This document shows, piece after piece, positions 1-64,000 of a stretch of 64,000 nucleotides of DNA. The notes under the pieces are model-generated. The model had not been told where the DNA came from. It saw nothing but the letters and a program-made list of their open reading frames with translations, and searched no databases. The position numbers and the translations under genes are program-made. Numbering within the stretch: position 1 is the first letter of the stretch; each line of letters opens with the position of its first letter. The stretch is from the NCBI GenBank assembly GCA_039714775.1, contig JBDLIQ010000004.1, positions 20 to 64,019 on the forward strand, read 5' to 3'. Origin of the DNA: Bacteroidota bacterium. Lineage in GTDB: Bacteria > Bacteroidota > Bacteroidia > Bacteroidales > GCA-2748055.

Positions 1-563
1 TAGGGGGTGGAGGTCCAGTAGTCGCTATCGGTACCCATGGCCTTATAAACACCTTCAGGATCCCTGTACCCGGTGCCCAGTACTGAGAAACCGGAACTGT
101 TGTTTCCCCCGAAACTTCCGGATTTCAGCTGGTCTCCCTGATCGGTACCCCGCCAGGTAGAAATGCGATCCGCTTCAGACCTGCTCATACCAAGGTGCAT
201 TTCAAGGGTGATCCACTCCTCATCCGATGGTATATGCCATCCCTGGGGACATACACCCCGTGCATCTGCAACGGTATGCCAGTTATATAGATTTCCATAG
301 GTGTCAGCAAAACCGGTCTTGTTCTCGTAGTAGCAGTAAGCACCTCCGGTTGTATTGGCCCACTCTGTTGCACCGGTCAGATGCGGGATGGCGTCGCCAT
401 TGGTGTATTGTGTCACTTTAAGGTTCTCGGCCATCCACCACTGGGTTCCGATCTGAACGGTTTTGTAGACATTGCCCTCAATGTCTGTGATGCTGTCTGT
501 TTGGGCAACAGCGACAGGCGTTGTAAATGCAATACCAACCAGGATCATCCAGAATTTCATCAT
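1..563 (-). CDS. Secreted FISUMP-domain protein (Fibrobacter succinogenes major paralogous domain-like); 3' end runs off the left window edge
   Basis: Absent from the ORF track because no stop codon is reached. My translation of the reverse strand from the ATG at 563-561 reads MMKFWMILVGIAFTTPVAVAQTDSITDIEGNVYKTVQIGTQWWMAENLKV... This is a signal peptide followed by the GNxYKTVxIGxQxWMAENL signature typical of FISUMP domains. Confidence 0.7.
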   Translation of the reverse strand, partial: MMKFWMILVGIAFTTPVAVAQTDSITDIEGNVYKTVQIGTQWWMAENLKVTQYTNGDAIPHLTGATEWANTTGGAYCYYENKTGFADTYGNLYNWHTVADARGVCPQGWHIPSDEEWITLEMHLGMSRSEADRISTWRGTDQGDQLKSGSFGGNNSSGFSVLGTGYRDPEGVYKAMGTDSDYWTSTP

Positions 564-711
564 GATATTAAATCGATATTTGAGGTTTTACCTATCTTGT
601 TGAGAAGTTAAAACAGAGAGAGATAAAAATAATGAAATGGAATGGAAATGACATGAGAACAAAGCTTAATATCGCTCTGTTTATGTAGTATTCAGCTAAC
701 ACCCCATAACA

Positions 712-3612
712 ATGAAATCTGGATTTACTTTCTTTCCAAGGATTATTCTGATCCTGATCCTGGTATTCCAGGGTTTTGCAGGATATTCGGTAACCATCAT
801 CCTGACCAGCGATCAGCAGTTGAATGACCTGCTGGATCCCGATAAGAAGATTGATCTCTCCACGGGCTTTAACAAGCGGTATGCAAGCCTGAGGGAGGTG
901 TGTGAATGGGGGCAGAAAAGAGGGGATCATGTACTGACCATCGCCTTTGATGAGTTTTTCAGGCAATACAGGGAGCAGGCAGGTACCCGGCGGTTGCTGA
1001 CCCCCGACAGTGATGAGTATGTGGATAAGATCAAAGTGATTGCCGATTTTGCAGCCGGGTACGGAATGGGAATGGGCCTGAGTCTGTTGAGTCCCCTGGA
1101 GCTGGGACCTGCTTTTAAGACGCAGACCGGTGAATCGGGACAGTGGATGCATTACAAGGTGGGAAACAGGGATCCGCAGACCGGTAAATTTCATGTGAAG
1201 CTATGGCAGCAGTTGTACTGGACCAACAACAAGGGAAAATTCACCATTAAACTGAAAGGGGTAAAGGCCTATGCTTTCAGGGAGAAACACCTTCCCAACA
1301 CCATGTATAAGGCTGTTGACCGGGATGATATCATTGCACTGGAAAATGTGGAGTATACCCAGTGGGAGACCGCGGTTCCGGAAGATGATACAAACATGGA
1401 GACCAGTTACTGGACCGCCACTTCAGGTTCCGGGCAGAATGTGGACCGGGCCAGGCGTATTGAGGTATACTCTGAGGGATCAGAAGAGTTGGCAGGGTAC
1501 GACCGGGTGATGGTTATGCTGGAATATGAGGTGCCCGAAATGGCCTATTTTAGTCCTGAGGCGGAACCATTTCTAAAAAACCTGCTGCAAAAGTACCATG
1601 ATAAGGGAATCAATCTGCAGCATTTCTATTCGGATGAGCTCCACCTGCAGCAGGACTGGGTCTATTTCGGACACCATGATAACGGCCAGCTGGCTGTACG
1701 CTATTTCACCCCTTCAATGGGGAGATATTATGAAGAGCGGTTTGGAGTACCCTTCGAAGAGAAGGAGCTGCTCTATTTTGCTTATGGTCCCGATATCAAC
1801 ACCAATTCGGTGATGGCCTCCGGGAATGTACAGTATGTCAAAGGCGCATCGAGAGAGGAGATCCAGAAAACCTTTCTCTTCAGGGACAACTACTACCGGA
1901 TGCTCAATGAGTATGTGGTGGACCTTTTTAAGGGTGCCAGGGAGCATGCCACTGAACTGTTTGGTGTGGAGGAGTGGGGCACCCACGGGCACTCCTCCTG
2001 GGCTGAGAGTCCCACGGTGGACATGTGGAATACGGAAAACCTTGAGCCCCACGCCTACAAATATGAGTATACCCCCAATTTTATCTGGGGAAATACAGTA
2101 CAGCAGGCAGCAGCAGCCTGTTATGACTATTTCAAGTGGGGAGAGTACCTGGAGCCTACGCGAAACGATTTTGCAGAGCTGGGATGGAATGACCGCAACT
2201 ACTACGGTGCTGCCATGGCCACCTCCCTGGGTGTGCTGAACCGGAAACCCAATGCCTATCCTGCATTCTGGGGTATGCCCAATGAAGTTGCCCGCCGCAA
2301 GGCATCGGTGAACGATGCCTATGGGGGTGCACCCAGATCCCACTCCATCGACCTGATCACCGGCCATGTTCACCGCGATGTGGATGTACTGGTACTTTAC
2401 CCCATGAACCTGGTGGCAGTGGAGGAGCGATTCGGTTCGTGGATGACCCAGTATGGCTACTGCAACTACATCACAGCTGAAAAACTACTGGAACTGGGCA
2501 CCGTCAATGAGAGGGGAGAGATTCAGATCATGGCCAAAAAGTACACCACCCTGGTGACCCTTTTTGAACCACTTCCAAACAAGGGCCTCCTTGATATGAT
2601 GGGAGATCTGGTGCAAAGTGGAGGGAATGCCATCTGGTTCGGTCCTCCGCCCATGATCAATGCAGCCGGTGAAAAATGTCTTGAAAAATGGGAGACCCTG
2701 TTTGGGGTAACGTACAGCTCACCTGAGCCGCAGGGAAGAATTGCCCCGGGTATGCGAATCGACTTCTTAAACCAGTTGAGGGAGATCCCTTCACAGTATA
2801 TACTGACCGATTTTATGGTGGACCGGATCTACCCGGTTGAGGCAGGGGATGGCACCTCCAAACTGGCTTTCTGTGATAACAACCTGCTGGTGGGAACCGG
2901 CAAGGGAAGCGCCTGGTATTTTGGATTCAGGCCACGGGATGACCAGTCAGCCAGCCTGGGGTATGAAACCCGCACGCTCTTCGAGATCCTGGATCATGCC
3001 GGCTCTTATGCATCCACCGGCACTTTTGCCGGAGTAAATGACAATACGGAGCATGTTTCCCGTACCTCCCATTACCTGGCCACACGCTTTCCCAACGGGG
3101 CAACGGTACTGGTGCGGCATTACCGCAGCCACCGGGAGACCTGGCCCGGCGGGTTCTCACGGAATCAGGAAGATGATTCTGCTGCATTGGCAGTCAATCC
3201 GCTTCCGACCGATGAGATTTTGCTGGATGATTTTATGGTGAATGGCCACAGGGTGAGTTTCGAGGGAACCCTCACCATGGCTTTCCGGACCAATAAAAAG
3301 AGTGAACTGGTCGCCTTCGAAGGGCAGGATTGCAACCAGGTGGAGATCGATGGGAAACTTTATAACTTCTCTGATCAAAAACTGGAGAAGATTGCTTTTG
3401 CACCATCACTTGAGCGTGAAAAGGAGATCTTGCTCTATGTGGATGGAGAGGCAGAGGTGGTTATTCCACTTCCGGAAGGTATCGGTACCGGAACCGCCAG
3501 GTTGACAGACAGAAAAGGGAAAAGCGTCAAACATAAGATCCGGGGAAATAGCCTGCAAATGCAGGTGGACAGCAAACTTAGCGGAAAGTGGCTCTCCCTG
3601 GTTTGGGATTAA
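712..3612 (+). CDS. Large orphan protein (966 aa) with N-terminal hydrophobic anchor or signal; possible uncharacterised glycoside hydrolase
   Basis: Long ORF with an ATG start (checked at 712-714). The N-terminal hydrophobic stretch is IILILILVFQGFAG. I recognise no family signature. It is the first gene of a + strand run ending in GH78. Confidence 0.7.
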   Translation: MKSGFTFFPRIILILILVFQGFAGYSVTIILTSDQQLNDLLDPDKKIDLSTGFNKRYASLREVCEWGQKRGDHVLTIAFDEFFRQYREQAGTRRLLTPDSDEYVDKIKVIADFAAGYGMGMGLSLLSPLELGPAFKTQTGESGQWMHYKVGNRDPQTGKFHVKLWQQLYWTNNKGKFTIKLKGVKAYAFREKHLPNTMYKAVDRDDIIALENVEYTQWETAVPEDDTNMETSYWTATSGSGQNVDRARRIEVYSEGSEELAGYDRVMVMLEYEVPEMAYFSPEAEPFLKNLLQKYHDKGINLQHFYSDELHLQQDWVYFGHHDNGQLAVRYFTPSMGRYYEERFGVPFEEKELLYFAYGPDINTNSVMASGNVQYVKGASREEIQKTFLFRDNYYRMLNEYVVDLFKGAREHATELFGVEEWGTHGHSSWAESPTVDMWNTENLEPHAYKYEYTPNFIWGNTVQQAAAACYDYFKWGEYLEPTRNDFAELGWNDRNYYGAAMATSLGVLNRKPNAYPAFWGMPNEVARRKASVNDAYGGAPRSHSIDLITGHVHRDVDVLVLYPMNLVAVEERFGSWMTQYGYCNYITAEKLLELGTVNERGEIQIMAKKYTTLVTLFEPLPNKGLLDMMGDLVQSGGNAIWFGPPPMINAAGEKCLEKWETLFGVTYSSPEPQGRIAPGMRIDFLNQLREIPSQYILTDFMVDRIYPVEAGDGTSKLAFCDNNLLVGTGKGSAWYFGFRPRDDQSASLGYETRTLFEILDHAGSYASTGTFAGVNDNTEHVSRTSHYLATRFPNGATVLVRHYRSHRETWPGGFSRNQEDDSAALAVNPLPTDEILLDDFMVNGHRVSFEGTLTMAFRTNKKSELVAFEGQDCNQVEIDGKLYNFSDQKLEKIAFAPSLEREKEILLYVDGEAEVVIPLPEGIGTGTARLTDRKGKSVKHKIRGNSLQMQVDSKLSGKWLSLVWD

Positions 3613-3632
3613 GATACAAGCAATTTGACAAG

Positions 3633-4607
3633 ATGATGTATTACTCAAATAGAAAATTTATGGCAGCGGTAGTCTCCATGCTGCTATTCTTATCCAACCT
3701 TCATGCAGCCGATACCATCAGGGTGGAGCCTGGGGTTGGCACAATTCAGACGGCTATCAATCACAATGGAGGGGATATGATCTACCTGTTGCAGGCAGGA
3801 GCAGTTTATTATCTGGATGGGATTGTGAATGTGTTCCCCCGGGTATTGGGAGGTTCGGATAAGACCCTGACCATTGTGGGTGAGGAGATTGCTTCCCCGG
3901 CCGACTCCTGCAGGGAGTACGGGATTCTTCATGACAAGGTCTCCTGGCCCAATATGAAATATAACCACAACTGGTATGATCAGGATCCGCTCTACAACGA
4001 TACAATGATTTACTGCATCAACGACAGTGTGGGTGAACACATCCTGGGCTTCTACAGGAAGGTGTTCTGGGAAGAGGCGGATGCGCCGGAGGTGAGCGAT
4101 CTGCCCAGCTACAATTGGGATATTGACGGATACAATGGTTATGACCCGGCTGACCCGCCTGCTACCTGGCCCAGGTTTGACGGATCCTATACCAATCCCG
4201 TACTATTGATCGCTTCGCAGGAGGGAATGCCACTGGGGGACCTGAACTGGTATCCGGACCTGAAACAAAAATGGGATGCCTACAGGGAGTTGATTCAGGC
4301 ACATGTCCTGGAACTGAACGAAGAACGCATTAAGCTGCCGGACCGGGTGGCTATTCAGCCTCCACAGCTTGACAGGTTAGAGGTCAGATGTTACCCCAAT
4401 CCTGTTGGTGATTTTATGAATTTCGTTGGAGAGGATTTGTCAGGAGCCACGGTTCAGATTATCAATATGACGGGATCTGTGGTTCTGGAAGAGCTGCTCG
4501 AATCGGACAGCTCTGCTCTTGAAATGGGAGGACTTACAGAAGGTCTCTATGAGGTGAGAATTGTGAAGCTGGACAGGCAGTACACAGGTGCAATCAGCAA
4601 ACTGTAA
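3633..4607 (+). CDS. Secreted protein of unknown function with T9SS C-terminal sorting domain
   Basis: The ORF-track start at 3588 is GTG and overlaps the upstream stop. An ATG-ATG at 3633 gives MMYYSNRKFMAAVVSMLLFLSNLHA, a signal peptide. The C-terminus (YPNPVGDFMNF...GLYEVRIV) matches the Por-secretion-tail pattern. Confidence 0.7.
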   Translation: MMYYSNRKFMAAVVSMLLFLSNLHAADTIRVEPGVGTIQTAINHNGGDMIYLLQAGAVYYLDGIVNVFPRVLGGSDKTLTIVGEEIASPADSCREYGILHDKVSWPNMKYNHNWYDQDPLYNDTMIYCINDSVGEHILGFYRKVFWEEADAPEVSDLPSYNWDIDGYNGYDPADPPATWPRFDGSYTNPVLLIASQEGMPLGDLNWYPDLKQKWDAYRELIQAHVLELNEERIKLPDRVAIQPPQLDRLEVRCYPNPVGDFMNFVGEDLSGATVQIINMTGSVVLEELLESDSSALEMGGLTEGLYEVRIVKLDRQYTGAISKL

Positions 4608-4608
4608 A

Positions 4609-5832
4609 ATGGATATGATGAAACCGGACTTGAAGATTGTGTTGGTGATTTTAACAGTGATGATGGGATTCCCCCTGTTTGGAGGGAAGCCGGTGATGAA
4701 AGATCTGCAGGGAGATACCCTGTCACCCCGTATAGATACACATATACACCTGTATGATACCCACCGGGAGGGAAGCTGCATCTTCCTGGACCCGGTGCGA
4801 CACGAAAAGATATACTTTCCCCATTTTGCACAGCAGTTTGTGGATACTGCATCACCGGCAGGGATCGGCTATGCGGTGGTGGTTGAGGCAAGTCAGCGTC
4901 GTGAAGACAATTTCTGGCTGATGCGGCATGTGGACAGCTCGGAGGCCCTGGTGGCCTTTATAGCCAATCTGGACCCCCGCGATCCCCATTATGTTTCCGA
5001 TCTCGATTCACTTTCGCAATATGAAAAGTTCAGGGGGATTCGCATCCGTCCATCCACACCCATTGATATCTCCAAAGCGGAGATTATCGCAAGTTTTTCC
5101 CACCTGGCCTCCAGGAACCAGGTGCTGGAGCTGGGTGGTGCGGGTGTTGATCCGCAGACCATCGCCACCATTGCCCGACAGTACCCCGGCATGAACATTA
5201 TCATGAACCACCTGGCCGGTGGGATGATCCAGGGGGGAGCGGTGGTTCCCGCTGACTGGACAGACCGGCTTGCCGTATTTGCCTCCGAGCCCAATGTCTA
5301 TTGCAAGATTTCTGCCCTCTATACCCTGTCAGGTCAGGACCCGGCACCTGTCGATCCGGAGGCCTATAAACCTTTGATAGACCCGGCCATTGAAGCATTC
5401 GGCCCCGGGCGGGTGATCTTCGGAAGCAACTGGACCCTCTCAGATATGCTGGGCTCCTATGGGGATATGATCACCATGCTGGATGGGTATCTTTTGAGTC
5501 GGGATGATCTTACTCCGGAGCAGTTCTATTACGAAAATATCAATGAAGCCTACGGAATTAACCAGTCGGAGGTTGGAGTGGATATCTCACAAATAACGGG
5601 TGAGAGATTCCTGCTCTATCCCAACCCGGCCCGGCAGACGGTCACCATCTCAACCCCGGACCGGTCACTGGGACATCTGCAGTGCATAGACCTCAGGGGC
5701 AGGGTGGTGCTGGAGGATGTAGTGTATGAAGATTCCATCGAACTAAATATTTCGGAATGGGTTCCGGGGATATACTGTGTGCAGCGCATCACTGAAGAGG
5801 GGGCCATTGTACAACAATTACTGGTAAATTAA
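4609..5832 (+). CDS. Amidohydrolase-2 family (metal-dependent TIM-barrel hydrolase / lactonase-like) with signal peptide and T9SS C-terminal domain
   Basis: The ATG at 4609 lies 2 nt after the upstream TAA (the ORF-track start at 4588 is GTG). Signal-like MKPDLKIVLVILTVMMGFPLFG is followed by the HxH metal motif DTHIHLYD and amidohydrolase-2-like sequence through ...VIFGSNW. The C-terminus is LYPNPARQTVTIS...GIYCVQRI, a T9SS CTD. Confidence 0.65.
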   Translation: MDMMKPDLKIVLVILTVMMGFPLFGGKPVMKDLQGDTLSPRIDTHIHLYDTHREGSCIFLDPVRHEKIYFPHFAQQFVDTASPAGIGYAVVVEASQRREDNFWLMRHVDSSEALVAFIANLDPRDPHYVSDLDSLSQYEKFRGIRIRPSTPIDISKAEIIASFSHLASRNQVLELGGAGVDPQTIATIARQYPGMNIIMNHLAGGMIQGGAVVPADWTDRLAVFASEPNVYCKISALYTLSGQDPAPVDPEAYKPLIDPAIEAFGPGRVIFGSNWTLSDMLGSYGDMITMLDGYLLSRDDLTPEQFYYENINEAYGINQSEVGVDISQITGERFLLYPNPARQTVTISTPDRSLGHLQCIDLRGRVVLEDVVYEDSIELNISEWVPGIYCVQRITEEGAIVQQLLVN

Positions 5833-5863
5833 AACTCAATTCAGGTTAAATCGATCCAATTCA

Positions 5864-8650
5864 ATGATTTCAAATATGAAAATAACAGCCTGTAGCATGC
5901 TGATAGCAACATCTCTGCTGTTGTCTGCTTGCCGGCATCAGGGCAGCGATATGGTTGTTGAGGAGTTCAGAGCGGATTTCGTGTCAAACATGGATCATGA
6001 TCCGCTATTCTCCTGGAGATTCTCGGGAGACCAGCCGGGATTACAACAGTCAGCTTACCGGATTATCCTGTCCGAAGAGGCGAATTGCCCGCTGGATGAT
6101 CCTCAGAACGTATGGGATTCAGGTGAACGAAAAGGGAGTGGTTCCCTGCAGGTGAAATATGATGGTCAGCCCCTTGAAAATGGCAAGCAGTACTATGCCA
6201 GTGTCATGGTCTGGGACCAGGAAGGGGATTCCTCACTGTGGAGTGAAGCGCTTCGCATTGTGGTCCCGCTGGCCTATCCTGAGGATTGGGAGGCCGGGTG
6301 GCTTACCTACCAGTACAGTGATGAGAAGCCTTTGCCGCTGTTTCGCAAACCTTTTAAGGTGAAGGAGCCTGAAAACATCGACTATGTGCTGTTCTATATT
6401 GCGGCACCCGGTTATTACGAAGCGTATCTGAACGGAGCGAAGATCGGGAAGAATGTACTGGATCCCGGCCAGACCAACTATGAAGATTACACCTATTACA
6501 CAACCTATGAAATTGATCCAGCTGATCTTTCAGGGGAGAACGCACTGGGTGTGATGCTGGGCAACGGATGGTATAACCAGAACCAGGTATGGAAACTGGC
6601 ACCGGAAGACTCCACCATGATTTACGGTCAGCCGCTCTTCACCTGTCAGCTGGTGATCCATCGCAAAGATGGTACCAGGGAGGTGATCGGTTCGGACAGG
6701 AGCTGGCTCTGGACATATGGTCCCATCACCTACTCCAGCATTTATGGTGGGGAACACTACGATGCCCGCCTGGAGATCGAAAACTGGAACAGGCCGGGCG
6801 AGGTAGAGGGGGAGTGGAACAGCCCCCTCTCACCGGGCAGGCATCCCGCAGATCTTTTTCAGCAGTTCGCCGAGCCCATCCGGGTGATGGAGGAGCTGGC
6901 CGCAGTGTCGGTTACTGACCAGGGCGATAGCAGCTGGGTATTTGATTTTGGACAGAACATGGCGGGATGGATGGAGCTAAAAATCGAGGGGAAGGCTGGT
7001 CAGGAGATCACCATTCAGTGTGGTGAAGAGTTGTATGAGGATGGGAGCCTGGACATGCGCTCTACCGGGACGTTCCATACTAAGGTGCTGCAGACCCAGA
7101 AATACACCTGTAGAGGTAAGGGTGTGGAGATATGGCACCCGCAGTTTACCTACTTCGGGTTCAGGTATGCACAGGTAAGCGGTTTGAGAAGTGCACCAGG
7201 CAAGGAGCTTCTTACCGCCCAGGTGGTCCATTCATCGGTGCCGGATGTGGGGAGCTTTCAATGCTCGGAGGAGCAGATTAACCGGCTTCATGACCTGTCC
7301 CGGTGGACCATCAGGGGCAATATTCACAGCATTCCCTCTGACTGTCCCCAGCGGGAGAAGTGTGGGTGGACAGGTGATGCCCATGCCCTGATCCAACCGA
7401 TGATCTGGAATTTTGATGCGCAGCGTTTCTTTATCAAATATATGTTTGACATGCGCTCTTCCGGCAGGGAGGAGAAGGAGCAGATCTTTTTTGGAGGGAG
7501 CATACAGGACCGGAGTGTGGTTACAAAACCGGCGGGCATTCCTACCATGATCGCACCGGGAAAACGTACCAGCGGGTGTGCCACACCCGACTGGGGAACG
7601 GCACTGGTACAGATTCCGTGGTACCTCTATCTCTATTATGGTGACAGGATCGTTCTGGAGGAGTTCTATCCCGATATGAAACAGTGGGTGGAGTATGTTT
7701 CTTCATTGCAGGTAGACGGGGTGATTCCCAACGGACTGGGGGACTGGTGTCCGCCCGGCGGAAATGAGAACCTGGACTGTCCGGTTCCGGTAAGTTCCTC
7801 TGCATTTCATATTCTGGATGTGACCATTATGGAAGAGGTGGCGGGTTTACTTGGGAAGGGCGGGGATCAGGCGCTTTTTAAGCAGATGCATGACCAGCTG
7901 AAAACGGATTTCAATCGTCATTTCTTTGACCCGGAAACAGGAAGCTACGGAACCAGCCAGACAGCCAATATTATGGCACTGGATATGGATCTGGTTCCGG
8001 TGGGAATGGAGAAGGAGGTAGCATCGGCGGTCATAGAGAACATCAATGAATCGTACGATGGGTTTCTTAATACAGGGATCTTTGGACTGGCCAGGATCTT
8101 CAGTGTGCTGGCAGAGAATGGTTTTGAAGAGGAGGTGTACCATCTGCTGACCAAAACCGGGAAGCACAGCTTCGCTTATATGTGGGACCGTTATGATGTG
8201 ACCACCCTCTGGGAGGTGCTTCCGTGCAGCGATGATAATGAGGAAAAGGAGTTGAACCTGAGATCGCACAGCCACCCCATGCAGGCCGGCTTTGATGCAT
8301 GGTTCTATTCGGGGATTGCCGGGATCAACCCGGTGGCAGAGGGACCCGGATTTCAGAAGATAGCCTTTAAACCCTACCTGACCCGGCAGCTTTCATCAGC
8401 ATCTGCCACATATGCCTCTAAATCAGGTACCATTGTCAGCCGGTGGGAGCGGAGCGACCGGGGGTTCGCCTGGAAGATCACCATTCCTGCCAATGCAGAG
8501 GGAGAGATCCATCTTCCCACCTATGGTTCGGATGCCATACTGAAGATCAATGGTACAGTTGTGGAAGTTATCGACGAAACCGACGGATTCAGCCTGATCG
8601 GAACCTATGGTCCGGGCGACTACCTGGTGGAGGCGTTACCGGTTCATTAA
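5864..8650 (+). CDS. Alpha-L-rhamnosidase, glycoside hydrolase family 78 (lipoprotein)
   Basis: ATG start. Lipoprotein signal ...LLLSAC. The N-domain pattern YEAYLNGAKIGKNVLDPGQTNYEDYTYYTTYEI and the catalytic-domain motif SDCPQREKCGWTGDAH are typical of bacterial GH78. Confidence 0.85.
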   Translation: MISNMKITACSMLIATSLLLSACRHQGSDMVVEEFRADFVSNMDHDPLFSWRFSGDQPGLQQSAYRIILSEEANCPLDDPQNVWDSGERKGSGSLQVKYDGQPLENGKQYYASVMVWDQEGDSSLWSEALRIVVPLAYPEDWEAGWLTYQYSDEKPLPLFRKPFKVKEPENIDYVLFYIAAPGYYEAYLNGAKIGKNVLDPGQTNYEDYTYYTTYEIDPADLSGENALGVMLGNGWYNQNQVWKLAPEDSTMIYGQPLFTCQLVIHRKDGTREVIGSDRSWLWTYGPITYSSIYGGEHYDARLEIENWNRPGEVEGEWNSPLSPGRHPADLFQQFAEPIRVMEELAAVSVTDQGDSSWVFDFGQNMAGWMELKIEGKAGQEITIQCGEELYEDGSLDMRSTGTFHTKVLQTQKYTCRGKGVEIWHPQFTYFGFRYAQVSGLRSAPGKELLTAQVVHSSVPDVGSFQCSEEQINRLHDLSRWTIRGNIHSIPSDCPQREKCGWTGDAHALIQPMIWNFDAQRFFIKYMFDMRSSGREEKEQIFFGGSIQDRSVVTKPAGIPTMIAPGKRTSGCATPDWGTALVQIPWYLYLYYGDRIVLEEFYPDMKQWVEYVSSLQVDGVIPNGLGDWCPPGGNENLDCPVPVSSSAFHILDVTIMEEVAGLLGKGGDQALFKQMHDQLKTDFNRHFFDPETGSYGTSQTANIMALDMDLVPVGMEKEVASAVIENINESYDGFLNTGIFGLARIFSVLAENGFEEEVYHLLTKTGKHSFAYMWDRYDVTTLWEVLPCSDDNEEKELNLRSHSHPMQAGFDAWFYSGIAGINPVAEGPGFQKIAFKPYLTRQLSSASATYASKSGTIVSRWERSDRGFAWKITIPANAEGEIHLPTYGSDAILKINGTVVEVIDETDGFSLIGTYGPGDYLVEALPVH

Positions 8651-8712
8651 TCAGGTTACTCCCATAACAACAGGCTCGCCATGTTGGTTCCCTGGATAAA
8701 GCCAACACCAGT

Positions 8713-8731
8713 GCCGGTAAATTTTACCGGC
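8713..8731. terminator. Candidate bidirectional hairpin in the convergent gap between GH78 and sulfatase
   Basis: Perfect palindrome GCCGGTAAA-T-TTTACCGGC (usable stem GCCGGTA/TACCGGC, 5-nt loop), 63 nt after the GH78 stop. There is no U-tract on either strand, so function is uncertain. Confidence 0.3.
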
Positions 8732-8920
8732 ATCTCTGCAACCGCATCTTTGCCCGTGGCAGTGATGATCATCCTGGGACCCTCCCAATCCGATATGGCA
8801 GAGAGGTTAAGTTGGGCCGAAGAGTTTTCTCCCTGCACCTCATTGTAGTAAAAGCCATCCGCGCTAATACATACAGCAAAAGGGTTGCTTTTTGCGGCTG
8901 ATCCTGGATTGGATCTTATA

Positions 8921-10417
8921 TCAATTTCCCCGGTCGGGATGCATGCCCCATTCGTAGCGTCTATTGGGATTGAAATCGGGATTGGGGAGAGGAGATTCTG
9001 CTCCTGCATCTTCTCTCCACAGCTCCAGCTCCTGAAACAGGTCTTCTGTTCTCTCCTGGTATATCGCTGTGAGGTCGGTGGTCTCCCCGATATCTTCTGC
9101 CAGGTTGTAGAGTTCACGGCTGTTATCGTCCAGGTGGTGGATCAGCTTCCAGTCGCCCTTGCGGATGGCAGAGGCCGGTTTGTCGTGGTGGTATACCGGG
9201 TAGTGCCAGAAGATGGCGCGCTCAGGATCGGGTTTGCTCCCCTCCAGCAAAGGCAACAGGCTGATGCCGTCAAACTCCTGGGACTCTGGAAGGGAGATGC
9301 CGGCCAGTTCGGTAAGGGTGGGGTAGAGGTCCACGCTGGAAACCAGGGCTTCACTAACCTGATGTGCCTCAATTTTTCCTGGCCAGCAGGCGATAAAAGG
9401 TTCCCGGATCCCCCCCTCATACACCGTCCCCTTCTCAGCCCTCAAAGGTGCGTTGGAGGAGGCCACATAGAGCAGGGTGTCACCCTTATAAATATACTGT
9501 TTCGGTTGGGCCAGCAGCGGAATCCGGTCAAACCGGCTGATCAGTCCCCCGTTGTCCGAAAAGAAGAGGACCAGTGTATTCTCTGACAATCCCTCTGCTT
9601 CCAGTTTCTCCAGGATCCTGCCCACGCTGTTGTCCAGATGCTCCACCATGGCTGCATAGACTGCATTGCAGGGATATCCCTCCACCTTCGCTTTGGCCAG
9701 GTACTTCTCAATCAGGGCTGAGTCTGCATCCAATTGCACATGGACATCATAGTGCGCCAGGTAGAGGAAGAAGGGATCCTCCTTATGGGTTTCGATGAAA
9801 TCAAGACTCAGGTCGGTGAGGGCCTCTGAGAGCACAGTGCCTGGTTCCACTTCAATGGGTGTGCTCATCTTCTCTGCATAGTGGAAGAAGCCGCCTCCCC
9901 GGTAAACATTGGTAGTTTCGAACCCATGGTTCCATGGCTGGTGCCTCTCTTCAAACCCCAGGTGCCACTTCCCGAAATAGCCGGTGGCATAGCCGGCCTC
10001 TTTCATCGACTCTCCAATGGTGATGATCTCTTCGGGGAGGTACTGGGTCCGGTTTGAAGGAACGGTCACCTCTTCATATGGACGCCAATGACCGGGGATG
10101 AAGTCAATGACCCCTACACGGGCGGGGTACTGTCCGGACATGATACTGGCCCTGGTGGGGGAGCAGACCGGACAGGCTGCATAGGCATCTGTAAAGCGGA
10201 TTCCCCTCTCTGCCATTCTGGTCAGGTTGGGCGCTTCATTAAACCGGTTGCCATATACAGGGAGATCGGCCCAGCCCATGTCATCGGCAAGGATGAATAC
10301 AATATTGGGTCTGGATCCTTTTAATGGGACCTCCTGCCGGCATCCTGAAGTGAACAGAAGAGAGAGCAGAAAGAGCAGTGTCAGGAAGAGGCTGAAGAGC
10401 GGGGTTGTTCTTTTCAT
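8921..10417 (-). CDS. Sulfatase (S1 family, formylglycine-dependent)
   Basis: ATG start and signal peptide, followed by NIVFILADDMGWADLPVYGN and the C-x-P-x-R core CSPTRASIMSGQYP. Confidence 0.9.
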   Translation of the reverse strand: MKRTTPLFSLFLTLLFLLSLLFTSGCRQEVPLKGSRPNIVFILADDMGWADLPVYGNRFNEAPNLTRMAERGIRFTDAYAACPVCSPTRASIMSGQYPARVGVIDFIPGHWRPYEEVTVPSNRTQYLPEEIITIGESMKEAGYATGYFGKWHLGFEERHQPWNHGFETTNVYRGGGFFHYAEKMSTPIEVEPGTVLSEALTDLSLDFIETHKEDPFFLYLAHYDVHVQLDADSALIEKYLAKAKVEGYPCNAVYAAMVEHLDNSVGRILEKLEAEGLSENTLVLFFSDNGGLISRFDRIPLLAQPKQYIYKGDTLLYVASSNAPLRAEKGTVYEGGIREPFIACWPGKIEAHQVSEALVSSVDLYPTLTELAGISLPESQEFDGISLLPLLEGSKPDPERAIFWHYPVYHHDKPASAIRKGDWKLIHHLDDNSRELYNLAEDIGETTDLTAIYQERTEDLFQELELWREDAGAESPLPNPDFNPNRRYEWGMHPDRGN

Positions 10418-10480
10418 CTGTTCCTGTATTTAAGTGTAAAACCTAAAGATATGCATTTTTCCGATGGACTTTTGTTTTCC

Positions 10481-10659
10481 GCAATGCAGCACCTCACAAT
10501 TGGAAATACAGATATAAAATATCCGTTTATTAACCTTATTGATGTCTTTTTGGATATTTTATATCCATTGATAGATATTTAATATCGGTAAAGCACCAAA
10601 TATGTATAGTAACTGGATATTTTATATCCATTGCTGTCCGTGCCGCGCATTGCAGCACC
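10481..10659. promoter_or_regulatory. Array of four 17-bp palindromes (TGGATAT-N3-ATATCCA type) bracketed by a 13-nt direct repeat; candidate operator cluster upstream of the sulfatase gene
   Basis: Two exact copies of TGGATATTTTATATCCATTG lie at 10551-10570 and 10614-10633. Two degenerate copies are CAGATATAAAATATCCG (10509-10525) and TAGATATTTAATATCGG (10572-10588). Palindrome centres fall at 10517, 10559, 10580 and 10622, giving spacings of 42, 21 and 42 bp. The flanking repeats are GCAATGCAGCACC (10481-10493) and GCATTGCAGCACC (10647-10659). Confidence 0.5.
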
Positions 10660-10754
10660 CAGTTTTGAATAACGATAAAGAATATCAAGGAGTTACTAAG
10701 ACGCGGGTGTCTTGTGCGGAAAACAAGAAAGATATGCAATTTTTCCGGGGGGCG

Positions 10755-11468
10755 TCAGAACCGGCCTGTTATACTGTAGGCTTCTGTATTACAGAATATC
10801 TGGCTGAAGAAACAGAATCCATCCCGGTTGGTCTCCATCTTCCGGTCGAGCCGAAGCATGGGGTGGGTCTCGGGGACTCCGAAATACTCCTGGATCATTT
10901 CGTCTGCTTTGATGGCGTGGATCTTCTGTTCTCCCCCCTTCACATCGATCTGGTAGTGCTTCCTCAGAACATCGAAAATGGATTTGTTCTCCAGGTTCCT
11001 GGATGTGAAACGTGGCAGGTTCAGGTTAGGGATCATGGTAATCTCATATAAAATGGGAACCTGGTTAATTAACCGTAATCGCTCCAGGTAGATGCAGCCT
11101 ACACTTTTCTGCTTTTCGGTAATTTCATAACTGAATGCGTTGTCCCAGCCCCTTATGTGAGGTTTGACTATGATTTGGGTGGTGAGGTTCTCCTGGCCGA
11201 CGGCCGAAGTGGTTCCGGAAAATGAGAGAATCCCGATCCCTTTCGGTTTTCCCTTTACAATGCTGCCCTTGCCCTGTTTTCGCACAATAAAACCTTCATT
11301 CACAAGCATATCCAGTGCATTCCTTACGGTGGGCCTGGTGAGGTTGTGAACCGCACATAACTCATTTTCAGAAGGGAGCAGGTCCCCGCTGTTGTAGGTG
11401 CCATCCTCGATCAGATGCCTCAGTTGCTCATAGAGCTTGCGGTATTGAGGAGCTTCTCTGTGTGCCAT
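10755..11468 (-). CDS. GntR-family transcriptional regulator, HutC-like (wHTH + UTRA effector domain)
   Basis: The ORF-track start at 11474 is GTG; an ATG at 11468 gives MAHREAPQYRKLYEQL... The GntR HTH pattern is LPSENELCAVHNLTRPTVRNALDMLVNEGFIVRKQGKGSIV. The C-terminal ~150 aa are UTRA-like. Confidence 0.85.
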   Translation of the reverse strand: MAHREAPQYRKLYEQLRHLIEDGTYNSGDLLPSENELCAVHNLTRPTVRNALDMLVNEGFIVRKQGKGSIVKGKPKGIGILSFSGTTSAVGQENLTTQIIVKPHIRGWDNAFSYEITEKQKSVGCIYLERLRLINQVPILYEITMIPNLNLPRFTSRNLENKSIFDVLRKHYQIDVKGGEQKIHAIKADEMIQEYFGVPETHPMLRLDRKMETNRDGFCFFSQIFCNTEAYSITGRF

Positions 11469-11487
11469 ATTCACTCGTTTTTGTCTG

Positions 11488-12690
11488 TTAACTCAACGAT
11501 TCCAGGATCTTCTTCACCTTTACATCAATGACTGCATGTTGTTTCTGGTCCAGTTTACAATGATCCGATAAAATGAGCTCCGGGTTCTCTTTGTAGATCT
11601 TTCTGAATTTCTGATCCTCGGGGTGATGATTTCCCTGTTCATCGGTGGCGTTGAAAAAACAACCTTTCACCCAGCCCTCCAGTATCAGGTTGAACTCCCT
11701 GTCCGCTTCAATGCCGGCCAGTATGGGGATCATCAGCCGGTCGTCGGAGTTCAGTTTCCGTGGGAGATCACACCCTACCCGGAAGATGGTGTCGCCCAGG
11801 GCACGGTTGGAGAACCGGTCCAGGAGATCGTCAATATGTTCTACCAACTGCTTAAGGGTGAATACATCGGGATAGAGCCCCTGCAGGATCTTTGCAGATT
11901 GCAGCATGGTATTTCGGGTGATCTCCTTTAGCTCTTTTATCTCCAACGCTTCCCATGTGAACCTGAGCTCAGGGTTGAGGTAGTTTGCATGGTATGCCAG
12001 GGTAGCGTGACCCATGTTATGAATAAAGATCTTCCGGTCCACCCACGCTTTCATGTTCACTTTTGGAGCCAGTCCCTCTACATCAGGTAGACCGTTCCGG
12101 AAACCCTGCATGTCTACAATCAGGTTGTTGTACGGTTCGGCCACCACCGAAAGCGGATCTTTTTTAAGTTGCTCACCGGTCATGATGGGTACCATCTTTC
12201 CGATGCTGGTCTCAATCAGTCCGATGTACTCCTCCACCGGCACTCCGGGCACCAGTGGTTTGATTGTTTCACGGAACAGCTCCGCAGCATCCCGGACGTT
12301 TTCGGCCATGATGATATCCAGGGGCTGATCTCTCCGGGTCCGGTACCGCTCCAGCACCCCATCGGCCATCAGCTCCGGCAGACTCAGGAGACCCCGTTTC
12401 CCCACCGAAGTGGCGATGAGATCCGATTCAATGATCTCCTTCTTAATGGCATCCCTGTCGGAGAGGAGCAGTGCAGAGATATTCTCAATCCTGCACACCC
12501 GCTCATTCTCCGGGTGGTTGCTGTCCGTGATCACCACATTGTATGCAGATGCATCATTCAGCATCTTTACCAGATGAGGATCAATATCTGCAAATACCAC
12601 CTTGTATCCTGACTGGCTAAACAGCGGACCGATAAATGATCTTCCTATCTTTCCTGCACCAAACAGCAGTAGTTTTTTCTTTCGTTTCAT
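11488..12690 (-). CDS. Mannitol-1-phosphate 5-dehydrogenase-like (mannitol dehydrogenase family) oxidoreductase
   Basis: The N-terminal Rossmann motif LLLFGAGKIGRSFIGPLFSQSGYKVVFADID closely resembles the MtlD N-terminus (HFGAGNIGRGFIG). No signal peptide, length about 400 aa. The ATG overlaps the GH3 stop by 1 nt (TAATG). Confidence 0.7.
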   Translation of the reverse strand: MKRKKKLLLFGAGKIGRSFIGPLFSQSGYKVVFADIDPHLVKMLNDASAYNVVITDSNHPENERVCRIENISALLLSDRDAIKKEIIESDLIATSVGKRGLLSLPELMADGVLERYRTRRDQPLDIIMAENVRDAAELFRETIKPLVPGVPVEEYIGLIETSIGKMVPIMTGEQLKKDPLSVVAEPYNNLIVDMQGFRNGLPDVEGLAPKVNMKAWVDRKIFIHNMGHATLAYHANYLNPELRFTWEALEIKELKEITRNTMLQSAKILQGLYPDVFTLKQLVEHIDDLLDRFSNRALGDTIFRVGCDLPRKLNSDDRLMIPILAGIEADREFNLILEGWVKGCFFNATDEQGNHHPEDQKFRKIYKENPELILSDHCKLDQKQHAVIDVKVKKILESLS

Positions 12691-15275
12691 TACTTGACTT
12701 GAATCTCTTTGGATAGTTTGATTGCCTGGGAGGAGCTGCCAACCATCAGTTCATACCGGCCGGGTTCCACTCTCCATGCATGTGCATCGCTGTCCCACTG
12801 TCTCAGCTCCCCAACCGGAAGTGTAAAGTGCACCTTTTTCGTTTCACCTTTAGCCAGATGGATCCGCTTGAATCCCTTCAACTCCCTGAGGGGCCCCTTT
12901 GCCGATGAGGAGAGACTTTTTGCATAGAGCTGAACCACCTCATCTCCGTCATAGGCTCCTGCATTGGATACATCCAGGGTCACCTCAATCTGATCGTCCG
13001 GATTGTTGCCGGTTTTCACGGTACCCAGATTGCTGTATTCGAATGTGGTGTAGCTAAGCCCGTAACCGAAGGGGTAGAGGGGATCTCCCTCGAAATAGCT
13101 GTAGGTTCGTCCCTTTGAGACCTCATAATCGTCGAAGGGGGGCAGGTCATTCACCGACCGGTAGTAGGTGAAGGGGAGCCGTCCCCCCGGATTGTAATCC
13201 CCGAAAAGCACCTGCGCAATGGCAGTGCCCCCGCTCTCTCCGGGATACCATGCATTGAGCACCGCGGGGATATGTGCATCGATCCAGTTGATCGACTGTG
13301 CGCTTCCTGCCACCAGGACCACCACGATGTTCGGATTGATACTGTTGAGCTGTTTGATGTACTCCCGCTGCTTCTGGGGCAGGTCGATGGAGGTGCGGTC
13401 GATCCCTTCCCGTTCGATGCTCTTATTAATTCCCAGGACAGCGATGACCAGGTCGCTCTCCCTGGCTGCATCCAGGTCGGCTGCAAAAATTCCGCTGTTG
13501 CCCTCTTTCGGTGTGTTCCAAATCAACTGACAGATGGCGGCACCCCCGTTGTCGAAATATTCAATTCTAACTTTCACTCTCTCTCCGGCTTTGAGGTGGG
13601 TGGTATAGAGATCGGTTGCCTCGGGGCGAATGATCCAGCTATCGATGACCAGTTCATCGTTGATCCACAGGCGTACTCCATCGTCTGTTTTCAGTGCCAG
13701 TTCATACCCTCCGGTTACAGGGGGGGTAAGGTAACCCGACCAGCGGATCGACATGGGGGAGGAGGGAACCACCGGGTCGGGCGGCTGGTTGATGGGGTCG
13801 AAATTGACCACCGCATCGACCCGCTCGCGAGCTTCTCCCGACAGCTCAATGTTTGTGAAATAGGAGGCTGAGAGTCCCGCTTCTCCCTCCTCCGTTGTGA
13901 GGAACCTGGTTTCAACCAGGTTGAACTTTTCGGTCGAGTGGCTCCATGGCACGGTGATGATCCCGGCATACCCCTCTGCTCTTTTTGTGATACCGGCCAG
14001 CGGGGTCACCGCTTCAATCACAGGGGTACCACTGTAATCCCCGAATTCGGCCCTGTCCGCATTGGGTCCCAGTACGGCAATCTTCTTATATTGTGAGAGA
14101 TCCAGAGGAAGTAATCCTCCTCTGTTTTTCAGCAGCACCATCGACTCCAGGGCTGTCTCAAGTGCCAGTTGCTGGTGCTTTTCCGATCCGATAATCTCAG
14201 GAGAGAGTGTTGTGTAGGGATTGTCGCCGGGGGGATCAAAGATTCCCAGTTTGAACCGTGCACGCAGTACGCGGTATGCTGCTGTGTCAATATCGGCCAT
14301 TGTCAGGCGCCCCTGCTCATAAGCCGCCCGCAGGTTCCTCCTGTAGGTCTCCCCGATACACTCCAGATCGACCCCGGCCTTCAACGCCTCCACTGCCGCT
14401 CCTGTGGTGTCTTCTGTATGGTGGTGGTGGCTGTGGAGGAAACCGACCGCTCCGCAATCGGAGACCACATAGCCATCAAAGCCCCACTCATCCCTTAGCA
14501 GGTCATTCAGCAGCCAGCTGTTGGCTGTACAGGGGACACCGTTGATGGCGTTATAGGCACTCATGACCGCTTCGGCACCACCCTCGGTAACCAACGCTCT
14601 GAATGCAGGGAGGTAGTACTCCCTGAGTGCCTCTTCGGAGATGGAGGCGTTGCACTCGAATCGGTTGTGCTCCTCGTTATTGGCTGCAAAGTGCTTGGGG
14701 GTGGATACCGCCTTAAGATATCGTGGGTGATCTCCCTGCAACCCTTTCACAAAGGCTACGCCCAGCCGGGAGGCCAGGTAGGGATCCTCCCCGTAGGTCT
14801 CTGGTGTGCGTCCCCATCGGGGATCCCTGGCCATGTTGACCGTGGGTGACCAGAAGGTGAGCAGGTCGCTGTAGTGAGCCAGCTGTTCTTCTCCCTGGTT
14901 ATAGAAGTTCCATCTGGCACGCGCCTCATCGGAGATGACAGCACTTACCCGGTGGATCAGCTCCGGATTCCATGTGGCAGCCAGTCCGATGGCCTGGGGG
15001 AAAACCGTGAAGTTTCCCGGTCTGACAATCCCGTGCAGCGCCTCATTGCCATGGTGGTACTTGTCTATACCGAGCCTGGGGATCGCCTCCGATGTGGCCA
15101 CCAGCAGGTTGATCTTCTCATCCAGGGTGAGCCTCTCCAGAAGGTCGCTGATCCGCTCCTCCATGGGAAGGGAGGTCTCCCGGAATGCAGGTTTGCAACT
15201 GTTCAGAACCATACCAGCCAAAACAAGGATGACTGCTGACAGGCGTGAAATGGTTGTTGCTTTTCGTCTGGTCAT
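12690..15275 (-). CDS. Glycoside hydrolase family 3 beta-glycosidase with inserted PA14 domain (lipoprotein)
   Basis: The ORF-track start at 15341 is TTG. An ATG at 15275 gives MTRRKATTISRLSAVILVLAGMVLNSC, a lipoprotein signal. The GH3 core reads KHFAANNEEHNRF...VMSAYNAINGVP...GYVVSDCGAV. The PA14-like insert reads SIRWSGYLTPPVTGGYELALKTDDGVRLWINDELV. Confidence 0.9.
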   Translation of the reverse strand: MTRRKATTISRLSAVILVLAGMVLNSCKPAFRETSLPMEERISDLLERLTLDEKINLLVATSEAIPRLGIDKYHHGNEALHGIVRPGNFTVFPQAIGLAATWNPELIHRVSAVISDEARARWNFYNQGEEQLAHYSDLLTFWSPTVNMARDPRWGRTPETYGEDPYLASRLGVAFVKGLQGDHPRYLKAVSTPKHFAANNEEHNRFECNASISEEALREYYLPAFRALVTEGGAEAVMSAYNAINGVPCTANSWLLNDLLRDEWGFDGYVVSDCGAVGFLHSHHHHTEDTTGAAVEALKAGVDLECIGETYRRNLRAAYEQGRLTMADIDTAAYRVLRARFKLGIFDPPGDNPYTTLSPEIIGSEKHQQLALETALESMVLLKNRGGLLPLDLSQYKKIAVLGPNADRAEFGDYSGTPVIEAVTPLAGITKRAEGYAGIITVPWSHSTEKFNLVETRFLTTEEGEAGLSASYFTNIELSGEARERVDAVVNFDPINQPPDPVVPSSPMSIRWSGYLTPPVTGGYELALKTDDGVRLWINDELVIDSWIIRPEATDLYTTHLKAGERVKVRIEYFDNGGAAICQLIWNTPKEGNSGIFAADLDAARESDLVIAVLGINKSIEREGIDRTSIDLPQKQREYIKQLNSINPNIVVVLVAGSAQSINWIDAHIPAVLNAWYPGESGGTAIAQVLFGDYNPGGRLPFTYYRSVNDLPPFDDYEVSKGRTYSYFEGDPLYPFGYGLSYTTFEYSNLGTVKTGNNPDDQIEVTLDVSNAGAYDGDEVVQLYAKSLSSSAKGPLRELKGFKRIHLAKGETKKVHFTLPVGELRQWDSDAHAWRVEPGRYELMVGSSSQAIKLSKEIQVK

Positions 15276-15405
15276 CTTATCTCCATTTAGGGTTATTGTA
15301 TAATTCAAGTAGGGTTGCTGAAAAGCAAGCCACGGTTCCAAAGATACAATAAATAATACAACTTATATATACAAGTTGCTGGTAGAATAGCTGATCAGAA
15401 TCGAT

Positions 15406-16278
15406 CTAATTATTTGACATGATGAGACGATTTGTAGCGAATCCTGTTTCGGAACTGGAGGTTACATCCAGCCTGAGAAGATAGATGCCTTCTTGTAAAT
15501 AGTCGGAAGTCCAGTTGATTTCATGGCGCCCGGGGAGTTGTTGCCGGTCCACCAGATGGGCAACCTCCTTCCCTAGGGTATTGAAAACCCTGAGAGTAAC
15601 GTAACTTGTATTTACCAGATTATATGTAATGGTTGTATGAGTCCCAAAGGGGTTGGGGTAACCGGAGAGATTAAATGAAGAGGTGTTTTCAGCAGTTGCC
15701 TCTTCTATTGACACCCCTGCAGGTCTCAGCAGGCGGACGTTATCAATATACATGCTTCTCAGGGGAGCACACGGATCCGTTGCATCGAACAGACGAAAAG
15801 CCAGCCAACAGCGTGCAGCATTATCCGGGGCTTTGGATATAACCGTCTTCTCTGTGTAAACACCGGTTAGTGGATGATCCTGAATTTCTTGTTTAATAAC
15901 CCCGCCAGCCGAATTAAAGAAACCGAGCGTAATTCTAACCTTAACGATTCGTGGATCAGCATTGGGTTCCCCTTTTACAAATGCCTTCAGTCTGTAAAAT
16001 ACACCTCCGGTTACAGGTACTCCTGCACTCCAGTTATCAAGTCCCCGGTCTGCAACAGATCCATAATCGGTGGCTAAATCAATCTTCATTGCATATTCAC
16101 CACTGATCGCATCGGTGGTGGTTGAGGTCGAACTTCCAACATTTTCAGGGACCTCGAAAAACCGCCAGTAGGTCATCCCGTTTTCAAAATCCCCGTTATA
16201 GGGTTCCATGATATCAACCTGGGAGTAAGCTGCAAGCACATTGAATAATGCTATTGCTGTCAATAATTTAACCTTCAT
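15406..16278 (-). CDS. Secreted CBM-like beta-sandwich protein with T9SS C-terminal domain
   Basis: ATG start and signal peptide. The NGDFENGMTYWRFFEV... module is homologous to the N-terminus of the 1310-aa protein at 46810-50742. The C-terminus is GYPNPFGTHTTITYNL...GIYLLRL, a T9SS CTD. Confidence 0.7.
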   Translation of the reverse strand: MKVKLLTAIALFNVLAAYSQVDIMEPYNGDFENGMTYWRFFEVPENVGSSTSTTTDAISGEYAMKIDLATDYGSVADRGLDNWSAGVPVTGGVFYRLKAFVKGEPNADPRIVKVRITLGFFNSAGGVIKQEIQDHPLTGVYTEKTVISKAPDNAARCWLAFRLFDATDPCAPLRSMYIDNVRLLRPAGVSIEEATAENTSSFNLSGYPNPFGTHTTITYNLVNTSYVTLRVFNTLGKEVAHLVDRQQLPGRHEINWTSDYLQEGIYLLRLDVTSSSETGFATNRLIMSNN

Positions 16279-16341
16279 ATTCTTAACTTTTTTGAGCGCG
16301 CTTAAGTCTGGTAAAAAAATGGGAAAGTCAACTTGTGAATG

Positions 16342-18102
16342 CTATTTCGATGAATAATACTCCTTAAATAGCCTGAAAAAATTATATGGATCCACTACTT
16401 CAATCTCTTTGTCCGGTCGTTTCTCTTTAAGCAGTTCAAGGGCATCGAATACCATGGTGGGAGTTGACCATACCACCCTGAAGAAGTAGAAGGCAGGTGT
16501 TGGTTCCGTGCAATGATATAGCATGGGAATGGCTGCAGACATCACATCTGCGGAAGCGTTGGCATTGTTAATCTGATTCACGGGGTTGAGCAGGTTCATA
16601 ACGGGCATGCCTTTCCACACATGGGGCTCAGGAGACTTACCCCCCGTGAAGTGAAGATCCATTACAATGGTAGCAAAACCATCCGGCGAGAATTGGGTAA
16701 ATGCATCCTTTACATCAGCCGTGGGCTCGTCCCAATCGAGTACCATGGGGGAGAGGGTCATGTCAAGCTGCTTATAGAACTTCTGGTTGTGTTCAATGAA
16801 AAGAGGAAGGTGCTCTGTGGCAATGCGGTTGGGATTCATATAGCCTGCAGCACTTGCATCGGCTGCAAAGTAATCGTTCTCTGAGTGGGTCTCATAGTAG
16901 TAGGAGATGATATCTGGGAAAGTCTCCACCAGGTTCGGATTGATGCCCCATAGTACCGGGATTTCACCCCTTCTTGGATCATCCCAGAATTTTGGCAGGA
17001 AATCATACAAGGGGGTTCCGGAATCGTAGTCGGCCATCAAAATGCAGATATAAGTTTTGTTTTCCAGCGGCTTCTCTTCTGCAGGACGGTGTTGCTTAAG
17101 CGGAAGCGATGGTGCCTGGCTGTGGAGTGACTGGTTGTAGCAGCTGCTGGCCACCGTGTTCTGGTAGCAGTTATAGGGGGAGATGAGGTAGACTGTTTCC
17201 CATTCCGTTGGGACAGGGTCATGGGCACTCGGGTGACCCGGAACATTGCTGTATTTGGAGAATGAGAAGAACCCGGCTACTTCTGTCATCTGTTGTCCGG
17301 CAGTCTGATTAAGGATTTCGGCAAGCATCACCTGGTAGGTGGCCAGATCCGTACCCAATTCCTGGCCGGGATCATCCCCGGGAGCTTCATCTCCCCAGGG
17401 AGATAGATCATAAACGAATGAACGGTTCACCACAGCCCAGTCCCTCGTTACCACATATCCGATATCACCTTTAGCACGGGTTGAAAAGGGATCTTCATAA
17501 AGGCAAAGCAGATGGTCAGAGCAGACTCCTTTTGCGAGGTATTCACGGATGGCCCAGCGGTAGGCATCGTTTTTTGCACTGCCTGTCTCAACTCCTGTGA
17601 ACATGCCGCGAAGATCCTTAATAACTGTTAATCCCCACTTTGTCAGATACCGCTCCGCATACTCCGGACTCAATACAATGCCATCTTCCACACCTGCAAT
17701 GGTGGTGGCCACATTCATTGATGCCGGCACGGCAGGATCCCAGATAATGGCTCCCTGAACTTGTCCCTCGGTAAGGGCAAATAGTGAATCGATATCTTCA
17801 AGAACTACGATTTCCCGTCCGCTGAGCCATCGCTCTTCCGACATCATAATATCCAGCCAGTAGTCTGGTGTGGTTTGTGTCGTTCCTGAGTTCTGAAGAA
17901 TATAAACCAATGTGGTATCCCGGTTGATTATACCCTGCAGGCATGCCACCGCCATCGCTTCATCGTATGATTCAACGGTGCCGTCTGATAACAGGGTATA
18001 GGTATAAAGTGGTAGTGATGGGGAAGAACCTTTCACAGTGATAGCACTGATTAGTAAAAAAACTCCCGCTAACAGCAGGGAACTTATATTTTTCTTTCTC
18101 AT
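16342..18102 (-). CDS. Secreted hypothetical protein, possibly GxGYxYP-family putative glycoside hydrolase
   Basis: ATG start and signal peptide. The size (586 aa), the position directly downstream of SusD/DUF3823 and a degenerate AAGYMNP motif fit that family. The assignment is tentative. Confidence 0.35.
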   Translation of the reverse strand: MRKKNISSLLLAGVFLLISAITVKGSSPSLPLYTYTLLSDGTVESYDEAMAVACLQGIINRDTTLVYILQNSGTTQTTPDYWLDIMMSEERWLSGREIVVLEDIDSLFALTEGQVQGAIIWDPAVPASMNVATTIAGVEDGIVLSPEYAERYLTKWGLTVIKDLRGMFTGVETGSAKNDAYRWAIREYLAKGVCSDHLLCLYEDPFSTRAKGDIGYVVTRDWAVVNRSFVYDLSPWGDEAPGDDPGQELGTDLATYQVMLAEILNQTAGQQMTEVAGFFSFSKYSNVPGHPSAHDPVPTEWETVYLISPYNCYQNTVASSCYNQSLHSQAPSLPLKQHRPAEEKPLENKTYICILMADYDSGTPLYDFLPKFWDDPRRGEIPVLWGINPNLVETFPDIISYYYETHSENDYFAADASAAGYMNPNRIATEHLPLFIEHNQKFYKQLDMTLSPMVLDWDEPTADVKDAFTQFSPDGFATIVMDLHFTGGKSPEPHVWKGMPVMNLLNPVNQINNANASADVMSAAIPMLYHCTEPTPAFYFFRVVWSTPTMVFDALELLKEKRPDKEIEVVDPYNFFRLFKEYYSSK

Positions 18103-18155
18103 TTGAAAAATTTGTGAATCTGTTTTTATTTCATACGATTAGCGTGTAGTCATTC

Positions 18156-18836
18156 CTAAATACCCAGTCTTACAGCTGTACAGAAGTTATACTTGGCTTC
18201 GGGAATATCTATTAATGCACACACTCTAAAGAAATAGTCCTTTCCCTTTTCCATCTTATTAGTTCTAAGCTCTATTGTAAAAACCTCATTCGGATCAACA
18301 ACAGCACCCACATTGGCTCCCTGTGTGGCTGTACGAATTCCAACTCCAACCGAAGGATTCAGATCTGCCACCAGCATAAGTGATTTAACAGGTTCGGAAG
18401 CAACCTGCTCAAGTTTAAAGGTTGCTATAACCCTACTGCTGTCTGCATTCAATTCCATATGTACATCATTGATCCGAATATATGGAAGCGCCATAAAGGT
18501 ATGCTCTGTCTCTCCACTGATCTCGATTGTTTCTACCGGAACCTCTAAAAAATTTCCACGCACAGGTTGAACCTCATAAGATCCGGAAAACATCAGGTTG
18601 TTGCGGAAGGTGCCATCCGCTTTAAACCTCAATTGTTGAATCTGGGGATTTTCAAACCCAAGCTCAATATAGTCTATCACAGAACCCTGGATCAGGTCCT
18701 GGGGGATCGGCTCGTTGGTATCCATGTCAATGATGCTGCCATAGAATTTGGAATCGGGGGCATCGTAATTGTCCAGTTCACATGCACTGACCAACAGGCT
18801 AAGTATCACGATAATATATAAACCAATTGCTTTCAT
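18156..18836 (-). CDS. DUF3823-like PUL-associated lipoprotein (copy A)
   Basis: The ORF-track start at 18845 is GTG. An ATG at 18836 gives MKAIGLY..., matching the paralog start MKAINLY. Lipoprotein signal LLVSAC is followed by ELDNYDAPDS.FYGSIID, typical of DUF3823 proteins that follow SusD genes. Confidence 0.6.
   Translation of the reverse strand: MKAIGLYIIVILSLLVSACELDNYDAPDSKFYGSIIDMDTNEPIPQDLIQGSVIDYIELGFENPQIQQLRFKADGTFRNNLMFSGSYEVQPVRGNFLEVPVETIEISGETEHTFMALPYIRINDVHMELNADSSRVIATFKLEQVASEPVKSLMLVADLNPSVGVGIRTATQGANVGAVVDPNEVFTIELRTNKMEKGKDYFFRVCALIDIPEAKYNFCTAVRLGI
18517..18710. repeat. Near-identical tract shared with 53542-53735 (194 nt, 1 mismatch)
   Basis: Character-by-character comparison shows 18517-18644 identical to 53542-53669 (128 nt). 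There is one mismatch at 18645/53670. Then 18646-18710 is identical to 53671-53735 (65 nt). Confidence 0.95.
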
Positions 18837-18854
18837 TTTAGTCACGGTTATGAA

Positions 18855-20750
18855 TTAATACTGGGGATTTTGAGTTAAACCATTGGTTGCTATTCCCGGA
18901 ATGATTTTATAATAGTACTTCTCAAGGAAGGTATTAGGTACCGCATTAAATACATATTTTCTTATAAAAATGTATTTCATGGTTCTCAGATCAAGAACCG
19001 GTACAAGAGAATGCCTGATGGTATTATAAAACAGGGTATGATACTCCCTCCTCCTGGTCAGGTCCCAGTACCTCTTATTTTCAAAAACAAGCTCAACTCT
19101 TCTCTCTCTCATCACGTTTTCAAAAGTGAAGGGGATGTCTGATTGATGTGCAGCCCTGTGGCGCAGGGAGTTTATTCCCTTTGATGCCAGGGTGGCATCA
19201 CCGGAACCACTTTCTATTACAGCTTCAGCATGGTTCAGGATCACCTCTGCCAGTCTGAAGTCGATATAATCGGTGGTCGATTGATTCATGAGTTGGGATG
19301 GTACAAACTCTGAATCGAGGAATTTCTTAAAACCGAATCCGCTCCTGGTCATATTGTATCCGGTTGTACCAAATCCAGAGTAGAAGCCGGCACTGGATGC
19401 ACCATAGGTATAGTACATGGTTCCATCCACGTCGATGGAGGCATCTGCTTCAATGACGGCCGTTCCGTCGGGTTGGATATATCCGCCCTGGATGATAATC
19501 TCTGTATCTTTCCAGATGGACATGGGCAGGATGACAGTAGCACTTAACCTTGCATCCTTGCCGGTAAAGATGTCCAGGGGATGATCAAACTCAAGATAGC
19601 TCCTTGAGGGATCATAACCATCGTAGTTGTCCACGTCGCCATCGACCGTGGTCACGATGGGAGCACTTTGCCCCGGATCTGCATAATTTTCATACACATC
19701 TGCCAAATCCAGGGTGGGATTGAACCGTCCCGGATGGGGCCATGACCCTTTGGTCTGGTTGGGATTGCCCCAGTTGTCCTGGTTACTCCCCATTTCATCA
19801 CCGGGAATATTAAACCCCTTCATAAAGATTACCTCGCAAAGTGCACGGTTGGGATTTTCAAACATCTGCCTGTAGTTCTCACTTGCCTCTTCCGGAGTCG
19901 ACGGAGTAGGTTCATAAAGCGAGAATGGGCCTGTATTGATGAGCTCTTCTGATGCACTGATACATGCTGCGTAATAGCGATCAGCTTCAGAAGCTTCCAT
20001 TCCTACCAACCCTGCATCGACAGCTGCTCCTGAAAGGGGAGCCTGGTTCCAGTATTTAGCAACAGAAGCAGCATGGAGGGCAGCCCTTGATTTCAGGGCC
20101 AATGCAGCCCATTTAGTAGCTCTTTTCCGGGCCCCGTCACCTTCTCCCAGATAGAGGGCAGCCGTGTCACAGGCAGACAACACAAAATCCCATGTCTCTT
20201 TTTCTGTGCTCCTGGGGACATGAAGACCCTCAGTTCCTTCATTGATATCGGCAATCTCTGTAATAATCGGAACACCACCGAATCTTTTGGCCAGGCCATA
20301 GTAGCCGTATGCCCGCAGAAACCAGGCTTCACCTTTCATTGCATCCTTGCTCTCCTGGTCAGTATCCAATTGGGGAATGATATCAATCAGGAGATTGACA
20401 TCCTTGTTAAATTTATATCCACGTTCCCACCAGGAAGCGTAATCAAGACCACCCCAGCCTACAACTACCTGGTGCTGTGAACCCACCGCATCATCGTGCA
20501 TAATATATGGATAGAACCCTGCATTATTGGGCCAGGGAGGATTCCAGCTAAGCCCTTCTGGTGCAACAGAATTGAAGTCCTCAATAGGCGCGTGGGCATA
20601 GAGGTTGGCCATATATGACTGTATTCCCTCCGGACTGGAAAAGAGATCTTCCGCGCTTATTTTGTCTGTGGGTTCAAGTTCTAAGAAGTCCTTGCTACAG
20701 CTGATAAAACTTATAGCAGAGATAAATACAATTATTTTGTAAAATTTCAT
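18855..20750 (-). CDS. susD: SusD/RagB-family outer-membrane glycan-binding lipoprotein (copy A)
   Basis: ATG start. Lipoprotein signal ISFISCSKDFLELEPTDKISAEDLF. The length, the position immediately after SusC and the conserved C-terminal ...RRVELVFENKRYWDLTRR motif are typical of SusD homologs. Confidence 0.9.
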   Translation of the reverse strand: MKFYKIIVFISAISFISCSKDFLELEPTDKISAEDLFSSPEGIQSYMANLYAHAPIEDFNSVAPEGLSWNPPWPNNAGFYPYIMHDDAVGSQHQVVVGWGGLDYASWWERGYKFNKDVNLLIDIIPQLDTDQESKDAMKGEAWFLRAYGYYGLAKRFGGVPIITEIADINEGTEGLHVPRSTEKETWDFVLSACDTAALYLGEGDGARKRATKWAALALKSRAALHAASVAKYWNQAPLSGAAVDAGLVGMEASEADRYYAACISASEELINTGPFSLYEPTPSTPEEASENYRQMFENPNRALCEVIFMKGFNIPGDEMGSNQDNWGNPNQTKGSWPHPGRFNPTLDLADVYENYADPGQSAPIVTTVDGDVDNYDGYDPSRSYLEFDHPLDIFTGKDARLSATVILPMSIWKDTEIIIQGGYIQPDGTAVIEADASIDVDGTMYYTYGASSAGFYSGFGTTGYNMTRSGFGFKKFLDSEFVPSQLMNQSTTDYIDFRLAEVILNHAEAVIESGSGDATLASKGINSLRHRAAHQSDIPFTFENVMRERRVELVFENKRYWDLTRRREYHTLFYNTIRHSLVPVLDLRTMKYIFIRKYVFNAVPNTFLEKYYYKIIPGIATNGLTQNPQY

Positions 20751-20760
20751 TTCAATAGCA

Positions 20761-23700
20761 TTAAAAATTAATATTTGCTCCGAGATTAACTGTTCTCAAA
20801 ATAGGGTAGGTCCAGCCTGCTGAGTAGGACCCGCCAATCGACTCAGGATCAAAAGCTTTAATAAATTTATCAGCCAATGTAAAAACATTGTTCACATTCA
20901 CATATACCCTCACATTTTGAATGCCTACTCGCTGAATGGCAGCTCTGTTGAGGCTGTACCCCAGTTCGATATTCTTAAATCGTAAATATGTAGCAGATCG
21001 TCTCCATACATCACTTTCGGCATAAGTCATTCCTACATCTTCCATTGCCATACCGACACGGGAGGCGGGCCACTCTCCGGGAATCCATTCACTTTCCGTA
21101 TTATAGGGGTCTGACCGATGCCAGCGGTCCATAAAGTAGGCCGGGAGGTTCCCCTCGTCCCAGAACATGGTGGAGTAGGCATGTGTATACCGTGCCGTAT
21201 AATTTGCAGCACCCTGAAACAGGAGGTTGAGATCAAAACCTTTCCATGAAACATTGAAGTTCAAACCATAATAGGTCTTTGGGTTTTCGTTGTATGCCAT
21301 GGGACTTGTATCATTGCCATCGATTACCCCGTCACCATTCAGGTCCTCATACCTGAAACTGCCGGGAAGCTCCTTGGAGTTTCCAAGGATCCCGTTCTGA
21401 GGGGGAGCAGACAGGACCTCCTCTTCGGATTGAAACTGACCGGTACTGTTAAACATCCAGACGATATCATTCCATCGGTTGGATGCTCCGGCCCTGTACT
21501 CCTCCCAGCTGCTGGTGTATGAAGCAGATTCAACATACACATTCATCGACCGGGAAAAGTTTACATTTCCGGATACTCCGTAAATAAACTCACCTATCTG
21601 GTTGCTATGGTTGAATGAAAATTCAATCCCCCTCACCCTGTCACTGTTCAGGTTCTCCTGTGGAAGTGTACCTCCAAAAGTATTGGGAATTGTGACATTC
21701 CTGTAAGCGAGCAAACCGGTCCGGTCCCGCTGGTATACATCGGTAACAAAAGAGAGTTTGTTGTTGAAAAAACCCAGGTCAAGTCCAATGTCTTTGATCT
21801 CGGATTCCATCCATGTCAGGTCTTTGTTTACAATGGAGGGAGAGGCTGCTCCGATGGTATATTTTCCCTCGGTAAACTCCCATACATCACCCCCGGAAGT
21901 TGAGAAAGCCTGGACATACTGGAATGGGGCTCCCGCATCCTGACCAATAATCCCATAGGATCCCCTGATTTTTATGTTAGAGATCCACGAGATGTTGTCC
22001 CTGATAAAGCCCTCTTCAGAAATTCTCCATCCACCTGAAAGAACCGGAAAGAACCCCCATCTCTGATCGGGATGATATCGATATGAACCGTCATATCTGC
22101 CCGCAAACTCGATAAGGTATTTACCCAGGTAGTTATAGTTTAATCGTCCCAGGTAGGAGAGGTTCCTGACCTGCCATTCATTTCCGTTTGAAGCAGCATT
22201 CTCTTCTCCGGCCTGATCAATCTGGGCATTGGTGAAGAATTCATAGAATTTATTGATCCCTGCAACCCTTCCTGTCTCTTCTCTTCTTTCAAATACAAGC
22301 GTTGCCCCGATATTGTGTTTCTCTGCAATGGAGGTCTTGTAAATCCCCTGTACCTGTAGTGTGACCATGTTGGAGTTGCTGAATAGATTGTAGATGGAGG
22401 AGGGTGCATTAAAAGTGGTTGACATGTAAGTGTCGTCTTCTGCCCTGTAATCATACAGGTCATAATTCGTCCTAATCCCCTTACTTTGATGAAACCTCGG
22501 ATCATAGGCACCCACAGCCTTAAACTCCAGTCCCTCGATAAATGGAACCTTATAGCTTAAGTCAAAAGAGGTTTGAAATACCCGGTCCTCATTGATTGTA
22601 TATCCGGCCAGATCACTCTGTGCAATGGCTACCGGATTCATGGCCTGTCCATCCTGAACCCTGTGCAGGTATTCGGAATTGTCATTGGCATAGACCGGGT
22701 GAATGGGCAAAATGGAGACGGTTCCCCTCCAGATGTTAAAGATTCCGTCAACGGGAGAATTTCGCGTATCGGTAAAGCCGGAGATACTGATATTTGCCGT
22801 AAGGTTCTCTGTCAGTTTGGCTGATAGGTTGGTTCGGAAGTTGAATTTTTTATAATTGATATCACCACTCTGAAGCAAACCACCATCTTTCACTATCCCT
22901 ACATTAACATAGTAGGAGACCAATTCTGAACCACCCTCGGCTGATAAACTGTGCTCCTGTCGCATGGAACGTTTCAACAAGGTCTCTTCAGCCCAATTTG
23001 TGCTTTCGTAACCGGTTCCGCCCGCTTTCCAGTTGGCAAGCTCTTCCTGGGAGATATAGGGTTCCATTCCTATATTCACATTTGCATCATTGCGCATTTC
23101 ATAATACTGGGCGGCATTGGCCATCTCCGGAATATCCGTAGGAGATGAGAAACCTGTGGTCGTGCTGAATACGAACTTTGTTTTTCCCTCTGCACCTTTT
23201 TTGGTGCTTACAATGATGACACCGTTGGCAGCATTCAGACCATAAATAGCTGCTGATGCGTCCTTAAGCACAGAAATACTTTCGATATCATCTGCATTGA
23301 GCCTTTGAAAATCAGCTGATCCTGACCTTACGATTCCGTCTATGACGAAAAGGGGTTCCCCAAATCCACGGATGTTGATGGCGTTTGAGAAGGCTCCCGG
23401 TTCACCCGTATTTTGACGAATATTCAGTCCGGATACCTTTCCGGAGAGTTTTTGGGCCAGGCTGGTTGCCGTGGTAGTTGTAATCTCATCGTCATCCACA
23501 GTGGAGATGGCACCGGTCAGGCTTTTTTTCTTCTGGTATCCATAGCCAACGGCAACGACCTCTTCCAATCCGATCGCCTCTACCTCCATGATGATATTAA
23601 TATCGGTTCTTCCGTTAATATCAACTTCCATGGTTTTCATCCCCACAAAAGAAGCTTCCAGGGTGCTTGCCTCCGGACTTACAGTAATGGAATAGGATCC

Positions 23701-23904
23701 ATTGACGTCGGTGATGCTCCCCGTACCCGGATCGCCTTTTACAGTCACTGTCACACCTGGCAAAGGACCACTATGATCCGTTATGATACCACTAATTTCA
23801 TGATCTTGTGCTGTTTGCGCAAGCACAGATAAAAAACTCATTTGCAAAAGCAGGAAAACCATTGTTAACAATGGGATTTTCATGCTGAAACTAGTTTTAT
23901 CCAT
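20761..23904 (-). CDS. susC: SusC/RagA-family TonB-dependent outer-membrane transporter (copy A)
   Basis: The ORF-track start at 23931 is TTG. An ATG at 23904 gives MDKTSFSMKIPLL..., as in the paralog (an alternative ATG lies at 23883). It has a carboxypeptidase-regulatory-like domain (ISGIITDHSGPLPGVTVTVKG), a plug region (NIRGFGEPLFVIDGI) and a terminal ...LGANINF. I see no STN domain. Confidence 0.9.
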   Translation of the reverse strand: MDKTSFSMKIPLLTMVFLLLQMSFLSVLAQTAQDHEISGIITDHSGPLPGVTVTVKGDPGTGSITDVNGSYSITVSPEASTLEASFVGMKTMEVDINGRTDINIIMEVEAIGLEEVVAVGYGYQKKKSLTGAISTVDDDEITTTTATSLAQKLSGKVSGLNIRQNTGEPGAFSNAINIRGFGEPLFVIDGIVRSGSADFQRLNADDIESISVLKDASAAIYGLNAANGVIIVSTKKGAEGKTKFVFSTTTGFSSPTDIPEMANAAQYYEMRNDANVNIGMEPYISQEELANWKAGGTGYESTNWAEETLLKRSMRQEHSLSAEGGSELVSYYVNVGIVKDGGLLQSGDINYKKFNFRTNLSAKLTENLTANISISGFTDTRNSPVDGIFNIWRGTVSILPIHPVYANDNSEYLHRVQDGQAMNPVAIAQSDLAGYTINEDRVFQTSFDLSYKVPFIEGLEFKAVGAYDPRFHQSKGIRTNYDLYDYRAEDDTYMSTTFNAPSSIYNLFSNSNMVTLQVQGIYKTSIAEKHNIGATLVFERREETGRVAGINKFYEFFTNAQIDQAGEENAASNGNEWQVRNLSYLGRLNYNYLGKYLIEFAGRYDGSYRYHPDQRWGFFPVLSGGWRISEEGFIRDNISWISNIKIRGSYGIIGQDAGAPFQYVQAFSTSGGDVWEFTEGKYTIGAASPSIVNKDLTWMESEIKDIGLDLGFFNNKLSFVTDVYQRDRTGLLAYRNVTIPNTFGGTLPQENLNSDRVRGIEFSFNHSNQIGEFIYGVSGNVNFSRSMNVYVESASYTSSWEEYRAGASNRWNDIVWMFNSTGQFQSEEEVLSAPPQNGILGNSKELPGSFRYEDLNGDGVIDGNDTSPMAYNENPKTYYGLNFNVSWKGFDLNLLFQGAANYTARYTHAYSTMFWDEGNLPAYFMDRWHRSDPYNTESEWIPGEWPASRVGMAMEDVGMTYAESDVWRRSATYLRFKNIELGYSLNRAAIQRVGIQNVRVYVNVNNVFTLADKFIKAFDPESIGGSYSAGWTYPILRTVNLGANINF

Positions 23905-24077
23905 CTCTTTCAGTTTGAGGTTAGAAATCAATTGTAGTTTTAGTAAAACTAAAAAACTAAGATATACCTACCTGCTTAACAGAAGAGTTAACAACAGAAT
24001 TAATGAAAGAATAATATCCACAAATTCTTATTGCTGCAGGTAACTTCGTGCTGGTTGAAAAGATGGCTCTGAAGCGA

Positions 24078-26600
24078 CTAATTGACATTCCCGGAATCCT
24101 CAATTACCTGATTAAAGGTTTTGGGGAAATTCTCGGCATAAAGCGTTTTGTACTCTTTTGTAAATATTGTGAATGCATCATTAGCAAGGCTATGTTTTCC
24201 CATGGAGGCCAGTATTTTGCATTTGATGGTCATTGCTTCTTCGTTCACCCTGTCAAAACAGAATACAGAATTAGCAAGGTGAATTATAAAATCGGGGGCC
24301 TCCTTCCTGGCATTGACCGCTACATATCCGAGGATCCCATCGATAATCTCATTGGACAACTCCGCTTTGAAATCATCCAGCCAGTCCGCATTAATATTTG
24401 AAAGGGCAGGTCCCTTCTGAATAATGCTTAAAAGCCGCTTCATATCATTTTGTGACCAGCTTTTATAGTTCCTGGCAAGCTTGAGGTATTCATAATAATC
24501 AATACAATGATCACCATGCTCGAATTCAAATTTCCAGTACCCGGTCTCCTTGGATATATGGCAATTGCCCACATTAAGAAGTAGTGTCCTTAATTTGGCC
24601 ATATTGACTGACCTGTTGTTTTGGGCTGACTGCTCCGATTTGTCAAACCAGAAGATCTCATCTAATGCTTTGGAAGTAACTCCCTTTTCAAAGCGCAGGG
24701 AGTTTAGCATAATGTACAGGAACAGCTCTTTCAGCAAGGGGGTGAATGAACCGGTGATGTTATCACCACGCTTATCGATTACCAGAAAATCACCAAATAT
24801 TTGTATCGACCCTGAATTTCCTGCACTCTTTGTTTTACTGAATGATCCTGAATCTTCCTGCTTATTCTTTCCTCTTTTCATCCATAAAACAACAAGTGTT
24901 ACAACCAGGATTGCAATGGCGATATATATATATCGCAGTGATAAAGAACGGTTTATGTGTGAGTGGGTCGCATTAGCGAATTCCACTGGCGGATAGGCAA
25001 TCTCGTGGATGGAGAGACTGGTGTTTTGTTCATCAAAAAAGGATGTGACTGAAATCAGCTTCTGCTCCTTCTTGTTATAAAAAAGATCAATGGTGGATTT
25101 GATGTCCAAAAACTGAAACGTAAAGGTGTCTCCAACATAACGCAAGTTAAAATCGTCGAGGGAGATTGCAACGGCCTGAAGTTTTGGATTTGCTTCGTAT
25201 TTGGAAAACTTCAATCCATACAGGATATTGGAGGCCGTATCAATATGGAGCGAATTGGAGAAACAGAAATCATCTGATCGCTTATCAAACTCAGCAAGGG
25301 TAGTGAAACAATTCTTTTCGAAGGAATATGCTATCAGGTCATAATAGTAGCCCGGGTTCAATGCCTGGTCACTGGTTTTACTCCCATATCCCCCAAGGAT
25401 GTATGCACTTTTTTTTCCAGGATGGTATCCAAGTCCGGCCAGGTACCTGGGGTAAAAGGTACCCGAATAGGCGACCGTGTCCCATGTACTCAATGTGTCA
25501 TTATAACAGTATACAGAGTTGAAATACTTATAATGTCCATATCCTCCGAACATAAACAGTTGATTTTTTTTGGGGAAGATGATACTGTTATGGTTCCTGT
25601 ATATTGCTTCGTGTTTCGGAAAATGGAAAACTATGGTATCGAATTCGATTTCAGGAAGGGGGACTTTTGTGTTACTGTCAAACAGGTAACAGAAGACTTG
25701 ATTGCTTTTGGGTTCAATGATTAATCGAAAGTTAGAGTTTTTTTCAAAACGGATTGGGGAGGGAGTACCAGATATTTTACCCGTGCCAGGATTGTACCTG
25801 AGTAATGAATCGCTTGTCATCAGGACCAGTTCATTGGCTTCCTGGTTGTAAACGTATCTAATTCTATCTCTCATTATAAAAGAGTGGTTCAGGGTCCATT
25901 GTGAATGAAGGTTTTTGATCCAGATGGGATGGCTTACAAGCCCGTGGTTGCCCGATTTCTGATCGATCACATCTTCTCCGCTTACCTGGTCAAGGGTCCA
26001 GTGATGGATGGTCTTGTTTCTCTTTTTGATTTTTATGGAACGGATATTCATGGCAGGTACGTCGGTGGCGCTGAATCTCTCGAAACGATGGGCACCAAAC
26101 AACAATTTAAGCGCTGCCTTTTTTCCTGAAACCTCAATATGGTCGGTAAATATCGTGTCGCCCACAGAGAGTAAAAGTTCCTGGTTTTTCAGATCTATTT
26201 TCATCTTCACGGTGATCCAATCAGAGGTGATCTCTTCCAGGGGCAGGTGAAAAGAGATCTTGTGGATCGGTTCTCCTGAAACCAGATGAAAGTTATCCGG
26301 ATTGTCACTAAACTGATTAAAGATCAGATCGTAATTCTTTCCGTTTACAATGGCACGAAAAATATAGCCGAAGTAATACTTCTGGTTGGGTTCAATCCGC
26401 AAATCAAAACTCAATTCAAATTCTGAGCCCGGGTGAATTGGCCTTCCGGGTGTCAGATCCAAACCGGTTCGCTGATCAAGAGGAGCTTCAGAGCCCTTAA
26501 AATGAAGCCCGGTGTGATCTTGCCCGAAATCATCTTGCGCGATGAAAAGGAATATCGCTGAGAATATAATGGTATATATATGATGCAACAGACTTGTCAT
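24078..26600 (-). CDS. Single-pass membrane regulator: exported LamG-like + Kelch/beta-propeller-like sensor, TM helix, cytoplasmic SARP-like winged-helix + BTAD domain (copy A)
   Basis: ATGs occur at 26621 and 26600; the latter aligns with the paralog start. The N-terminal hydrophobic signal is IYTIIFSAIFLFIAQ. Repeats such as LFMFGGYGHYKYFNSVY and AYILGGYGSKT look Kelch-like. The TM helix YIYIAIAILVVTLVVLWM lies at about 24881-24934. The C-terminal ~265 aa read IQIFGDFLVIDKRGDNITGSFTPLLKELFLYIMLN...ALDEIFW...NNRSVNMAKLRTLL...GYWKFEF...DWLDDFKAEL...EEAMTIKCKILASMGKHSLANDAFTIFTKEY, which matches the SARP/BTAD layout. Confidence 0.65.
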   Translation of the reverse strand: MTSLLHHIYTIIFSAIFLFIAQDDFGQDHTGLHFKGSEAPLDQRTGLDLTPGRPIHPGSEFELSFDLRIEPNQKYYFGYIFRAIVNGKNYDLIFNQFSDNPDNFHLVSGEPIHKISFHLPLEEITSDWITVKMKIDLKNQELLLSVGDTIFTDHIEVSGKKAALKLLFGAHRFERFSATDVPAMNIRSIKIKKRNKTIHHWTLDQVSGEDVIDQKSGNHGLVSHPIWIKNLHSQWTLNHSFIMRDRIRYVYNQEANELVLMTSDSLLRYNPGTGKISGTPSPIRFEKNSNFRLIIEPKSNQVFCYLFDSNTKVPLPEIEFDTIVFHFPKHEAIYRNHNSIIFPKKNQLFMFGGYGHYKYFNSVYCYNDTLSTWDTVAYSGTFYPRYLAGLGYHPGKKSAYILGGYGSKTSDQALNPGYYYDLIAYSFEKNCFTTLAEFDKRSDDFCFSNSLHIDTASNILYGLKFSKYEANPKLQAVAISLDDFNLRYVGDTFTFQFLDIKSTIDLFYNKKEQKLISVTSFFDEQNTSLSIHEIAYPPVEFANATHSHINRSLSLRYIYIAIAILVVTLVVLWMKRGKNKQEDSGSFSKTKSAGNSGSIQIFGDFLVIDKRGDNITGSFTPLLKELFLYIMLNSLRFEKGVTSKALDEIFWFDKSEQSAQNNRSVNMAKLRTLLLNVGNCHISKETGYWKFEFEHGDHCIDYYEYLKLARNYKSWSQNDMKRLLSIIQKGPALSNINADWLDDFKAELSNEIIDGILGYVAVNARKEAPDFIIHLANSVFCFDRVNEEAMTIKCKILASMGKHSLANDAFTIFTKEYKTLYAENFPKTFNQVIEDSGNVN

Positions 26601-26646
26601 ATGAGAATCAAATATAGCCATTAGTTTACCAACATCTTCAAGAGGG

Positions 26647-29600
26647 CTAATATCCTCCAGAATAGATCAATCTGTAACTCCCCGAATAGCCATTTCCGGT
26701 TACTTTAATCAGGTAAACACCATCTTTAAGATGAAGTTGTTGCAAGCTTATTGTAGTTTTTACCGGGTGGGTCTCCCTGTATACCAGGGTGCCGGTTATT
26801 GAGTAAATTGCGATGTCGATCTTTTCAAACTGCCTGTCGCTGATCACCTGCACATTAATCCTGTCACTGGTTGGGTTTGGATACAACCTCACCTTTGTAG
26901 CCGGACTGTTCAGGAGGTGATTGTTTGCAAGAATGGGTTCATCTGCAAATGGGGAACCACCTGTATGCACAGAGTGTCTCCAGTATTCGGACTGACCGGG
27001 GTTGTCAACCGGACTCCGGATAGCTGAAACCATCGAATAACCGTAACCATCAGCCATTTCAGGCCAGGGCATCTGGTCGTTGTAGATGAAATGGATAATT
27101 GAGTTGCCCGCAGAATCCCGCAGCAGTACCTCTTCGCCGTCATTGGAGAAATATCCTTCATAATTGCCGGATGTCTTCATTCCATACCGGTCATAGAATT
27201 TCGTTGTTTTTGAGCTGACCACATAAAACGCTCCGGGATTTAGCACCTCATTTTCGGAAAATTCGTAATAGATTGCCGAATCGAGAACCAGGCCACCCAG
27301 GTGAATTGCCTCATTACCAGTGTTTTTAAACTCAATGAACTCATATTTTTTCCCGTTAATGGTATCAGGACCGATGATACTATCTAAAGGATGGTAATGC
27401 AATTCAGTTACTTTGAGCGATGAGAAATCTTCATCTGATTTGAGGAAACGAACCTGCTTTAAAGGTCCCCACACTCCGTACTCATATGCCCTGGCCTTCA
27501 GTATGGTAGTTGATTTGATCAGCAGTGATTCAGTTCTCTCCTCAAAGATTACAGCGCTATCAGAAACACTCCCCCCGATCTCCCTGGGATCCGTTCCGTC
27601 TGTGGCATAACAGAGAACACCGACAGAAGTTGGATTGCTGATGGATATGGACAGGGGGTCTCTGAAGTAGTAGTTTAAGGTCTGAACGGGGATCCCGTTA
27701 ATACCCACAACAGGAGCATCCATATCAGAGTAAAGCCCGACTGACCTGAGCTGTTCCATCACCACAGCTGTTCGTTCCGGGAAATATGCATGCTCAATTT
27801 TTTGAATCTCTGGCAACCAGTTGTCGTCTCTTGTAAAGGATTCGCTACGTCCCCTGGCGTCGCCCCAACGGGCCGATTCGGCAATGATCGCTGTATCAAT
27901 TTGTGAGACCCTGCTATTAAACCTGTTCAACGCGTTTTCCGGTGACAATGTTCCCCCGGGACTAAGATGCAGAGAGGCCTTGTCGGAAAACCTTTGCATG
28001 TACTCCTGGTTAAATGTGAGTTTATGATGCAACCATTGAGGGTGAAATTCCTTAAAGGCATTGACCACCATATTTCTACCATCTGTTCTGTACGCCAGAC
28101 CTACTCTGCTGTCATTTACTCCAAGTAAGGTGTGCTCTGCATCATGTGAGAAGAACCGATACCCTTCGGACTTATTCTCTCTGTTATAAATGCCATAAAA
28201 ATTATTGGGATGCTTATTGCTCAAAAATTCAGATACAGGAGCATCCATATTTCCGGTATAGAATATTGTAAGCATGTATTCGATCAGGTTATCAATATCA
28301 ACCAGGGTAGTCGCTCCCTGAATGTGATCTCCGTTTTCATCCTTTCCTTCTAGTGCAAAATAGCTTTCGTTGTCTGCAAACCCAAACACCGTTTTGTTAT
28401 GCAGCTCTATCCAGGAGTTGAGGGTTCCGTCAGTGACGATTGCGTCATAGATCAGGGCTTCCACTTTAACCACATCATAATCGCCGGAGTTACCTCCCAG
28501 GTAGTCAGCCGCATAATCTGCCTCGGATCTCTCCTGGGTCTGGTAGAGTCCCCAGTACATGCCATTCAGATAGAGGTGATAATAGCGACTTCTGGTATAG
28601 GGCTGTCCCATGTCCCGTTGCGTATCGCGCGAAAAAACCTCCTTCACCATGGTGTTGCGGCCATCTCCGTTACTCCAGGCATAGTTCTGGGCGGTTCGCA
28701 GATCAATGTTATCAAATCGTTCGACCCCTTCATCTCCAAAGAGAGGGAAATGCAGTTTTGCATTACCATACACCTCCTTAAATAGCAATCGGAAGCTGTG
28801 CTTTGGAAACTCAGGTGCCCGGCTGAATCCACCGCGTATGCGCAGACCGGCATTGACGCTAAAGCCGTCACTTCCATCCGGGTTAACCAGTTCAACGGAA
28901 CACTCCCTTTCCCACGCTACTCCGTCATTGCGGGCATTGACATAGATGCCGGTAACCGGGTTAAAGAGGTTGTCGTTGCCGGTGATGATGGAGATGGAAG
29001 GTATCTCCCGAAATGCATCATCAATAGATGCTGCATAGTCAGGATGGGTGATAATCCTGGAATCAACTTCCAGGTCAATGGTTTGACCGTTGATACTCCC
29101 CACGGGCCAGTCACCGCCCGGGTGATCCTGCTTTTTCACCTCTTCCAGGAAAATAAATGTACGTGATCGGGGTTTTGAAGGCTTATAACCCTCCATCACA
29201 ACTGATGCCCTGAGAACCACAGCCGGTGTTTGGGCACGGCCGGAAGTGCTTTCCGGATCAATATAGATGTTGGCCAAAGAGTCGCTGGTGAATGATGTGA
29301 CCGAATTTTGCGGATTACTTCCATCCAGGGTGTATACAATGTTTGCACCAGGTGCAGGCGTACTGACTGAACAGGTAAATGGCGCATCATAGAATCCCGA
29401 TGGCTGATCAAAGTGAATACCAAGCGTGTCGGGATACCCGGGGAAGATGGGAGTTGCATTGATCTGAACATCGAAATGAAAATCGGAACTGGTCAGTCCA
29501 ATATTGAATCCCTGAACAGCCAGGTAATTGATACCCTCAGAGAGTTCTACTACGGAGGTGTCCACTGTAAACTGTTCAAAGCTGCCCGACTCATGACCAA

Positions 29601-30015
29601 TAGGTGCAAACGAATTATAGAGAGGGGATGAAGGGGCATTTACAGACAGCACCTCTTTACCGTTTATCCACAGAATAAAACCATCGTCATAATTGATGCT
29701 GAAGACCACTTCACTCAATGCCTCAGCATTCATGCACTCAAAAGAGGAGCGAAGGTACATGGTGGAATAGTTGTTTGGCATATCATCCAGCAGGGTACCG
29801 CCATTTCCATCGCCATACCAGAATGGTGCAGCTCCCGTGGACCAGTGACTGTCATCAAATCCGGGGAGCATCCAGATGGCCGGAAGATCGGTTGCAAGGC
29901 TTCCCTTCAGATATTGAAAATCTGATTGAGAAGGGAAGTTCACCTGCGCCTGCAGATGGGTTATTTTAAATAGAAGTAAGAGGAGAATGAAAGTCATTCT
30001 CATTGGGTTGTGCAT
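26647..30015 (-). CDS. CotH-family (atypical kinase fold) protein with lamin-tail domain and T9SS C-terminal domain
   Basis: ATG start and signal peptide. The CotH-like core reads KHSFRLLFKEVYGNAKLHFPLFG...VFSRDTQRDMGQPYTRSRYYHLYLNGMYWGLYQTQER. The LTD-like segment reads LKVTELHYHP...YEFIEFKNTGNEAIHLGGLVL. There are chitobiase-C-like segments (IVYTLDGSNP; CYATDGTDP). The C-terminus is LYPNPTSDRINV...GVYLIKV. Confidence 0.7.
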   Translation of the reverse strand: MHNPMRMTFILLLLLFKITHLQAQVNFPSQSDFQYLKGSLATDLPAIWMLPGFDDSHWSTGAAPFWYGDGNGGTLLDDMPNNYSTMYLRSSFECMNAEALSEVVFSINYDDGFILWINGKEVLSVNAPSSPLYNSFAPIGHESGSFEQFTVDTSVVELSEGINYLAVQGFNIGLTSSDFHFDVQINATPIFPGYPDTLGIHFDQPSGFYDAPFTCSVSTPAPGANIVYTLDGSNPQNSVTSFTSDSLANIYIDPESTSGRAQTPAVVLRASVVMEGYKPSKPRSRTFIFLEEVKKQDHPGGDWPVGSINGQTIDLEVDSRIITHPDYAASIDDAFREIPSISIITGNDNLFNPVTGIYVNARNDGVAWERECSVELVNPDGSDGFSVNAGLRIRGGFSRAPEFPKHSFRLLFKEVYGNAKLHFPLFGDEGVERFDNIDLRTAQNYAWSNGDGRNTMVKEVFSRDTQRDMGQPYTRSRYYHLYLNGMYWGLYQTQERSEADYAADYLGGNSGDYDVVKVEALIYDAIVTDGTLNSWIELHNKTVFGFADNESYFALEGKDENGDHIQGATTLVDIDNLIEYMLTIFYTGNMDAPVSEFLSNKHPNNFYGIYNRENKSEGYRFFSHDAEHTLLGVNDSRVGLAYRTDGRNMVVNAFKEFHPQWLHHKLTFNQEYMQRFSDKASLHLSPGGTLSPENALNRFNSRVSQIDTAIIAESARWGDARGRSESFTRDDNWLPEIQKIEHAYFPERTAVVMEQLRSVGLYSDMDAPVVGINGIPVQTLNYYFRDPLSISISNPTSVGVLCYATDGTDPREIGGSVSDSAVIFEERTESLLIKSTTILKARAYEYGVWGPLKQVRFLKSDEDFSSLKVTELHYHPLDSIIGPDTINGKKYEFIEFKNTGNEAIHLGGLVLDSAIYYEFSENEVLNPGAFYVVSSKTTKFYDRYGMKTSGNYEGYFSNDGEEVLLRDSAGNSIIHFIYNDQMPWPEMADGYGYSMVSAIRSPVDNPGQSEYWRHSVHTGGSPFADEPILANNHLLNSPATKVRLYPNPTSDRINVQVISDRQFEKIDIAIYSITGTLVYRETHPVKTTISLQQLHLKDGVYLIKVTGNGYSGSYRLIYSGGY

Positions 30016-30038
30016 GTTTTCTATATCTTCTAAGATTT

Positions 30039-32636
30039 CTAAAGCAGTTGTAATATGTCATTCCCAATACCGATGTGATAACCCTCAGAGTGATAAATAA
30101 TCTCTCCCTTTGGATTGGCGATGAAGATTTCAGGCAGGACTCCTTTTCTATTGTTGTCCATTGTGATTTTCAGAAGATCCCCGGGGTCTGCATCAGTAGT
30201 CCTGAAAATGGTCCTGTAGGGTAGATCGGGATAATCCTCAACCTTGAAGGTTGCAGGCAGTTCCCTCTTTTGAAGCAGAAAAATGATGGTATTATTCAAT
30301 TTGTCAAAATCCTTTTGAATTCTTTGAATATCATTTAAGACATGTTTCGAAGGTTCTCTCCCCGCTTCAATAACCGCGATAACGATATTCGATTGCTCCC
30401 GCCATGCCCGTGTTCTTTCATTTTTGTCGTTGATGAGCCGGGCCAGCTCCCTGCGACTCAGATGGCCCTGGATCTCAATATGCTCTTTACCCTCAGGGAA
30501 GTCTAATCCAATGATGGTCTCTCCCGAAATCTTAAGGAACTGCATATCAACCAGGATTCTCCCTGATGATAACCTGTTGGAGGTAATCAGTCGGTAGAGA
30601 CCTTCTCTTAACTGAAAATCTTCAATTTTGTCAATATCAACATATTCACCCAGATCAAGTGTCTTGAAACGGCTGTTTTCAAATCTTGCCAGACTAAAAT
30701 GATGATAATATTGTGGCGTAAATGTCAGGTTCTTATTGTTGGCCTGAAACCTGACATCAAATTTTTTGTATTGCTCCGGTTTACCGTCGAAGTGAACATC
30801 AATCCATTGATTATTAGAAAGATACTGAGGAGTGCCTGTTCCCGGTTCTAAACGTCCGGCTATACCTGAAGTCCGACACACTGCCACAAAGAATATGTCG
30901 CGCGACTTGCTGTCAGATACCCTGAGTTTGTGAACTCCAACCGGCGTAATGGGTAGAGCGTAAGACTGTGCATCATCTTTTATTGTAATACTGTCTGTTA
31001 CCCAGGCGATAACATGATGGACATCATTGTTAAACAGCGGATCTAACTCGTCTGATAGATAGCCTCTGTATGCCAGCAGCATTTCGTTGGCAACTCTTGG
31101 ATTCAGGATATATTTTACAAATATCTCAGGGGAGAAATGATCGGCAAACTGTAAAGAGTGACTTAAATGGTCGTTAAGAATAGCTGCTTTCGTATCGCGC
31201 AGGTCTTTTGATGCAATCACATGAAGCATAGATTCTATCCATTCCACATCTTGATTCTCAACTATAAAATCGATTATCTCCTGGTAATTACCACGACTCT
31301 CTTTAATGTATTTCCATAGTTTCTCATCTCCGCTGTTATCAAGGAACGCCTCCCTGGAGATAAATGTAGAGACATAATTGTTTCGAATAGAATCTTCGTC
31401 ATGAAGCCTTCTCCTGTTTTCTGTAATTTGTTCTTCGGTGAGGTGAATGTGATGAAAATCGGATGCTGCAGGCGGCATGATCTCCCAATGGATATCTTCA
31501 AATTCCGGGTTTGATAAGGTGACAGTCACGGTGTCTTTCTCTCCAATCCGAATTTTCCGAAAACCATATTGATCCGCACTGCTTGCCCAGATCAGGAGCT
31601 CTCCATAACCTGTGATCAGCGATGAGACTCCGTTGTGATCACTCCTTTTTGTAGCGAGGGAGTAAAACTCTGCATAGTTGTACAGTTGGTACTCAATTTT
31701 CACATTAGGAACGGGATGGCCATCTGTATCAACAATTTTAATCTGTTGCCTGAATGTTCTGGCATATCTCTCCAGCACATTTGTATCGAAATATTGCGAT
31801 GTGAGAACATTTACCTCTTCCATATCCTGGTATTCTCCATACACCCTTGCATGAACCAGCATCGCTCTGCTTGCCGCCTCATTGAACCATCCCAGGTTCA
31901 GAACAGGCTCAGGCTCACATGCCCCCAAAAACATCCATTCACCATCGATCCATACCTCTACCCAGGCGTGGTTGTCATCGGAATGTGCCCAACGTGGTGA
32001 ATAGACCTGTCGGGCCGGAATGCAGACCGAACGTAAAGCAGCAACGGTAAATGTTGATTCTTCACCACATCTCCCATAGGCTGTCTTCATGGTTGCCAGG
32101 GGAGAAGAGGTTCTGATGTCAGCAGGCCGGTACTCCACTTTTTCATGACACCAGTGATTCACCTCCAAAGCAGCATCATACATCGATAATCCCTCTATAC
32201 GTTCTTTCAGTTCGTTAAAGATGACAACACGTGAACTGTCCAGGTTCTCATTATTAATTCTGTGCGGCAGAATGAAGTGCCTGAAAATGTCATCGGGAAT
32301 ATCCTTTGCCCACCCAATTTCGTTTCGGGCTTTTAGTGTTATTCTGACATGTTGAAGATAAAAGTCCCCTGTATAATCAGCCAGATCACTTAAGGGCATA
32401 TAAGCGTACAGAAACTTTAGAGCATCTGATTCCTGTTCTGTTAAATCCTTATTAAAAACGTCAAATAGATCTTTTGTTCTATACCTGGCAAGCTTTTTTG
32501 TCTCCTGAAATTTTTCATTCACGCTTAACGCATCCTGCGATTCGGTTCTTCTGTTTTGCACGCATGAGGTCACACCAAACAGCGTCACCATTACAAATGG
32601 AAGTATGATTGTTCTTTTCAGTGCGGATAGTTTCAT
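30039..32636 (-). CDS. Transglutaminase-like (papain-fold Cys-His-Asp core) lipoprotein with long C-terminal extension
   Basis: ATG start and lipoprotein signal LFGVTSC. The core reads YGRCGEESTFTVAALRSVCIPARQVYSPRWAHSDDNHAWVEVWIDGEWMFLGACEP, a transglutaminase-like Cys ... His ... arrangement. Confidence 0.75.
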   Translation of the reverse strand: MKLSALKRTIILPFVMVTLFGVTSCVQNRRTESQDALSVNEKFQETKKLARYRTKDLFDVFNKDLTEQESDALKFLYAYMPLSDLADYTGDFYLQHVRITLKARNEIGWAKDIPDDIFRHFILPHRINNENLDSSRVVIFNELKERIEGLSMYDAALEVNHWCHEKVEYRPADIRTSSPLATMKTAYGRCGEESTFTVAALRSVCIPARQVYSPRWAHSDDNHAWVEVWIDGEWMFLGACEPEPVLNLGWFNEAASRAMLVHARVYGEYQDMEEVNVLTSQYFDTNVLERYARTFRQQIKIVDTDGHPVPNVKIEYQLYNYAEFYSLATKRSDHNGVSSLITGYGELLIWASSADQYGFRKIRIGEKDTVTVTLSNPEFEDIHWEIMPPAASDFHHIHLTEEQITENRRRLHDEDSIRNNYVSTFISREAFLDNSGDEKLWKYIKESRGNYQEIIDFIVENQDVEWIESMLHVIASKDLRDTKAAILNDHLSHSLQFADHFSPEIFVKYILNPRVANEMLLAYRGYLSDELDPLFNNDVHHVIAWVTDSITIKDDAQSYALPITPVGVHKLRVSDSKSRDIFFVAVCRTSGIAGRLEPGTGTPQYLSNNQWIDVHFDGKPEQYKKFDVRFQANNKNLTFTPQYYHHFSLARFENSRFKTLDLGEYVDIDKIEDFQLREGLYRLITSNRLSSGRILVDMQFLKISGETIIGLDFPEGKEHIEIQGHLSRRELARLINDKNERTRAWREQSNIVIAVIEAGREPSKHVLNDIQRIQKDFDKLNNTIIFLLQKRELPATFKVEDYPDLPYRTIFRTTDADPGDLLKITMDNNRKGVLPEIFIANPKGEIIYHSEGYHIGIGNDILQLL

Positions 32637-32668
32637 AAGTCCCTGAATTTTTCATCCCCGGAAAGCGG

Positions 32669-35600
32669 TTACTGGTAGATGGCTTTCAGGGTATGTATGG
32701 TTTCACTGGTTTCTATGCGAATGAGATAGAGTCCGGGTTTTGCGCCTGATTCAGCAGGAGTCCAGTTCATACGGTGGTTTCCGGCAGGCAATGTATGGTT
32801 TTTTAATACATCAATGACCTTTCCTGACATTGAGATCACTGAAATATGCACATGATCACTTGCCGATGATCTGTATTCAATGGTTGTCATATCATGAAAA
32901 AGGGTTGGATAGATGCTCGCTGAAGATGTAATTTGCCTGTTTAAGATCCCGTCACCTATACCCACAAACTGACTGTTTACTATACAGGGGGTACCGTTGG
33001 TTGATGAAGCCCTCCAGCTTTCGGGAAGGGTATTGTCAAGATCCGGGTTTATCAACTCAAGGGTAGCCCCGCTCCCGTTGGGCCCGGTGGGCCATGGAGG
33101 CTCACTTTCAAATCTTACAAAATCATGAAGTCCGCCTGATTCATCAAACAGAGCGACGGCATCTCCGTTTCTGCTCAGGCCAAAATCAAAATCGCCAAGA
33201 AGAGGTTGTCGCTCGGGAAAAATCCTTCTGAAATCAGCCCTGCTTCTGCCCATGACCATGTACCCGTTCTGAGGGATCGTGGTACCCGGCTGAATGGTAT
33301 AGTATACGCCGGAGGAGCCATCTGAAAGTCTCCAGGCAGAAAGATCCACTGCAACTTCCGAATTGTTATAGAGCTCAATCCAGTCATCGGTATCTCTTTC
33401 CGGGTCAGCATAGTAGTTGATCTCATTGATCACAACATCCACCTCTGCATCCGGAACCTCCTCAAACAGCGCTGTAAAGGTTCCTGTTGTGTGCATATCA
33501 AAATCTATGGTTTTTGAAACGGATGTTACACTACCCTCCCAGCGTGAAAACCTGTATCCCGGAGCGGGAATGGCTTCAAGCTGAATGGGAACATCCGTAA
33601 AATAGATTCCCTGAAACGGATAGGCTTCTGGAACAATGGAGTTCACCCTGATGCTGCCACCGTCAGGATCTGAAACATAAACAGTGATATCTGAGGTAGT
33701 GGTCAGGTTAAACTGTTCTATGATGAATCCCCTCATATAGTGCGACCGGTTATTGAGGAAATTTTGGATCAGGGCCAGGTGGTTGTTCCAATTGGTCACG
33801 GAACCTCCCCATTTTTCAAAATGGTACGGGGCCTCACTGCTGATCCGGCGTCTGAAATTGTAGACCACAGGAACAATATTTTCTGGCAGGAAGTCGCTGT
33901 TCATGCGGTCTGCCATCTGGTTAATGAAGGAGTTTCGGAATCCGGCATTAACAATCAGGGAGTTAAACAGCTCGGTCGACCATTCCGCGTTAATCCAGGG
34001 ATGTTCAGACTCTATTCCCATGGAGAACTTAAGTGTATTGAATGTATAGGTTCTTTGATTTGGCAGATCATAACCAAAGTCTGTGTCATAGAGAATCCAC
34101 CGAAATAGGGAGCCGGGTGCCTGTGTGTTCCAGAATTTAATATTATGCTGGGGCCAGTCCCAATTATCGAGATAGACCTCAAGCAACCAGTAACGGATGT
34201 AGTTATCCACATCCATCATCCCTTTAACCGTGTTGTAATTATTCTCATATTGAAGGTTATGGGTAGTGGCAAAACTGATCAGTTTATCCCAGGATGTCCG
34301 GCTTCCCGACATCAGTGATGCATTGTCCTGAAATATATTTACATCCTCAGTATGCACGTGATGGTTGGAGGCTACAAAATGCTCGTTCAGCTTCTCCCTT
34401 ATATTCATGATCCCCCAGTACTCCCCGTTCAGGTAGAGAACGGACGGTCGGTAGCCCTGGTGATCTACATTCAATTTCCCGGCCAGGTAGCCTGAGATTG
34501 CATCCCTGAACATGCCATTGGTGTAGTCACCACCATTGTTCCGGAGAATAAAGGTTTCGAATTTTTCAATATTTTTTTCAGGAAACAGGGGATATGAGAA
34601 ACTCCCTTTACCATACGCACTTCTGGCATAGAAGGCGAATGGTTTTAGGGCCAGGCACCTGGTCGAACCACCATAAATTTTTATTCCTGCATTCTGCCCG
34701 ATCAACTGCTGACCATGTGCATCAGATATATCAAGATAAACCGGCTTTTCCCAGTCCTGCCAGAAATTTGCCCCGTAATACGGCCAATCGGGAGCGGCAT
34801 TGGGCCCCATCTCATAGATCCCTGTATGGTAATCAAAAAGATTTGCCGGATCAGTAGCGACCGAAACACGTGTAATATCATGTTTCCGGCCCTTAAAAAA
34901 GGTTCTGGTCGTAACTGTTCCCGGCAGATATCCGGATCTTAGAATTCTTGCACGAATCACCTGGGTGGTGGTAATATCTAACTCACCCGTATATACTTCA
35001 GATCCGGAATCGGGCTCGGAACCATCTGAAGTAAAATAGATGGTGTCATTGGCATCCCGGGTAACCATCTGCAGCGAGGTGGAATCACTCTCCTCACCCG
35101 TAATCAGAAACTCCACGGAATCCATAAAATAGCCCGAAGAGACAGATGTGCTGTTCTCAGAACCGGGTGTGGGCTGGTCAAAATATCCAAATTGAGTCTG
35201 ATCAGAGGGTAGCCTGCCATAGGAACGATCGGGTGGGAGAGAGATCATGGAGATTGAATCAATGATCAAACCCGCTCCATCTGAAAGATAGATCGCCTCG
35301 CCCTCCGAAGCAATTTTAAAATTTGTGTGTGGATAAACATTCATCACAACGATATACGGATTACCCAACGTAAGGTCTTCCCGGATCTGACTGAATCCCA
35401 GCAGGAAAAAGGGTATGGAGGTCATGTCTGAAGAGGTTGCACCTGCATTATGAACCTCGATGGCAAGTACATTCTCACCCTCCTGCAGGAGATCCAGATG
35501 GTTTGAAAGGTAAAAAGAATCAGGGGGATCACCGTTATACATGACCGCTTCATGACCAGTGAGACTGGGTTGATCGAAACCAAATGCAACACCGGAATCT

Positions 35601-36211
35601 CCCATGGAGGCACTCCGCGCGATCTCAGATCCGTTCAGATAGGCAATAAACCCATCATCGTAATCCATAAACAGGGCAGCATGGGTCACCTCGCTCAAAT
35701 CTGAAATATTGAAGGTCTTTTGCATATAGAGGGAGATGGTTTGCCCGATAAGGGTGGAGTCGTCTCCATCGTTATAGCCAATACCACTCTTTCCGACAGA
35801 CCAGTCAGTTGTTGCAGCGGAAGAGGATTTCCAGGAATCATCAATCTCTGCTTCTGGTACCATATACCTCCACTGATCTCCTACATTGATGATGGTATGC
35901 CAGTAGGAGGGGTCGGATTGCAGGCCTCTTCCTGAAGCAAAAGCCACGAAATATCCACCTCCCGGAAGATCAACATGAGGCAGGTTCCACTTGTTTAACT
36001 CCTCTATGTTATCTGATAACCAGTAATTTCCCAGCTCTACATCTTCATCTCCGGGATTATAAATTTCAATCCAGTCCGGATGCTCTCCGAACTGATCCTC
36101 CAGGATGGTAAAATTGTAGGACATCATCTCATTCAGCAGAAGCTGGGAATAGCTGTCCGCAGCTATTAATGAGAGCAGTAAAATGAAAATTATTGGGGTT
36201 CTTCTTTCCAT
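32669..36211 (-). CDS. CotH-family protein with two or more lamin-tail domains and T9SS C-terminal domain
   Basis: The ATG at 36211 directly abuts the upstream TAA (36212-36214). LTD-like segments are LLLNEMMS...HPDWIEIYNPGDEDVELGNYWLSDN and VVINEINYYADPERDTDDWIELYNNSEVAVDLSAWRLSDG. The CotH-like core reads FILRNNGGDYTNGMFRDAISGYLAGKLNVDHQGYRPSVLYLNGEYWGIMNIREK. The C-terminus is IYPTLFHDMTTIEY...GLYLIRI. Confidence 0.7.
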   Translation of the reverse strand: MERRTPIIFILLLSLIAADSYSQLLLNEMMSYNFTILEDQFGEHPDWIEIYNPGDEDVELGNYWLSDNIEELNKWNLPHVDLPGGGYFVAFASGRGLQSDPSYWHTIINVGDQWRYMVPEAEIDDSWKSSSAATTDWSVGKSGIGYNDGDDSTLIGQTISLYMQKTFNISDLSEVTHAALFMDYDDGFIAYLNGSEIARSASMGDSGVAFGFDQPSLTGHEAVMYNGDPPDSFYLSNHLDLLQEGENVLAIEVHNAGATSSDMTSIPFFLLGFSQIREDLTLGNPYIVVMNVYPHTNFKIASEGEAIYLSDGAGLIIDSISMISLPPDRSYGRLPSDQTQFGYFDQPTPGSENSTSVSSGYFMDSVEFLITGEESDSTSLQMVTRDANDTIYFTSDGSEPDSGSEVYTGELDITTTQVIRARILRSGYLPGTVTTRTFFKGRKHDITRVSVATDPANLFDYHTGIYEMGPNAAPDWPYYGANFWQDWEKPVYLDISDAHGQQLIGQNAGIKIYGGSTRCLALKPFAFYARSAYGKGSFSYPLFPEKNIEKFETFILRNNGGDYTNGMFRDAISGYLAGKLNVDHQGYRPSVLYLNGEYWGIMNIREKLNEHFVASNHHVHTEDVNIFQDNASLMSGSRTSWDKLISFATTHNLQYENNYNTVKGMMDVDNYIRYWLLEVYLDNWDWPQHNIKFWNTQAPGSLFRWILYDTDFGYDLPNQRTYTFNTLKFSMGIESEHPWINAEWSTELFNSLIVNAGFRNSFINQMADRMNSDFLPENIVPVVYNFRRRISSEAPYHFEKWGGSVTNWNNHLALIQNFLNNRSHYMRGFIIEQFNLTTTSDITVYVSDPDGGSIRVNSIVPEAYPFQGIYFTDVPIQLEAIPAPGYRFSRWEGSVTSVSKTIDFDMHTTGTFTALFEEVPDAEVDVVINEINYYADPERDTDDWIELYNNSEVAVDLSAWRLSDGSSGVYYTIQPGTTIPQNGYMVMGRSRADFRRIFPERQPLLGDFDFGLSRNGDAVALFDESGGLHDFVRFESEPPWPTGPNGSGATLELINPDLDNTLPESWRASSTNGTPCIVNSQFVGIGDGILNRQITSSASIYPTLFHDMTTIEYRSSASDHVHISVISMSGKVIDVLKNHTLPAGNHRMNWTPAESGAKPGLYLIRIETSETIHTLKAIYQ

Positions 36212-39200
36212 TTACAGAACAACTATCTTTTTGGTGTAGAGATCATTGTCAGCATATATCTTCAGGATGTAGAGACCCGACAGGAGTGAGGGACGGTTCA
36301 CAATAAAACGACCATTGGATTGACAGGCCTCTTCAACTATTGTGTTTCCGCTCATATCAAAAAGAGTGACGCGAGAACCTTCAGTCTGATCACCATTTAT
36401 CAAAACGTTAAAGACACCCCTGCTTGGATTTGGATATACTTTGAAAACAGGATCATCTGTTGGATTGATACCTACTTCCAGGTCCACTGTATTGTACATG
36501 TAACTGGAGGTCACAATGCCCCGGGCATCTTCTGCATAAGCATAATAATCAGCATTTTGGCTCACAACACTGGCAGGCAAAGAGGCCGTATACCTGTTTC
36601 CTGATTCAAGTGCTGCTGTGACCGGGATCCAGTTTCTGCTTTGCCAGTCATCCGCGGGAACACTGTAATAGAGTTTTACACTGGAGACAGATACACCCGC
36701 AGGCATATCCAGATCAATCTGAATAACCCCGGCACCTTCGTGATCACGAATTGCATCTGTGATGGCAACATGACCAAAGGGATTCCCAATCGATTTCAGA
36801 TGGTAGTCAAAGTAGTATGTCATCATCGAAAAACTGGATGGAACCATGGTGTGATTCAGGTTGGGTCCCCATGTGTGATTTTTCATCTCCGGAATTGCTT
36901 CCAGGGTGCCCATTACTGCTTCAGGCCAGAAGTATGTGTCGTTGGAGGCTGCTTCAAGAAAATAGGGCGCCGTGATATGGGGAGCACGCCTGCCGGCATC
37001 CAGATAGGTGGTCCAGGTGATTCTGTCAGTGGCAGACAGTCCCTCTACTATTGTTTTCCAGAAGGAACCTTTTTCGTAATAGCCACAGCCAAAGACTGCA
37101 TAGGCAGCTTTCACCCTCTCCTGAAGCAATCCGGATACCATGGTGGTGGAATAACCACCCCACGAAATCCCGGCAACGCCCATTCTGGAAGAGTCGACAT
37201 TGGGCTGGCTCCTGAGCAGATTGAACGCTTCCAGTGCCGCGACCTCTGCATCAACCAGTGTGCTGTTTCCGGCCCCGATCCCCACATCAAAACGGGGTGA
37301 CTCACCTGTGGGCCGGCTTTTCCATGGGCCGGTGGTATGGGGCGTATTGTCGACCCCGCAAATACCAGGCAGATCGCATGCAATGGCCACGTAACCAAGT
37401 GCAGCAAAATTCTTCACATAACCTGACATGGTCTCAGCATTTCCCCCTCCTCCATGCAGGAACAACATCCCGGGATATTTGCCTGCATCCTGTGGATATG
37501 CCATGATTGCATAGACCGTGTTGAGACTGTTTCTTGAACTGTATGTCAATAGTTTTGTGGTGATGGGGGTTGATCCGTGGACCGAATTGGTGGTGCTGAT
37601 CACCTCGCCTACCGAAGGGATGCTGTTAATGAATGGGACAAACGGATCTGCTGTAATAACCATCTCCACAACCTGCGTTGACGTGCCGGCCATGTTGGTT
37701 GCACTCACATCCACATGGTATGCTCCCACGGTGGTTGGCAGTCCGCTGATTACTCCGGTAACGGTATTGATGGTCAGACCATCAGGCAGGGTGCCTGCTG
37801 CATAGTAATCCGGATCTTTTGTTGCCGTAATGGCATAGGTAAAGGGTGCTCCCAGGGTTCCCATGGCGCTGGTGTCACTGGTAATAACCGGCTCTTCAGA
37901 TACAATTTCATAATAGTTTCCCAGCAACACCTGTTTAATCAGTTTTGGCCCCTCCCACAGCAGATGCAGGCTCGCCTCTCCATCGGTATGAACATACTCT
38001 ACCTTGATGTCATACATTTGATCTGCTGTAAGATCAATGGTTCCGCTAATTTCATCACGCGTATCGGTGCTTTTGTTAAGTACCTGGGTGTTATCTATCC
38101 ACACCCGGGCAACCTGATCACAGTCGGCATAAAAGGTGTAGGTTCCCGTTTTCTTAGGTAATACCTTTCCAAGCCACCGGACAGAGAAACCATCCTTTGG
38201 AACAGCTGCCGAAGCATCGGGAGAACCGGTACCGGGCTCATCTCCCAGGTCGAAATCTATCCGTGGTGTAATGGAACTTTTTAAAGAGCTTGCAAAATCA
38301 CCTGTGAAATACTCCACCTCAAACAGGGGAATGGTATCCAGATCAGGATTCATTTTTTTGGCCTCGGTCACCGACCAGGGATGGCCATCGGGATAGATAA
38401 ATCCATGAAATGGGACCGCCGGCTCATCTGCTTCTTGTGGGCTTTCCCAGTGGAAGCGGCCGTTGTTTCTGCCAATGGTCAGATCGCTGATAATAAATCC
38501 GGTTTGGTTGGCAGTAAAATAATCTACCATTTCAGAAAAATCCTGACCTGTGACAGGACTACCCGCTGTAGCACGATTCAGACATCCTGTATTCAGGTGT
38601 TCGGATCCTCCTCCTGCTCCCAAAGTATCTCCATACATATGGAATGTGTAGAAGTCGGAATATTTTCCGCCAAGAAACCGGCCGCTGGTAGAGGAGACCA
38701 GGGTGTTCGTTCCTGTCTCTTTGATCCATTGGTATGCTTCTGATGCGATTCTTTGCGCCGGGGCCAGGTGTTCCGGTTCGTTGATAGGGATCCAGAAAAG
38801 AACTCTCGGATCGTCTATATGGGCATTGACAACATCCTGAACATAGTTTTTTAACCTCACTCTATGGGCATCATAATCGTTGTCCCTGATGTTGTTTCCC
38901 GGACTTGTATTCATCTGGCTGTTGTGGACTCCGGGCACAGGAGGATCGTAGGGAGCAAGGTGGGGGGGATCAACAACGCCAGCGTCATCAAAAAGAACGG
39001 GGATTACTTGCATTCCGTATTGATCCGCCCTTTGCAGGAGATCCTCAAAGTTGGAAAGGAGTGCACTCTTCTCCTTTTCCCAGAGTAGCCAGTGCAGATT
39101 GACCTGCAGTGTGTTGAATCCATAAAATTTTGCATAGGAGAGTTCTCTTTCCACCACCCCGGGGTCGTACTCCTCCATCATCTGTGTTGCGTTGACACTG

Positions 39201-40333
39201 TTGGAGGTCACAAAAACGGCTCCTTTTACCCCGGACCAGTCCCTAACAACAGGCTCCTGCGGGGTAATGGGATGCACTGTGGTTACCTTCACATTGTCAA
39301 ATACTGCACCGCTCTCAGTGGCTTTCAACCCGATGTAGCCTGACGAATTGCCCAGGTCATACTCTGTAATAGCCGGAGTAACTGTATCATTCACAAAGAC
39401 CCATATATTAGATCCTTTGCAGACGATTTTCATCTGTTGAGGGCTCTCTTTTTCAACATCCAGGGTCATTTCGCTTGCCAGTTCAATACGCCCATGATCT
39501 ATCTTTTGTAACGCTACAAAAGCCCCCTCTGCACCGCTACGCAAAGAGGCGAAATAGCCTGAAAAATCATCTGCCGTTCCGGGAGAGGTTACCCTGAAAA
39601 CAACCCCTGCCTCTGATTCATCGGCAGTCAGGGTGACCTCGCTACTAAACTCAAAATCGGTATAGTCGCCAATGAAAATATTGCTGTTTGCTTCACCATG
39701 AAGGGCTCCGCCTGTTACAGACCATGTGCCTTCCGCCGTCCATCCGTTATAATCGCCGTCATGAAAGTCATCTTTGAAGAGTGTAGTGGCACCGATGGAG
39801 GAGACCATCTGTATATCATCAACCCTGGTGGTTACGCTGCCATTTTTAAAATGGTAGATCCTGAACCAGTCGATTGCATTCAAATCGGGCGTTCCCCCTG
39901 TGATCCTTGCATTGCCTATCTCCAGCTGGATCAGGTTCCACCCGTTCTTCAATCCGCTCAATGACCAGTTATACTCTTTGACATCGGGAGTGTTCCCGCT
40001 TCCAAGCTCCACCTGGTTATTGGCATCAAATCCTGAAACATCGGAGACAAAATACCAGAATTGCAGTATCCTGTTCTCCGGAGAGACAGAAACAGGATCC
40101 ATTCTTTTCCAGAACTCATCCGTTCCGTTGCCTGTGGACTGCAAACTGGCCGTCCCCTCCTTCTTGTCGGTTTGATCCAGGGTTATGGGATTTGCTCCAT
40201 GCCAGCCTTCCAGTATATCACAACGATCCAGTGATTGTGCGCTTAACGTGGGAAACAGGAGTGTTCCTGATATGAGCAGGGTTGTGAATGCGATTCGACG
40301 AAGAACCAACCAATGATCTCTATCTGTTTTCAT
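36212..40333 (-). CDS. Multidomain T9SS cargo: CBM-like, DUF1080/LamG-like, clan GH-A (GH5-like) TIM barrel, PA14, Ig-like, alpha/beta-hydrolase (esterase) and CTD
   Basis: The ORF-track start at 40366 is TTG. An ATG at 40333 gives MKTDRDHWLVLRRIAFTTLLISGTLLFPTLSAQS. Domain cues in order are LFKDDFHDGDYNGWTAEGTWSV (DUF1080-like), FWIPINEPEHL (clan GH-A acid/base NEP motif), GFSVRWLGKVLPKKTGTYTFYADCDQVARVWIDN (PA14), LPDGLTINTVTGVISGLP (Ig-like), LFLHGGGG...GVAGISWGGYS (GxSxG esterase) and VYPNPSRGVFNV...GLYILKI (CTD). Confidence 0.75.
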   Translation of the reverse strand: MKTDRDHWLVLRRIAFTTLLISGTLLFPTLSAQSLDRCDILEGWHGANPITLDQTDKKEGTASLQSTGNGTDEFWKRMDPVSVSPENRILQFWYFVSDVSGFDANNQVELGSGNTPDVKEYNWSLSGLKNGWNLIQLEIGNARITGGTPDLNAIDWFRIYHFKNGSVTTRVDDIQMVSSIGATTLFKDDFHDGDYNGWTAEGTWSVTGGALHGEANSNIFIGDYTDFEFSSEVTLTADESEAGVVFRVTSPGTADDFSGYFASLRSGAEGAFVALQKIDHGRIELASEMTLDVEKESPQQMKIVCKGSNIWVFVNDTVTPAITEYDLGNSSGYIGLKATESGAVFDNVKVTTVHPITPQEPVVRDWSGVKGAVFVTSNSVNATQMMEEYDPGVVERELSYAKFYGFNTLQVNLHWLLWEKEKSALLSNFEDLLQRADQYGMQVIPVLFDDAGVVDPPHLAPYDPPVPGVHNSQMNTSPGNNIRDNDYDAHRVRLKNYVQDVVNAHIDDPRVLFWIPINEPEHLAPAQRIASEAYQWIKETGTNTLVSSTSGRFLGGKYSDFYTFHMYGDTLGAGGGSEHLNTGCLNRATAGSPVTGQDFSEMVDYFTANQTGFIISDLTIGRNNGRFHWESPQEADEPAVPFHGFIYPDGHPWSVTEAKKMNPDLDTIPLFEVEYFTGDFASSLKSSITPRIDFDLGDEPGTGSPDASAAVPKDGFSVRWLGKVLPKKTGTYTFYADCDQVARVWIDNTQVLNKSTDTRDEISGTIDLTADQMYDIKVEYVHTDGEASLHLLWEGPKLIKQVLLGNYYEIVSEEPVITSDTSAMGTLGAPFTYAITATKDPDYYAAGTLPDGLTINTVTGVISGLPTTVGAYHVDVSATNMAGTSTQVVEMVITADPFVPFINSIPSVGEVISTTNSVHGSTPITTKLLTYSSRNSLNTVYAIMAYPQDAGKYPGMLFLHGGGGNAETMSGYVKNFAALGYVAIACDLPGICGVDNTPHTTGPWKSRPTGESPRFDVGIGAGNSTLVDAEVAALEAFNLLRSQPNVDSSRMGVAGISWGGYSTTMVSGLLQERVKAAYAVFGCGYYEKGSFWKTIVEGLSATDRITWTTYLDAGRRAPHITAPYFLEAASNDTYFWPEAVMGTLEAIPEMKNHTWGPNLNHTMVPSSFSMMTYYFDYHLKSIGNPFGHVAITDAIRDHEGAGVIQIDLDMPAGVSVSSVKLYYSVPADDWQSRNWIPVTAALESGNRYTASLPASVVSQNADYYAYAEDARGIVTSSYMYNTVDLEVGINPTDDPVFKVYPNPSRGVFNVLINGDQTEGSRVTLFDMSGNTIVEEACQSNGRFIVNRPSLLSGLYILKIYADNDLYTKKIVVL

Positions 40334-40363
40334 GATGATGATTGAAATATGTTCAATAAACCT

Positions 40364-40371
40364 CAAAAATA
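40364..40371 (-). promoter_or_regulatory. Candidate Bacteroidetes -7 promoter box for the 40333 operon
   Basis: The reverse strand reads TATTTTTG, an exact match to the TAnnTTTG -7 consensus of Bacteroidetes sigma-A promoters. It lies 31 nt upstream of the ATG at 40333 and just downstream of the hairpin at 40399-40436. No clear -33 TTTG was found. Confidence 0.35.
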
Positions 40372-40398
40372 GAATTCCAGGTTTAACGTTGCATTAAT

Positions 40399-40436
40399 AA
40401 ATGAATAAAAAGAGAGTGCCCCGAGAGACACCCTCT
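40399..40436 (-). terminator. Candidate intrinsic terminator after the 1221-aa gene
   Basis: The reverse strand reads AAGAGGGTG-tctctcgggg-CACTCTCTT. This is a 9-bp stem including one G.U pair, followed by TTTATTCATTTATT. It lies 74 nt downstream of the stop at 40510. Confidence 0.45.
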
Positions 40437-40509
40437 TCTAATTGCGTTGATGGGAACGGTTAATCCTAAAACTTGTTGTTCCCGAACGAACATATGTTTA
40501 ACTAAATGA

Positions 40510-43500
40510 TTACTCCTTCACAAAGCGTTTTGTCATGGAACCGGTTCCATCCACAACCTTCACCAGATAGATACCGGAATGCAAATCGCTAATATCGATT
40601 GGTGTAGTAGCATTGGAGATTGTATTCATACGATACTCCATCACCTGTACACCAGCCATATTATATATTGATAAATGCGAGATAGTCGCTTCAGCCTTTA
40701 CATAAAGTGTAGATTGAGCAGGATTAGGGTACATGCTGAATCCGGAAGCAGTAATACCATTCACCGATACCAATGTATTTACGGTAACTTCATTACTTGC
40801 ATCTGATTCATTGCCAGCCTCATCAACAGCTTTTACGGTGAATATATATGCTGTTCCAAGTGTTAAGCCTGTTACTGTTGTACCTGTTGTTGCAACAGTT
40901 TCAATTACAGTTCCATCCTGTATTACCTGGTAGCCTGTTACTCCAACATTATCAGTTGAAGCATCCCAGCTAAGATCGGTGCTTGTCTGCGTAGTATTCG
41001 CAGCTGCAAGGTTTGCAGGCGCTGTTGGTGCCTCTGTATCTACTACCTCTACAGTTACCACCCCATGGGACACCACATCATCCATGGATAACGGATAATT
41101 CCACAACCTGATCTGGCTCACATCTATAACGCCATCGTCGCCATCATTATCTCCCATTAGCAGTACCTCAGGTCGAAGGCCAAAACGGCTATCAATCTCC
41201 TGTACTGTCCCATCCAGAAGTTTTTCCATATCAAGATAGTAGGAATATTCGGTCCCGTTATCAACTACTACAACCAGGCGGTGCCACTTATCCGGAGTGA
41301 CTGCTGTGGTCGAATATCCTGTAGCTGCAACTCCTACAAATCCTGTAGTTGGACGCACAAAAGTCTCACCATCATCAGTGTTTGCCCCATCTGCCTGCAG
41401 GAAGGTCCGCCAGTTATCCATATTAGCCACCTTGAAATCGTACATAATGGAATAACTGTTTACATAAGCTTCTCCGGCTTTTGGCTGAATTCCGTGTGTC
41501 AGGCGATAATGATTCCCAGCTCCGATTCGGGTGGCTCCATTACCAGCTATCGGCCCTTCAACAGCTTCATCCGAACCCTCCAGAACCAGATCAGGACCAA
41601 CTGTTGCAAGGGTAAGGTTGGTTGCATCGTTAAATTGCCACCTGCCCACAAGGGTGTCTTTTTGTGCTGGTTCATTGATCCATAACAACTCTACATCATC
41701 AATTAATGTAGTCGTATTTGAAGAAATTACAGCCCCATCCGGAGTGCGGGCACGAAACCCAATAACAATATAACTTACATTTTCTGGTGCAGTTGGAAGT
41801 ACCCAGGAATGCTTTTCATATGTAGCAGATTGATCTAAAATCCATGATTCATCAGCTACATCAAGGAGTATGGCATTGTCTGCAGCGTAAAAAGTACAAT
41901 GCATACGAAGCATAAGTGCCGGACCAGTCACATTCATTGCAAATGCTTCATAAATGAACTCCATACCTGCGTTAATATCAATATGTTGATCAAATATTAC
42001 ATCAACTAAAGGTCCATGTGTAGTATGGGTATAGCTTCCTGCCCAGGTAAACTCAGCAGCACTGGAGCCACTATTCGCATTGGTAGAAAAAATGAGCGCA
42101 CTTTCTAAAGTAGCATCACCTGCTATAGTTGGAACGGCCCAATTCCCTCCATCATTAAACACCTCAACATTACGCCAGTCATCAAAATTGTCAGTCTCAA
42201 AGTCTCCATTCATTGTCTCCAGAAGATTTGTATAATCGGGAACTACCACTTTCACAGAAACGGTTGTTAGATTGGTCCCTCCATCATAAGCAACGATCAA
42301 TTCTCCGGAGCCTCCCTCTGCAATAATCTTCCCGGCAGCCGCGTAGGCGTTAATTGTGCCTGTATGGTCTCCGGTAAGCTGGATCTTACCACCTGAAATA
42401 TCAATCAGGCTACCATCTCCAATGGATTGTGCCGGATCAATATTGGCCATGTTAAGTACGCCGTCATTTACCAGAATGGTACCTGTACCACCATCCCAGC
42501 CAAGGCCGGTCATTTGTGCAACATTAATGGTACCCCCGTTCAATATTACCGTACCTTCGGCGCCTGCAAAATAGCCAATCCACATGTGTCCGCCGATATT
42601 GAAAGTTCCTCCTGTTTCAACAACCAGGGTCGCTGTGTTATTAAAGCCTATTCCTGACCAGTCAGCAACATCGGTTAAGGTTCCGCCATCGGTAATTCGC
42701 AGTGTCTCTCCAACCCCGTTGTCACCCATGACCAGTCGGTTGATTGAACTTTCCACATCCATCACACACTCCCGGGCATCTGCAACATTGAAGACCACTT
42801 TGTTACCATCAGGTACCCTGCTATCTGTCCAGTTTTCAGCTTCGCTCCATAATCCGGTGCCCTCAGGATTTGCTGCAGGATTCCAGACTGTTGTAGGCTG
42901 ACGGGGAGGCGGTGGTCCAAACAACTGTACATTATCAATTAAAGTAGTTGTATTTGCAACAATTGAATCTTTGCCCTCTGCATTACGCGGACGGAAACCT
43001 ATGAGTACAAAGTCTGTACCTTCCGGCACTGTTGGAACATTCCATGTATGCTCCTGGTAAGTATCAGATTGGTCTAAAACCCATGAAATATCAGCTGTAT
43101 CAAGCAGCATGGTCCAGTCATTTTTGAAGAAACTGGCACGCATCTGCATTACCATTGTCGGACCAGAGACATTCATGGCGGATGCTTTATAAATCAAATC
43201 CGTTCCGCCACTTACAACAACTGTTTGATCAAGTATTGCATCCAGATAAATGGTTCCATAGGGTGCGGCCCACATCACCTCGGCAGCACTGCTGCCGCTG
43301 GCTGCATTGGTTGAGATAGCAATCGTACCCACGGTTTCTGGTGCTGACATCTGACCAACAGTGATGGCACCATTATCGGAATAGACCTCTATGGCACGCC
43401 AGTTGTCAAAATTGGCATTCTCAAAGTCTCCGTTGATTGTCTTCAGAAGGTTTATATATTTATCGGGTCCCGCTGTAACTATCGTTAAACCAGCGTCATA

Positions 43501-44175
43501 ATTAACAAATAATTGTCCAGCACCTCCATAGGCGGTGATTTTCCCGGTAGCAGCATAGTCGTTAATTGTGCCTGTATGGTCTCCGGTGAGTTGAATCTTA
43601 CCACCGGTAATATCAATCAGGCTACCATCTCCAATGGATTGTGTGGGATGTATATTGGCCATATTAATCACCCCGCTTTGCAATTTAATGGTGCCTGTTC
43701 CACCATCCCAGCCAAGACCGGTCATTGATGCAACATTGATGGTACCACCGTTCAATACAACAGTACCTTCGGCTCCTGCAAAATAGCCGATCCACATGTG
43801 TTCAGCAAAATTTACAACTCCTCCTGCATCAACAACCATGATACCATTATGATTAAAACCGATTCCTGACCATCCAGCAGTGGTGGTTAAGGTTCCGCCA
43901 TCGGCAATCCGCAATGAATCTCCATGGTTACCATCTCCCATGAGGAGTTGTGTGATTGTCCGGGCATCATCCAAAATACATTCCGGGGCGGTTGGAACAT
44001 TGAATAGTGCCCTGAAGTCGCCATCAGGTATGCCGTCTGTCCAGTTGTCAGCTTCGCTCCATAGACCTGTGCTTGATGGATTTGCTTCAGGATTCCAGGT
44101 TGAAATGGTCATCTGAGCAAAAACAGAAGCAGAGAAGAACAGAATTAGCAATGAGAGTAGATTCTTGTTTTTCAT
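40510..44175 (-). CDS. Large T9SS cargo with internally duplicated (beta-helix-like + CBM-like) unit, LamG-like domain, FN3 and CTD; no obvious catalytic domain
   Basis: ATG start and signal peptide. The unit beginning WNP.ANP..TGLWSEA.NWTD ... HMWIGYFAGAEGTV.LNGGTINVA.MTGLGWDGGTGTI ... GDFE..NFD.WR..EV ... TTTLID.V.L occurs twice. FN3 reads PTAPANLAAANTTQTSTDLSWDASTDNVGVTGYQV. The CTD reads MYPNPAQSTLYV...GIYLVKV. Confidence 0.75.
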   Translation of the reverse strand: MKNKNLLSLLILFFSASVFAQMTISTWNPEANPSSTGLWSEADNWTDGIPDGDFRALFNVPTAPECILDDARTITQLLMGDGNHGDSLRIADGGTLTTTAGWSGIGFNHNGIMVVDAGGVVNFAEHMWIGYFAGAEGTVVLNGGTINVASMTGLGWDGGTGTIKLQSGVINMANIHPTQSIGDGSLIDITGGKIQLTGDHTGTINDYAATGKITAYGGAGQLFVNYDAGLTIVTAGPDKYINLLKTINGDFENANFDNWRAIEVYSDNGAITVGQMSAPETVGTIAISTNAASGSSAAEVMWAAPYGTIYLDAILDQTVVVSGGTDLIYKASAMNVSGPTMVMQMRASFFKNDWTMLLDTADISWVLDQSDTYQEHTWNVPTVPEGTDFVLIGFRPRNAEGKDSIVANTTTLIDNVQLFGPPPPRQPTTVWNPAANPEGTGLWSEAENWTDSRVPDGNKVVFNVADARECVMDVESSINRLVMGDNGVGETLRITDGGTLTDVADWSGIGFNNTATLVVETGGTFNIGGHMWIGYFAGAEGTVILNGGTINVAQMTGLGWDGGTGTILVNDGVLNMANIDPAQSIGDGSLIDISGGKIQLTGDHTGTINAYAAAGKIIAEGGSGELIVAYDGGTNLTTVSVKVVVPDYTNLLETMNGDFETDNFDDWRNVEVFNDGGNWAVPTIAGDATLESALIFSTNANSGSSAAEFTWAGSYTHTTHGPLVDVIFDQHIDINAGMEFIYEAFAMNVTGPALMLRMHCTFYAADNAILLDVADESWILDQSATYEKHSWVLPTAPENVSYIVIGFRARTPDGAVISSNTTTLIDDVELLWINEPAQKDTLVGRWQFNDATNLTLATVGPDLVLEGSDEAVEGPIAGNGATRIGAGNHYRLTHGIQPKAGEAYVNSYSIMYDFKVANMDNWRTFLQADGANTDDGETFVRPTTGFVGVAATGYSTTAVTPDKWHRLVVVVDNGTEYSYYLDMEKLLDGTVQEIDSRFGLRPEVLLMGDNDGDDGVIDVSQIRLWNYPLSMDDVVSHGVVTVEVVDTEAPTAPANLAAANTTQTSTDLSWDASTDNVGVTGYQVIQDGTVIETVATTGTTVTGLTLGTAYIFTVKAVDEAGNESDASNEVTVNTLVSVNGITASGFSMYPNPAQSTLYVKAEATISHLSIYNMAGVQVMEYRMNTISNATTPIDISDLHSGIYLVKVVDGTGSMTKRFVKE
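41680..44103 (-). repeat. Intragenic tandem duplication, two units of about 1.2 kb (about 42917-44103 and about 41680-42895)
   Basis: The protein repeat described above is matched at the nucleotide level. For example, 42351-42595 and 43561-43800 share long identical runs (gttaattgtgcctgtatggtctccggt..., atcaatcaggctaccatctccaatggattgtg..., ccatcccagccaag..., gcaaaatagcc.atccacatgtg). Confidence 0.85.
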
Positions 44176-44352
44176 AAAGTTGAGAATTGGTTAGTAATAT
44201 ATTTTGATTAGGGTAAATCTATTCTGAGACGTTTAATGGTTGATTAAATTAATATTAATGCATTGTCTCAATATGCGTTTTACTGATGATATGATGATGC
44301 ATTTGGTTATCAAGGCCATTTGATGTTCCTTGTCAAATGACTGGTACTCTGG

Positions 44353-45567
44353 CTATTGTTCAAATACCTCCTCATGTTTATCGATACAGCCATATGCCTG
44401 AATGATCGCCTCTTTATTTTCGACCGTCAACGGTTTTTCAGCAACATAATTCCTCATCCGGCATCCAAACAGTGAGATGGTACATTTTTCTGCTCCTTTT
44501 ACGGTCATAAAGTCATAAGAAACTCCATGGTTTGTAAGAGCTGCATTATCTCCCGAGAAGGCCTCCACATTGGATAGTGCCGTATGCCCTTTTCCCTCAA
44601 TGACGATGGGATGAATCTCCTCGATGGTCTCTCCTGTATTTGCAATGATGGATCCCTGGGCAATCTGCCAGTTCCGGTTTTTTGTGTTGTTGCCAAGCTT
44701 ATGGATACCGATGGTGACACAATCAAAATTGAAATTTGTAAGCTGACCGTATGACTCACCACCCAGGTAGATACCACCGTATGTCCCAAATGTAAAAACA
44801 TCGATTAATTGTGCGTTATCGGTATGCTCTATGGAATAGGCAAAGCTTTTTTTAGCAATGACTGCATCAATGATTGCTTTGGAGTGACCACCCGTAAATT
44901 CCCTCTGTATGGCAGGATTTACGTGACAATGCAATATCCTGGGAATATCATAACAGCGGTCGATGCGAATGAAGATTCCGCTCAGGGGATAGCCATAGCA
45001 GTGTTCAACGGTCAGGAGTTCACTGATGACGCCTCTGGGAGCAGCAAAGTCAATGGCCAGATACGATCCATAAAAAGTGAGGTTGTTTAATGTGACCCCC
45101 TGGGTATTTCTCTCTTCAGACAGCCTGATCGTTGCCGGATATTCAATGATTTTTGATGGGTCCCTTAGGGCCTGGTCGGAATACCAGAACTGGATTCCTT
45201 TGATCTGGGTCGCTGACTCAACGGTAATGAATACATTTTTTCTGTCCGTAATCTTAAATACACTGCCAACAGGCTGGGGCTTTGTGGGATGGCTGGTTCC
45301 ACGTGGTGTTGCAGCATTGGCACCAATTAATGAAACATTCTTCTTCAGGACTACGCCTCCTGCGATGTGATAGGCAGAATCACCAGGCTCCACATAAAGA
45401 ACCCCTCCTCTGGGCGACATGATATCAATGGCCCTCTGCAGGTTGATCCTGTTGACCTCGGCCGAATTGGAAGGATTAACTCCAAATTCCCGAATACTCT
45501 CTCCTCTGGCCATCCCTGCAAGGAATATGCTGATTACTAAAAAGAAACTTGTTTTTTTTATGCCCAT
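44353..45567 (-). CDS. Secreted right-handed beta-helix protein (pectate-lyase-superfamily-like N-terminus)
   Basis: ATG start and signal peptide. FGVNPSNSAEVNRINLQRAIDIMSPRGGVLYVEPG...VVLKKNVSLIG resembles the Pectate_lyase_3 start seen in GH55/GH28-like beta-helix enzymes. Confidence 0.4.
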   Translation of the reverse strand: MGIKKTSFFLVISIFLAGMARGESIREFGVNPSNSAEVNRINLQRAIDIMSPRGGVLYVEPGDSAYHIAGGVVLKKNVSLIGANAATPRGTSHPTKPQPVGSVFKITDRKNVFITVESATQIKGIQFWYSDQALRDPSKIIEYPATIRLSEERNTQGVTLNNLTFYGSYLAIDFAAPRGVISELLTVEHCYGYPLSGIFIRIDRCYDIPRILHCHVNPAIQREFTGGHSKAIIDAVIAKKSFAYSIEHTDNAQLIDVFTFGTYGGIYLGGESYGQLTNFNFDCVTIGIHKLGNNTKNRNWQIAQGSIIANTGETIEEIHPIVIEGKGHTALSNVEAFSGDNAALTNHGVSYDFMTVKGAEKCTISLFGCRMRNYVAEKPLTVENKEAIIQAYGCIDKHEEVFEQ

Positions 45568-45633
45568 TACCAGCGATTTAGTTTCACAATATTATTATAT
45601 CAGAATAAGCTTCATTTGCATTGTAAGCCGTGA

Positions 45634-46806
45634 CTAATTACTGCACATCTCTTTCAGGTAGTCGTAATGCCATGACTTTGTACCATCTGGTTTCACCAGC
45701 CAAAAACCCCTCATATCTTCATTTAACTTTACAGGAGGTTTTGCATCCGTATTTTTTAACTCATTACAATACAACTGCCAGTAGATGATGTAGGGGCATT
45801 TCTCCTCAAGACCTGTTTCAACAGTATTTTTCATCACAGCTTCGATTTGCTCCGGGGTGTAATGATTTTCCGGAACACCATACTCCCCCAAATAGACATT
45901 GTCATTACCGAAAGCTTCACTGTCGGGCATCATTCTTTTAATAAAATTAATCGCCTGGTTGAGCAATACTGTATTTTCATTCTCAGCTGCTTTCAGACAT
46001 GCATCATAGCATGAATAAGAGACAAGGTCCAGATTTGTATAAGGCAGAACTTTGTTCACCATATTGGGAGCTCCCGACAAGGATTTGACAACCAAATTTA
46101 TTTCTGCAGCATGATATACAAATACATCCTGTGCAGCTACCTCTTCCCGTGCTTTTGTAACGCCCCTCTGACGGGCATTAAGCCACTCTGTCATTCTGGC
46201 AATTGCTTCCGGAGCAGGATCAATATCAGGATTGGTATGCCCGCGAAGGTGCCAGTCTCCTTCGTGATGCTGAAGTATAAAGGTTTTTCCAGTTCCGGCA
46301 TACTTTTCTAGCAGAGCCTTTGTGAATTCATAAAACTCACCCTCTTCTTGTTCAATATTAGCCTCACTTAAATAATCTTTCCAATAGTATGCATTGCTAT
46401 TAACAAATGAAGCAACATTCAAAACAAATGTCTTAAATGGTTTTTCAAATAACTCCGTGTAGTGGGTATTATTCAAGCCATCAAGAAGGGATGTTGCACC
46501 TGTGGGCCAGCTTGAATTCCATGGATACATGATATCAGGAGTTTCTATGCCATTATAGTACCAGATCTTAATCACTTCAGAACCCATCTCAAGCAGTACG
46601 TCCGCACCCTGATTCAGGCAATCTTCATCTCCAAAATAGTACCGGGGTATGACATGCGAAGAACCTATGATTTCAGAGTTCTTTCTCCCAACAGGATCCT
46701 CGATCGGTTCATCCACGGCAGGGGAGGAGCACGCCTGAATTCCGAAAATTATCAGCGTAATATAAGTCAGAAAAAACTTTAACAATACTTTAAGTTTTAT
46801 CTTCAT
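45634..46806 (-). CDS. Lipoprotein, possible clan GH-A-like (beta/alpha)8 glycoside hydrolase
   Basis: ATG start and lipoprotein signal IFGIQACSS. FILQHHEGDWHL and NVYLGEYGVPE are spaced like the acid/base and nucleophile glutamates of TIM-barrel glycosidases. The family is not identified. Confidence 0.35.
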   Translation of the reverse strand: MKIKLKVLLKFFLTYITLIIFGIQACSSPAVDEPIEDPVGRKNSEIIGSSHVIPRYYFGDEDCLNQGADVLLEMGSEVIKIWYYNGIETPDIMYPWNSSWPTGATSLLDGLNNTHYTELFEKPFKTFVLNVASFVNSNAYYWKDYLSEANIEQEEGEFYEFTKALLEKYAGTGKTFILQHHEGDWHLRGHTNPDIDPAPEAIARMTEWLNARQRGVTKAREEVAAQDVFVYHAAEINLVVKSLSGAPNMVNKVLPYTNLDLVSYSCYDACLKAAENENTVLLNQAINFIKRMMPDSEAFGNDNVYLGEYGVPENHYTPEQIEAVMKNTVETGLEEKCPYIIYWQLYCNELKNTDAKPPVKLNEDMRGFWLVKPDGTKSWHYDYLKEMCSN

Positions 46807-46809
46807 ATC

Positions 46810-49800
46810 TTATTTTGATAGCGTCATCTTGCGATGGAGGGTTGCTCTCTTTCCATTGTCGGAGAGGAACTCCAGCCTGCAGAGGTAGATTCCACCTTCC
46901 TGGTTCTCAGGAGTCCATCGCACTTCGTGTCTGCCTCCGTCCTGGTGCTGGCCATCTGTGAGTGTGGAGATCTTGCGTCCCAGCATATCATATACTGTAA
47001 GGCTCACCACACCACTTTCACCCAGGTTATAGGCTATTGTGGTCTGTTGATTAAAAGGATTTGGATGGTTTGGATAGAGATGGACCGGTCCGGTAGTTTC
47101 AGAGAGAGACTGCTCCACAGACAGTACACCGTCCAGCTGGAAGTCGTCGGTCAGAAACCCATACTGCTCCTCTGTATCCAGCTCCGCACCCACCAGGACG
47201 GATTTGATTCTCTTTCCGTGGGCAACCATCCCGATGGGACAGGTTACCTCGGTCCATGTTCCAATGGTGCCGCGTGCTGCATTCAGAGGATTGCCGTCAC
47301 CGGCCACTATTTCAAGTTCCGAAAGGCGTGTTCCATCGGTAAAGAGGAGGTCCAGATGGCCTGTTCTTCCCGCTTCATCCTGTGGATTGATCCAGTAGGA
47401 GAGGGTGGAATTATAACAGACAGTAATCCGGGAATCAAATATCTTATACAGAGGGGTGCTCCCTTCAATCTTGCTTCCCACTGTTTTTAAGGCATGCGTG
47501 CCTGTATGGGCATCACCTGTATGAACCGCTTCGCACTGATAACCTGGCAGACCATTAATTATAAACTCCTTGTCTCCATAAAGGGTATGATCCCAGCTGT
47601 TCTGCTCCTCATTGCTCTCCCAGCCTGTGGAAAATGTGGCTTTTGTCAAATACATTTTATGGGTATAATCTATCTCTGCAGTGCCCGGCTCCTCTGTGAA
47701 ATCGTAGATGATGGTTCCCAGTTGCTGATAGCTGCCAAAAAGTTTGAACCCGTTGGTTCCGGCTCCAAGAATATATTGTGGATTTGGACTGGATGAGATG
47801 GCAATGTTCTCCATGCGGGCCGTTCCGCTGTTGATCTTTAATGTACCGTTATGGGTGTGTAGCTGCTGGATCAGCACACTGCCATTTCCGTTCAGGTTGG
47901 TTGTTGGTCCTGCTCCGCCCCATGATACAGTATTGTAGAATGCAGCATCAGCCTCAAATCCCGGGCCTGTGGTAATAATCCCGTTCTGACTGCTCCCCAG
48001 CAGCACCAGCTGTGTGTTGACAAAGTTTATCTTCGACCCCGCCTTGCTCTCCATGTAGACCGCATTATCACCTGCATCGGTCCCATGCAGGAACAGATCG
48101 ATATTTGAGTTCCCCTGATCCGGTGCCAGGTGGATCCCTTTCTGGGCTGCAAAAACAAATGTACCCAGTATATGCTCTGCTGCTGCATCAGCAATTTTAA
48201 AAGCTTCCAGGTTATTTTGCTGGTGTGTGATAATTGCTGTGAAGTCGATGGTTCCGCCCTGTGGGTATCCTGCACTACGGCCCCAGTAGTGGGGGTTGAA
48301 CTGTACACTCTCGATCCAGCCATCGCCCGAGTTATTGCCGACCGATATTCCTGTTTTAAGCGGAGCCCCTGCCAGGTAGGTGACCACATGCCCTGCACTG
48401 GGATAAGAGGCAAGGTCGACACCCTGGTGGGTATTGCCCAGTGTCACATCTTTGACCCAGCAGTTCTCACCCAGTGTCTGTATGCTCCATGGGTAAGCAT
48501 AGAAGTGATCGGTACTCTGCTCGGGATACCAGACTGTAAATCCCCTGGCACCCGAACCGGTCTCCAGGGAGATGAAAGGTGCTGCATCCGGATTCCCTTT
48601 TCCTTCATAGGCCAGCAGTACACTTCCCCTGCTTATGGTATGGTGAGGCACATCCCAGATCCCCCTTAGCTCGACACCGGAAGGGACCACGAGGTGACTG
48701 CCTATTCTGTACATTCCGGCCGGGATATATACCGTACCCCCTCCGTTCGCTCCTGCTGCATCGAGTGCTGACTGGATAGCGGCTGTATTGTCTGTTACAC
48801 CATCAGCTACGGCGCCATATTCAACCACATCAAACAGCTCATCGCTTGCCGGACGGGGAACCGCTGAATAGGGATGGGGTGGTACATCCATTTTTTTAAA
48901 ACCGAGTGGTTCCTGCGAGATCAGCACTTTACCTTTACTTTGATTATGGATGTTTGGCTGAACCGGAAAAGTGTTATCAAGGATCTGTGCGTTGGTAACT
49001 CCGTAGCCCAGGTGAACGTGTAGCTGATCCTGTTCAAATCTGTTCCCCAGAAGTGAAAGAGAGCCACTGCTGCACTCAATAGCAGCTCCATCTCCTCCCA
49101 CTCCCCAACTTTCGAAGGTGCAGTTCTGGAAAGAGAGCCTCCCGGTACTGTTCGGGTTAAACAGGACGGCAGTTTCCGGGGCACCTCCCAATATGCAGGT
49201 ATTGAACTGGACCACAGATTTGAACGCATTCCCTGTCCGGATACAGGCAGACCCTTCACCTTCAACCTTTATCGATGCATTGGAAATAGCCCAGCCAATG
49301 CCATTGATGTCGAGCAGGTCAATCCCGATCATGCTCTTGTCAATATACAAACCGTTGATCACCCCATTGGGTCCCATATCGGTGTATTTAATGATCTTCA
49401 CCCCGGTTTTGTAACCAACAAGAGACACATCGTGGATGTACTCCCAGTCGGAGCGGCCCATGGTGATGCCCGTTGTGGCATTCTCTTTCATCCAGCCCAG
49501 GATGGCATCTTCTGAAGGGGCGCCACTCAATCCCGAACCACTCCAGTATTTTGGCTCAAAATGGACATTAAAAATCCTTCCTATGTCGGTGGTCTGCGAT
49601 AACCAGATGCCCTCTTTCAGCGGGGTTCCGTATACATTGTGTATGTAGTGCAACTCATTCCATTCGGGACCGATTTTAATTCCTTTGTAGGAGTTGACCA
49701 GGGTGACATTGATCACAGAGGTGTTGTCGCCCGATCCGGCTGATCCGTCAGGGTGACAATGGATGGTCCAGGGATAGGGGCTTACAGATGCAGCAGATTG

Positions 49801-50742
49801 TTCAGGATACCAGATGGAGAGGTTTTTAATACCAGCTCCCCGTTGAACACTGATAAATGGGGTTCCATTCTCTGAATCCTTGTCTGCATAGGGCATCAGG
49901 ATTGTGCCGGTGACACCGGCTGTGCTATCAGGATCTCCCCATTCACCTCTTAAAACGACCCTTTCAGGTATATTTAAATGACCGTTAAACCGATAGGAGC
50001 CGGCAGGGACAAAGACCACAGCACCTCCTGCACTGGATGCACGGTCAATCGCACTCTGGAAAGCAGCGGTGGCATCGGCCGAGCCATCATTTATTGCAAG
50101 ATAGGGTGCTTCAGTCACATCAATGCTGGCTATGGGAACATCGTCCGAGGGGAGGGTAGTGGTCATCACACGCGGGGCCAGCTCAGTGGAAGGCCCCATC
50201 ATGCGGACATTGTCCAGGTACATGGTGCCGGCAACACGCTGATTGGTTGTGTTGTACATGCGGAAGGCTACCCAGCATGTGGAAGCATTTGCGGGTGCTG
50301 TAACTATAAGCTCGTGTTCGGTATAGGTGCTGGTGAGCGCACAGTCCAGACTGCTCTGGGGAGCGATTACGCCGCCCCCTGCATCGAAAAAACCGACCAG
50401 GAAATTCACCTTTAGCCCGGAAGCTTCATCGCTTTTCATAGCTGCCTTTAGAGTGTATTCAGTCCCGGCGATGACAGGAACTCCTGCCGACCAGTTATCA
50501 AAACCGCGGTCAGTCACGGTGCCGTCCGAAGCCACATAGGAGATTTTCATGGCCTTGATTCCGTTGATGGCATCTGATGTGATTTCCCATGAGCTTCCTA
50601 TATTGGACGGGACTTCAAAGAAGCGCCAGAAGTTAATTCCATCCTCAAAATCACCATTGAACCTCTCCAGAATATTCACATCAAGAGAGAAAGCTGACAG
50701 TGCAGAGAAGAGGATGGACAGGGCAATGATCGTCGATTTCAT
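46810..50742 (-). CDS. T9SS cargo: N-terminal CBM-like module, two tandem beta-helix domains (GH55-like architecture), C-terminal beta-sandwich and CTD
   Basis: ATG start and signal peptide. Two Pectate_lyase_3-like starts lie about 420 aa apart: LAINDGSADATAAFQSAIDRASSAGGAVVFVPAGSYRF and YGAVADGVTDNTAAIQSALDAAGANGGGTVYIPAGMYRI. Tandem beta-helices of this kind are the hallmark of GH55 beta-1,3-glucanases. The CTD reads HPNPFNQQTTIAYNL...GIYLCRL. Confidence 0.5.
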   Translation of the reverse strand: MKSTIIALSILFSALSAFSLDVNILERFNGDFEDGINFWRFFEVPSNIGSSWEITSDAINGIKAMKISYVASDGTVTDRGFDNWSAGVPVIAGTEYTLKAAMKSDEASGLKVNFLVGFFDAGGGVIAPQSSLDCALTSTYTEHELIVTAPANASTCWVAFRMYNTTNQRVAGTMYLDNVRMMGPSTELAPRVMTTTLPSDDVPIASIDVTEAPYLAINDGSADATAAFQSAIDRASSAGGAVVFVPAGSYRFNGHLNIPERVVLRGEWGDPDSTAGVTGTILMPYADKDSENGTPFISVQRGAGIKNLSIWYPEQSAASVSPYPWTIHCHPDGSAGSGDNTSVINVTLVNSYKGIKIGPEWNELHYIHNVYGTPLKEGIWLSQTTDIGRIFNVHFEPKYWSGSGLSGAPSEDAILGWMKENATTGITMGRSDWEYIHDVSLVGYKTGVKIIKYTDMGPNGVINGLYIDKSMIGIDLLDINGIGWAISNASIKVEGEGSACIRTGNAFKSVVQFNTCILGGAPETAVLFNPNSTGRLSFQNCTFESWGVGGDGAAIECSSGSLSLLGNRFEQDQLHVHLGYGVTNAQILDNTFPVQPNIHNQSKGKVLISQEPLGFKKMDVPPHPYSAVPRPASDELFDVVEYGAVADGVTDNTAAIQSALDAAGANGGGTVYIPAGMYRIGSHLVVPSGVELRGIWDVPHHTISRGSVLLAYEGKGNPDAAPFISLETGSGARGFTVWYPEQSTDHFYAYPWSIQTLGENCWVKDVTLGNTHQGVDLASYPSAGHVVTYLAGAPLKTGISVGNNSGDGWIESVQFNPHYWGRSAGYPQGGTIDFTAIITHQQNNLEAFKIADAAAEHILGTFVFAAQKGIHLAPDQGNSNIDLFLHGTDAGDNAVYMESKAGSKINFVNTQLVLLGSSQNGIITTGPGFEADAAFYNTVSWGGAGPTTNLNGNGSVLIQQLHTHNGTLKINSGTARMENIAISSSPNPQYILGAGTNGFKLFGSYQQLGTIIYDFTEEPGTAEIDYTHKMYLTKATFSTGWESNEEQNSWDHTLYGDKEFIINGLPGYQCEAVHTGDAHTGTHALKTVGSKIEGSTPLYKIFDSRITVCYNSTLSYWINPQDEAGRTGHLDLLFTDGTRLSELEIVAGDGNPLNAARGTIGTWTEVTCPIGMVAHGKRIKSVLVGAELDTEEQYGFLTDDFQLDGVLSVEQSLSETTGPVHLYPNHPNPFNQQTTIAYNLGESGVVSLTVYDMLGRKISTLTDGQHQDGGRHEVRWTPENQEGGIYLCRLEFLSDNGKRATLHRKMTLSK

Positions 50743-50827
50743 ATTTTAGAGTTTTTTATTTCCGGATACAACAACATCTGCAATTCAGTCAAGCATTCTT
50801 CGACATCTGAGAAATAGAGATGAGAGC

Positions 50828-53173
50828 CTATTTAATCACTACCATGCTTTTTGTTTGGATCAACCCGGGAGTTTCCAGGCGGTAGAAGTAGACGCCATTT
50901 GTCAACTGACTGGCGTTGATGGTGATCATATGATCACCTGCCGACAACACCCTGTCCACCACATCCAGTACTTTTTTACCCGCCAGGTTGTATATTGTGA
51001 GTGTTGCCGGTGTATCTTTCGGAACAGAAAGAGACACATGTGTTATGGTGGAGAAGGGGTTGGGATGGTTTTGAGAGAATTCAAAACCCGCGTTGTCCAA
51101 TTTCGGGCCCGCTTGAATGCCTGTTATACAGGCTTGTGATTTGGCTTCATAGAGAAACTGGATCTCTTTATCAGTCAGGGCGCGGTTATAGATCTGCAGA
51201 TCATCGACCCCTCCTTTGAAATAGTGTCCACCGTTTTCGCCCATCCGTGCCGACTGGTTTGGTTTCACGGTGCCTGATAATCCGGTGTGGGTATCTTCCA
51301 CCACACCATTCATATAGATGCTTGCCTGTGATCCATCATAGACTCCCACAACATGGATCCATTCACCGGTTCGGAGCCTGCTACTGTTAATGCCCGGTCG
51401 CTCGGCGCCTCCTGATGTGGCCACCTTAAAACGCAATTCGTTGTTATTTGCATCCTCGTAAATGATGTAGCAATCGCTGTCCGAATCGTAAACGGGCCCG
51501 TAGGTGGATGGCATCTCACCGGGAAGGTAAGAGAGCTTCACCCATGTCGACATGGAGACTGCACTGGTTGTAATATTCAGGCTGCCGGTAAGCGGGATCT
51601 GTACATAATCTTCAACCCCGTCAAATTTCATGGCATTGACGATCTTTCCTTCGGTCCATTCAGGATTGCTGACCAGCCAACCATGGTTGTCATTCCCCGA
51701 GTGGTCGTAGATGGTATCACCTCCGGTTTCATCCAATGGCCAGTGGGCAACCAGTCCGTCGAAATAGGGCTGGTAGGAGAGGTCAATTGCAGTATCTGTA
51801 ATCGGGTTGGGAGTGAGGGCGCCATCCTCAATGCCCTTTACATGCAGGGTGTATGGCGTGTTTTCCAGGAGCGCAGATGTGGTCAGTGAGACAGTTTCCT
51901 TTTCAATAGACAGTTGTGAGGAGTGGATCTCAATCCCGTTGATTGTGTAATTGCTAATATCTTCGGCCGAACTTTGGGTGATGATCTCGTTGAAACTGAC
52001 TGTGATTTCGGAGTGATCTCCATAATTATAAACTGAAGTCACTTCAGGTGGGGTCACATCGTTTTGTGTGGTGGCAATCACCTCGTTGCTAAAATCAACA
52101 CTGGCCATCCCGGCTCTGTTCTTCGCCTTTATCCTGTAGTAGAAGGTCTGCTCCTCCTGGAGGGTTTCATCGGTAAAAGATAAAGCATCACCTACAGTTG
52201 CGTAAAGTGTAGAAGCGTTTTCCGAAGTGCTTCGGTATATTTCGTATCCGCTGATGCCGCTTTCGGCATCTTCGGCCGCTTGCCAGCTGAGCATTACGCT
52301 TGTGGCCTCAACCACGGCACTTTCAATGACCACATTTGAAGGTGGTGTATCGTCATCGAGTGCAACCAGTTTCTGAGGAAAATTGGTGATGATCCCATCG
52401 ATTCCGAGATCAATCAGACTTACCATTTCACTCTCACTGTTCACGGTCCACCTCCACACCTCAATATCCCTGGCATGTGCATAATCCAGGATGGCTGTGG
52501 TGGCACCACCGTTTCCTCCAATGGCCTCTCCCTGAATGGATTCAACCTGGTCAATTGTGCCATTGGTTATCGCTCCGGTGAGCAACAGAACCGGGATCTG
52601 GGGATTAATGGTTTTCGATTCGGTGATCACGGCCAGGTCAAAGCAAAAAATGATGACCTCATTTTCCATACCCAGCTCCTCAACCAGGTTTACTATTTTC
52701 CCGGCCATGCCATTTGCACCGGTTTTCGCTTCAATACACACTTTAATACCATCTTCCCTGGCCTGAAGCAGCGATTCCCGCAGGGTGGGTATCTTCTCCC
52801 CTTCAAAATCTGCTGAAAACCACGAACCTGCATCCAGCTGGCTTAGCTGCTCATAGGTGTAATTATTCACCGCACCCGTACCATCAGTGGTCCTGTCGAG
52901 GGTATTGTCATGTATGATCACAAGCGAATCATCTTTCGACAGCATCACATCCAGCTCAAAGTAGTCGGCTCCAACCTCAGCTGCCATACGAAATGCTGCC
53001 AGTGTATTTTCAGGGGCGATGGAGGAGGCTCCCCGATGTGCAATGTTTTTTACCTGTGCATTTGCTGTCAGACTGACCAGCGATGTTAAAACAATGCCAA
53101 AGCAGATTACCTTGGTAAGGGATTGAGTAGAACTTTTTCTCTTTGCTCTCAAGAAGAATATGTCTATCTTCAT
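50828..53173 (-). CDS. Glycerophosphodiester phosphodiesterase (GDPD) domain protein with FN3 repeats, LamG-like domain and T9SS CTD
   Basis: ATG start and signal peptide. GDPD core reads NIAHRGASSIAPENTLAAFRMAAEVGADYFELDVMLSKDDSLVIIHDNTLDRTTDG. FN3 reads VMLSWQAAEDAESGISGYEIYRS. LamG-like reads LVAHWPLDETGGDTIYDHSGNDNHGWL...DDLQIYNRALT. The CTD reads HPNPFSTITHV...GVYFYRL. Confidence 0.8.
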   Translation of the reverse strand: MKIDIFFLRAKRKSSTQSLTKVICFGIVLTSLVSLTANAQVKNIAHRGASSIAPENTLAAFRMAAEVGADYFELDVMLSKDDSLVIIHDNTLDRTTDGTGAVNNYTYEQLSQLDAGSWFSADFEGEKIPTLRESLLQAREDGIKVCIEAKTGANGMAGKIVNLVEELGMENEVIIFCFDLAVITESKTINPQIPVLLLTGAITNGTIDQVESIQGEAIGGNGGATTAILDYAHARDIEVWRWTVNSESEMVSLIDLGIDGIITNFPQKLVALDDDTPPSNVVIESAVVEATSVMLSWQAAEDAESGISGYEIYRSTSENASTLYATVGDALSFTDETLQEEQTFYYRIKAKNRAGMASVDFSNEVIATTQNDVTPPEVTSVYNYGDHSEITVSFNEIITQSSAEDISNYTINGIEIHSSQLSIEKETVSLTTSALLENTPYTLHVKGIEDGALTPNPITDTAIDLSYQPYFDGLVAHWPLDETGGDTIYDHSGNDNHGWLVSNPEWTEGKIVNAMKFDGVEDYVQIPLTGSLNITTSAVSMSTWVKLSYLPGEMPSTYGPVYDSDSDCYIIYEDANNNELRFKVATSGGAERPGINSSRLRTGEWIHVVGVYDGSQASIYMNGVVEDTHTGLSGTVKPNQSARMGENGGHYFKGGVDDLQIYNRALTDKEIQFLYEAKSQACITGIQAGPKLDNAGFEFSQNHPNPFSTITHVSLSVPKDTPATLTIYNLAGKKVLDVVDRVLSAGDHMITINASQLTNGVYFYRLETPGLIQTKSMVVIK

Positions 53174-53180
53174 ATCAATA

Positions 53181-53861
53181 CTAAATTCCCAATCTTATCG
53201 CTGTACAGAAGTTATACTTGGCTTCAGGAACATCTATTAAAGCACATACTCTAAAGAAATAGTCCTTTCCCTTTTCCAACCTATTAGTTCTCAGCTCTAT
53301 TGTAAAAACGTCATTAGGATCAACAACTGTACCTACATTTTGTCCCTGTGTTACCGTACGAATTCCAACTCCAACCGAAGGATTCAGATCTGCCACCAGC
53401 ATAAGTGATTTAACAGGTTCGGAAGCAACCTGCTCTAGTTTGAATGTTGCTATAACCTTACTGCTGTCTGCATTCAATTCCATATTAACATCATTGATCC
53501 GAATATATGGAAGCGCCATAAAGGTATGCTCTGTGTCCCCGCTGATCTCGATTGTTTCTACCGGAACCTCTAAAAAATTTCCACGCACAGGTTGAACCTC
53601 ATAAGATCCGGAAAACATCAGGTTGTTGCGGAAGGTGCCATCCGCTTTAAACCTCAATTGTTGAATCTGAGGATTTTCAAACCCAAGCTCAATATAGTCT
53701 ATCACAGAACCCTGGATCAGGTCCTGGGGGATCGGTTCGTTGGTATCCATGTCGATGATACTTCCGAAGAAACTGGCATCAGGTGCATCGTAATTGTCCA
53801 GCTCGCATGCACTGACCAGCAGACCAAGTATCGCTATGATATATAAATTAATTGCTTTCAT
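53181..53861 (-). CDS. DUF3823-like PUL-associated lipoprotein (copy B)
   Basis: ATG start. It is colinear with and almost identical in protein sequence to copy A (18156-18836). Lipoprotein signal LLVSAC. Confidence 0.6.
   Translation of the reverse strand: MKAINLYIIAILGLLVSACELDNYDAPDASFFGSIIDMDTNEPIPQDLIQGSVIDYIELGFENPQIQQLRFKADGTFRNNLMFSGSYEVQPVRGNFLEVPVETIEISGDTEHTFMALPYIRINDVNMELNADSSKVIATFKLEQVASEPVKSLMLVADLNPSVGVGIRTVTQGQNVGTVVDPNDVFTIELRTNRLEKGKDYFFRVCALIDVPEAKYNFCTAIRLGI
53542..53735. repeat. Near-identical tract shared with 18517-18710 (194 nt, 1 mismatch)
   Basis: See the partner feature at 18517-18710. The offset between the copies is 35025 nt. Confidence 0.95.
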
Positions 53862-53879
53862 AATATCTGTTTTAGATAA

Positions 53880-55769
53880 TTAATACTGAGGATTCTGGAT
53901 CAATCCGTTTGAACCAATACCAGGTATTGCTTTGTAGTACCAGGCTTCCAGAAAAGTATGTGGATTGGTATTTAAAATCACCTTTCTTACAAAAATATAC
54001 TTCATTGTTCTTAAATCTAAAATTGGAACAAGTGAGTGTCTGTTGGTCTGGAAAAATGCAGTATGGTACTCTCTTCTTCGTATAAGATCCCAATACCTTT
54101 TATTCTCAAATGCCAGCTCTACCCTTCTTTCACGTAGCACGTTTTCAAGTGATAATGGAATATCGGTTGTATGAGCAGCCCTGTGACGAATGTCATTTAT
54201 AACCTCTTCAGCCAAAGCAGCATCACCTGCTCCACTCTCCACAACAGCCTCTGCATAGTTCAACAGAACCTCAGCATATCGGAAATCAATCCAATCGGTC
54301 AGTGAGTAGTTCCAACCCAACTTTGGTACATATTGTGAGTCAAGAAATTTTCTAAAAAGAAAACCTGTCCGGGTATAATTACCACCGGTTGGATCAAATC
54401 CTGAATACAATTTTGTATTTGAACCGCCATAGGTATAATAGATGGTGCTATCTACCTCAATTTCTGCTTTTTGTTCAATTTTTGGTGTGCCATCCGGTTG
54501 AATATAGCCACCCTGAATGATAATCTCCACACCTTTCCATATTGAACTTGGAAGAATGGTTGTAGCGTGCAGGCGTGCATCTTTACTGGCAAAAATATCA
54601 CCCGGATGATCAAACTCCAGGTAGCTTCTGCTTGCATCATATCCGTCGTAATTATAGACATTACCATCAACTGTTGTTACAACAGGGGCAGACTGACCGG
54701 GATTGGAATAATCTTCATAAGCATCTACAAACTCTATTGTTGGATTAAAACGACCGGGATGAGGCCAGGCTCCGGCAGTTTGTGCAGGGTTTCCCCAGTT
54801 ATCCTGGTTACTACCCAGATCCACACCCTCAAGTGTAAATCCTTTTAAAAATATAACCTCATCAAGAGAGCGGTTAGGGTCTTCAAACATCTCTCTGTAA
54901 TTTTCTGCTGCCTCTTCCGGACCTGCAGGTGAAGCTTTATAGAGAGAAAAACGACCCGATTTTATAATTGAGTCAGATGCATTGATACATGCAAGATAGT
55001 ATTCAGCTGCAACAGACGGATCCATTCCTACCAGGCCTGCATCCTTTGCTGCACCCGACAGTGGCGCACGATCCCAATATTTAGCCACAGAGGCTGCATG
55101 CAGCGCTGCTCTTGACTTCAGCGCATATGCTGCCCATTTGGTGCCTCTGCGCCTGTTTCCATCTCCATCCCCAAGTAGTGAGGCAGCAATATCGCAGTTT
55201 TCAAGAACAAAATCCCATGTCTCCTTTTCTGTGCTTCTCGGAACATTCATGGCCTCCTGGTCATCTAGATCAGCTATCTCAGTGATAATCGGAACGCCAC
55301 CATATCTTTTTGCCAATGCATAATAGATGTATGCACGCATGAAGGCTGCCTCACCCAGCAGGGCATCTTTCTCCTCCTCACTTACCTTTAGTTCAGGAAT
55401 AACACTAAACAACAGGTTAACATCTCTGTTAAGCTTATAGCCTTCATTCCACCAATAAAAACTCCACGGTCCATGACAGATGTCATCACGTTGTGATCCA
55501 CAGGCATCATCCGTAATAATAATAGGAAAATGGCCATTAATATTTGCATCAGCAGTATTCCAGCTTATTCCATTGTCAGGGGTTGAGTTAAAGTCTTCAA
55601 TGGGCATTTGATAATATAACCCGGCCATAAATGTTTTTACACCCTCAGGACTTGAGAAGAGAGCATCTGCACTTACCTTATCGGTCGGTTCCAGTTGAAG
55701 ATAGTCAGCATTGCAACCAACCATTCCGATTAAGGACAATACTATAATTATTTTTCTATTGAACTTCAT
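53880..55769 (-). CDS. susD: SusD/RagB-family lipoprotein (copy B)
   Basis: ATG start and lipoprotein signal IGMVGCNADYLQLEPTDKVSADALF. It is colinear with copy A, roughly two-thirds identical by eye. Confidence 0.9.
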   Translation of the reverse strand: MKFNRKIIIVLSLIGMVGCNADYLQLEPTDKVSADALFSSPEGVKTFMAGLYYQMPIEDFNSTPDNGISWNTADANINGHFPIIITDDACGSQRDDICHGPWSFYWWNEGYKLNRDVNLLFSVIPELKVSEEEKDALLGEAAFMRAYIYYALAKRYGGVPIITEIADLDDQEAMNVPRSTEKETWDFVLENCDIAASLLGDGDGNRRRGTKWAAYALKSRAALHAASVAKYWDRAPLSGAAKDAGLVGMDPSVAAEYYLACINASDSIIKSGRFSLYKASPAGPEEAAENYREMFEDPNRSLDEVIFLKGFTLEGVDLGSNQDNWGNPAQTAGAWPHPGRFNPTIEFVDAYEDYSNPGQSAPVVTTVDGNVYNYDGYDASRSYLEFDHPGDIFASKDARLHATTILPSSIWKGVEIIIQGGYIQPDGTPKIEQKAEIEVDSTIYYTYGGSNTKLYSGFDPTGGNYTRTGFLFRKFLDSQYVPKLGWNYSLTDWIDFRYAEVLLNYAEAVVESGAGDAALAEEVINDIRHRAAHTTDIPLSLENVLRERRVELAFENKRYWDLIRRREYHTAFFQTNRHSLVPILDLRTMKYIFVRKVILNTNPHTFLEAWYYKAIPGIGSNGLIQNPQY

Positions 55770-55780
55770 AGCTACTCAAT

Positions 55781-58700
55781 TTAAAAATTAATATCCAAAC
55801 CAAAGTTAAATGTCCTCAACAGAGGATAGGTCCAGCCGGCTGAATAACTTCCTGCAGTGGATTCCGGATCAAATGGTTTGATAAAAGGATCGGCAAAAGT
55901 GTAGAGGTTGTTGATGCTTGAGAACACCCTGATATTGTCAATTCCTATCCTGTTGATGGCCGATTTGTTCAGTGTATAACCCAATTCTATATTTTTAATA
56001 CGAACAAAAGAGGCATCTCTTCTCCATGCATCACTCTCTGCATAAAGCATCCCAATTTGCTTAAGCTCTCTGATGCGAATTGCCGGCCATTCGCCAGCGA
56101 CCCACTCGCTGTTGGGGTCATAGGGGTCGGCTCTGTGCCATCTGTCCATAAAATATGCAGGTGTGTTACCGTCGCCCCAGAACATTGTAGTGTAGGCATG
56201 GGTATAACGTACTGTAAAATTAGAAGCTCCCTGAATCAGTGCATTAAGATCAAACCCTTTCCATGAAGCATATAGTGACAATCCATAATGGGTTCTTGGG
56301 GTTTCATTATACATGTTGGGAACAATGTCATTGCCATCGATCACCCCATCACCATTTACATCTTCATACTTAAAGTCTCCGGGCATCTCATTGCTGTTAC
56401 CCAGTTGTCCGTTCTGGATGGGGGCATTGAGTATCTCCTCTTCATCCTGAAATTGCCCTAAATTATTGTATGACCAGACAATTCCCTGCCACCTGTCAGA
56501 CTGTCCACCTCTGTACTTTTGCCAACTGCTGGTAAATTCTCCCTGCTCTACATAGACATTCATTGTGCGGGCAAAATTGACATTTCCCGTGACGCTGTAC
56601 CTGAATTCACCAACCTGATTGTTGTGGGTAAAAGAGAACTCTATCCCCCTGACACGGTCGCTGTTTAGATTCTCCTGTGGATATTTTCCGCCAAATGTGT
56701 TGGGCAGAGAGACATTCCGGTATGCAAGCAGCCCGGTTCTGTCTCTCTGATACCAGTCGGCTGTGAATGTGAGCTTGTTTCTGAAGATGCCCAGATCCAC
56801 CCCAATATCTTTGATATTGGATTCCATCCATGTTAACTCTTCATTGACGATGGTTGGAGTGGCAGCACCGTTTGTAAGTGTACCGTCAACATATTCCCAG
56901 GTTCCGCCCCCTGAAGTGGAGAATCCCATAACATACTGGAACGGGGCACCTGCATCCTGGCCAATGGTCCCGTAGGACCCCCTGATCTTTAAATTGGACA
57001 GCCAGTCAAAGTTGTCTTTCAGAAAATGCTCTTCGGAGACCCTCCATCCACCGGAGACTACTGTAAATAATCCATAACGTTGATCGGGGTGGTACCGGTA
57101 TGATCCATCATATCGCGCGGCAAACTCCACAAGGTATTTACCTTTGTAATCGTAATTGAAACGTCCTATATAGGATCTGAACCTTTGATGCGATTCATTT
57201 CCCCAGGAGGTTGCATTCTCTTCACCGGCCTGGTCAATCTGTGCATTGGTGAAGAACTCATAATATTTATGTATTCCGGCATACCGCCCCTTGGTCTCCT
57301 TTTGTTCAGCAACAAGGGTAAGTCCCAGATTATGATCCTCCAGAAAGGTGGTTTTATAAATTGCAAACCCCTGAAGCGTTAAAAGCGTAGCGTTGCTATA
57401 ACTGTTATTTATATTTGAAGGTGCATTAAAAGAGGTGGGCATATAGGTATCATCTTCAACCGCATAATCGTATAGCTCATAATCGGTACGTACACCCTTG
57501 CCCTGGTAAAAACTCTGGTCAAATGAGGCCACTCCCTTAAACTCAAGCCCCTCTAAGAAGGGTGCTTCATAGGTTAAGTTAAAAGCACTCTGAAATTTAC
57601 TGTCCTGATAGATTCCATAGCCTGTCAGATCACTTTGCGCTATGGCTACCGGGTTCATGGACTGTCCGTCCTGCACACGGTGCAGATAATCGGGATTATC
57701 GTTGGCGTAAACTGAGGAGGTTGGAAGCTGCGATACGGTACCTCTCCAAATGTTATGCACACCGTCAGCCGGTGTGTTTCTCTTATCCGTAAAGCCTGCA
57801 AGGTTGATATCTGCGGTCAGGTTATCGGTAAGCTTTGCAGAGATATTGGTCCTGAAGTTGAACTTATTATAGTTGATGTCCCCCGACTGTAGAAGCCCGT
57901 TATCTTTTATAACACCGGCATTCATATAGTATGATACGATCTCGGTACCACCCTCCGCCGTCAGGCTCACTTCATTTCGCATTGAACGCTTTTTCATAGT
58001 CTCTTCCGACCAGTTTGTACTCTCGTAACCGGGGCCGCCAGCCTGCCAGTTTGCAAACTCTTCTGGTGAGATAACCGGTTCAAGCCCGGCATTGACATAG
58101 GCATCATTGAACATCTCCACATATTGAGCAGCATTCGCCATCTCAGGTACATCGGTAGGCGAAGACCACCCTGTAACAGATTTCAATGTAAATCTGGCTT
58201 TTCCTGTACCACCCTTTTTTGTTGTAACAATGATGACCCCGTTGGCTGCATTCATCCCATAGATAGCTGCCGATGCATCTTTTAGCACTGAGATGCTTTC
58301 GATATCCTCGGACCGAAGCCTTTGAAAGTCCTTTGAATCACCTCTTACAATACCATCGATAACATATAGAGGGGTTCCAAATCCACGTATATTAATGGAG
58401 TTGTCATACATTCCGGGTTCTCCGGTAGTCTGGCGGATATTCAGACCGGCTACTTTTCCCTGAAGCTTTTGAGCAAGACTGGTTGCGGTTGTGGTTTGAA
58501 TGGCCTCATTATCGATGGTTGAAATGGCTCCTGTAAGACTCTTTTTCTTTTGTGTGCCATAGCCAACAACGACCAGTTCATCCAGGCCAACGGCCTCAAC
58601 CTCCATAACGATATCGATCACTGTTCTGCCATTGATATCTATTTCCATGGTTTTCATCCCCACAAAAGAGGCCTCCAGGGTGGTTGCTTCAGAGCTTACC

Positions 58701-58921
58701 ATGATGGTGTAGGAACCATTCACATCTGTGATGCTTCCTGTAGATGGATCGCCAACTACAGTCACGGTCACACCAGGCAGAGGACCGTTCTGATCCGCTA
58801 TGGTCCCTGTAATTTGATGATCCTGTGCTGTTTGCGAATGAACAAATGAGAAACTCATTTGTAAAAGCAGAAAAACCACAGTCAATAATGGGATTTTCAT
58901 GCTGAGACTGGTTTTATCCAT
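55781..58921 (-). CDS. susC: SusC/RagA-family TonB-dependent transporter (copy B)
   Basis: ATG start MDKTSLSMKIPLL. It has the same domain order as copy A (ITGTIADQNGPLPGVTVTVVG; NIRGFGTPLYVIDGI; terminal ...FGLDINF). Confidence 0.9.
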   Translation of the reverse strand: MDKTSLSMKIPLLTVVFLLLQMSFSFVHSQTAQDHQITGTIADQNGPLPGVTVTVVGDPSTGSITDVNGSYTIMVSSEATTLEASFVGMKTMEIDINGRTVIDIVMEVEAVGLDELVVVGYGTQKKKSLTGAISTIDNEAIQTTTATSLAQKLQGKVAGLNIRQTTGEPGMYDNSINIRGFGTPLYVIDGIVRGDSKDFQRLRSEDIESISVLKDASAAIYGMNAANGVIIVTTKKGGTGKARFTLKSVTGWSSPTDVPEMANAAQYVEMFNDAYVNAGLEPVISPEEFANWQAGGPGYESTNWSEETMKKRSMRNEVSLTAEGGTEIVSYYMNAGVIKDNGLLQSGDINYNKFNFRTNISAKLTDNLTADINLAGFTDKRNTPADGVHNIWRGTVSQLPTSSVYANDNPDYLHRVQDGQSMNPVAIAQSDLTGYGIYQDSKFQSAFNLTYEAPFLEGLEFKGVASFDQSFYQGKGVRTDYELYDYAVEDDTYMPTSFNAPSNINNSYSNATLLTLQGFAIYKTTFLEDHNLGLTLVAEQKETKGRYAGIHKYYEFFTNAQIDQAGEENATSWGNESHQRFRSYIGRFNYDYKGKYLVEFAARYDGSYRYHPDQRYGLFTVVSGGWRVSEEHFLKDNFDWLSNLKIRGSYGTIGQDAGAPFQYVMGFSTSGGGTWEYVDGTLTNGAATPTIVNEELTWMESNIKDIGVDLGIFRNKLTFTADWYQRDRTGLLAYRNVSLPNTFGGKYPQENLNSDRVRGIEFSFTHNNQVGEFRYSVTGNVNFARTMNVYVEQGEFTSSWQKYRGGQSDRWQGIVWSYNNLGQFQDEEEILNAPIQNGQLGNSNEMPGDFKYEDVNGDGVIDGNDIVPNMYNETPRTHYGLSLYASWKGFDLNALIQGASNFTVRYTHAYTTMFWGDGNTPAYFMDRWHRADPYDPNSEWVAGEWPAIRIRELKQIGMLYAESDAWRRDASFVRIKNIELGYTLNKSAINRIGIDNIRVFSSINNLYTFADPFIKPFDPESTAGSYSAGWTYPLLRTFNFGLDINF

Positions 58922-59040
58922 TTTCTTTAGTTTTAGGTTTAGAGTATTATTGTTGTTTTTAGGTTGTTTGAAAAGCTAAAATATCTCTGCTTGCTTAAAA
59001 AAGGATTAATTAAAGTATAATAGTTGGTGTTTGATATGTT

Positions 59041-61302
59041 TTAATCCCAGAAAACCCCCTTTTCCGCTCCCATGATAAAGGTCAGTGTGGCACCTTCGGC
59101 AATGGTTGCATGATCGATATAGGGCTCTGTGAGCTTTTTGCCATCCAGAAATACCTCCTCTACATAGGGGGTGGCTTCTGATCTGTTTTTGGCAATTACC
59201 GTAAACAGTTTTCCCCCGGGGAGCTCTATGTCTACTTTGTCGAACGAAGGTCGTCCGATAGAGTACCTGGTATCGCCCGGACATACAGGATAAATTCCAA
59301 TGGAACTTAGAATGTACCATGCTGACATCTGTCCGCAATCCTCATTTCCACACAATCCGTCAGGTCTGTCAGTGTAGAATTTGTCCAGGATCTCTGAAAC
59401 CACCTCCTGGGTTCTCCAGGGACGGTTTACCTCATTAAACAGATAGGCGATGTGGTGGCTGGGTTCATTGCCATGGGCATATTGACCGATCAGACCGGTG
59501 ATGTCGGCCGATTTCTCCTCTCCCAGGACTTCGGAGGTGATTGTGAAGAGAGAATCAAGCTTCAGGGCAAATGCATCCTCGCCTCCCATCAGCCCGATAA
59601 GCCCATCCACATCGTGGGGCACATACCAGCTCCATTGCCAAGCGTTTCCCTCCACGTATGGGCTTTTCCAATGGGCAGAGTAGCGGGGATTGAATGGTTC
59701 ATCCCAGCTTCCGTCCAGCCGCTTGCCCCGCATGAATCCAACCTCTTCATCAAAATAGATCTGGTAGCGGGCAGCCTTTTCAAAGAATGTTTTTGCGATC
59801 TCCTCCTCACCCATATCCTTTGCCATGGTGGCTATGGCCCAGTAGTTGTAAGCAAATTCAAGTGCTTTGGATACAGAAGCGGACTCCAGATCACAGGGAA
59901 TAAAGCCGTATCTCTCTTCGTAGTGCTTCGCTTCAGGCATCAGGTTCGCCCAGGATTCTAAATCTGAGTAGCGGTTCCTGATTGTGGTATCCCAGGCCAC
60001 TGCATGGATCACCGCCTCCAGTGCTTTTGCCGTATCGAAGTCCCGCTGTCCCTTCATATAGGCATCCACAATCACCGATACAGCATGTGACCCGATCATG
60101 GTCCCCGTATAGTTGGATGCCAGCTCCCACATGGGAAGGATCCCTCCCTCATCATATTTGCGAAGCAGATCCCTGATAAGCGTTTGATTGAACCCCGGGT
60201 CCATCAGCGTGAAGAGGGGGTGCAGGGCCCTGTGGGTATCCCAGAGTGAAAAAACAGTGTAGTTGGGGTCTTCAGAATTGTGTATTTCCCGATCCATGCC
60301 GCGGTAGCTCCCATCCACGTCGGAATAGATTGTGGGAGCCAGGGAGGCGTGATAGAGGGCGGTATAGAAGCTCCTCTTCTCCTCAATATCATCTGTTGTA
60401 ATGTTGATTTTGGAGAGTTGTTCTTCCCAGGCAAGTGCTGCCTTTTCCCGGATGTAATCGAAGTCCCATCCGTTTACTTCAAGGTTCAGATTATTTACTG
60501 ATCCCTGGTAGCTGACAGGACTGATGCCTACCTTGGCCAGGAGCTGTTCACCCGCTTCGGTTTTAAAATTCAGTCTGACCCTGGCATCTGTACCGGTAAT
60601 CTCAGAAACATCCTCCTGCAACTCCTCTCCAAGAAACAGTTCGGCTTCGAACGGTTTAGAAAACTTCGCAGTGAAATAGACATCATGCTTTTTTGCCCAT
60701 CCGCTGGTTACCTTAAGCCCCCGGATCTCGCTATCATTAATGATCCGGATCTCATGCAGTGGATTGTTATGTCCGTGTATGGTATGGGTCAGGTCAATCA
60801 TAATACCCGCCTTCCCGCCCTTCTGGAAAGTATACCTGTGCAGACCCGCCCTCTGGGTGGCAGTCAGCTCCACCAGGATATCATAGTCGGATAGTTCGAC
60901 GCGATAGTATCCGGGAGTAGCCTCTTCAGATGTTTTGGTGAATTCTGCTTCACCTGCAGTGACCGGAACCTCTCCGGTAAATGGCATAAAGAGGATATCC
61001 CCGTAATCGCCTATGCCTGTCCCGCTCAGATGGGTGTGACTGAATCCCAGGATCGAAGAGTCAGAATAGTGGTATCCGGCACAGGCGTCCCAGCCAAGGG
61101 TCCGTGTATCCGGACTGAGCTGAACCATTCCGAATGGCACCGTAGCACCCGGAAAGGTGTGTCCATGGTCATCGGTTCCGATAAACGGGTCCACATAATC
61201 AATGATTGATGAATCGTTATTCCGGTTCGGATCTGAGCATCCAAAGCTACATGCGATGCAAACAGAGGTGAGCGTAATAATAAGCTTGTTGGAGAATTTC
61301 AT
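59041..61302 (-). CDS. Glycoside hydrolase family 92 alpha-mannosidase (lipoprotein)
   Basis: ATG start and lipoprotein signal ACSFGCS. The GH92 N-terminal signature is DPFIGTDDHGHTFPGATVPFGMVQLSPDT. The length (753 aa) is typical. Confidence 0.9.
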   Translation of the reverse strand: MKFSNKLIITLTSVCIACSFGCSDPNRNNDSSIIDYVDPFIGTDDHGHTFPGATVPFGMVQLSPDTRTLGWDACAGYHYSDSSILGFSHTHLSGTGIGDYGDILFMPFTGEVPVTAGEAEFTKTSEEATPGYYRVELSDYDILVELTATQRAGLHRYTFQKGGKAGIMIDLTHTIHGHNNPLHEIRIINDSEIRGLKVTSGWAKKHDVYFTAKFSKPFEAELFLGEELQEDVSEITGTDARVRLNFKTEAGEQLLAKVGISPVSYQGSVNNLNLEVNGWDFDYIREKAALAWEEQLSKINITTDDIEEKRSFYTALYHASLAPTIYSDVDGSYRGMDREIHNSEDPNYTVFSLWDTHRALHPLFTLMDPGFNQTLIRDLLRKYDEGGILPMWELASNYTGTMIGSHAVSVIVDAYMKGQRDFDTAKALEAVIHAVAWDTTIRNRYSDLESWANLMPEAKHYEERYGFIPCDLESASVSKALEFAYNYWAIATMAKDMGEEEIAKTFFEKAARYQIYFDEEVGFMRGKRLDGSWDEPFNPRYSAHWKSPYVEGNAWQWSWYVPHDVDGLIGLMGGEDAFALKLDSLFTITSEVLGEEKSADITGLIGQYAHGNEPSHHIAYLFNEVNRPWRTQEVVSEILDKFYTDRPDGLCGNEDCGQMSAWYILSSIGIYPVCPGDTRYSIGRPSFDKVDIELPGGKLFTVIAKNRSEATPYVEEVFLDGKKLTEPYIDHATIAEGATLTFIMGAEKGVFWD

Positions 61303-61363
61303 GTAGACAAAGAAGCGTTTGTTTACATAAAAAATGATTAATAATTAATTAACCGGGAGCTGT

Positions 61364-63928
61364 TCAGATAATAAAGTGAGAATTTTCCAGTACCTGATTA
61401 AAGGTTTTATGGTAATTCTCGTCATAAAGTACCCTGTACTCCTTTTCAAATTTTGTAAAAGCGTCTTTTGCCAGGCTGTGTTTCCCCAGTGAGGCGAGTA
61501 CCTTGCACTTAATGGTCATGGCTTCTTCGTTCACCTTGTCAAAATAGAATACAGAATTGGCAAGGTGGATTATAAAATCGGGGTCCTCCTTCGTGGCATT
61601 GACCTCAACATATCCCAGGATCCCATCGATGATCTCATTGGACAACTCCGCTTTAAAATCATCCAGCCAGTCCGCATTAATATTTGAAAGGGCAGGCCCC
61701 TTCTGAATAATGGTCAGAAGCCGGTCTACATCTTTTTTTGACCAGCTTTTATAGTTCATGGCAAGCATGAGATATTCAAAATAATCAATACAGTGATCAT
61801 CATGTTCGAACTCAAATTTCCAGTACCCGGTATCCTTGGTTATGCGGCAGGGGCCCACAGTTTCAAGAAGTGACCTTAGTTTGGCGATATTGACGGACCT
61901 GTTGTTCCGGGCCGATTGCTCCGATTTGTCAAACCAGAAGACCTCATCCAATGCTTTGGAAGAGACCCCCTTATCAAAGCGGAGGGAGTTTAGCATAATG
62001 TAGAGGAACAACTCTTTAAGCAACGGGGTGAATGAACTGGTGATGTCATCACCACTCCTGTTGATTACCTGGAAACCACCAAATATATGTATCGACCCCA
62101 GTTTTTCCACAGGGCTGGATGTGCTGACTGAATCTGAGCTCTCCCCGGTATTCTTATCTGCTTCCACATCAGAAAGTGCCGGCTCATCCAGCCTGTCTTC
62201 TCTTTTTCTGCGCCTAAGGATGAAAGCTGTTGCAGAGAGAACTGCCAGGATAATCAGGAGATAAAGAAAGGAGCTCGAGCGCTCTCCGTGAGGGGAGTTT
62301 GCCAGGAACGGTTTTACCGGAGGATAGGCAATTTCGTGGATGGATAGGCTGGTGTTCTGATCATCAAAAAAGGAGGTGACCGAAATCAGCTTCTGCTCCT
62401 GGTTGTTGTAAAAAAGATCAATGGTGGATTTGATGTCCAGAAATTGAAATGTCAGGGGGTCACCTACACTTCGCATGCTAAAATCGTCGAGGGAGATTGC
62501 AACTGCCTGAAGTTTCGGATTTGCTTCGTATTTGGAGAATCTCAGTCCGTAAAGAAGATTGGATGCGGTGTCAATATAGAGCGAATTGCTAAAACAAAAA
62601 TCATCCGAAAGGTTATCAAACTCAGCGATGGTCTTGAAACTGTTTTCTTCGAATGAATAAGATAGCAGGTCATAGTAGTAGGCCGGACTAATGGCCTGGT
62701 CACTGGTTTTACTCCCATATCCACCAAGGATGTAGGCACTCTTTTTTGCAGGATGGTATCCAAGTCCTGCCAGGTACCTCGGGTAAAAAGTGCCTGAATA
62801 GGTGACCGTATCCCAGGTGCTAAGAGAGTCATTATACCTGAACAGAGAGTTGAAATACTTATAATCCCCGTATCCTCCGAATACATAGAGTTGATTGCTG
62901 GCGGGGTCGATGATGCGGTTGTGCTGCCAGTAGATTGCACGCATGGGTGGAAAACAGGTTCCAGCAGGATCGGATTCCATATCAAGGAGGGGGACCATCA
63001 TGTTACCCTCTACTGCGTAAACGAAAGGTTGATCGCTTTTTGGATCAATGACCAGCCGGGAATTAATACTTGAGTCACAACGCGTAGCAGTGGTTGTGAC
63101 GTAGGTTTGATGGGTTCCGGGATTGTACCTGAACAGTGAATCGTTTGCCAGCATGATCAGCTCATTGGTCTTCTGGTCATATGTGTGTCTTATCTTCCCC
63201 TTCATTTTAAAGGAGCGGTTCAGCGTCCAGGTTGAATGAAGCTTTTTAATCCAGATGGGATGGGTCGCAACTCCGTGGTTTCCAGACACCCTGTCAATCA
63301 CCTCTTCTCCGTTTTCCTGGTCAAGGGCCCAGTGATGCAGGGTTTTGTGATGCCTTTTAATCCGAATGGAACGGATATTCATGCAAGGCAGGTCGGTGGA
63401 GCTGAACCGTTCGTAACGATGGGCACCAAAAAACAGTTTAAGCTCAGCACTCTTCCCGGAGACCTCCAGCCGGTCTGCAAATACTGTGTCGCCCACAGTG
63501 AGTAGAAGCTCCTGGTTTTTCAGATCCATCTTCATCTTCACGTTGATCCAATCAGAGGTGACCTCTTCAAGAGGCAGGTGAAATGAGATCTTGCTGATCG
63601 ATTCTCCTGCAACCAGGTGAAAATTTTCCGGTTTGGTGCTAAATTGAGTAAAGATCAGGTCGTAATTCTTCCCATTGATAATGGCCCGAAAAATATAACC
63701 GAAGTAGGCCTCCCGGTTTGCCTCAATGCGCATATCAAAACTTAATTCAAACTCAGGACCAACATGGATCGGCCTCCCGGGCGTCAGATCCAGGCCTGTT
63801 CGCTGGTCAAGAGGAACTTCATGGCCCATAAAACGAAGCCCGGTGACACTCTGCCCACAGGTGTTCTGTGCGATGGTAAAGACCAACGCAGAAATTATAA
63901 CAATATAGAGGTGATGAAACCGCTCCAT
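61364..63928 (-). CDS. Single-pass membrane regulator with exported LamG/Kelch-like sensor and cytoplasmic SARP-like wHTH + BTAD (copy B)
   Basis: ATG start. It is colinear with the regulator at 24078-26600. The TM helix FLYLLIILAVLSATAFIL lies at about 62219-62275. The C-terminus reads IHIFGGFQVINRSGDDITSSFTPLLKELFLYIMLN...EAMTIKCKVLASLGKHSLAKDAFTKFEKEY. Confidence 0.65.
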   Translation of the reverse strand: MERFHHLYIVIISALVFTIAQNTCGQSVTGLRFMGHEVPLDQRTGLDLTPGRPIHVGPEFELSFDMRIEANREAYFGYIFRAIINGKNYDLIFTQFSTKPENFHLVAGESISKISFHLPLEEVTSDWINVKMKMDLKNQELLLTVGDTVFADRLEVSGKSAELKLFFGAHRYERFSSTDLPCMNIRSIRIKRHHKTLHHWALDQENGEEVIDRVSGNHGVATHPIWIKKLHSTWTLNRSFKMKGKIRHTYDQKTNELIMLANDSLFRYNPGTHQTYVTTTATRCDSSINSRLVIDPKSDQPFVYAVEGNMMVPLLDMESDPAGTCFPPMRAIYWQHNRIIDPASNQLYVFGGYGDYKYFNSLFRYNDSLSTWDTVTYSGTFYPRYLAGLGYHPAKKSAYILGGYGSKTSDQAISPAYYYDLLSYSFEENSFKTIAEFDNLSDDFCFSNSLYIDTASNLLYGLRFSKYEANPKLQAVAISLDDFSMRSVGDPLTFQFLDIKSTIDLFYNNQEQKLISVTSFFDDQNTSLSIHEIAYPPVKPFLANSPHGERSSSFLYLLIILAVLSATAFILRRRKREDRLDEPALSDVEADKNTGESSDSVSTSSPVEKLGSIHIFGGFQVINRSGDDITSSFTPLLKELFLYIMLNSLRFDKGVSSKALDEVFWFDKSEQSARNNRSVNIAKLRSLLETVGPCRITKDTGYWKFEFEHDDHCIDYFEYLMLAMNYKSWSKKDVDRLLTIIQKGPALSNINADWLDDFKAELSNEIIDGILGYVEVNATKEDPDFIIHLANSVFYFDKVNEEAMTIKCKVLASLGKHSLAKDAFTKFEKEYRVLYDENYHKTFNQVLENSHFII

Positions 63929-64000
63929 TTCCGGGCTAAATATAGTAATTGCATAACTATTTCAACAGATGTTTTATGAAATGTAAATATTGGCTTATAT

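What the first reader, a model, noticed from the sequence alone, without database searches (positions are those of the whole stretch)
24078..26621. PUL regulators of an unusual type: exported LamG/Kelch sensor, one TM helix, cytoplasmic SARP-like wHTH-BTAD
Both SusC/SusD modules are headed by paralogous ~850-aa proteins (24078-26621 and 61364-63928).

These proteins have none of the hallmarks of the known PUL regulator classes:
- hybrid two-component systems
- SusR
- ECF sigma/anti-sigma (the SusC genes also lack an STN domain)
- AraC, LacI or GntR types

Reading the sequence gives this order:
- an N-terminal signal
- about 230 aa of LamG-like beta-sandwich
- Kelch-like repeats (GGYG...Y motifs)
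- one strong TM helix
- a C-terminal ~265 aa whose pattern matches the SARP family. That pattern is I.IFG.F.V...G..I, then LLKELFLYIMLN, then ALDE.FW, then NNRSVN.AKLR.LL, then GYWKFEF, followed by a helical EEAM..KCK.LA..GKH..A...F..F..EY repeat. It corresponds to an OmpR-type winged helix plus a BTAD.

That implies a one-component, membrane-tethered glycan sensor that binds DNA directly. The topology would be N-out/C-in, the inverse of ToxR/CadC. I am not aware of this architecture being characterised as a PUL regulator.
Basis: partly seen in the sequence, partly recalled or inferred. Interest (0 to 1): 0.8.

Follow-up and report, generated by a model that had tools for sequence, protein, structure and literature searches.

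The report
Membrane-tethered SARP-type regulators of mannosidase/PUL genes
Two paralogous ~850-aa proteins each join an exported Kelch-propeller sensor, through one membrane helix, to a cytoplasmic DNA-binding module with the fold of Streptomyces antibiotic regulators (SARPs); they belong to a large, experimentally uncharacterised Bacteroidota family that most likely switches on alpha-mannosidase and SusC/SusD genes by binding triple 11-bp repeats in their promoters.

Summary
ORFs 24078-26621(-) and 61364-63928(-) are about 70% identical. Each has an N-terminal signal, a ~200-aa beta-sandwich, a Kelch propeller, one TM helix and a ~245-aa C-terminal module. Pfam sees only Kelch. The "LamG" label is unsupported.

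The positive-inside rule over 117 homologues places the SARP module in the cytoplasm. The family has about 2,200 clusters at 50% identity, and every named organism is Bacteroidota. Its tightest neighbour is GH92 alpha-mannosidase (directly adjacent in 40 of 81 loci); SusC lies within 10 kb in 34 of 81.

New here: a candidate operator of three TTAA-core repeats at 11-bp spacing, ending 8 bp before the -7 promoter box, which is the SARP promoter geometry. It occurs in 32 of 44 adjacent target promoters. A matrix built from other genomes puts its best window hit (34.9 bits; null maximum 18.5) in the gap between regulator 2 and GH92.

IMG/JGI and UniRef already auto-label some members SARP/BTAD, and "SARP-OmpR" is reportedly listed among predicted PUL regulators, but I found no experimental characterisation. 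Verdict: new variant of a known kind.

The parts
24078..26621 (-). Regulator 1 (847 aa; the true start is probably Met8 at 26600). It is a Kelch-TM-SARP one-component regulator.
   Evidence: ORF and translation. Full-length AF2 model at pLDDT 88.6. 186 homologues of about 850 aa.
26523..26621 (-). Regulator 1 aa 1-33: N-terminal hydrophobic signal, with predicted signal-peptidase-I cleavage at G33|Q34.
   Evidence: Hydropathy. [AGS]-Q is conserved in 49 of 55 members. The Bacteroidota Q-rule is from my own knowledge.
25908..26522 (-). Regulator 1 aa 34-238: periplasmic beta-sandwich domain of undetermined fold class; the LamG label is not verified.
   Evidence: AF2 strands at pLDDT mostly above 90. 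No Pfam, PDB-profile or hhalign match.
24987..25907 (-). Regulator 1 aa 239-545: periplasmic Kelch beta-propeller, the presumed ligand-binding sensor.
   Evidence: Pfam Kelch_1, Kelch_3, Kelch_4 and Kelch_6 above gathering scores. Foldseek matches to Kelch propellers at E 1e-10 to 1e-13. Weak NanM/YjhT mutarotase hits for the paralogue.
24876..24944 (-). Regulator 1 aa 560-582: the single transmembrane helix. A disordered linker of low conservation follows (aa 583-600).
   Evidence: Hydropathy 2.37, conserved position in homologues. K/R 1.7 before versus 5.0 after the helix, n = 117. AF2 helix 560-582.
24081..24809 (-). Regulator 1 aa 605-847: cytoplasmic SARP module. The OmpR-type winged helix spans aa ~605-705, with the recognition helix near SAQNNRSVNMAKLR. 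An all-helical BTAD spans aa ~706-841.
   Evidence: AF2 pLDDT 93. Foldseek top six hits are EmbR and AfsR. Invariant residues A, N, N and V in the recognition helix.
61364..63928 (-). Regulator 2 (854 aa), a paralogue with the same architecture; TM helix at aa ~553-571.
61323..61356 (-). Candidate operator A, in the 61-bp gap between regulator 2 and GH92: GTTAATTAATT ATTAATCATTT TTTATGTAAAC, followed by a -7-like box (CTTCTTTG).
   Evidence: Scores 34.9 bits with a matrix built only from other genomes; null maximum per 64 kb has mean 6.7 and largest value 18.5. Sequence.
58991..59024 (-). Candidate operator B in the SusC2 leader: ATTATACTTTA ATTAATCCTTT TTTAAGCAAGC, followed by a -7-like box (TATTTTAG).
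   Evidence: 14.3 bits, the second-best independent hit in the window. It lies 103 nt upstream of the SusC2 ATG in the correct orientation. The score alone is within the null range.
23976..24003 (-). Candidate operator C in the SusC1 leader: three TTAA cores at 12/12-bp spacing (TTAATTCTGTTG TTAACTCTTCTG TTAAGC), followed by TATCTTAG.
   Evidence: The only match to that pattern in the window; chance expectation 0.01. Sequence. It shares the TTAAGCAgG...TAT.TTAG block with the SusC2 leader.
59041..61302 (-). GH92 alpha-mannosidase, the first gene after regulator 2 and a predicted direct target.
   Evidence: Pfam Glyco_hydro_92 at E 1.5e-169. GH92 is the commonest neighbour of the family.
53181..58921 (-). 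SusC2 (55781-58921), SusD2 (53880-55769) and DUF3823 (53181-53861): predicted regulated transport module 2.
   Evidence: Pfam.
16342..23931 (-). SusC1 (20761-23931; the probable ATG is at 23904), SusD1 (18855-20750), DUF3823 (18156-18845) and a GxGYxYP putative glycoside hydrolase (16342-18102): predicted regulated module 1.
   Evidence: Pfam. Start-codon argument.
44229..44262 (-). Possible additional operator D, upstream of the T9SS-tailed gene 40510-44175.
   Evidence: Strict TTAA-N7-TTAA-N7-TTAA at 44233-44258, the only such match in the window, chance 0.02. Matrix score 9.3 bits. It lies 87 nt upstream of the start codon.
40379..40412 (-). Possible additional operator E, upstream of the T9SS-tailed gene 36212-40366, followed by a perfect TAnnTTTG box.
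   Evidence: Matrix score 11.0 bits. It lies 46 nt upstream of the start codon. Weak on score alone.

Best explanation
Each protein is a single-pass inner-membrane, one-component transcription activator. The N-terminus is exported, and a signal peptide is probably cleaved before a conserved Gln. This places a beta-sandwich plus a Kelch propeller in the periplasm, where they most likely bind an oligosaccharide released from an alpha-mannoside-containing glycan (fungal or yeast mannan, or high-mannose N-glycan type). One TM helix and a flexible linker connect the sensor to a cytoplasmic SARP module (OmpR-type winged helix plus BTAD).

Ligand-driven oligomerisation or re-orientation is proposed to let two or three SARP modules bind head-to-tail to three 11-bp direct repeats. 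The repeat consensus is ATTAATcaATT aTTAATnnTTt aTTAAGnnn. These repeats cover the -33 region and end 8 bp upstream of the Bacteroidota -7 box (TAnnTTTG). As in AfsR, the bound activator would substitute for a poor upstream promoter element and recruit RNA polymerase, turning on GH92 and the SusC/SusD operons. In this window it may also turn on two T9SS-secreted proteins.

Shown by computation: the architecture, the fold, the topology bias, the gene linkage, and the existence, period-specificity and placement of the repeats.

Inferred: DNA binding to those repeats, activation rather than repression, the nature of the ligand, and the signalling step across the membrane.
For: - Fold: the six best PDB matches of the C-terminal model are all SARPs, over about 250 columns at probability 1.0, with a 4-log gap in E-value to the next hit.
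- Independent names: IMG/JGI calls many members SARP activators, and UniRef calls one member BTAD domain-containing.
- Topology: one conserved TM helix, K/R 1.7 outside versus 5.0 inside (n = 117), and an [AGS]-Q signal-cleavage motif in 49 of 55 members.
- Sensor: Kelch propeller by Pfam and Foldseek.
- Linkage: GH92 is directly adjacent in 40 of 81 loci. GH92 or SusC is adjacent in 52 of 81 and present within 10 kb in 70 of 81.
- Co-occurring families: GH99-like, GH3, GH43 and a GH95-like family.
- Operator, period specificity: TTAA-N7-TTAA-N7-TTAA occurs in 32 of 44 adjacent target regions, and the 12/11 variant in 10 more. Every other spacing from 8 to 14 bp gives 0 or 1.
- Operator, enrichment: 2.67 hits per kb in targets versus 0.058 per kb across whole loci.
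- Operator, phasing: fixed position relative to the -7 box.
- Operator, targets: oriented sites precede GH92 (35 of 58), SusC (14 of 38) and the GH95-like family (10 of 13). They precede SusD in 0 of 32 cases and unrelated ORFs in 6 of 291.
- Operator in the window: the best matrix hit (34.9 bits versus a null maximum of 18.5) lies in the regulator 2 to GH92 gap. All of the top independent hits fall in the 0.76% of strand-specific positions that are promoter-proximal.
- Geometry: it matches the published SARP rule of repeats 11 or 22 bp apart with the 3' repeat 8 bp from the -10 element (PMC10936776).
- Conservation: the wHTH is the most conserved domain family-wide, consistent with one operator type shared across orders.
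Against: - No Pfam Trans_reg_C hit in any of 21 members, and one weak BTAD hit at E 0.036.
- A family profile finds no SARP among PDB sequences, so homology to SARPs is supported by fold only.
- Identity to EmbR and AfsR is 12-13%.
- Window operators B to E are not significant on score alone. Operator C uses 12/12 spacing, which occurred in only 1 of the 44 adjacent target regions.
- The link between operator and regulator rests on association only. No binding data exist.
- Only 34 of 81 loci have a SusC gene within 10 kb, so 'PUL regulator' describes only part of the family.
- The ligand is inferred from neighbouring genes only.
- A GntR/UTRA regulator at 10755-11474 could also act on PUL1.
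Confidence: 0.65

Rival explanations
1. Same architecture and same DNA target, but the active form is not membrane-tethered. Ligand binding triggers regulated proteolysis in or near the TM helix or linker, and this releases a soluble 'small SARP' that activates the promoters.
For: The linker between the TM helix and the SARP module is disordered (pLDDT 36-40 at aa 583-600) and poorly conserved (32% identity between the paralogues; consensus fraction 0.23). A released domain would be the size of a small SARP, which PMC10936776 describes as the commonest form.
Against: No conserved protease gene travels with the family in the unbiased neighbour clustering. From my own knowledge, membrane-tethered wHTH regulators such as ToxR and CadC bind DNA without being released.
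Confidence: 0.15
2. It is a SARP-type DNA-binding activator, but the periplasmic domain does not sense a glycan. It might bind a protein partner or the envelope, or the protein might be constitutively active so that output is set by its abundance, as with many small SARPs.
For: Kelch propellers are mostly protein-interaction modules in the PDB hits. No carbohydrate-binding family was detected in the N-terminal domain.
Against: The conserved neighbours are almost all glycoside hydrolases and SusC/SusD genes. The paralogue gives weak hits to the periplasmic sugar-binding Kelch mutarotase NanM/YjhT. Periplasmic beta-propeller sensors of Bacteroides regulators also appear among the structural hits (3ott).
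Confidence: 0.12
3. The TTAA triple repeat is a real regulatory element but is bound by another factor, while the Kelch-TM-SARP protein acts elsewhere or indirectly.
For: The link between operator and regulator is associative only. A GntR regulator exists in the window, and PAS histidine kinases occur in 9 loci.
Against: The regulator is the only gene present in all 81 loci. The repeat geometry is specifically that of SARPs. The short-form locus, which has a divergent SARP module, lacks the motif. GntR-type sites are typically palindromes rather than head-to-tail triple repeats (my own knowledge).
Confidence: 0.06
4. It is not a regulator. It would be an enzyme or structural membrane protein, as the NCBI name 'galactose oxidase' suggests, with a TPR-like C-terminal scaffold.
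For: NCBI and UniRef names. The BTAD half also resembles TPR proteins weakly (ranks 7 and below).
Against: The 'galactose oxidase' name comes from Kelch-motif models only. The C-terminal model matches SARPs across both the wHTH and the BTAD, 4 logs better than any TPR protein. The recognition-helix motif is nearly invariant.
Confidence: 0.02

Closest known systems
SARP family activators (AfsR, EmbR, DnrI, ActII-ORF4) of Actinobacteria
   Same: The output module is an OmpR-type winged helix followed by an all-helical BTAD, by fold. The predicted targets carry head-to-tail repeats at 11-bp period that overlap the upstream promoter element, with the 3' repeat 8 bp from the downstream element (rule from PMC10936776).
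   Different: The SARP module is C-terminal and tethered to the membrane behind an exported Kelch sensor. Known SARPs are soluble, have the module at the N-terminus, and are modulated by NOD/TPR domains, FHA domains or phosphorylation. This family is Bacteroidota rather than actinomycete, controls catabolic glycan genes rather than antibiotic clusters, has a TTAA repeat core, and is too divergent for Pfam Trans_reg_C and BTAD.
ToxR / CadC / TcpP-type membrane-bound one-component wHTH regulators
   Same: A single TM helix joins a periplasmic sensor directly to a cytoplasmic OmpR-type winged helix, with no phosphorelay.
   Different: The polarity is inverted. ToxR and CadC are N-in (wHTH first) and C-out; here the sensor is N-terminal and exported, and the wHTH-BTAD is C-terminal. 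There is no BTAD in ToxR or CadC. These comparisons are from my own knowledge.
SusR-like and hybrid two-component (HTCS) PUL sensors of Bacteroides
   Same: They are inner-membrane proteins that sense periplasmic oligosaccharides and control the adjacent SusC/SusD and glycoside hydrolase genes. HTCS sensors also use periplasmic beta-propellers (3ott appears among the structural hits).
   Different: This family has no HisKA, HATPase, REC or AraC domains. Its output is a SARP module. Its sensor is a Kelch propeller plus a beta-sandwich of unknown fold class.
BT3853, the sensor of B. thetaiotaomicron PUL69 / MAN-PUL3
   Same: BT3853 is required for alpha-mannan induction of a PUL whose genes (GH92, GH99, GxGYxYP) mirror the neighbours of this family (10.1101/2025.07.13.664583; PMC4071793). 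None of the papers I could read names its class.
   Different: Its sequence could not be obtained here. No named gut Bacteroides protein was listed among the relatives, so membership is untested.
Short-form TM-SARP proteins (~490 aa, e.g. P0363, P0353, P0361)
   Same: They have the same TM helix plus SARP output module (E 1e-70 or better to the family profile). P0363, the one whose locus was examined, also heads a SusC/SusD locus.
   Different: They have no Kelch propeller, only a ~190-aa beta domain with marginal similarity to the N-terminal sandwich (hhalign probability 26%). Their neighbours are different (DcuC, amidohydrolase, M14 peptidase), and the locus has no TTAA triple repeat.

Membership tests
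SARP family | OmpR-type winged-helix DNA-binding domain, recognisable by sequence profile (Pfam Trans_reg_C PF00486) | tested here: not met
   No hit at E <= 10 for the isolated C-terminal domains. 0 of 21 family members hit at E <= 1.
SARP family | BTAD recognisable by sequence profile (Pfam PF03704) | tested here: inconclusive
   1 of 21 members hits at E 0.036, and the window proteins give no hit. UniRef names one member (P0093) 'BTAD domain-containing protein', and IMG names many members SARP.
SARP family | Three-dimensional fold: a winged helix packed against an all-helical BTAD | tested here: met
   AF2 pLDDT 93. All six Foldseek hits at E <= 1e-3 are EmbR or AfsR, with TMq 0.63-0.65 over about 250 columns; the next hit is at E 0.087.
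SARP family | Target promoters carry direct repeats 11 (or 22) bp apart, with the 3' repeat about 8 bp from the -10-type element | tested here: met
   This is an in-silico result only. The 11/11-spaced TTAA triple occurs in 32 of 44 adjacent promoters, while other spacings give 0 or 1 apart from the 12/11 variant. Heptamer 3 ends 8 bp before the -7 box. The rule is quoted from PMC10936776.
SARP family | Binds DNA and activates transcription through contacts with RNA polymerase | not testable with these tools
   Needs EMSA or DAP-seq, in vitro transcription, or genetics.
Kelch-repeat beta-propeller | Kelch motifs above the Pfam gathering score, and a propeller fold | tested here: met
   Kelch_3 scores 29.1 against a cut-off of 22, Kelch_6 26.2 against 25.3, Kelch_1 22.3 against 20.1, and Kelch_4 23.0 against 21.6. 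Foldseek matches LZTR1, Keap1 and KLHL Kelch domains at E about 1e-10.
   No Pfam hit at E <= 10. The family profile against PDB sequences gives only one chance hit. hhalign against the window's own Laminin_G_3 domain gives probability 0.2%. The fold class of the AF2 beta-sandwich could not be searched on its own.
Hybrid two-component system (HTCS) | HisKA, HATPase_c, REC and AraC-type HTH domains in one protein | tested here: not met
   None of these domains appears in Pfam or NCBIfam scans at E <= 1.
ECF sigma / anti-sigma PUL control | SusC with an N-terminal STN domain, plus adjacent sigma-70 r2/r4 and FecR genes | tested here: not met
   The SusC proteins have only CarbopepD_reg_2 and Plug domains. 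No sigma or FecR gene was found among the window ORFs scanned.
ToxR/CadC-type membrane one-component regulators | N-terminal cytoplasmic wHTH, one TM helix, C-terminal periplasmic sensor | tested here: not met
   The domain order is the reverse: sensor at the N-terminus, wHTH-BTAD at the C-terminus. It is a functional analogy only.
SusR-like regulators | Homology to SusR | not tested
   No SusR sequence or profile was available in the tools used. No Pfam or NCBIfam hit other than Kelch was found.
Galactose oxidase (the name NCBI gives to homologues) | Copper-radical oxidase catalytic site | not tested
   The name appears to come from Kelch-motif models titled 'Galactose oxidase, central domain' (Kelch_3 and Kelch_4). 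Nothing else in the protein points to an oxidase.

The most novel reading that the evidence does not exclude
A phylum-wide class of Bacteroidota transmembrane one-component sensors carries the SARP activation mechanism. That mechanism has so far been described mainly in actinomycetes and only for soluble proteins. In this class it would be coupled directly to periplasmic oligosaccharide sensing by a Kelch propeller, and it would act at Bacteroidota -33/-7 promoters through a defined operator: three TTAA-core repeats at 11-bp spacing. This would be a further major class of PUL/CAZyme-gene regulator, dedicated largely to alpha-mannoside (GH92/GH99) regulons. The unclassified alpha-mannan sensor BT3853 of B. 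thetaiotaomicron might belong to it.
Probability: 0.5. Interest if true: 0.75.

Novelty: new variant of a known kind. Interest (0 to 1): 0.62.

Why it matters
PUL regulation is understood mainly through HTCS, SusR-like and ECF/anti-sigma systems, and many PULs and CAZyme clusters outside gut Bacteroides have no assigned regulator. This family has about 2,200 clusters at 50% identity and at least 435 loci in species-representative genomes. NCBI mostly names its members 'galactose oxidase', 'Kelch repeat protein' or 'hypothetical protein', so annotation pipelines based on Pfam HTH models would miss it.

Recognising it gives four things:
1. A regulator assignment for many GH92/alpha-mannan-type loci in soil and sediment Bacteroidota.
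2. A concrete operator model that allows regulon prediction from sequence alone.
3. A test case for whether SARP-style activation works with the unusual Bacteroidota sigma factor and promoter.
4. A compact ligand-to-promoter sensor that could be used as a glycan biosensor.

It also shows that SARP modules can be driven by transmembrane signalling.

Tried and rejected
- Pfam and NCBIfam on the full-length proteins and on the isolated N- and C-terminal domains gave only Kelch hits.
- Scanning all 21 members of the C-terminal alignment against Pfam gave no Trans_reg_C hit and one marginal BTAD hit.
- A family HMM of the C-terminal module against PDB sequences gave only chance IgG-Fc hits at E about 0.2-1.5, so sequence profiles cannot link the family to SARPs.
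- A family HMM of the N-terminal domain against PDB sequences, and hhalign against the window's own Laminin_G_3 domain, found nothing. I dropped the LamG label.
- Foldseek on the full-length model was dominated by Kelch propellers, so it did not reveal the fold class of the N-terminal sandwich.
- The profile search with the C-terminal alignment returned mostly gene fragments from short contigs.
- I tried to decide whether BT3853 belongs to the family. Literature look-ups do not name its class. A third homology search, seeded with a member from a Bacteroides sp. MAG, listed no named gut Bacteroides. This remains unresolved.
- Terrapon 2015, the source of the 'SARP-OmpR' class, is not held in the library.
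- Autoregulation: only 1 of 83 regulator genes has an oriented operator upstream, and neither window regulator has one. I did not propose it.
- The GH99-like family that accompanies the regulators elsewhere is absent from the window.

Full report
1. OBSERVATION

The two ORFs exist exactly as described: 24078-26621(-) encodes 847 aa and 61364-63928(-) encodes 854 aa. They are paralogues at about 70% identity. The folded domains are 70-80% identical, while the signal and the TM-linker are only 31-32% identical.

Regulator 1 lies directly upstream of SusC, SusD, DUF3823 and GxGYxYP genes. Regulator 2 lies upstream of GH92, then SusC, SusD, DUF3823 and a GDPD/Laminin_G_3/T9SS gene. All are on the minus strand.

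The SusC proteins have CarbopepD_reg_2 and Plug domains but no STN. No HTCS, sigma/anti-sigma, AraC or LacI gene was found in the window.

2. ARCHITECTURE

Pfam and NCBIfam detect only Kelch motifs, above gathering scores, at aa ~343-445. The isolated N- and C-terminal parts have no Pfam hit even at E <= 10.

A full-length AlphaFold2 model built on 55 homologues has pLDDT 88.6:
- aa 2-29: N-terminal helix
- aa 39-230: beta-rich domain
- aa 243-542: propeller
- aa 560-582: TM helix
- aa 583-600: disordered linker
- aa 605-841: compact alpha/beta-then-helical module

Foldseek confirms the Kelch propeller, with LZTR1, Keap1 and KLHL domains at E 1e-10 to 1e-13.

The 'LamG-like' label for the N-terminal domain found no support. 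Its family profile has no PDB relative and does not align with the window's own Laminin_G_3 domain. It is a beta-sandwich of undetermined class.

3. THE C-TERMINAL MODULE IS SARP-LIKE BY FOLD

The C-terminal module was modelled alone from a 21-sequence alignment and reaches pLDDT 93 and pTM 0.86. Its secondary-structure order is that of an OmpR-type winged helix followed by seven helices.

Only six PDB matches reach E <= 1e-3. All six are SARPs: M. tuberculosis EmbR (2fez, 2ff4) and Streptomyces AfsR in transcription complexes (8hvr, 8k60). They score E 2e-6 to 1e-5, probability 1.0 and TMq 0.63-0.65 over about 250 aligned columns at 12-13% identity. The next hits are generic TPR proteins at E >= 0.087.

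At sequence level the relationship is invisible to Pfam: Trans_reg_C matches 0 of 21 members and BTAD 1 of 21 at E 0.036. A family HMM searched against PDB sequences also finds no SARP. However, IMG/JGI names many members 'DNA-binding SARP family transcriptional activator' or 'two-component SAPR family response regulator', and UniRef names one member 'BTAD domain-containing protein'.

The segment that forms the recognition helix (consensus ARNNRSVNIAKL) is nearly invariant. The wHTH is the most conserved domain across the family.

4. TOPOLOGY

One strongly hydrophobic helix is conserved at the same position in the homologues. Over 117 homologues, the 15 residues before it carry 1.7 K/R on average and the 15 after it carry 5.0. 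By the positive-inside rule the SARP module is cytoplasmic.

The N-terminus has a short hydrophobic stretch followed by [AGS]-Q in 49 of 55 members. From my own knowledge, this fits the signal-peptidase-I 'Q-rule' of Bacteroidota. The sandwich and the propeller are therefore periplasmic.

5. FAMILY AND GENOMIC CONTEXT

- The C-terminal profile finds 2,202 clusters at 50% identity with E <= 1e-3, and 924 with E <= 1e-30, among 1.84 billion representatives. Most are 840-900 aa with the module at the C-terminus.
- At least 435 loci occur in species-representative genomes. All 80 that were listed come from Bacteroidota: Sphingobacteriales, Cytophagales, Chitinophagales and Bacteroidales.
- In 81 loci with flanks of up to 10 kb, GH92 alpha-mannosidase is by far the commonest neighbour. 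It is directly adjacent (<= 600 bp) in 40 loci: 17 co-directional downstream, 14 divergent upstream, 6 convergent downstream and 3 co-directional upstream.
- SusC is directly adjacent in 13 loci. GH92 or SusC is present within 10 kb in 70 loci, but SusC in only 34.
- Other recurrent neighbours are a ~420-aa GH99-like family (37 loci), GH3, GH43, a DUF5703/GH95-like family, GDSL esterases and MFS transporters.
- In Pedobacter heparinus the order is regulator, MFS, SusC, SusD, GH99-like, then a metallophosphatase.

The family is therefore better described as a regulator of alpha-mannoside-type CAZyme genes that is often, but not always, embedded in PULs.

A second, shorter architecture of about 490 aa has a signal, a ~190-aa beta domain, the TM helix and the SARP module, with no Kelch propeller. 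One such protein heads a DcuC / amidohydrolase / M14 peptidase / SusC / SusD locus. So the TM-SARP output is reused with other sensors.

6. A CANDIDATE OPERATOR

The intergenic regions between the regulators and their adjacent GH92 or SusC genes carry three TTAA-core repeats.

- Period specificity. TTAA-N7-TTAA-N7-TTAA (11/11 spacing) occurs in 32 of 44 regions, and the 12/11 variant in 10 more. Every other combination of spacings from 8 to 14 bp occurs 0 or 1 times. This controls for AT-richness.
- Enrichment. The rate is 2.67 hits per kb in the target regions against 0.058 per kb over whole loci. 170 of the 176 strand-hits are intergenic.
- Consensus and phasing. The oriented consensus is ATTAATcaATT aTTAATnnTTt aTTAAGnnn, followed at a fixed distance by AnnTTTG, the Bacteroidota -7 box. 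Heptamer 3 ends 8 bp before that box, and the array covers the -33 region.
- Agreement with SARPs. This is the published SARP promoter rule: direct repeats 11 or 22 bp apart, with the 3' repeat 8 bp from the -10 element. AfsR protomers sit on such repeats and replace -35 recognition (PMC10936776).
- Downstream genes. Oriented sites of >= 20 bits precede GH92 (35 of 58), SusC (14 of 38), the GH95-like family (10 of 13), and GH99-like and GH3 genes. They precede SusD in 0 of 32 cases, the regulator in 1 of 83, and unrelated ORFs in 6 of 291.
- Negative example. The short-form locus has no such site; its best score is 1.5 bits.

In the window, a matrix built solely from other genomes gives its best hit at 61323-61356(-). 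That hit scores 34.9 bits, against a null maximum per 64 kb with mean 6.7 and largest value 18.5. It lies in the 61-bp gap between regulator 2 and GH92.

The next independent hits are the SusC2 leader (58991-59024, 14.3 bits) and sites upstream of two T9SS-tailed genes (40379-40412 at 11.0 bits; 44229-44262 at 9.3 bits). The last of these contains the window's only strict 11/11 TTAA triple. The SusC1 leader carries a 12/12-spaced triple at 23976-24003, with a chance expectation of 0.01.

All five sites lie 46-103 nt upstream of a start codon in the gene's orientation. Only 0.76% of strand-specific positions in the window belong to that class. Sites other than the first are not significant by score alone.

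7. MECHANISM PROPOSED

A periplasmic oligosaccharide binds the Kelch/sandwich ectodomain. Given the GH92, GH99-like and GxGYxYP context, it is most likely derived from an alpha-mannan or high-mannose glycan. The signal crosses the single TM helix, probably through a change in oligomeric state. Two or three cytoplasmic SARP modules then occupy the head-to-tail repeats on one face of the DNA and recruit RNA polymerase to promoters that lack a proper -33 element.

Shown by computation: the architecture, the fold, the topology bias, the linkage, and the properties of the repeats. Inferred: DNA binding, the sign of regulation, the ligand, and the transmembrane step.

The rival explanations, in order of weight:
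- proteolytic release of a soluble small SARP
- a signal that is not a glycan, or constitutive activity
- a different protein binding the repeats
- the 'galactose oxidase' annotation

8. COMPARISON WITH WHAT IS KNOWN, AND NOVELTY

The output module is a divergent SARP. It meets the fold criterion and the operator-geometry criterion, but not the Pfam sequence criterion.

The overall design works like ToxR and CadC with inverted polarity, and like SusR or an HTCS in its biological role. It is a member of none of these.

Prior knowledge exists only as annotation. IMG names many members SARP. PMC7641319 lists 'SARP-OmpR' among predicted PUL regulator families, citing Terrapon 2015, which I could not read. 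I found no paper that characterises such a protein.

A 2025 preprint shows that BT3853 of B. thetaiotaomicron is required for alpha-mannan induction of PUL69/MAN-PUL3. The gene content of that PUL (GH92, GH99, GxGYxYP) parallels the neighbours of this family. The preprint does not name BT3853's class, and I could not test whether BT3853 is a member.

My verdict is that this is a real feature and a new variant of a known kind: a SARP module in a transmembrane one-component sensor, in a new phylum and with a new role. It comes with a specific, testable operator model. Interest is moderate to high.

Noticed in passing
window 10755-11474 (-): A GntR+UTRA (HutC-type) regulator gene lies at the far end of the PUL1 gene string, after GH3 (12690-15341) and a mannitol-dehydrogenase-family gene (11488-12690).
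   Followed up: partly
window 3588-4607, 4588-5832, 15406-16278, 26647-30015, 36212-40366, 40510-44175, 50828-53173; also 32669-36211: The window is unusually dense in T9SS C-terminal-sorting-domain cargo genes. They include a large CotH-kinase-like protein with a lamin-tail domain (26647-30015), a PA14 / 3-keto-disaccharide-hydrolase-like / esterase protein, and a GDPD+Laminin_G_3 protein. A second CotH + lamin-tail protein (32669-36211) showed no sorting-domain hit. These genes lie between and around the two PULs.
   Followed up: partly
window 44229-44262 and 40379-40412: Operator-like triple repeats with -7-like boxes at the expected distance precede two T9SS-tailed genes (40510-44175 and 36212-40366). 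This suggests that the regulon may extend to secreted proteins.
   Followed up: partly
window 23904/23931 and 26600/26621: Start codons look mis-set. SusC1 probably starts at ATG 23904, by comparison with the SusC2 leader, rather than at TTG 23931. Regulator 1 probably starts at Met8 (26600). The database gene call for regulator 1 (P0001, 774 aa) cuts off conserved N-terminal residues.
   Followed up: partly
L082 10001-11482 and proteins P0353, P0361, P0363, P0356: These are short-form TM-SARP proteins of about 490 aa without a Kelch propeller. One heads a DcuC / amidohydrolase / M14 peptidase / SusC / SusD locus that lacks the TTAA triple repeat.
   Followed up: partly
L011 420-2942: The family member in a Bacteroides sp. 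MAG has a single in-frame stop inside the invariant PRYLAG motif. It is either a pseudogene or an assembly error.
   Followed up: no
loci L023, L036, L051 (Mucilaginibacter), between the regulator and GH92: Long GC-rich palindromes (for example GGAGACGCATGTGATGCGTCTC, present twice) lie between the operator and the GH92 start codon. Their function is unknown; they could be a leader structure or a REP-like element.
   Followed up: no
37 of 81 regulator loci (e.g. L012 17797-19056, L081 17825-18979): A ~420-aa family with weak GH99/WbsX similarity travels with the regulators at a median distance of about 2.6 kb. It is absent from this window.
   Followed up: partly
window 712-3612 (+), 45634-46806 (-): Two ORFs, 966 aa and 390 aa, have no Pfam match at all.
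   Followed up: no

Follow-up and report, generated by a model that had tools for sequence, protein, structure and literature searches.

A tightly packed block in a polysaccharide-utilisation supercluster

The window, by which is meant the whole 64-kb stretch of DNA analysed, contains four minus-strand genes whose ORF coordinates leave gaps of 0, 32 and 23 bp (Table 1). They encode a multidomain esterase cargo (gene 1), a first CotH protein (CotH-1), a transglutaminase-like (TGase-like) lipoprotein and a second CotH protein (CotH-2). The TAA of gene 1 at 36214-36212 abuts the CotH-1 ATG at 36211-36209, as read directly in the sequence. The preliminary description had reported this packing and it is present, but the packed run comprises five genes and not four, since a Kelch/TM/BTAD-like regulator starts only 25 bp downstream of CotH-2. 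This regulator is also the first gene of cassette B, one of two paralogous regulator-SusC-SusD-DUF3823 cassettes in the window.

The terminator-like hairpin and the exact -7 box reported upstream of gene 1 are both found. The box, TATTTTTG, was read directly and is an exact match to TAnnTTTG, the established Bacteroidetes-type -7 consensus; some 30 nt separate it from the ATG at 40333. The 1373 aa given earlier for gene 1 hold from this ATG, but the TTG start of the ORF call at 40366 falls inside the promoter. The block is probably an operon, as predicted from its packing and upstream signals.

The block lies inside a ~55-kb, all-minus-strand, T9SS-rich polysaccharide-utilisation supercluster. 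A domain scan of the window, which took every ORF of at least 150 aa not inside a longer ORF, found two SusC-SusD pairs in a locus that includes GH92, GH3, GxGYxYP, GDPD and Kelch-type regulators. The glycan-utilisation setting described earlier is thereby borne out, and the secreted phosphodiesterase placed in it was confirmed as a GDPD-LamG-CTD protein.

The Pfam scan of gene 1 found 3keto-disac_hyd, PA14, He_PIG, a DLH/AXE1 esterase and Por_Secre_tail. In residue numbers of the TTG-start ORF, a 3keto-disac_hyd/LamG-like region lies at 200-361 and a weak GH5-like TIM-barrel region at ~365-700. The C-terminus is a type A CTD (TIGR04183, 51.3 bits; cut-off 23). PA14, esterase and CTD agree with the earlier label of a GH-A/PA14/esterase T9SS cargo, but the GH-A part corresponds to a sub-threshold GH5 match (PF00150, E 0.0025, 17.8 bits against a cut-off of 23.5).

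Table 1. Positions of the genes and sequence features in the window
Feature	Position	Strand	Remarks
GxGYxYP putative glycoside hydrolase and 290-aa CTD protein	15406-18102	-	
SusC-SusD pair	18855-23931		domain scan
Kelch-repeat transmembrane regulator-like protein	24078-26621	-	847 aa; C-terminal BTAD/SARP-like domain
CotH-2 (gene 4)	26647-30015	-	1122 aa
CotH-2 catalytic segment	28135-28245	-	D591-APVSEFLSNKHPN-N605 ... H-D625-A-E627
TGase-like lipoprotein (gene 3)	30039-32636	-	865 aa
CotH-1 (gene 2)	32669-36211	-	1180 aa
CotH-1 catalytic-loop and metal-binding segment	34079-34159	-	D685-WPQH-N690 ... Y-D709-T-D711
Gene 1 ORF, TTG start	36212-40366	-	ORF call
Gene 1 from ATG at 40333	36212-40333	-	1373-aa T9SS cargo
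-7 box TATTTTTG	40364-40371	-	exact TAnnTTTG match
Terminator-like hairpin and T-run	40408-40439	-	14 pairs, 5 GC; ends upstream gene 40510-44175
u404 and u390	44353-46806	-	u404, weak beta-helix signal; u390, no family match
GDPD-LamG-CTD phosphodiesterase	50828-53173		domain scan
SusC-SusD pair	53880-58921		domain scan

The two CotH paralogues and their catalytic residues

The earlier CotH domain calls are upheld, as PF08757 is above its 23.8-bit cut-off in CotH-1 (E 4e-38, 132 bits) and CotH-2 (E 4e-16, 59.9 bits), and LTD, CHB_HEX_C and CTD are present. Pfam/TIGRFAM-type profile scans of CotH-1 further matched two LTD stretches, CHB_HEX_C, Flg_new_2 and the CTD. Its order is signal peptide, LTD, CBM-like beta-sandwich, CHB_HEX_C, CotH domain (the kinase-fold domain, ~440-840), Flg_new_2, LTD and T9SS CTD. 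CotH-2 is built as signal peptide, CBM-like beta-sandwich, CHB_HEX_C, CotH domain (~390-730), LTD and T9SS CTD. TIGR04183 scores 26.8 bits in CotH-1 and 41.1 bits in CotH-2 (cut-off 23); CotH-1 alone among the three cargo proteins is below threshold for PF18962 (20.5 against 27). The CTD matches, together with signal peptides read in gene 1, CotH-1 and CotH-2, support the earlier proposal of T9SS export, and all three are predicted type A cargo. The type A CTD should leave both CotH proteins on or near the cell surface. No Por/Gld/Spr T9SS machinery genes were found within the 64-kb window.

Both CotH genes belong to large, old families of T9SS cargo. The full-length CotH-1 architecture is shared by at least 597 species genomes across the FCB superphylum (Bacteroidota, Ignavibacteriota, Calditrichota, Cloacimonadota, KSB1, Marinimicrobia and Balneolales), and the CotH-2 core matches 24,160 cluster representatives (E<=1e-3). 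CotH-2 is 23% identical to CotH-1 and is its ancient paralogue; the two align over 765 profile columns with a probability of 100% in a profile comparison, and the fold of CotH-2 is predicted from sequence. CotH-1 residues 440-880 were modelled with AF2 at a pLDDT of 91.8. The best PDB matches of this model are 5jd9/5jda, the B. cereus CotH kinase (E 6.6e-16, target TM 0.76), followed by CtkA, HipA, PI3K and Fam20. The structure prediction that had been proposed as a check thus gives the modelled CotH-1 domain the CotH atypical kinase fold.

In B. subtilis CotH, D228 is catalytic and D251 binds metal (PMC7821199). A profile containing both window CotH domains matches 5jd9_A at E 2.3e-7 and aligns B. 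cereus D224/N229/D247/D249 to CotH-1 D685/N690/D709/D711 and to CotH-2 D591/D625/E627; the spacing of 23 between D224 and D247 is that of D228 and D251 in B. subtilis (PMC7821199). The equivalents of D228/D251 are D685/D709 in CotH-1 and D591/D625 in CotH-2, and they are invariant in each family. Across 26 orthologues, CotH-1 D685, N690, D709 and D711 do not vary, nor do CotH-2 D591, N605, D625 and E627 across 26 family members, with identities down to 37% in both alignments. The catalytic loop is longer in CotH-2 than in CotH-1, and because of this insertion the equivalent of the loop Asn is ambiguous in CotH-2. The preliminary description had called for an alignment to Bacillus CotH and had considered that both paralogues might lack catalytic residues; the catalytic and the metal-binding Asp are kept in both.

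Bacillus CotH is a protein Ser/Thr kinase (PMC7821199). The secreted CotH proteins might likewise phosphorylate co-secreted T9SS cargo or surface proteins, and thereby regulate or assemble the enzyme coat. Fold and catalytic residues common to a proven protein kinase point this way (PMC7821199), as does the regulatory kinase role proposed for cellulosomal CotH (PMC12484212). However, the window encodes no Ser/Lys/Arg-rich protein like the substrates CotB/CotG, the accessory modules are of the carbohydrate-active-enzyme type and the problem of extracellular ATP, considered below, applies here too, so that a protein kinase is unlikely, if still a serious contender.

A functional orthologue of the spore-coat CotH was rejected, given the lack of a Ser/Lys/Arg-rich protein in the window and the presence of signal peptides and T9SS CTDs. 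The window proteins have PF08757, the atypical kinase fold and the two Asp equivalents in common with Bacillus CotH (B. subtilis; B. cereus 5jd9/5jda), but sequence identity is only ~14%, and their CotH domains sit in secreted proteins of 1100-1200 aa with LTD, CBM-like and T9SS CTD modules. Bacillus CotH is found in the mother-cell cytoplasm, whereas the window proteins are predicted to be extracellular and come from a non-spore-former.

It is also conceivable that CotH-1 and CotH-2 have no catalytic function and serve in binding or structure, as adhesins or scaffolds whose kinase pocket is kept as a ligand site. Fungal (Mucorales) CotH proteins serve as host-binding ligands, or invasins. Binding-type modules are numerous here (two LTDs, a CBM-like sandwich, Ig-like domains), and loci L058 and L081 carry tandem arrays of 3-4 family members, which are typical for surface-protein families. 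Yet two families that have drifted apart to 23% identity keep the loop Asp, the Asn and the D-x-D/E metal site without exception. Unless there is catalysis or metal/nucleotide binding, such invariance is difficult to account for, and a purely non-catalytic role is decidedly unlikely.

The transglutaminase-like lipoprotein and the fate of the trio

The transglutaminase-like lipoprotein was called correctly, with a Transglut_core match (PF01841, E 1e-21, 77.7 bits against a 23-bit cut-off) and a lipoprotein signal, ...LFGVTSC. The protein consists of a TGase core with C190/H223, a carboxypeptidase-regulatory-like beta-sandwich, a helical domain, a degenerate second TGase-like core and a thioredoxin-fold end without CxxC, and its gene belongs to a very widespread Bacteroidota lipoprotein family. 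It had been described as a Cys-His-Asp-fold enzyme. C190 and H223 are invariant in the family alignment, but where 3isr has its Asp the family has an equally invariant Gly, G238, within a GACEP motif. E241, D220 and D221 are all invariant, and one of them could substitute for the triad Asp. The TGase-like putative cysteine proteases 3isr (C. hutchinsonii) and 3e8v (B. fragilis fragment) also have a Transglut_core match and the invariant Cys and His, and 3e8v is 38% identical to the beta-sandwich domain; the window protein differs from them in the Gly at the canonical Asp position, its long multidomain body, the degenerate second core and the thioredoxin-like end. The suggested link to PNGase is weak and has no specific support: phmmer gave an E of 0.056 against 2f4m, and the top 50 Foldseek PDB matches include no PNGase. 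Acidic residues after the lipid Cys are absent here and present in the window SusD, DUF3823 and GH92 proteins, so the TGase-like protein is probably periplasmic, apart from the secreted CotH proteins.

Joint action of the two CotH proteins and the TGase-like protein, for example glycoprotein processing by a PNGase-like step and phosphorylation, is suggested by the tight packing of the genes and the invariant C190 and H223. Three relatives have a TGase 58-67% identical to that of the window: L004 has it at a distance of two genes from CotH-2, which also speaks for joint action, a second relative lacks CotH and a third shows a housekeeping context; L002 and L005 have no CotH nearby. In the broader sets, no TGase lies within 10 kb of CotH-1 orthologues (0/80 loci) and no full-length CotH within 10 kb of TGase homologues (0/80 loci). 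The CotH-TGase-CotH triad described earlier as a possible unit is therefore not conserved; it is a local arrangement, juxtaposed only in this lineage. Considering also the Gly at the canonical Asp position, the marginal PNGase similarity and a lipoprotein that would lack the acidic surface-export motif seen in window SusD and DUF3823, joint action is highly improbable.

Close relatives have another recurrent set, made up of CotH-1, CotH-2, u390, u404, GxGYxYP and a small CTD protein. The u404 and u390 proteins are 72-83% identical in relatives, and in L087 and L089 the gene immediately upstream of the CotH-1 orthologue is u404; GxGYxYP and the 290-aa CTD protein (CTD290) flank the CotH-2 orthologue in L004 and L089. 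In close relatives u390, u404, GxGYxYP, CotH-2 and CTD290 are accompanied by genes for an aldose epimerase and for an MFS sugar transporter. GH16/GH3 with two CotH genes recur in other phyla; operons of GH16-malectin-CTD, GH3, CotH-1 and a short CotH occur in Ignavibacteria and Calditrichia. GH3 adjoins CotH-1 in 10/80 loci, and L028, L052 and L087 have GH92 in the neighbourhood. However, CotH-1 orthologues adjoin SusC/SusD in just 2/80 loci and most of the 80 neighbourhoods are variable, so the glycan link is a tendency and not a rule. Since the trio is not conserved, a misleading lead is removed, and the focus shifts to the CotH pair with its partners u390, u404 and GxGYxYP, and to VTC/DUF4956 elsewhere.

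Known systems and a proposed extracellular role

The preliminary description had called the combination at this locus unexplained. Secreted CotH/LTD proteins with glycan degradation have a precedent in C. thermocellum cellulosomes, which contain the CotH protein CseP (Cthe_0044) and the LTD-LTD-Fn3-CotH protein Cthe_0239 (PMC6083626). Cellulosomal CotH proteins, known from C. thermocellum, Ruminococcus and anaerobic fungi, have been discussed as structural or regulatory and, as here, are secreted with LTD at a glycan-degrading apparatus (PMC6083626, PMC12484212). The anchor differs, being a dockerin in cellulosomes and a T9SS type A CTD here; Pfam scans of CotH-1 and CotH-2 gave no dockerin match. 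The window host is a Gram-negative member of the FCB group, its proteins add CHB_HEX_C and CBM-like modules and its genes are embedded in a SusC/SusD-type locus.

The reading we favour, tentatively and at a little short of an even chance, is that CotH-1 and CotH-2 are a T9SS counterpart of the cellulosomal LTD-CotH proteins, active extracellular phosphotransferases at the foraged polymer that most likely phosphorylate a glycan or glycan-bound hydroxyl. The kinase-fold domain with its intact catalytic and metal-binding Asp would be the active part. It is set between modules of the carbohydrate-enzyme type (CBM-like sandwich, CHB_HEX_C, LTD) and the type A CTD, which may hold the proteins at the foraged polymer, on or near the cell surface, where the most likely target would be a hydroxyl on the glycan or on a component bound to it. 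The protein-kinase activity of Bacillus CotH and the structural or regulatory roles discussed for cellulosomal CotH (PMC12484212) count against this reading. The TGase-like lipoprotein would stand apart, probably periplasmic and placed beside CotH in this lineage only. Gene structure, fold, residue conservation, distribution and neighbourhoods were established in the analysis; catalytic activity, glycan target, phosphate donor and cellular location of CotH-1 and CotH-2 are what we infer beyond these.

The kinase superfamily includes the glycan kinases Fam20B and POMK, and Fam20B/Fam20C and POMK act outside the cytosol, some of them on sugars. Their ATP is brought into the ER or Golgi by import. 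Outside the cell ATP is in short supply, which counts against extracellular phosphotransfer by CotH, and CotH proteins are not known to have sugar-kinase activity. Structures of such kinases are distant matches of the CotH-1 model (5yh2, 4kqa and 5wrr, E ~1e-2) and very remote from it, with a query-normalised TM-score of ~0.27-0.29.

In other lineages a neighbouring VTC polyphosphate-polymerase/DUF4956/HlyD-like export set may supply the donor. VTC/DUF4956 genes adjoin CotH-1 in 6-7/80 loci against 0/80 control loci. In other phyla a gene with the VTC domain and DUF4956 are sometimes in one operon with GH16/GH3 and two CotH genes, and the VTC/DUF4956/HlyD-like set shares an operon with CotH-LTD genes in several FCB lineages. 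The window is without such a set, which also weighs against the favoured reading: VTC, DUF4956 and c12 gave no tblastn match in its 64 kb, and the ORF scans found neither VTC nor DUF4956. It is a long shot that T9SS-secreted CotH-LTD proteins act outside the cell as kinases of glycans or polymers, with polyphosphate made and exported by this set as donor.

A CotH/polyP-polymerase/DUF4956 cassette occurs at Gram-positive pel loci (PMC7112168), and in S. intermedius deleting the CotH-like SIR_1594 or the transmembrane-protein gene SIR_1592 lowered Pel levels and aggregation (PMC12345266). The pel cassette also has a secreted CotH-family protein, and its three-gene linkage recurs beside CotH-1 orthologues in those 6-7/80 FCB loci (PMC7112168, PMC12345266). 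Both observations would fit CotH proteins that modify an exopolysaccharide or surface polymer of the producing cell itself, in biofilm formation or aggregation as is suspected at pel loci, and do not act on a foraged glycan. This is improbable for the window, however, where the VTC and DUF4956 genes of the pel cassette are absent and the context is catabolic, in contrast to EPS biosynthesis at pel loci. Neighbours in the window and in relatives are SusC/SusD, GH92, GH3, a sugar transporter and an epimerase, with no glycosyltransferase or EPS export genes nearby.

Secreted CotH-fold proteins are among the commonest unexplained parts of glycan-degrading machinery, occurring in bacterial and fungal cellulosomes and, from the present analysis, as T9SS cargo across the whole FCB superphylum. 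If CotH proteins were fed by polyphosphate, foraging bacteria would add phosphate to polysaccharide extracellularly, for instance as a tag or a means of capture, a chemistry outside the current PUL paradigm. Because both paralogues keep the kinase catalytic residues, this locus is a reasonable place to study what an extracellular kinase fold does in polysaccharide foraging and from where its phosphate would come.

Organization of the gene block and its surroundings

The preliminary description had reported a packed run of four genes with a stop codon abutting the next start codon, preceded by a hairpin and a -7 box. All of these features were found when the sequence was read directly: the gaps between the four genes are 0, 32 and 23 bp, and TAA 36214-36212 abuts ATG 36211-36209. 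However, the run actually contains five genes, since the Kelch regulator gene at 24078-26621 lies only 25 bp after CotH-2. TAnnTTTG is the Bacteroidetes -7 box consensus, and given the position of the exact match ahead of gene 1 (the T9SS cargo gene), the TTG at 40366 that is listed as its start falls within the promoter. Translation from the ATG at 40333 yields a gene 1 product of 1373 aa, the length reported earlier. No convincing internal terminator was found within the block, and shuffled sequence gives promoter- and terminator-like matches at least as often as this region does. Judged from the layout, co-transcription of the block genes is plausible.

Features of the gene block and of the region that precedes it
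Feature	Coordinates	Strand	Remark
Gene 1 ORF	36212-40366	minus	ORF listing, TTG start as listed
CotH-1 ORF (gene 2)	32669-36211	minus	ORF listing
TGase-like ORF (gene 3)	30039-32636	minus	ORF listing
CotH-2 ORF (gene 4)	26647-30015	minus	ORF listing
Terminator-like hairpin, 14 pairs plus T-run	40439-40408	minus	just past the stop of the upstream gene
-7 box TATTTTTG, exact TAnnTTTG match	40371-40364	minus	sequence read

The block sits within a run of minus-strand genes of about 55 kb, and the nearest relatives are Bacteroidales/Bacteroidota MAGs. Unit A encodes a Kelch regulator, GH92, SusC, SusD, DUF3823, a GDPD-LamG-CTD protein, a 1310-aa beta-helix CTD protein, the uncharacterised proteins u390 and u404, and a 1221-aa fn3-CTD protein; the terminator hairpin ends it and the four block genes come next. 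They are followed by cassette B (Kelch regulator, SusC, SusD, DUF3823), beyond which lie GxGYxYP, a 290-aa CTD protein, GH3-PA14, mannitol dehydrogenase and GntR genes. The regulator, SusC, SusD and DUF3823 proteins of the two cassettes are paralogous (70, 71, 66 and 92% amino-acid identity). The duplicated cassette occupies 53181-63928 and 18156-26621, with the block in between, after unit A and before cassette B, and the GH92 gene between regulator and SusC is extra in unit A. The cassette B regulator (24078-26621) has Kelch repeats, a transmembrane helix and a BTAD/SARP-like C-terminus. Both putative regulators (the other at 61364-63928) are about 850 aa long, with an N-terminal anchor and a LamG-like region before the Kelch repeats and the BTAD/SARP-like domain on the cytoplasmic side; they match no NCBIfam model and their Kelch matches are sub-threshold only. 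They are an unusual PUL sensor type, neither HTCS, SusR nor ECF/anti-sigma.

T9SS cargo genes are unusually dense over the entire window, with at least 10 CTD proteins. The 290-aa CTD protein (15406-16278) resembles the 1310-aa beta-helix protein (46810-50742) in that protein's first 185 residues (48% identity) and in its CTD (42%), and looks like a version of it minus the catalytic beta-helix core. A GH78 rhamnosidase, a sulfatase, a 966-aa protein without family and two small CTD proteins, one of them fused to Amidohydro_2, are encoded in a flank at 712-10417. Across relatives, no proteins of the locus are better conserved than u390 and u404 (44353-46806; 72-83% identity). No Pfam match was obtained for u390 even at E 10; u404 has a weak beta-helix signal and directly precedes CotH-1 orthologues in the homologous loci L087 and L089. 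Searches of the PDB with u404 and GxGYxYP returned nothing informative except 3sgg.

Domain content, fold and catalytic residues of the CotH proteins

Profile searches matched the CotH, LTD and Transglut_core domains in the genes expected to carry them. CotH-1 contains two LTD stretches, CHB_HEX_C, CotH (E 4e-38), Flg_new_2 and a CTD, and CotH-2 contains CHB_HEX_C, CotH (E 4e-16), LTD and a CTD. Gene 1 had been described as a GH-A/PA14/esterase cargo; the Pfam scan gave 3keto-disac_hyd, PA14, He_PIG, a DLH/AXE1-type esterase and a T9SS CTD, but for the GH-A part only a sub-threshold GH5 match (E 0.0025) was found. NCBIfam TIGR04183 scores above cut-off in all three CTD proteins of the block.

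Both CotH families are large, annotated as 'CotH kinase family protein' and uncharacterised. Homologues with the entire 1180-aa CotH-1 architecture show 35-72% identity at about 100% coverage, and a genome scan confirmed at least 597 relatives in Bacteroidota, Ignavibacteriota, Calditrichota, Cloacimonadota, KSB1, Marinimicrobia, Balneolales and others. For CotH-2, 24,160 cluster representatives match at E<=1e-3, of which 4,521 reach E<=1e-30, and the CotH-2 core (residues ~200-1025) often forms part of proteins 2000-3900 aa long. In one Cloacimonadales and one Bacteroidales MAG, three to four full-length genes of the CotH-1 family stand in tandem (L058:6393-19923, L081:3347-13594).

No CotH structure was found by phmmer against the PDB with full-length CotH-1, CotH-2, the CotH-1 domain or a classic short CotH, and a CotH-1 profile of 26 sequences missed it too. 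CotH-1 residues 440-880 were modelled with AlphaFold from 36 sequences (mean pLDDT 91.8), and the model matched best the B. cereus CotH kinase (5jd9/5jda; E 6.6e-16, target TM 0.76, 14% identity); CtkA, HipA, PI3K and Fam20 followed with much weaker scores. Among the PDB sequence and profile searches, only profile A5, made from five short classic CotH-CTD proteins of Ignavibacteria loci and both window CotH domains, reached 5jd9_A (E 2.3e-7), in an alignment covering the B. cereus segment QNFD224GFVHN229YALY...IPWD247YD249. The catalytic residues are those changed in the B. subtilis CotH mutants D228Q and D251A (PMC7821199), and spacing was used to map them; D224 and D247 of B. cereus are 23 residues apart, as are D228 and D251, so these are the same residues.

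Correspondence of CotH active-site residues
Residue	B. cereus	CotH-1	CotH-2
Catalytic Asp	D224	D685	D591
Loop Asn	N229	N690	ambiguous (N605 invariant)
Metal-binding Asp	D247	D709	D625
Second acidic residue	D249	D711	E627

The motifs are DNWDWPQHN and YDTDFG in CotH-1 and GNMDAP, PNNFY and HDAEH in CotH-2. Profile-profile comparison aligned the two families from CHB_HEX_C through LTD (probability 100%, E 1.5e-79, 765 columns) and confirmed the three acidic pairs; the equivalent of the loop Asn is ambiguous because the CotH-2 loop is longer. The tabulated residues are invariant in the 26-sequence alignment of each family, down to 37% identity. Are the proteins then catalysts or non-catalytic binders? 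Loss of the catalytic residues from both paralogs, with no nucleotide binding, had been named earlier as the sign of a purely structural or binding role; the catalytic and metal-binding Asp are present in both. The proteins may be binders; since the residues are invariant in two families only 23% identical to each other, their invariance points to retained catalysis or metal/nucleotide binding.

The TGase-like lipoprotein and the CotH/TGase/CotH arrangement

Gene 3 matches Transglut_core at E 1e-21, and its lipoprotein signal ends in LFGVTSC. In the family alignment C190 and H223 do not vary; opposite the catalytic Asp of 3isr stands a Gly, likewise invariant, in a GACEP motif. The AlphaFold model (pLDDT 83) comprises a TGase core, a carboxypeptidase-regulatory-like sandwich (38% identity to the B. 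fragilis fragment 3e8v), helical domains, further beta-sandwiches and a thioredoxin-fold C-terminus. From its sequence the protein also seems to have a second TGase-like core that is degenerate (VAVCRTSGIAGRL, lacking the His; residues ~560-620), and the thioredoxin fold (residues ~740-865) lacks CxxC. The suggestion of a PNGase-type enzyme was not supported: similarity to PNGase is marginal (phmmer E 0.056) and none occurs among the best 50 fold matches.

Acidic residues after the lipid Cys are the published Bacteroidota lipoprotein export signal. The SusD, DUF3823 and GH92 lipoproteins of the window have acidic residues there, whereas the TGase-like protein has VQNRR, from which we infer that it faces the periplasm. 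In that position it would be kept physically apart from the secreted CotH proteins.

The CotH/TGase/CotH trio was checked for conservation as a unit. A tblastn survey with all window proteins, with flanks up to 10 kb, found a TGase-like neighbour of CotH-1 in 0 of 80 loci, and a full-length CotH adjoined a TGase homologue (39-43% identity) in none of 80 metagenomic loci. Both surveys rule out a conserved module; with the probable periplasmic location, they make it unlikely that the three proteins act as one. The TGase-like family is very large (>8000 matches, mostly Bacteroidales) and the contexts of its closest relatives are mixed. L002 (TGase 65% identity) has beta-helix, u390, u404, GDPD, Metallophos, TGase, SusC, SusD and GxGYxYP genes without CotH; L004 (67%) has u404, Metallophos, TGase, GxGYxYP, CotH-2 (64%), the 290-aa CTD protein, aldose epimerase and MFS; L005 (58%) is a housekeeping context. 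The Metallophos (calcineurin-like phosphoesterase) gene is immediately upstream of the TGase-like gene (L002:8770-9855, L004:1328-2416), where the window has CotH-1; none was seen in the window. Close relatives of the locus share a gene set without fixed order. L089 encodes u390 (80%), a GH of ~630 aa, u404 (81%), CotH-1 (66%), aldose epimerase, an MFS transporter, GxGYxYP (77%), CotH-2 (66%) and proteins like the 290-aa CTD protein, and L087 a GH, u404 (83%) and CotH-1 (73%), adjoining GH92 genes and GH20.

CotH genes in glycan-linked loci and their possible role

GH3 adjoins CotH-1 in 10 of the 80 loci. An operon common to Ignavibacteria and Calditrichia encodes a 1041-aa unknown protein, a PorV-like OMP, GH16-malectin-CTD, GH3, CotH-1 and a short CotH-CTD protein (L047:1463-15258, L069:1536-15291, L048:1-15252; also L025, L061, L075, L034). 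It is a beta-glucan-type locus whose two CotH genes parallel the pair in the window; a two-CotH glycan-degrading operon therefore exists in another phylum.

CotH-1 also lies in or next to a tight set of genes for a 355-aa protein, a VTC-domain (polyphosphate polymerase) protein (PF09359, E 3e-45) and DUF4956 in 6-7 of the 80 loci, in Ignavibacteriota, Calditrichota, Melioribacteraceae and Reichenbachiella. The genes are tightly packed or overlapping in L048:7400-15252, L066:7441-13534, L078:7462-13489, L034:9911-16337, L036:2378-8781, L084:6840-13510 and L029:7046-13462, the last with an HlyD_D23-type protein in the slot of the 355-aa protein. VTC or DUF4956 occurs in 0 of 80 TGase control loci. 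In the literature the linkage is known only from the vicinity of Gram-positive pel operons (PMC7112168), and the authors of PMC12345266 report finding it nowhere else. It suggests polyphosphate as a putative phosphoryl donor; neither VTC nor DUF4956 is encoded in the window. It may also be that the CotH proteins modify the cell's own EPS.

We favour the view that CotH-1 and CotH-2 would be active phosphotransferases held at the surface and tied to glycan foraging, with substrate and donor only putative, because the proteins retain both the fold and the catalytic residues, their accessory modules are of carbohydrate-active-enzyme type, and the genomic neighbours are repeatedly glycan-catabolic across phyla. 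LTD+CotH proteins attached to cellulosomes in Firmicutes (PMC6083626, PMC12484212) argue for the same view; they share the domain combination but are anchored by dockerins, whereas those of the window carry a T9SS CTD. The proteins may be protein kinases like their best structural match; however, no Ser/Lys/Arg-rich CotB/CotG-like repetitive substrate protein is encoded in the window. Literature searches that combined CotH with type IX secretion or PULs gave nothing relevant.

The safest statement is that the block is an arrangement specific to its lineage, in which two ancient CotH-LTD genes for T9SS cargo, a gene for a multidomain esterase/PA14 cargo and a common Bacteroidota TGase-like lipoprotein gene lie together within a PUL supercluster. 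Its genes are new members of known, functionally unexplained families, and the locus is of an ordinary kind, though with a bearing on a real question, the role of secreted CotH folds in glycan degradation.
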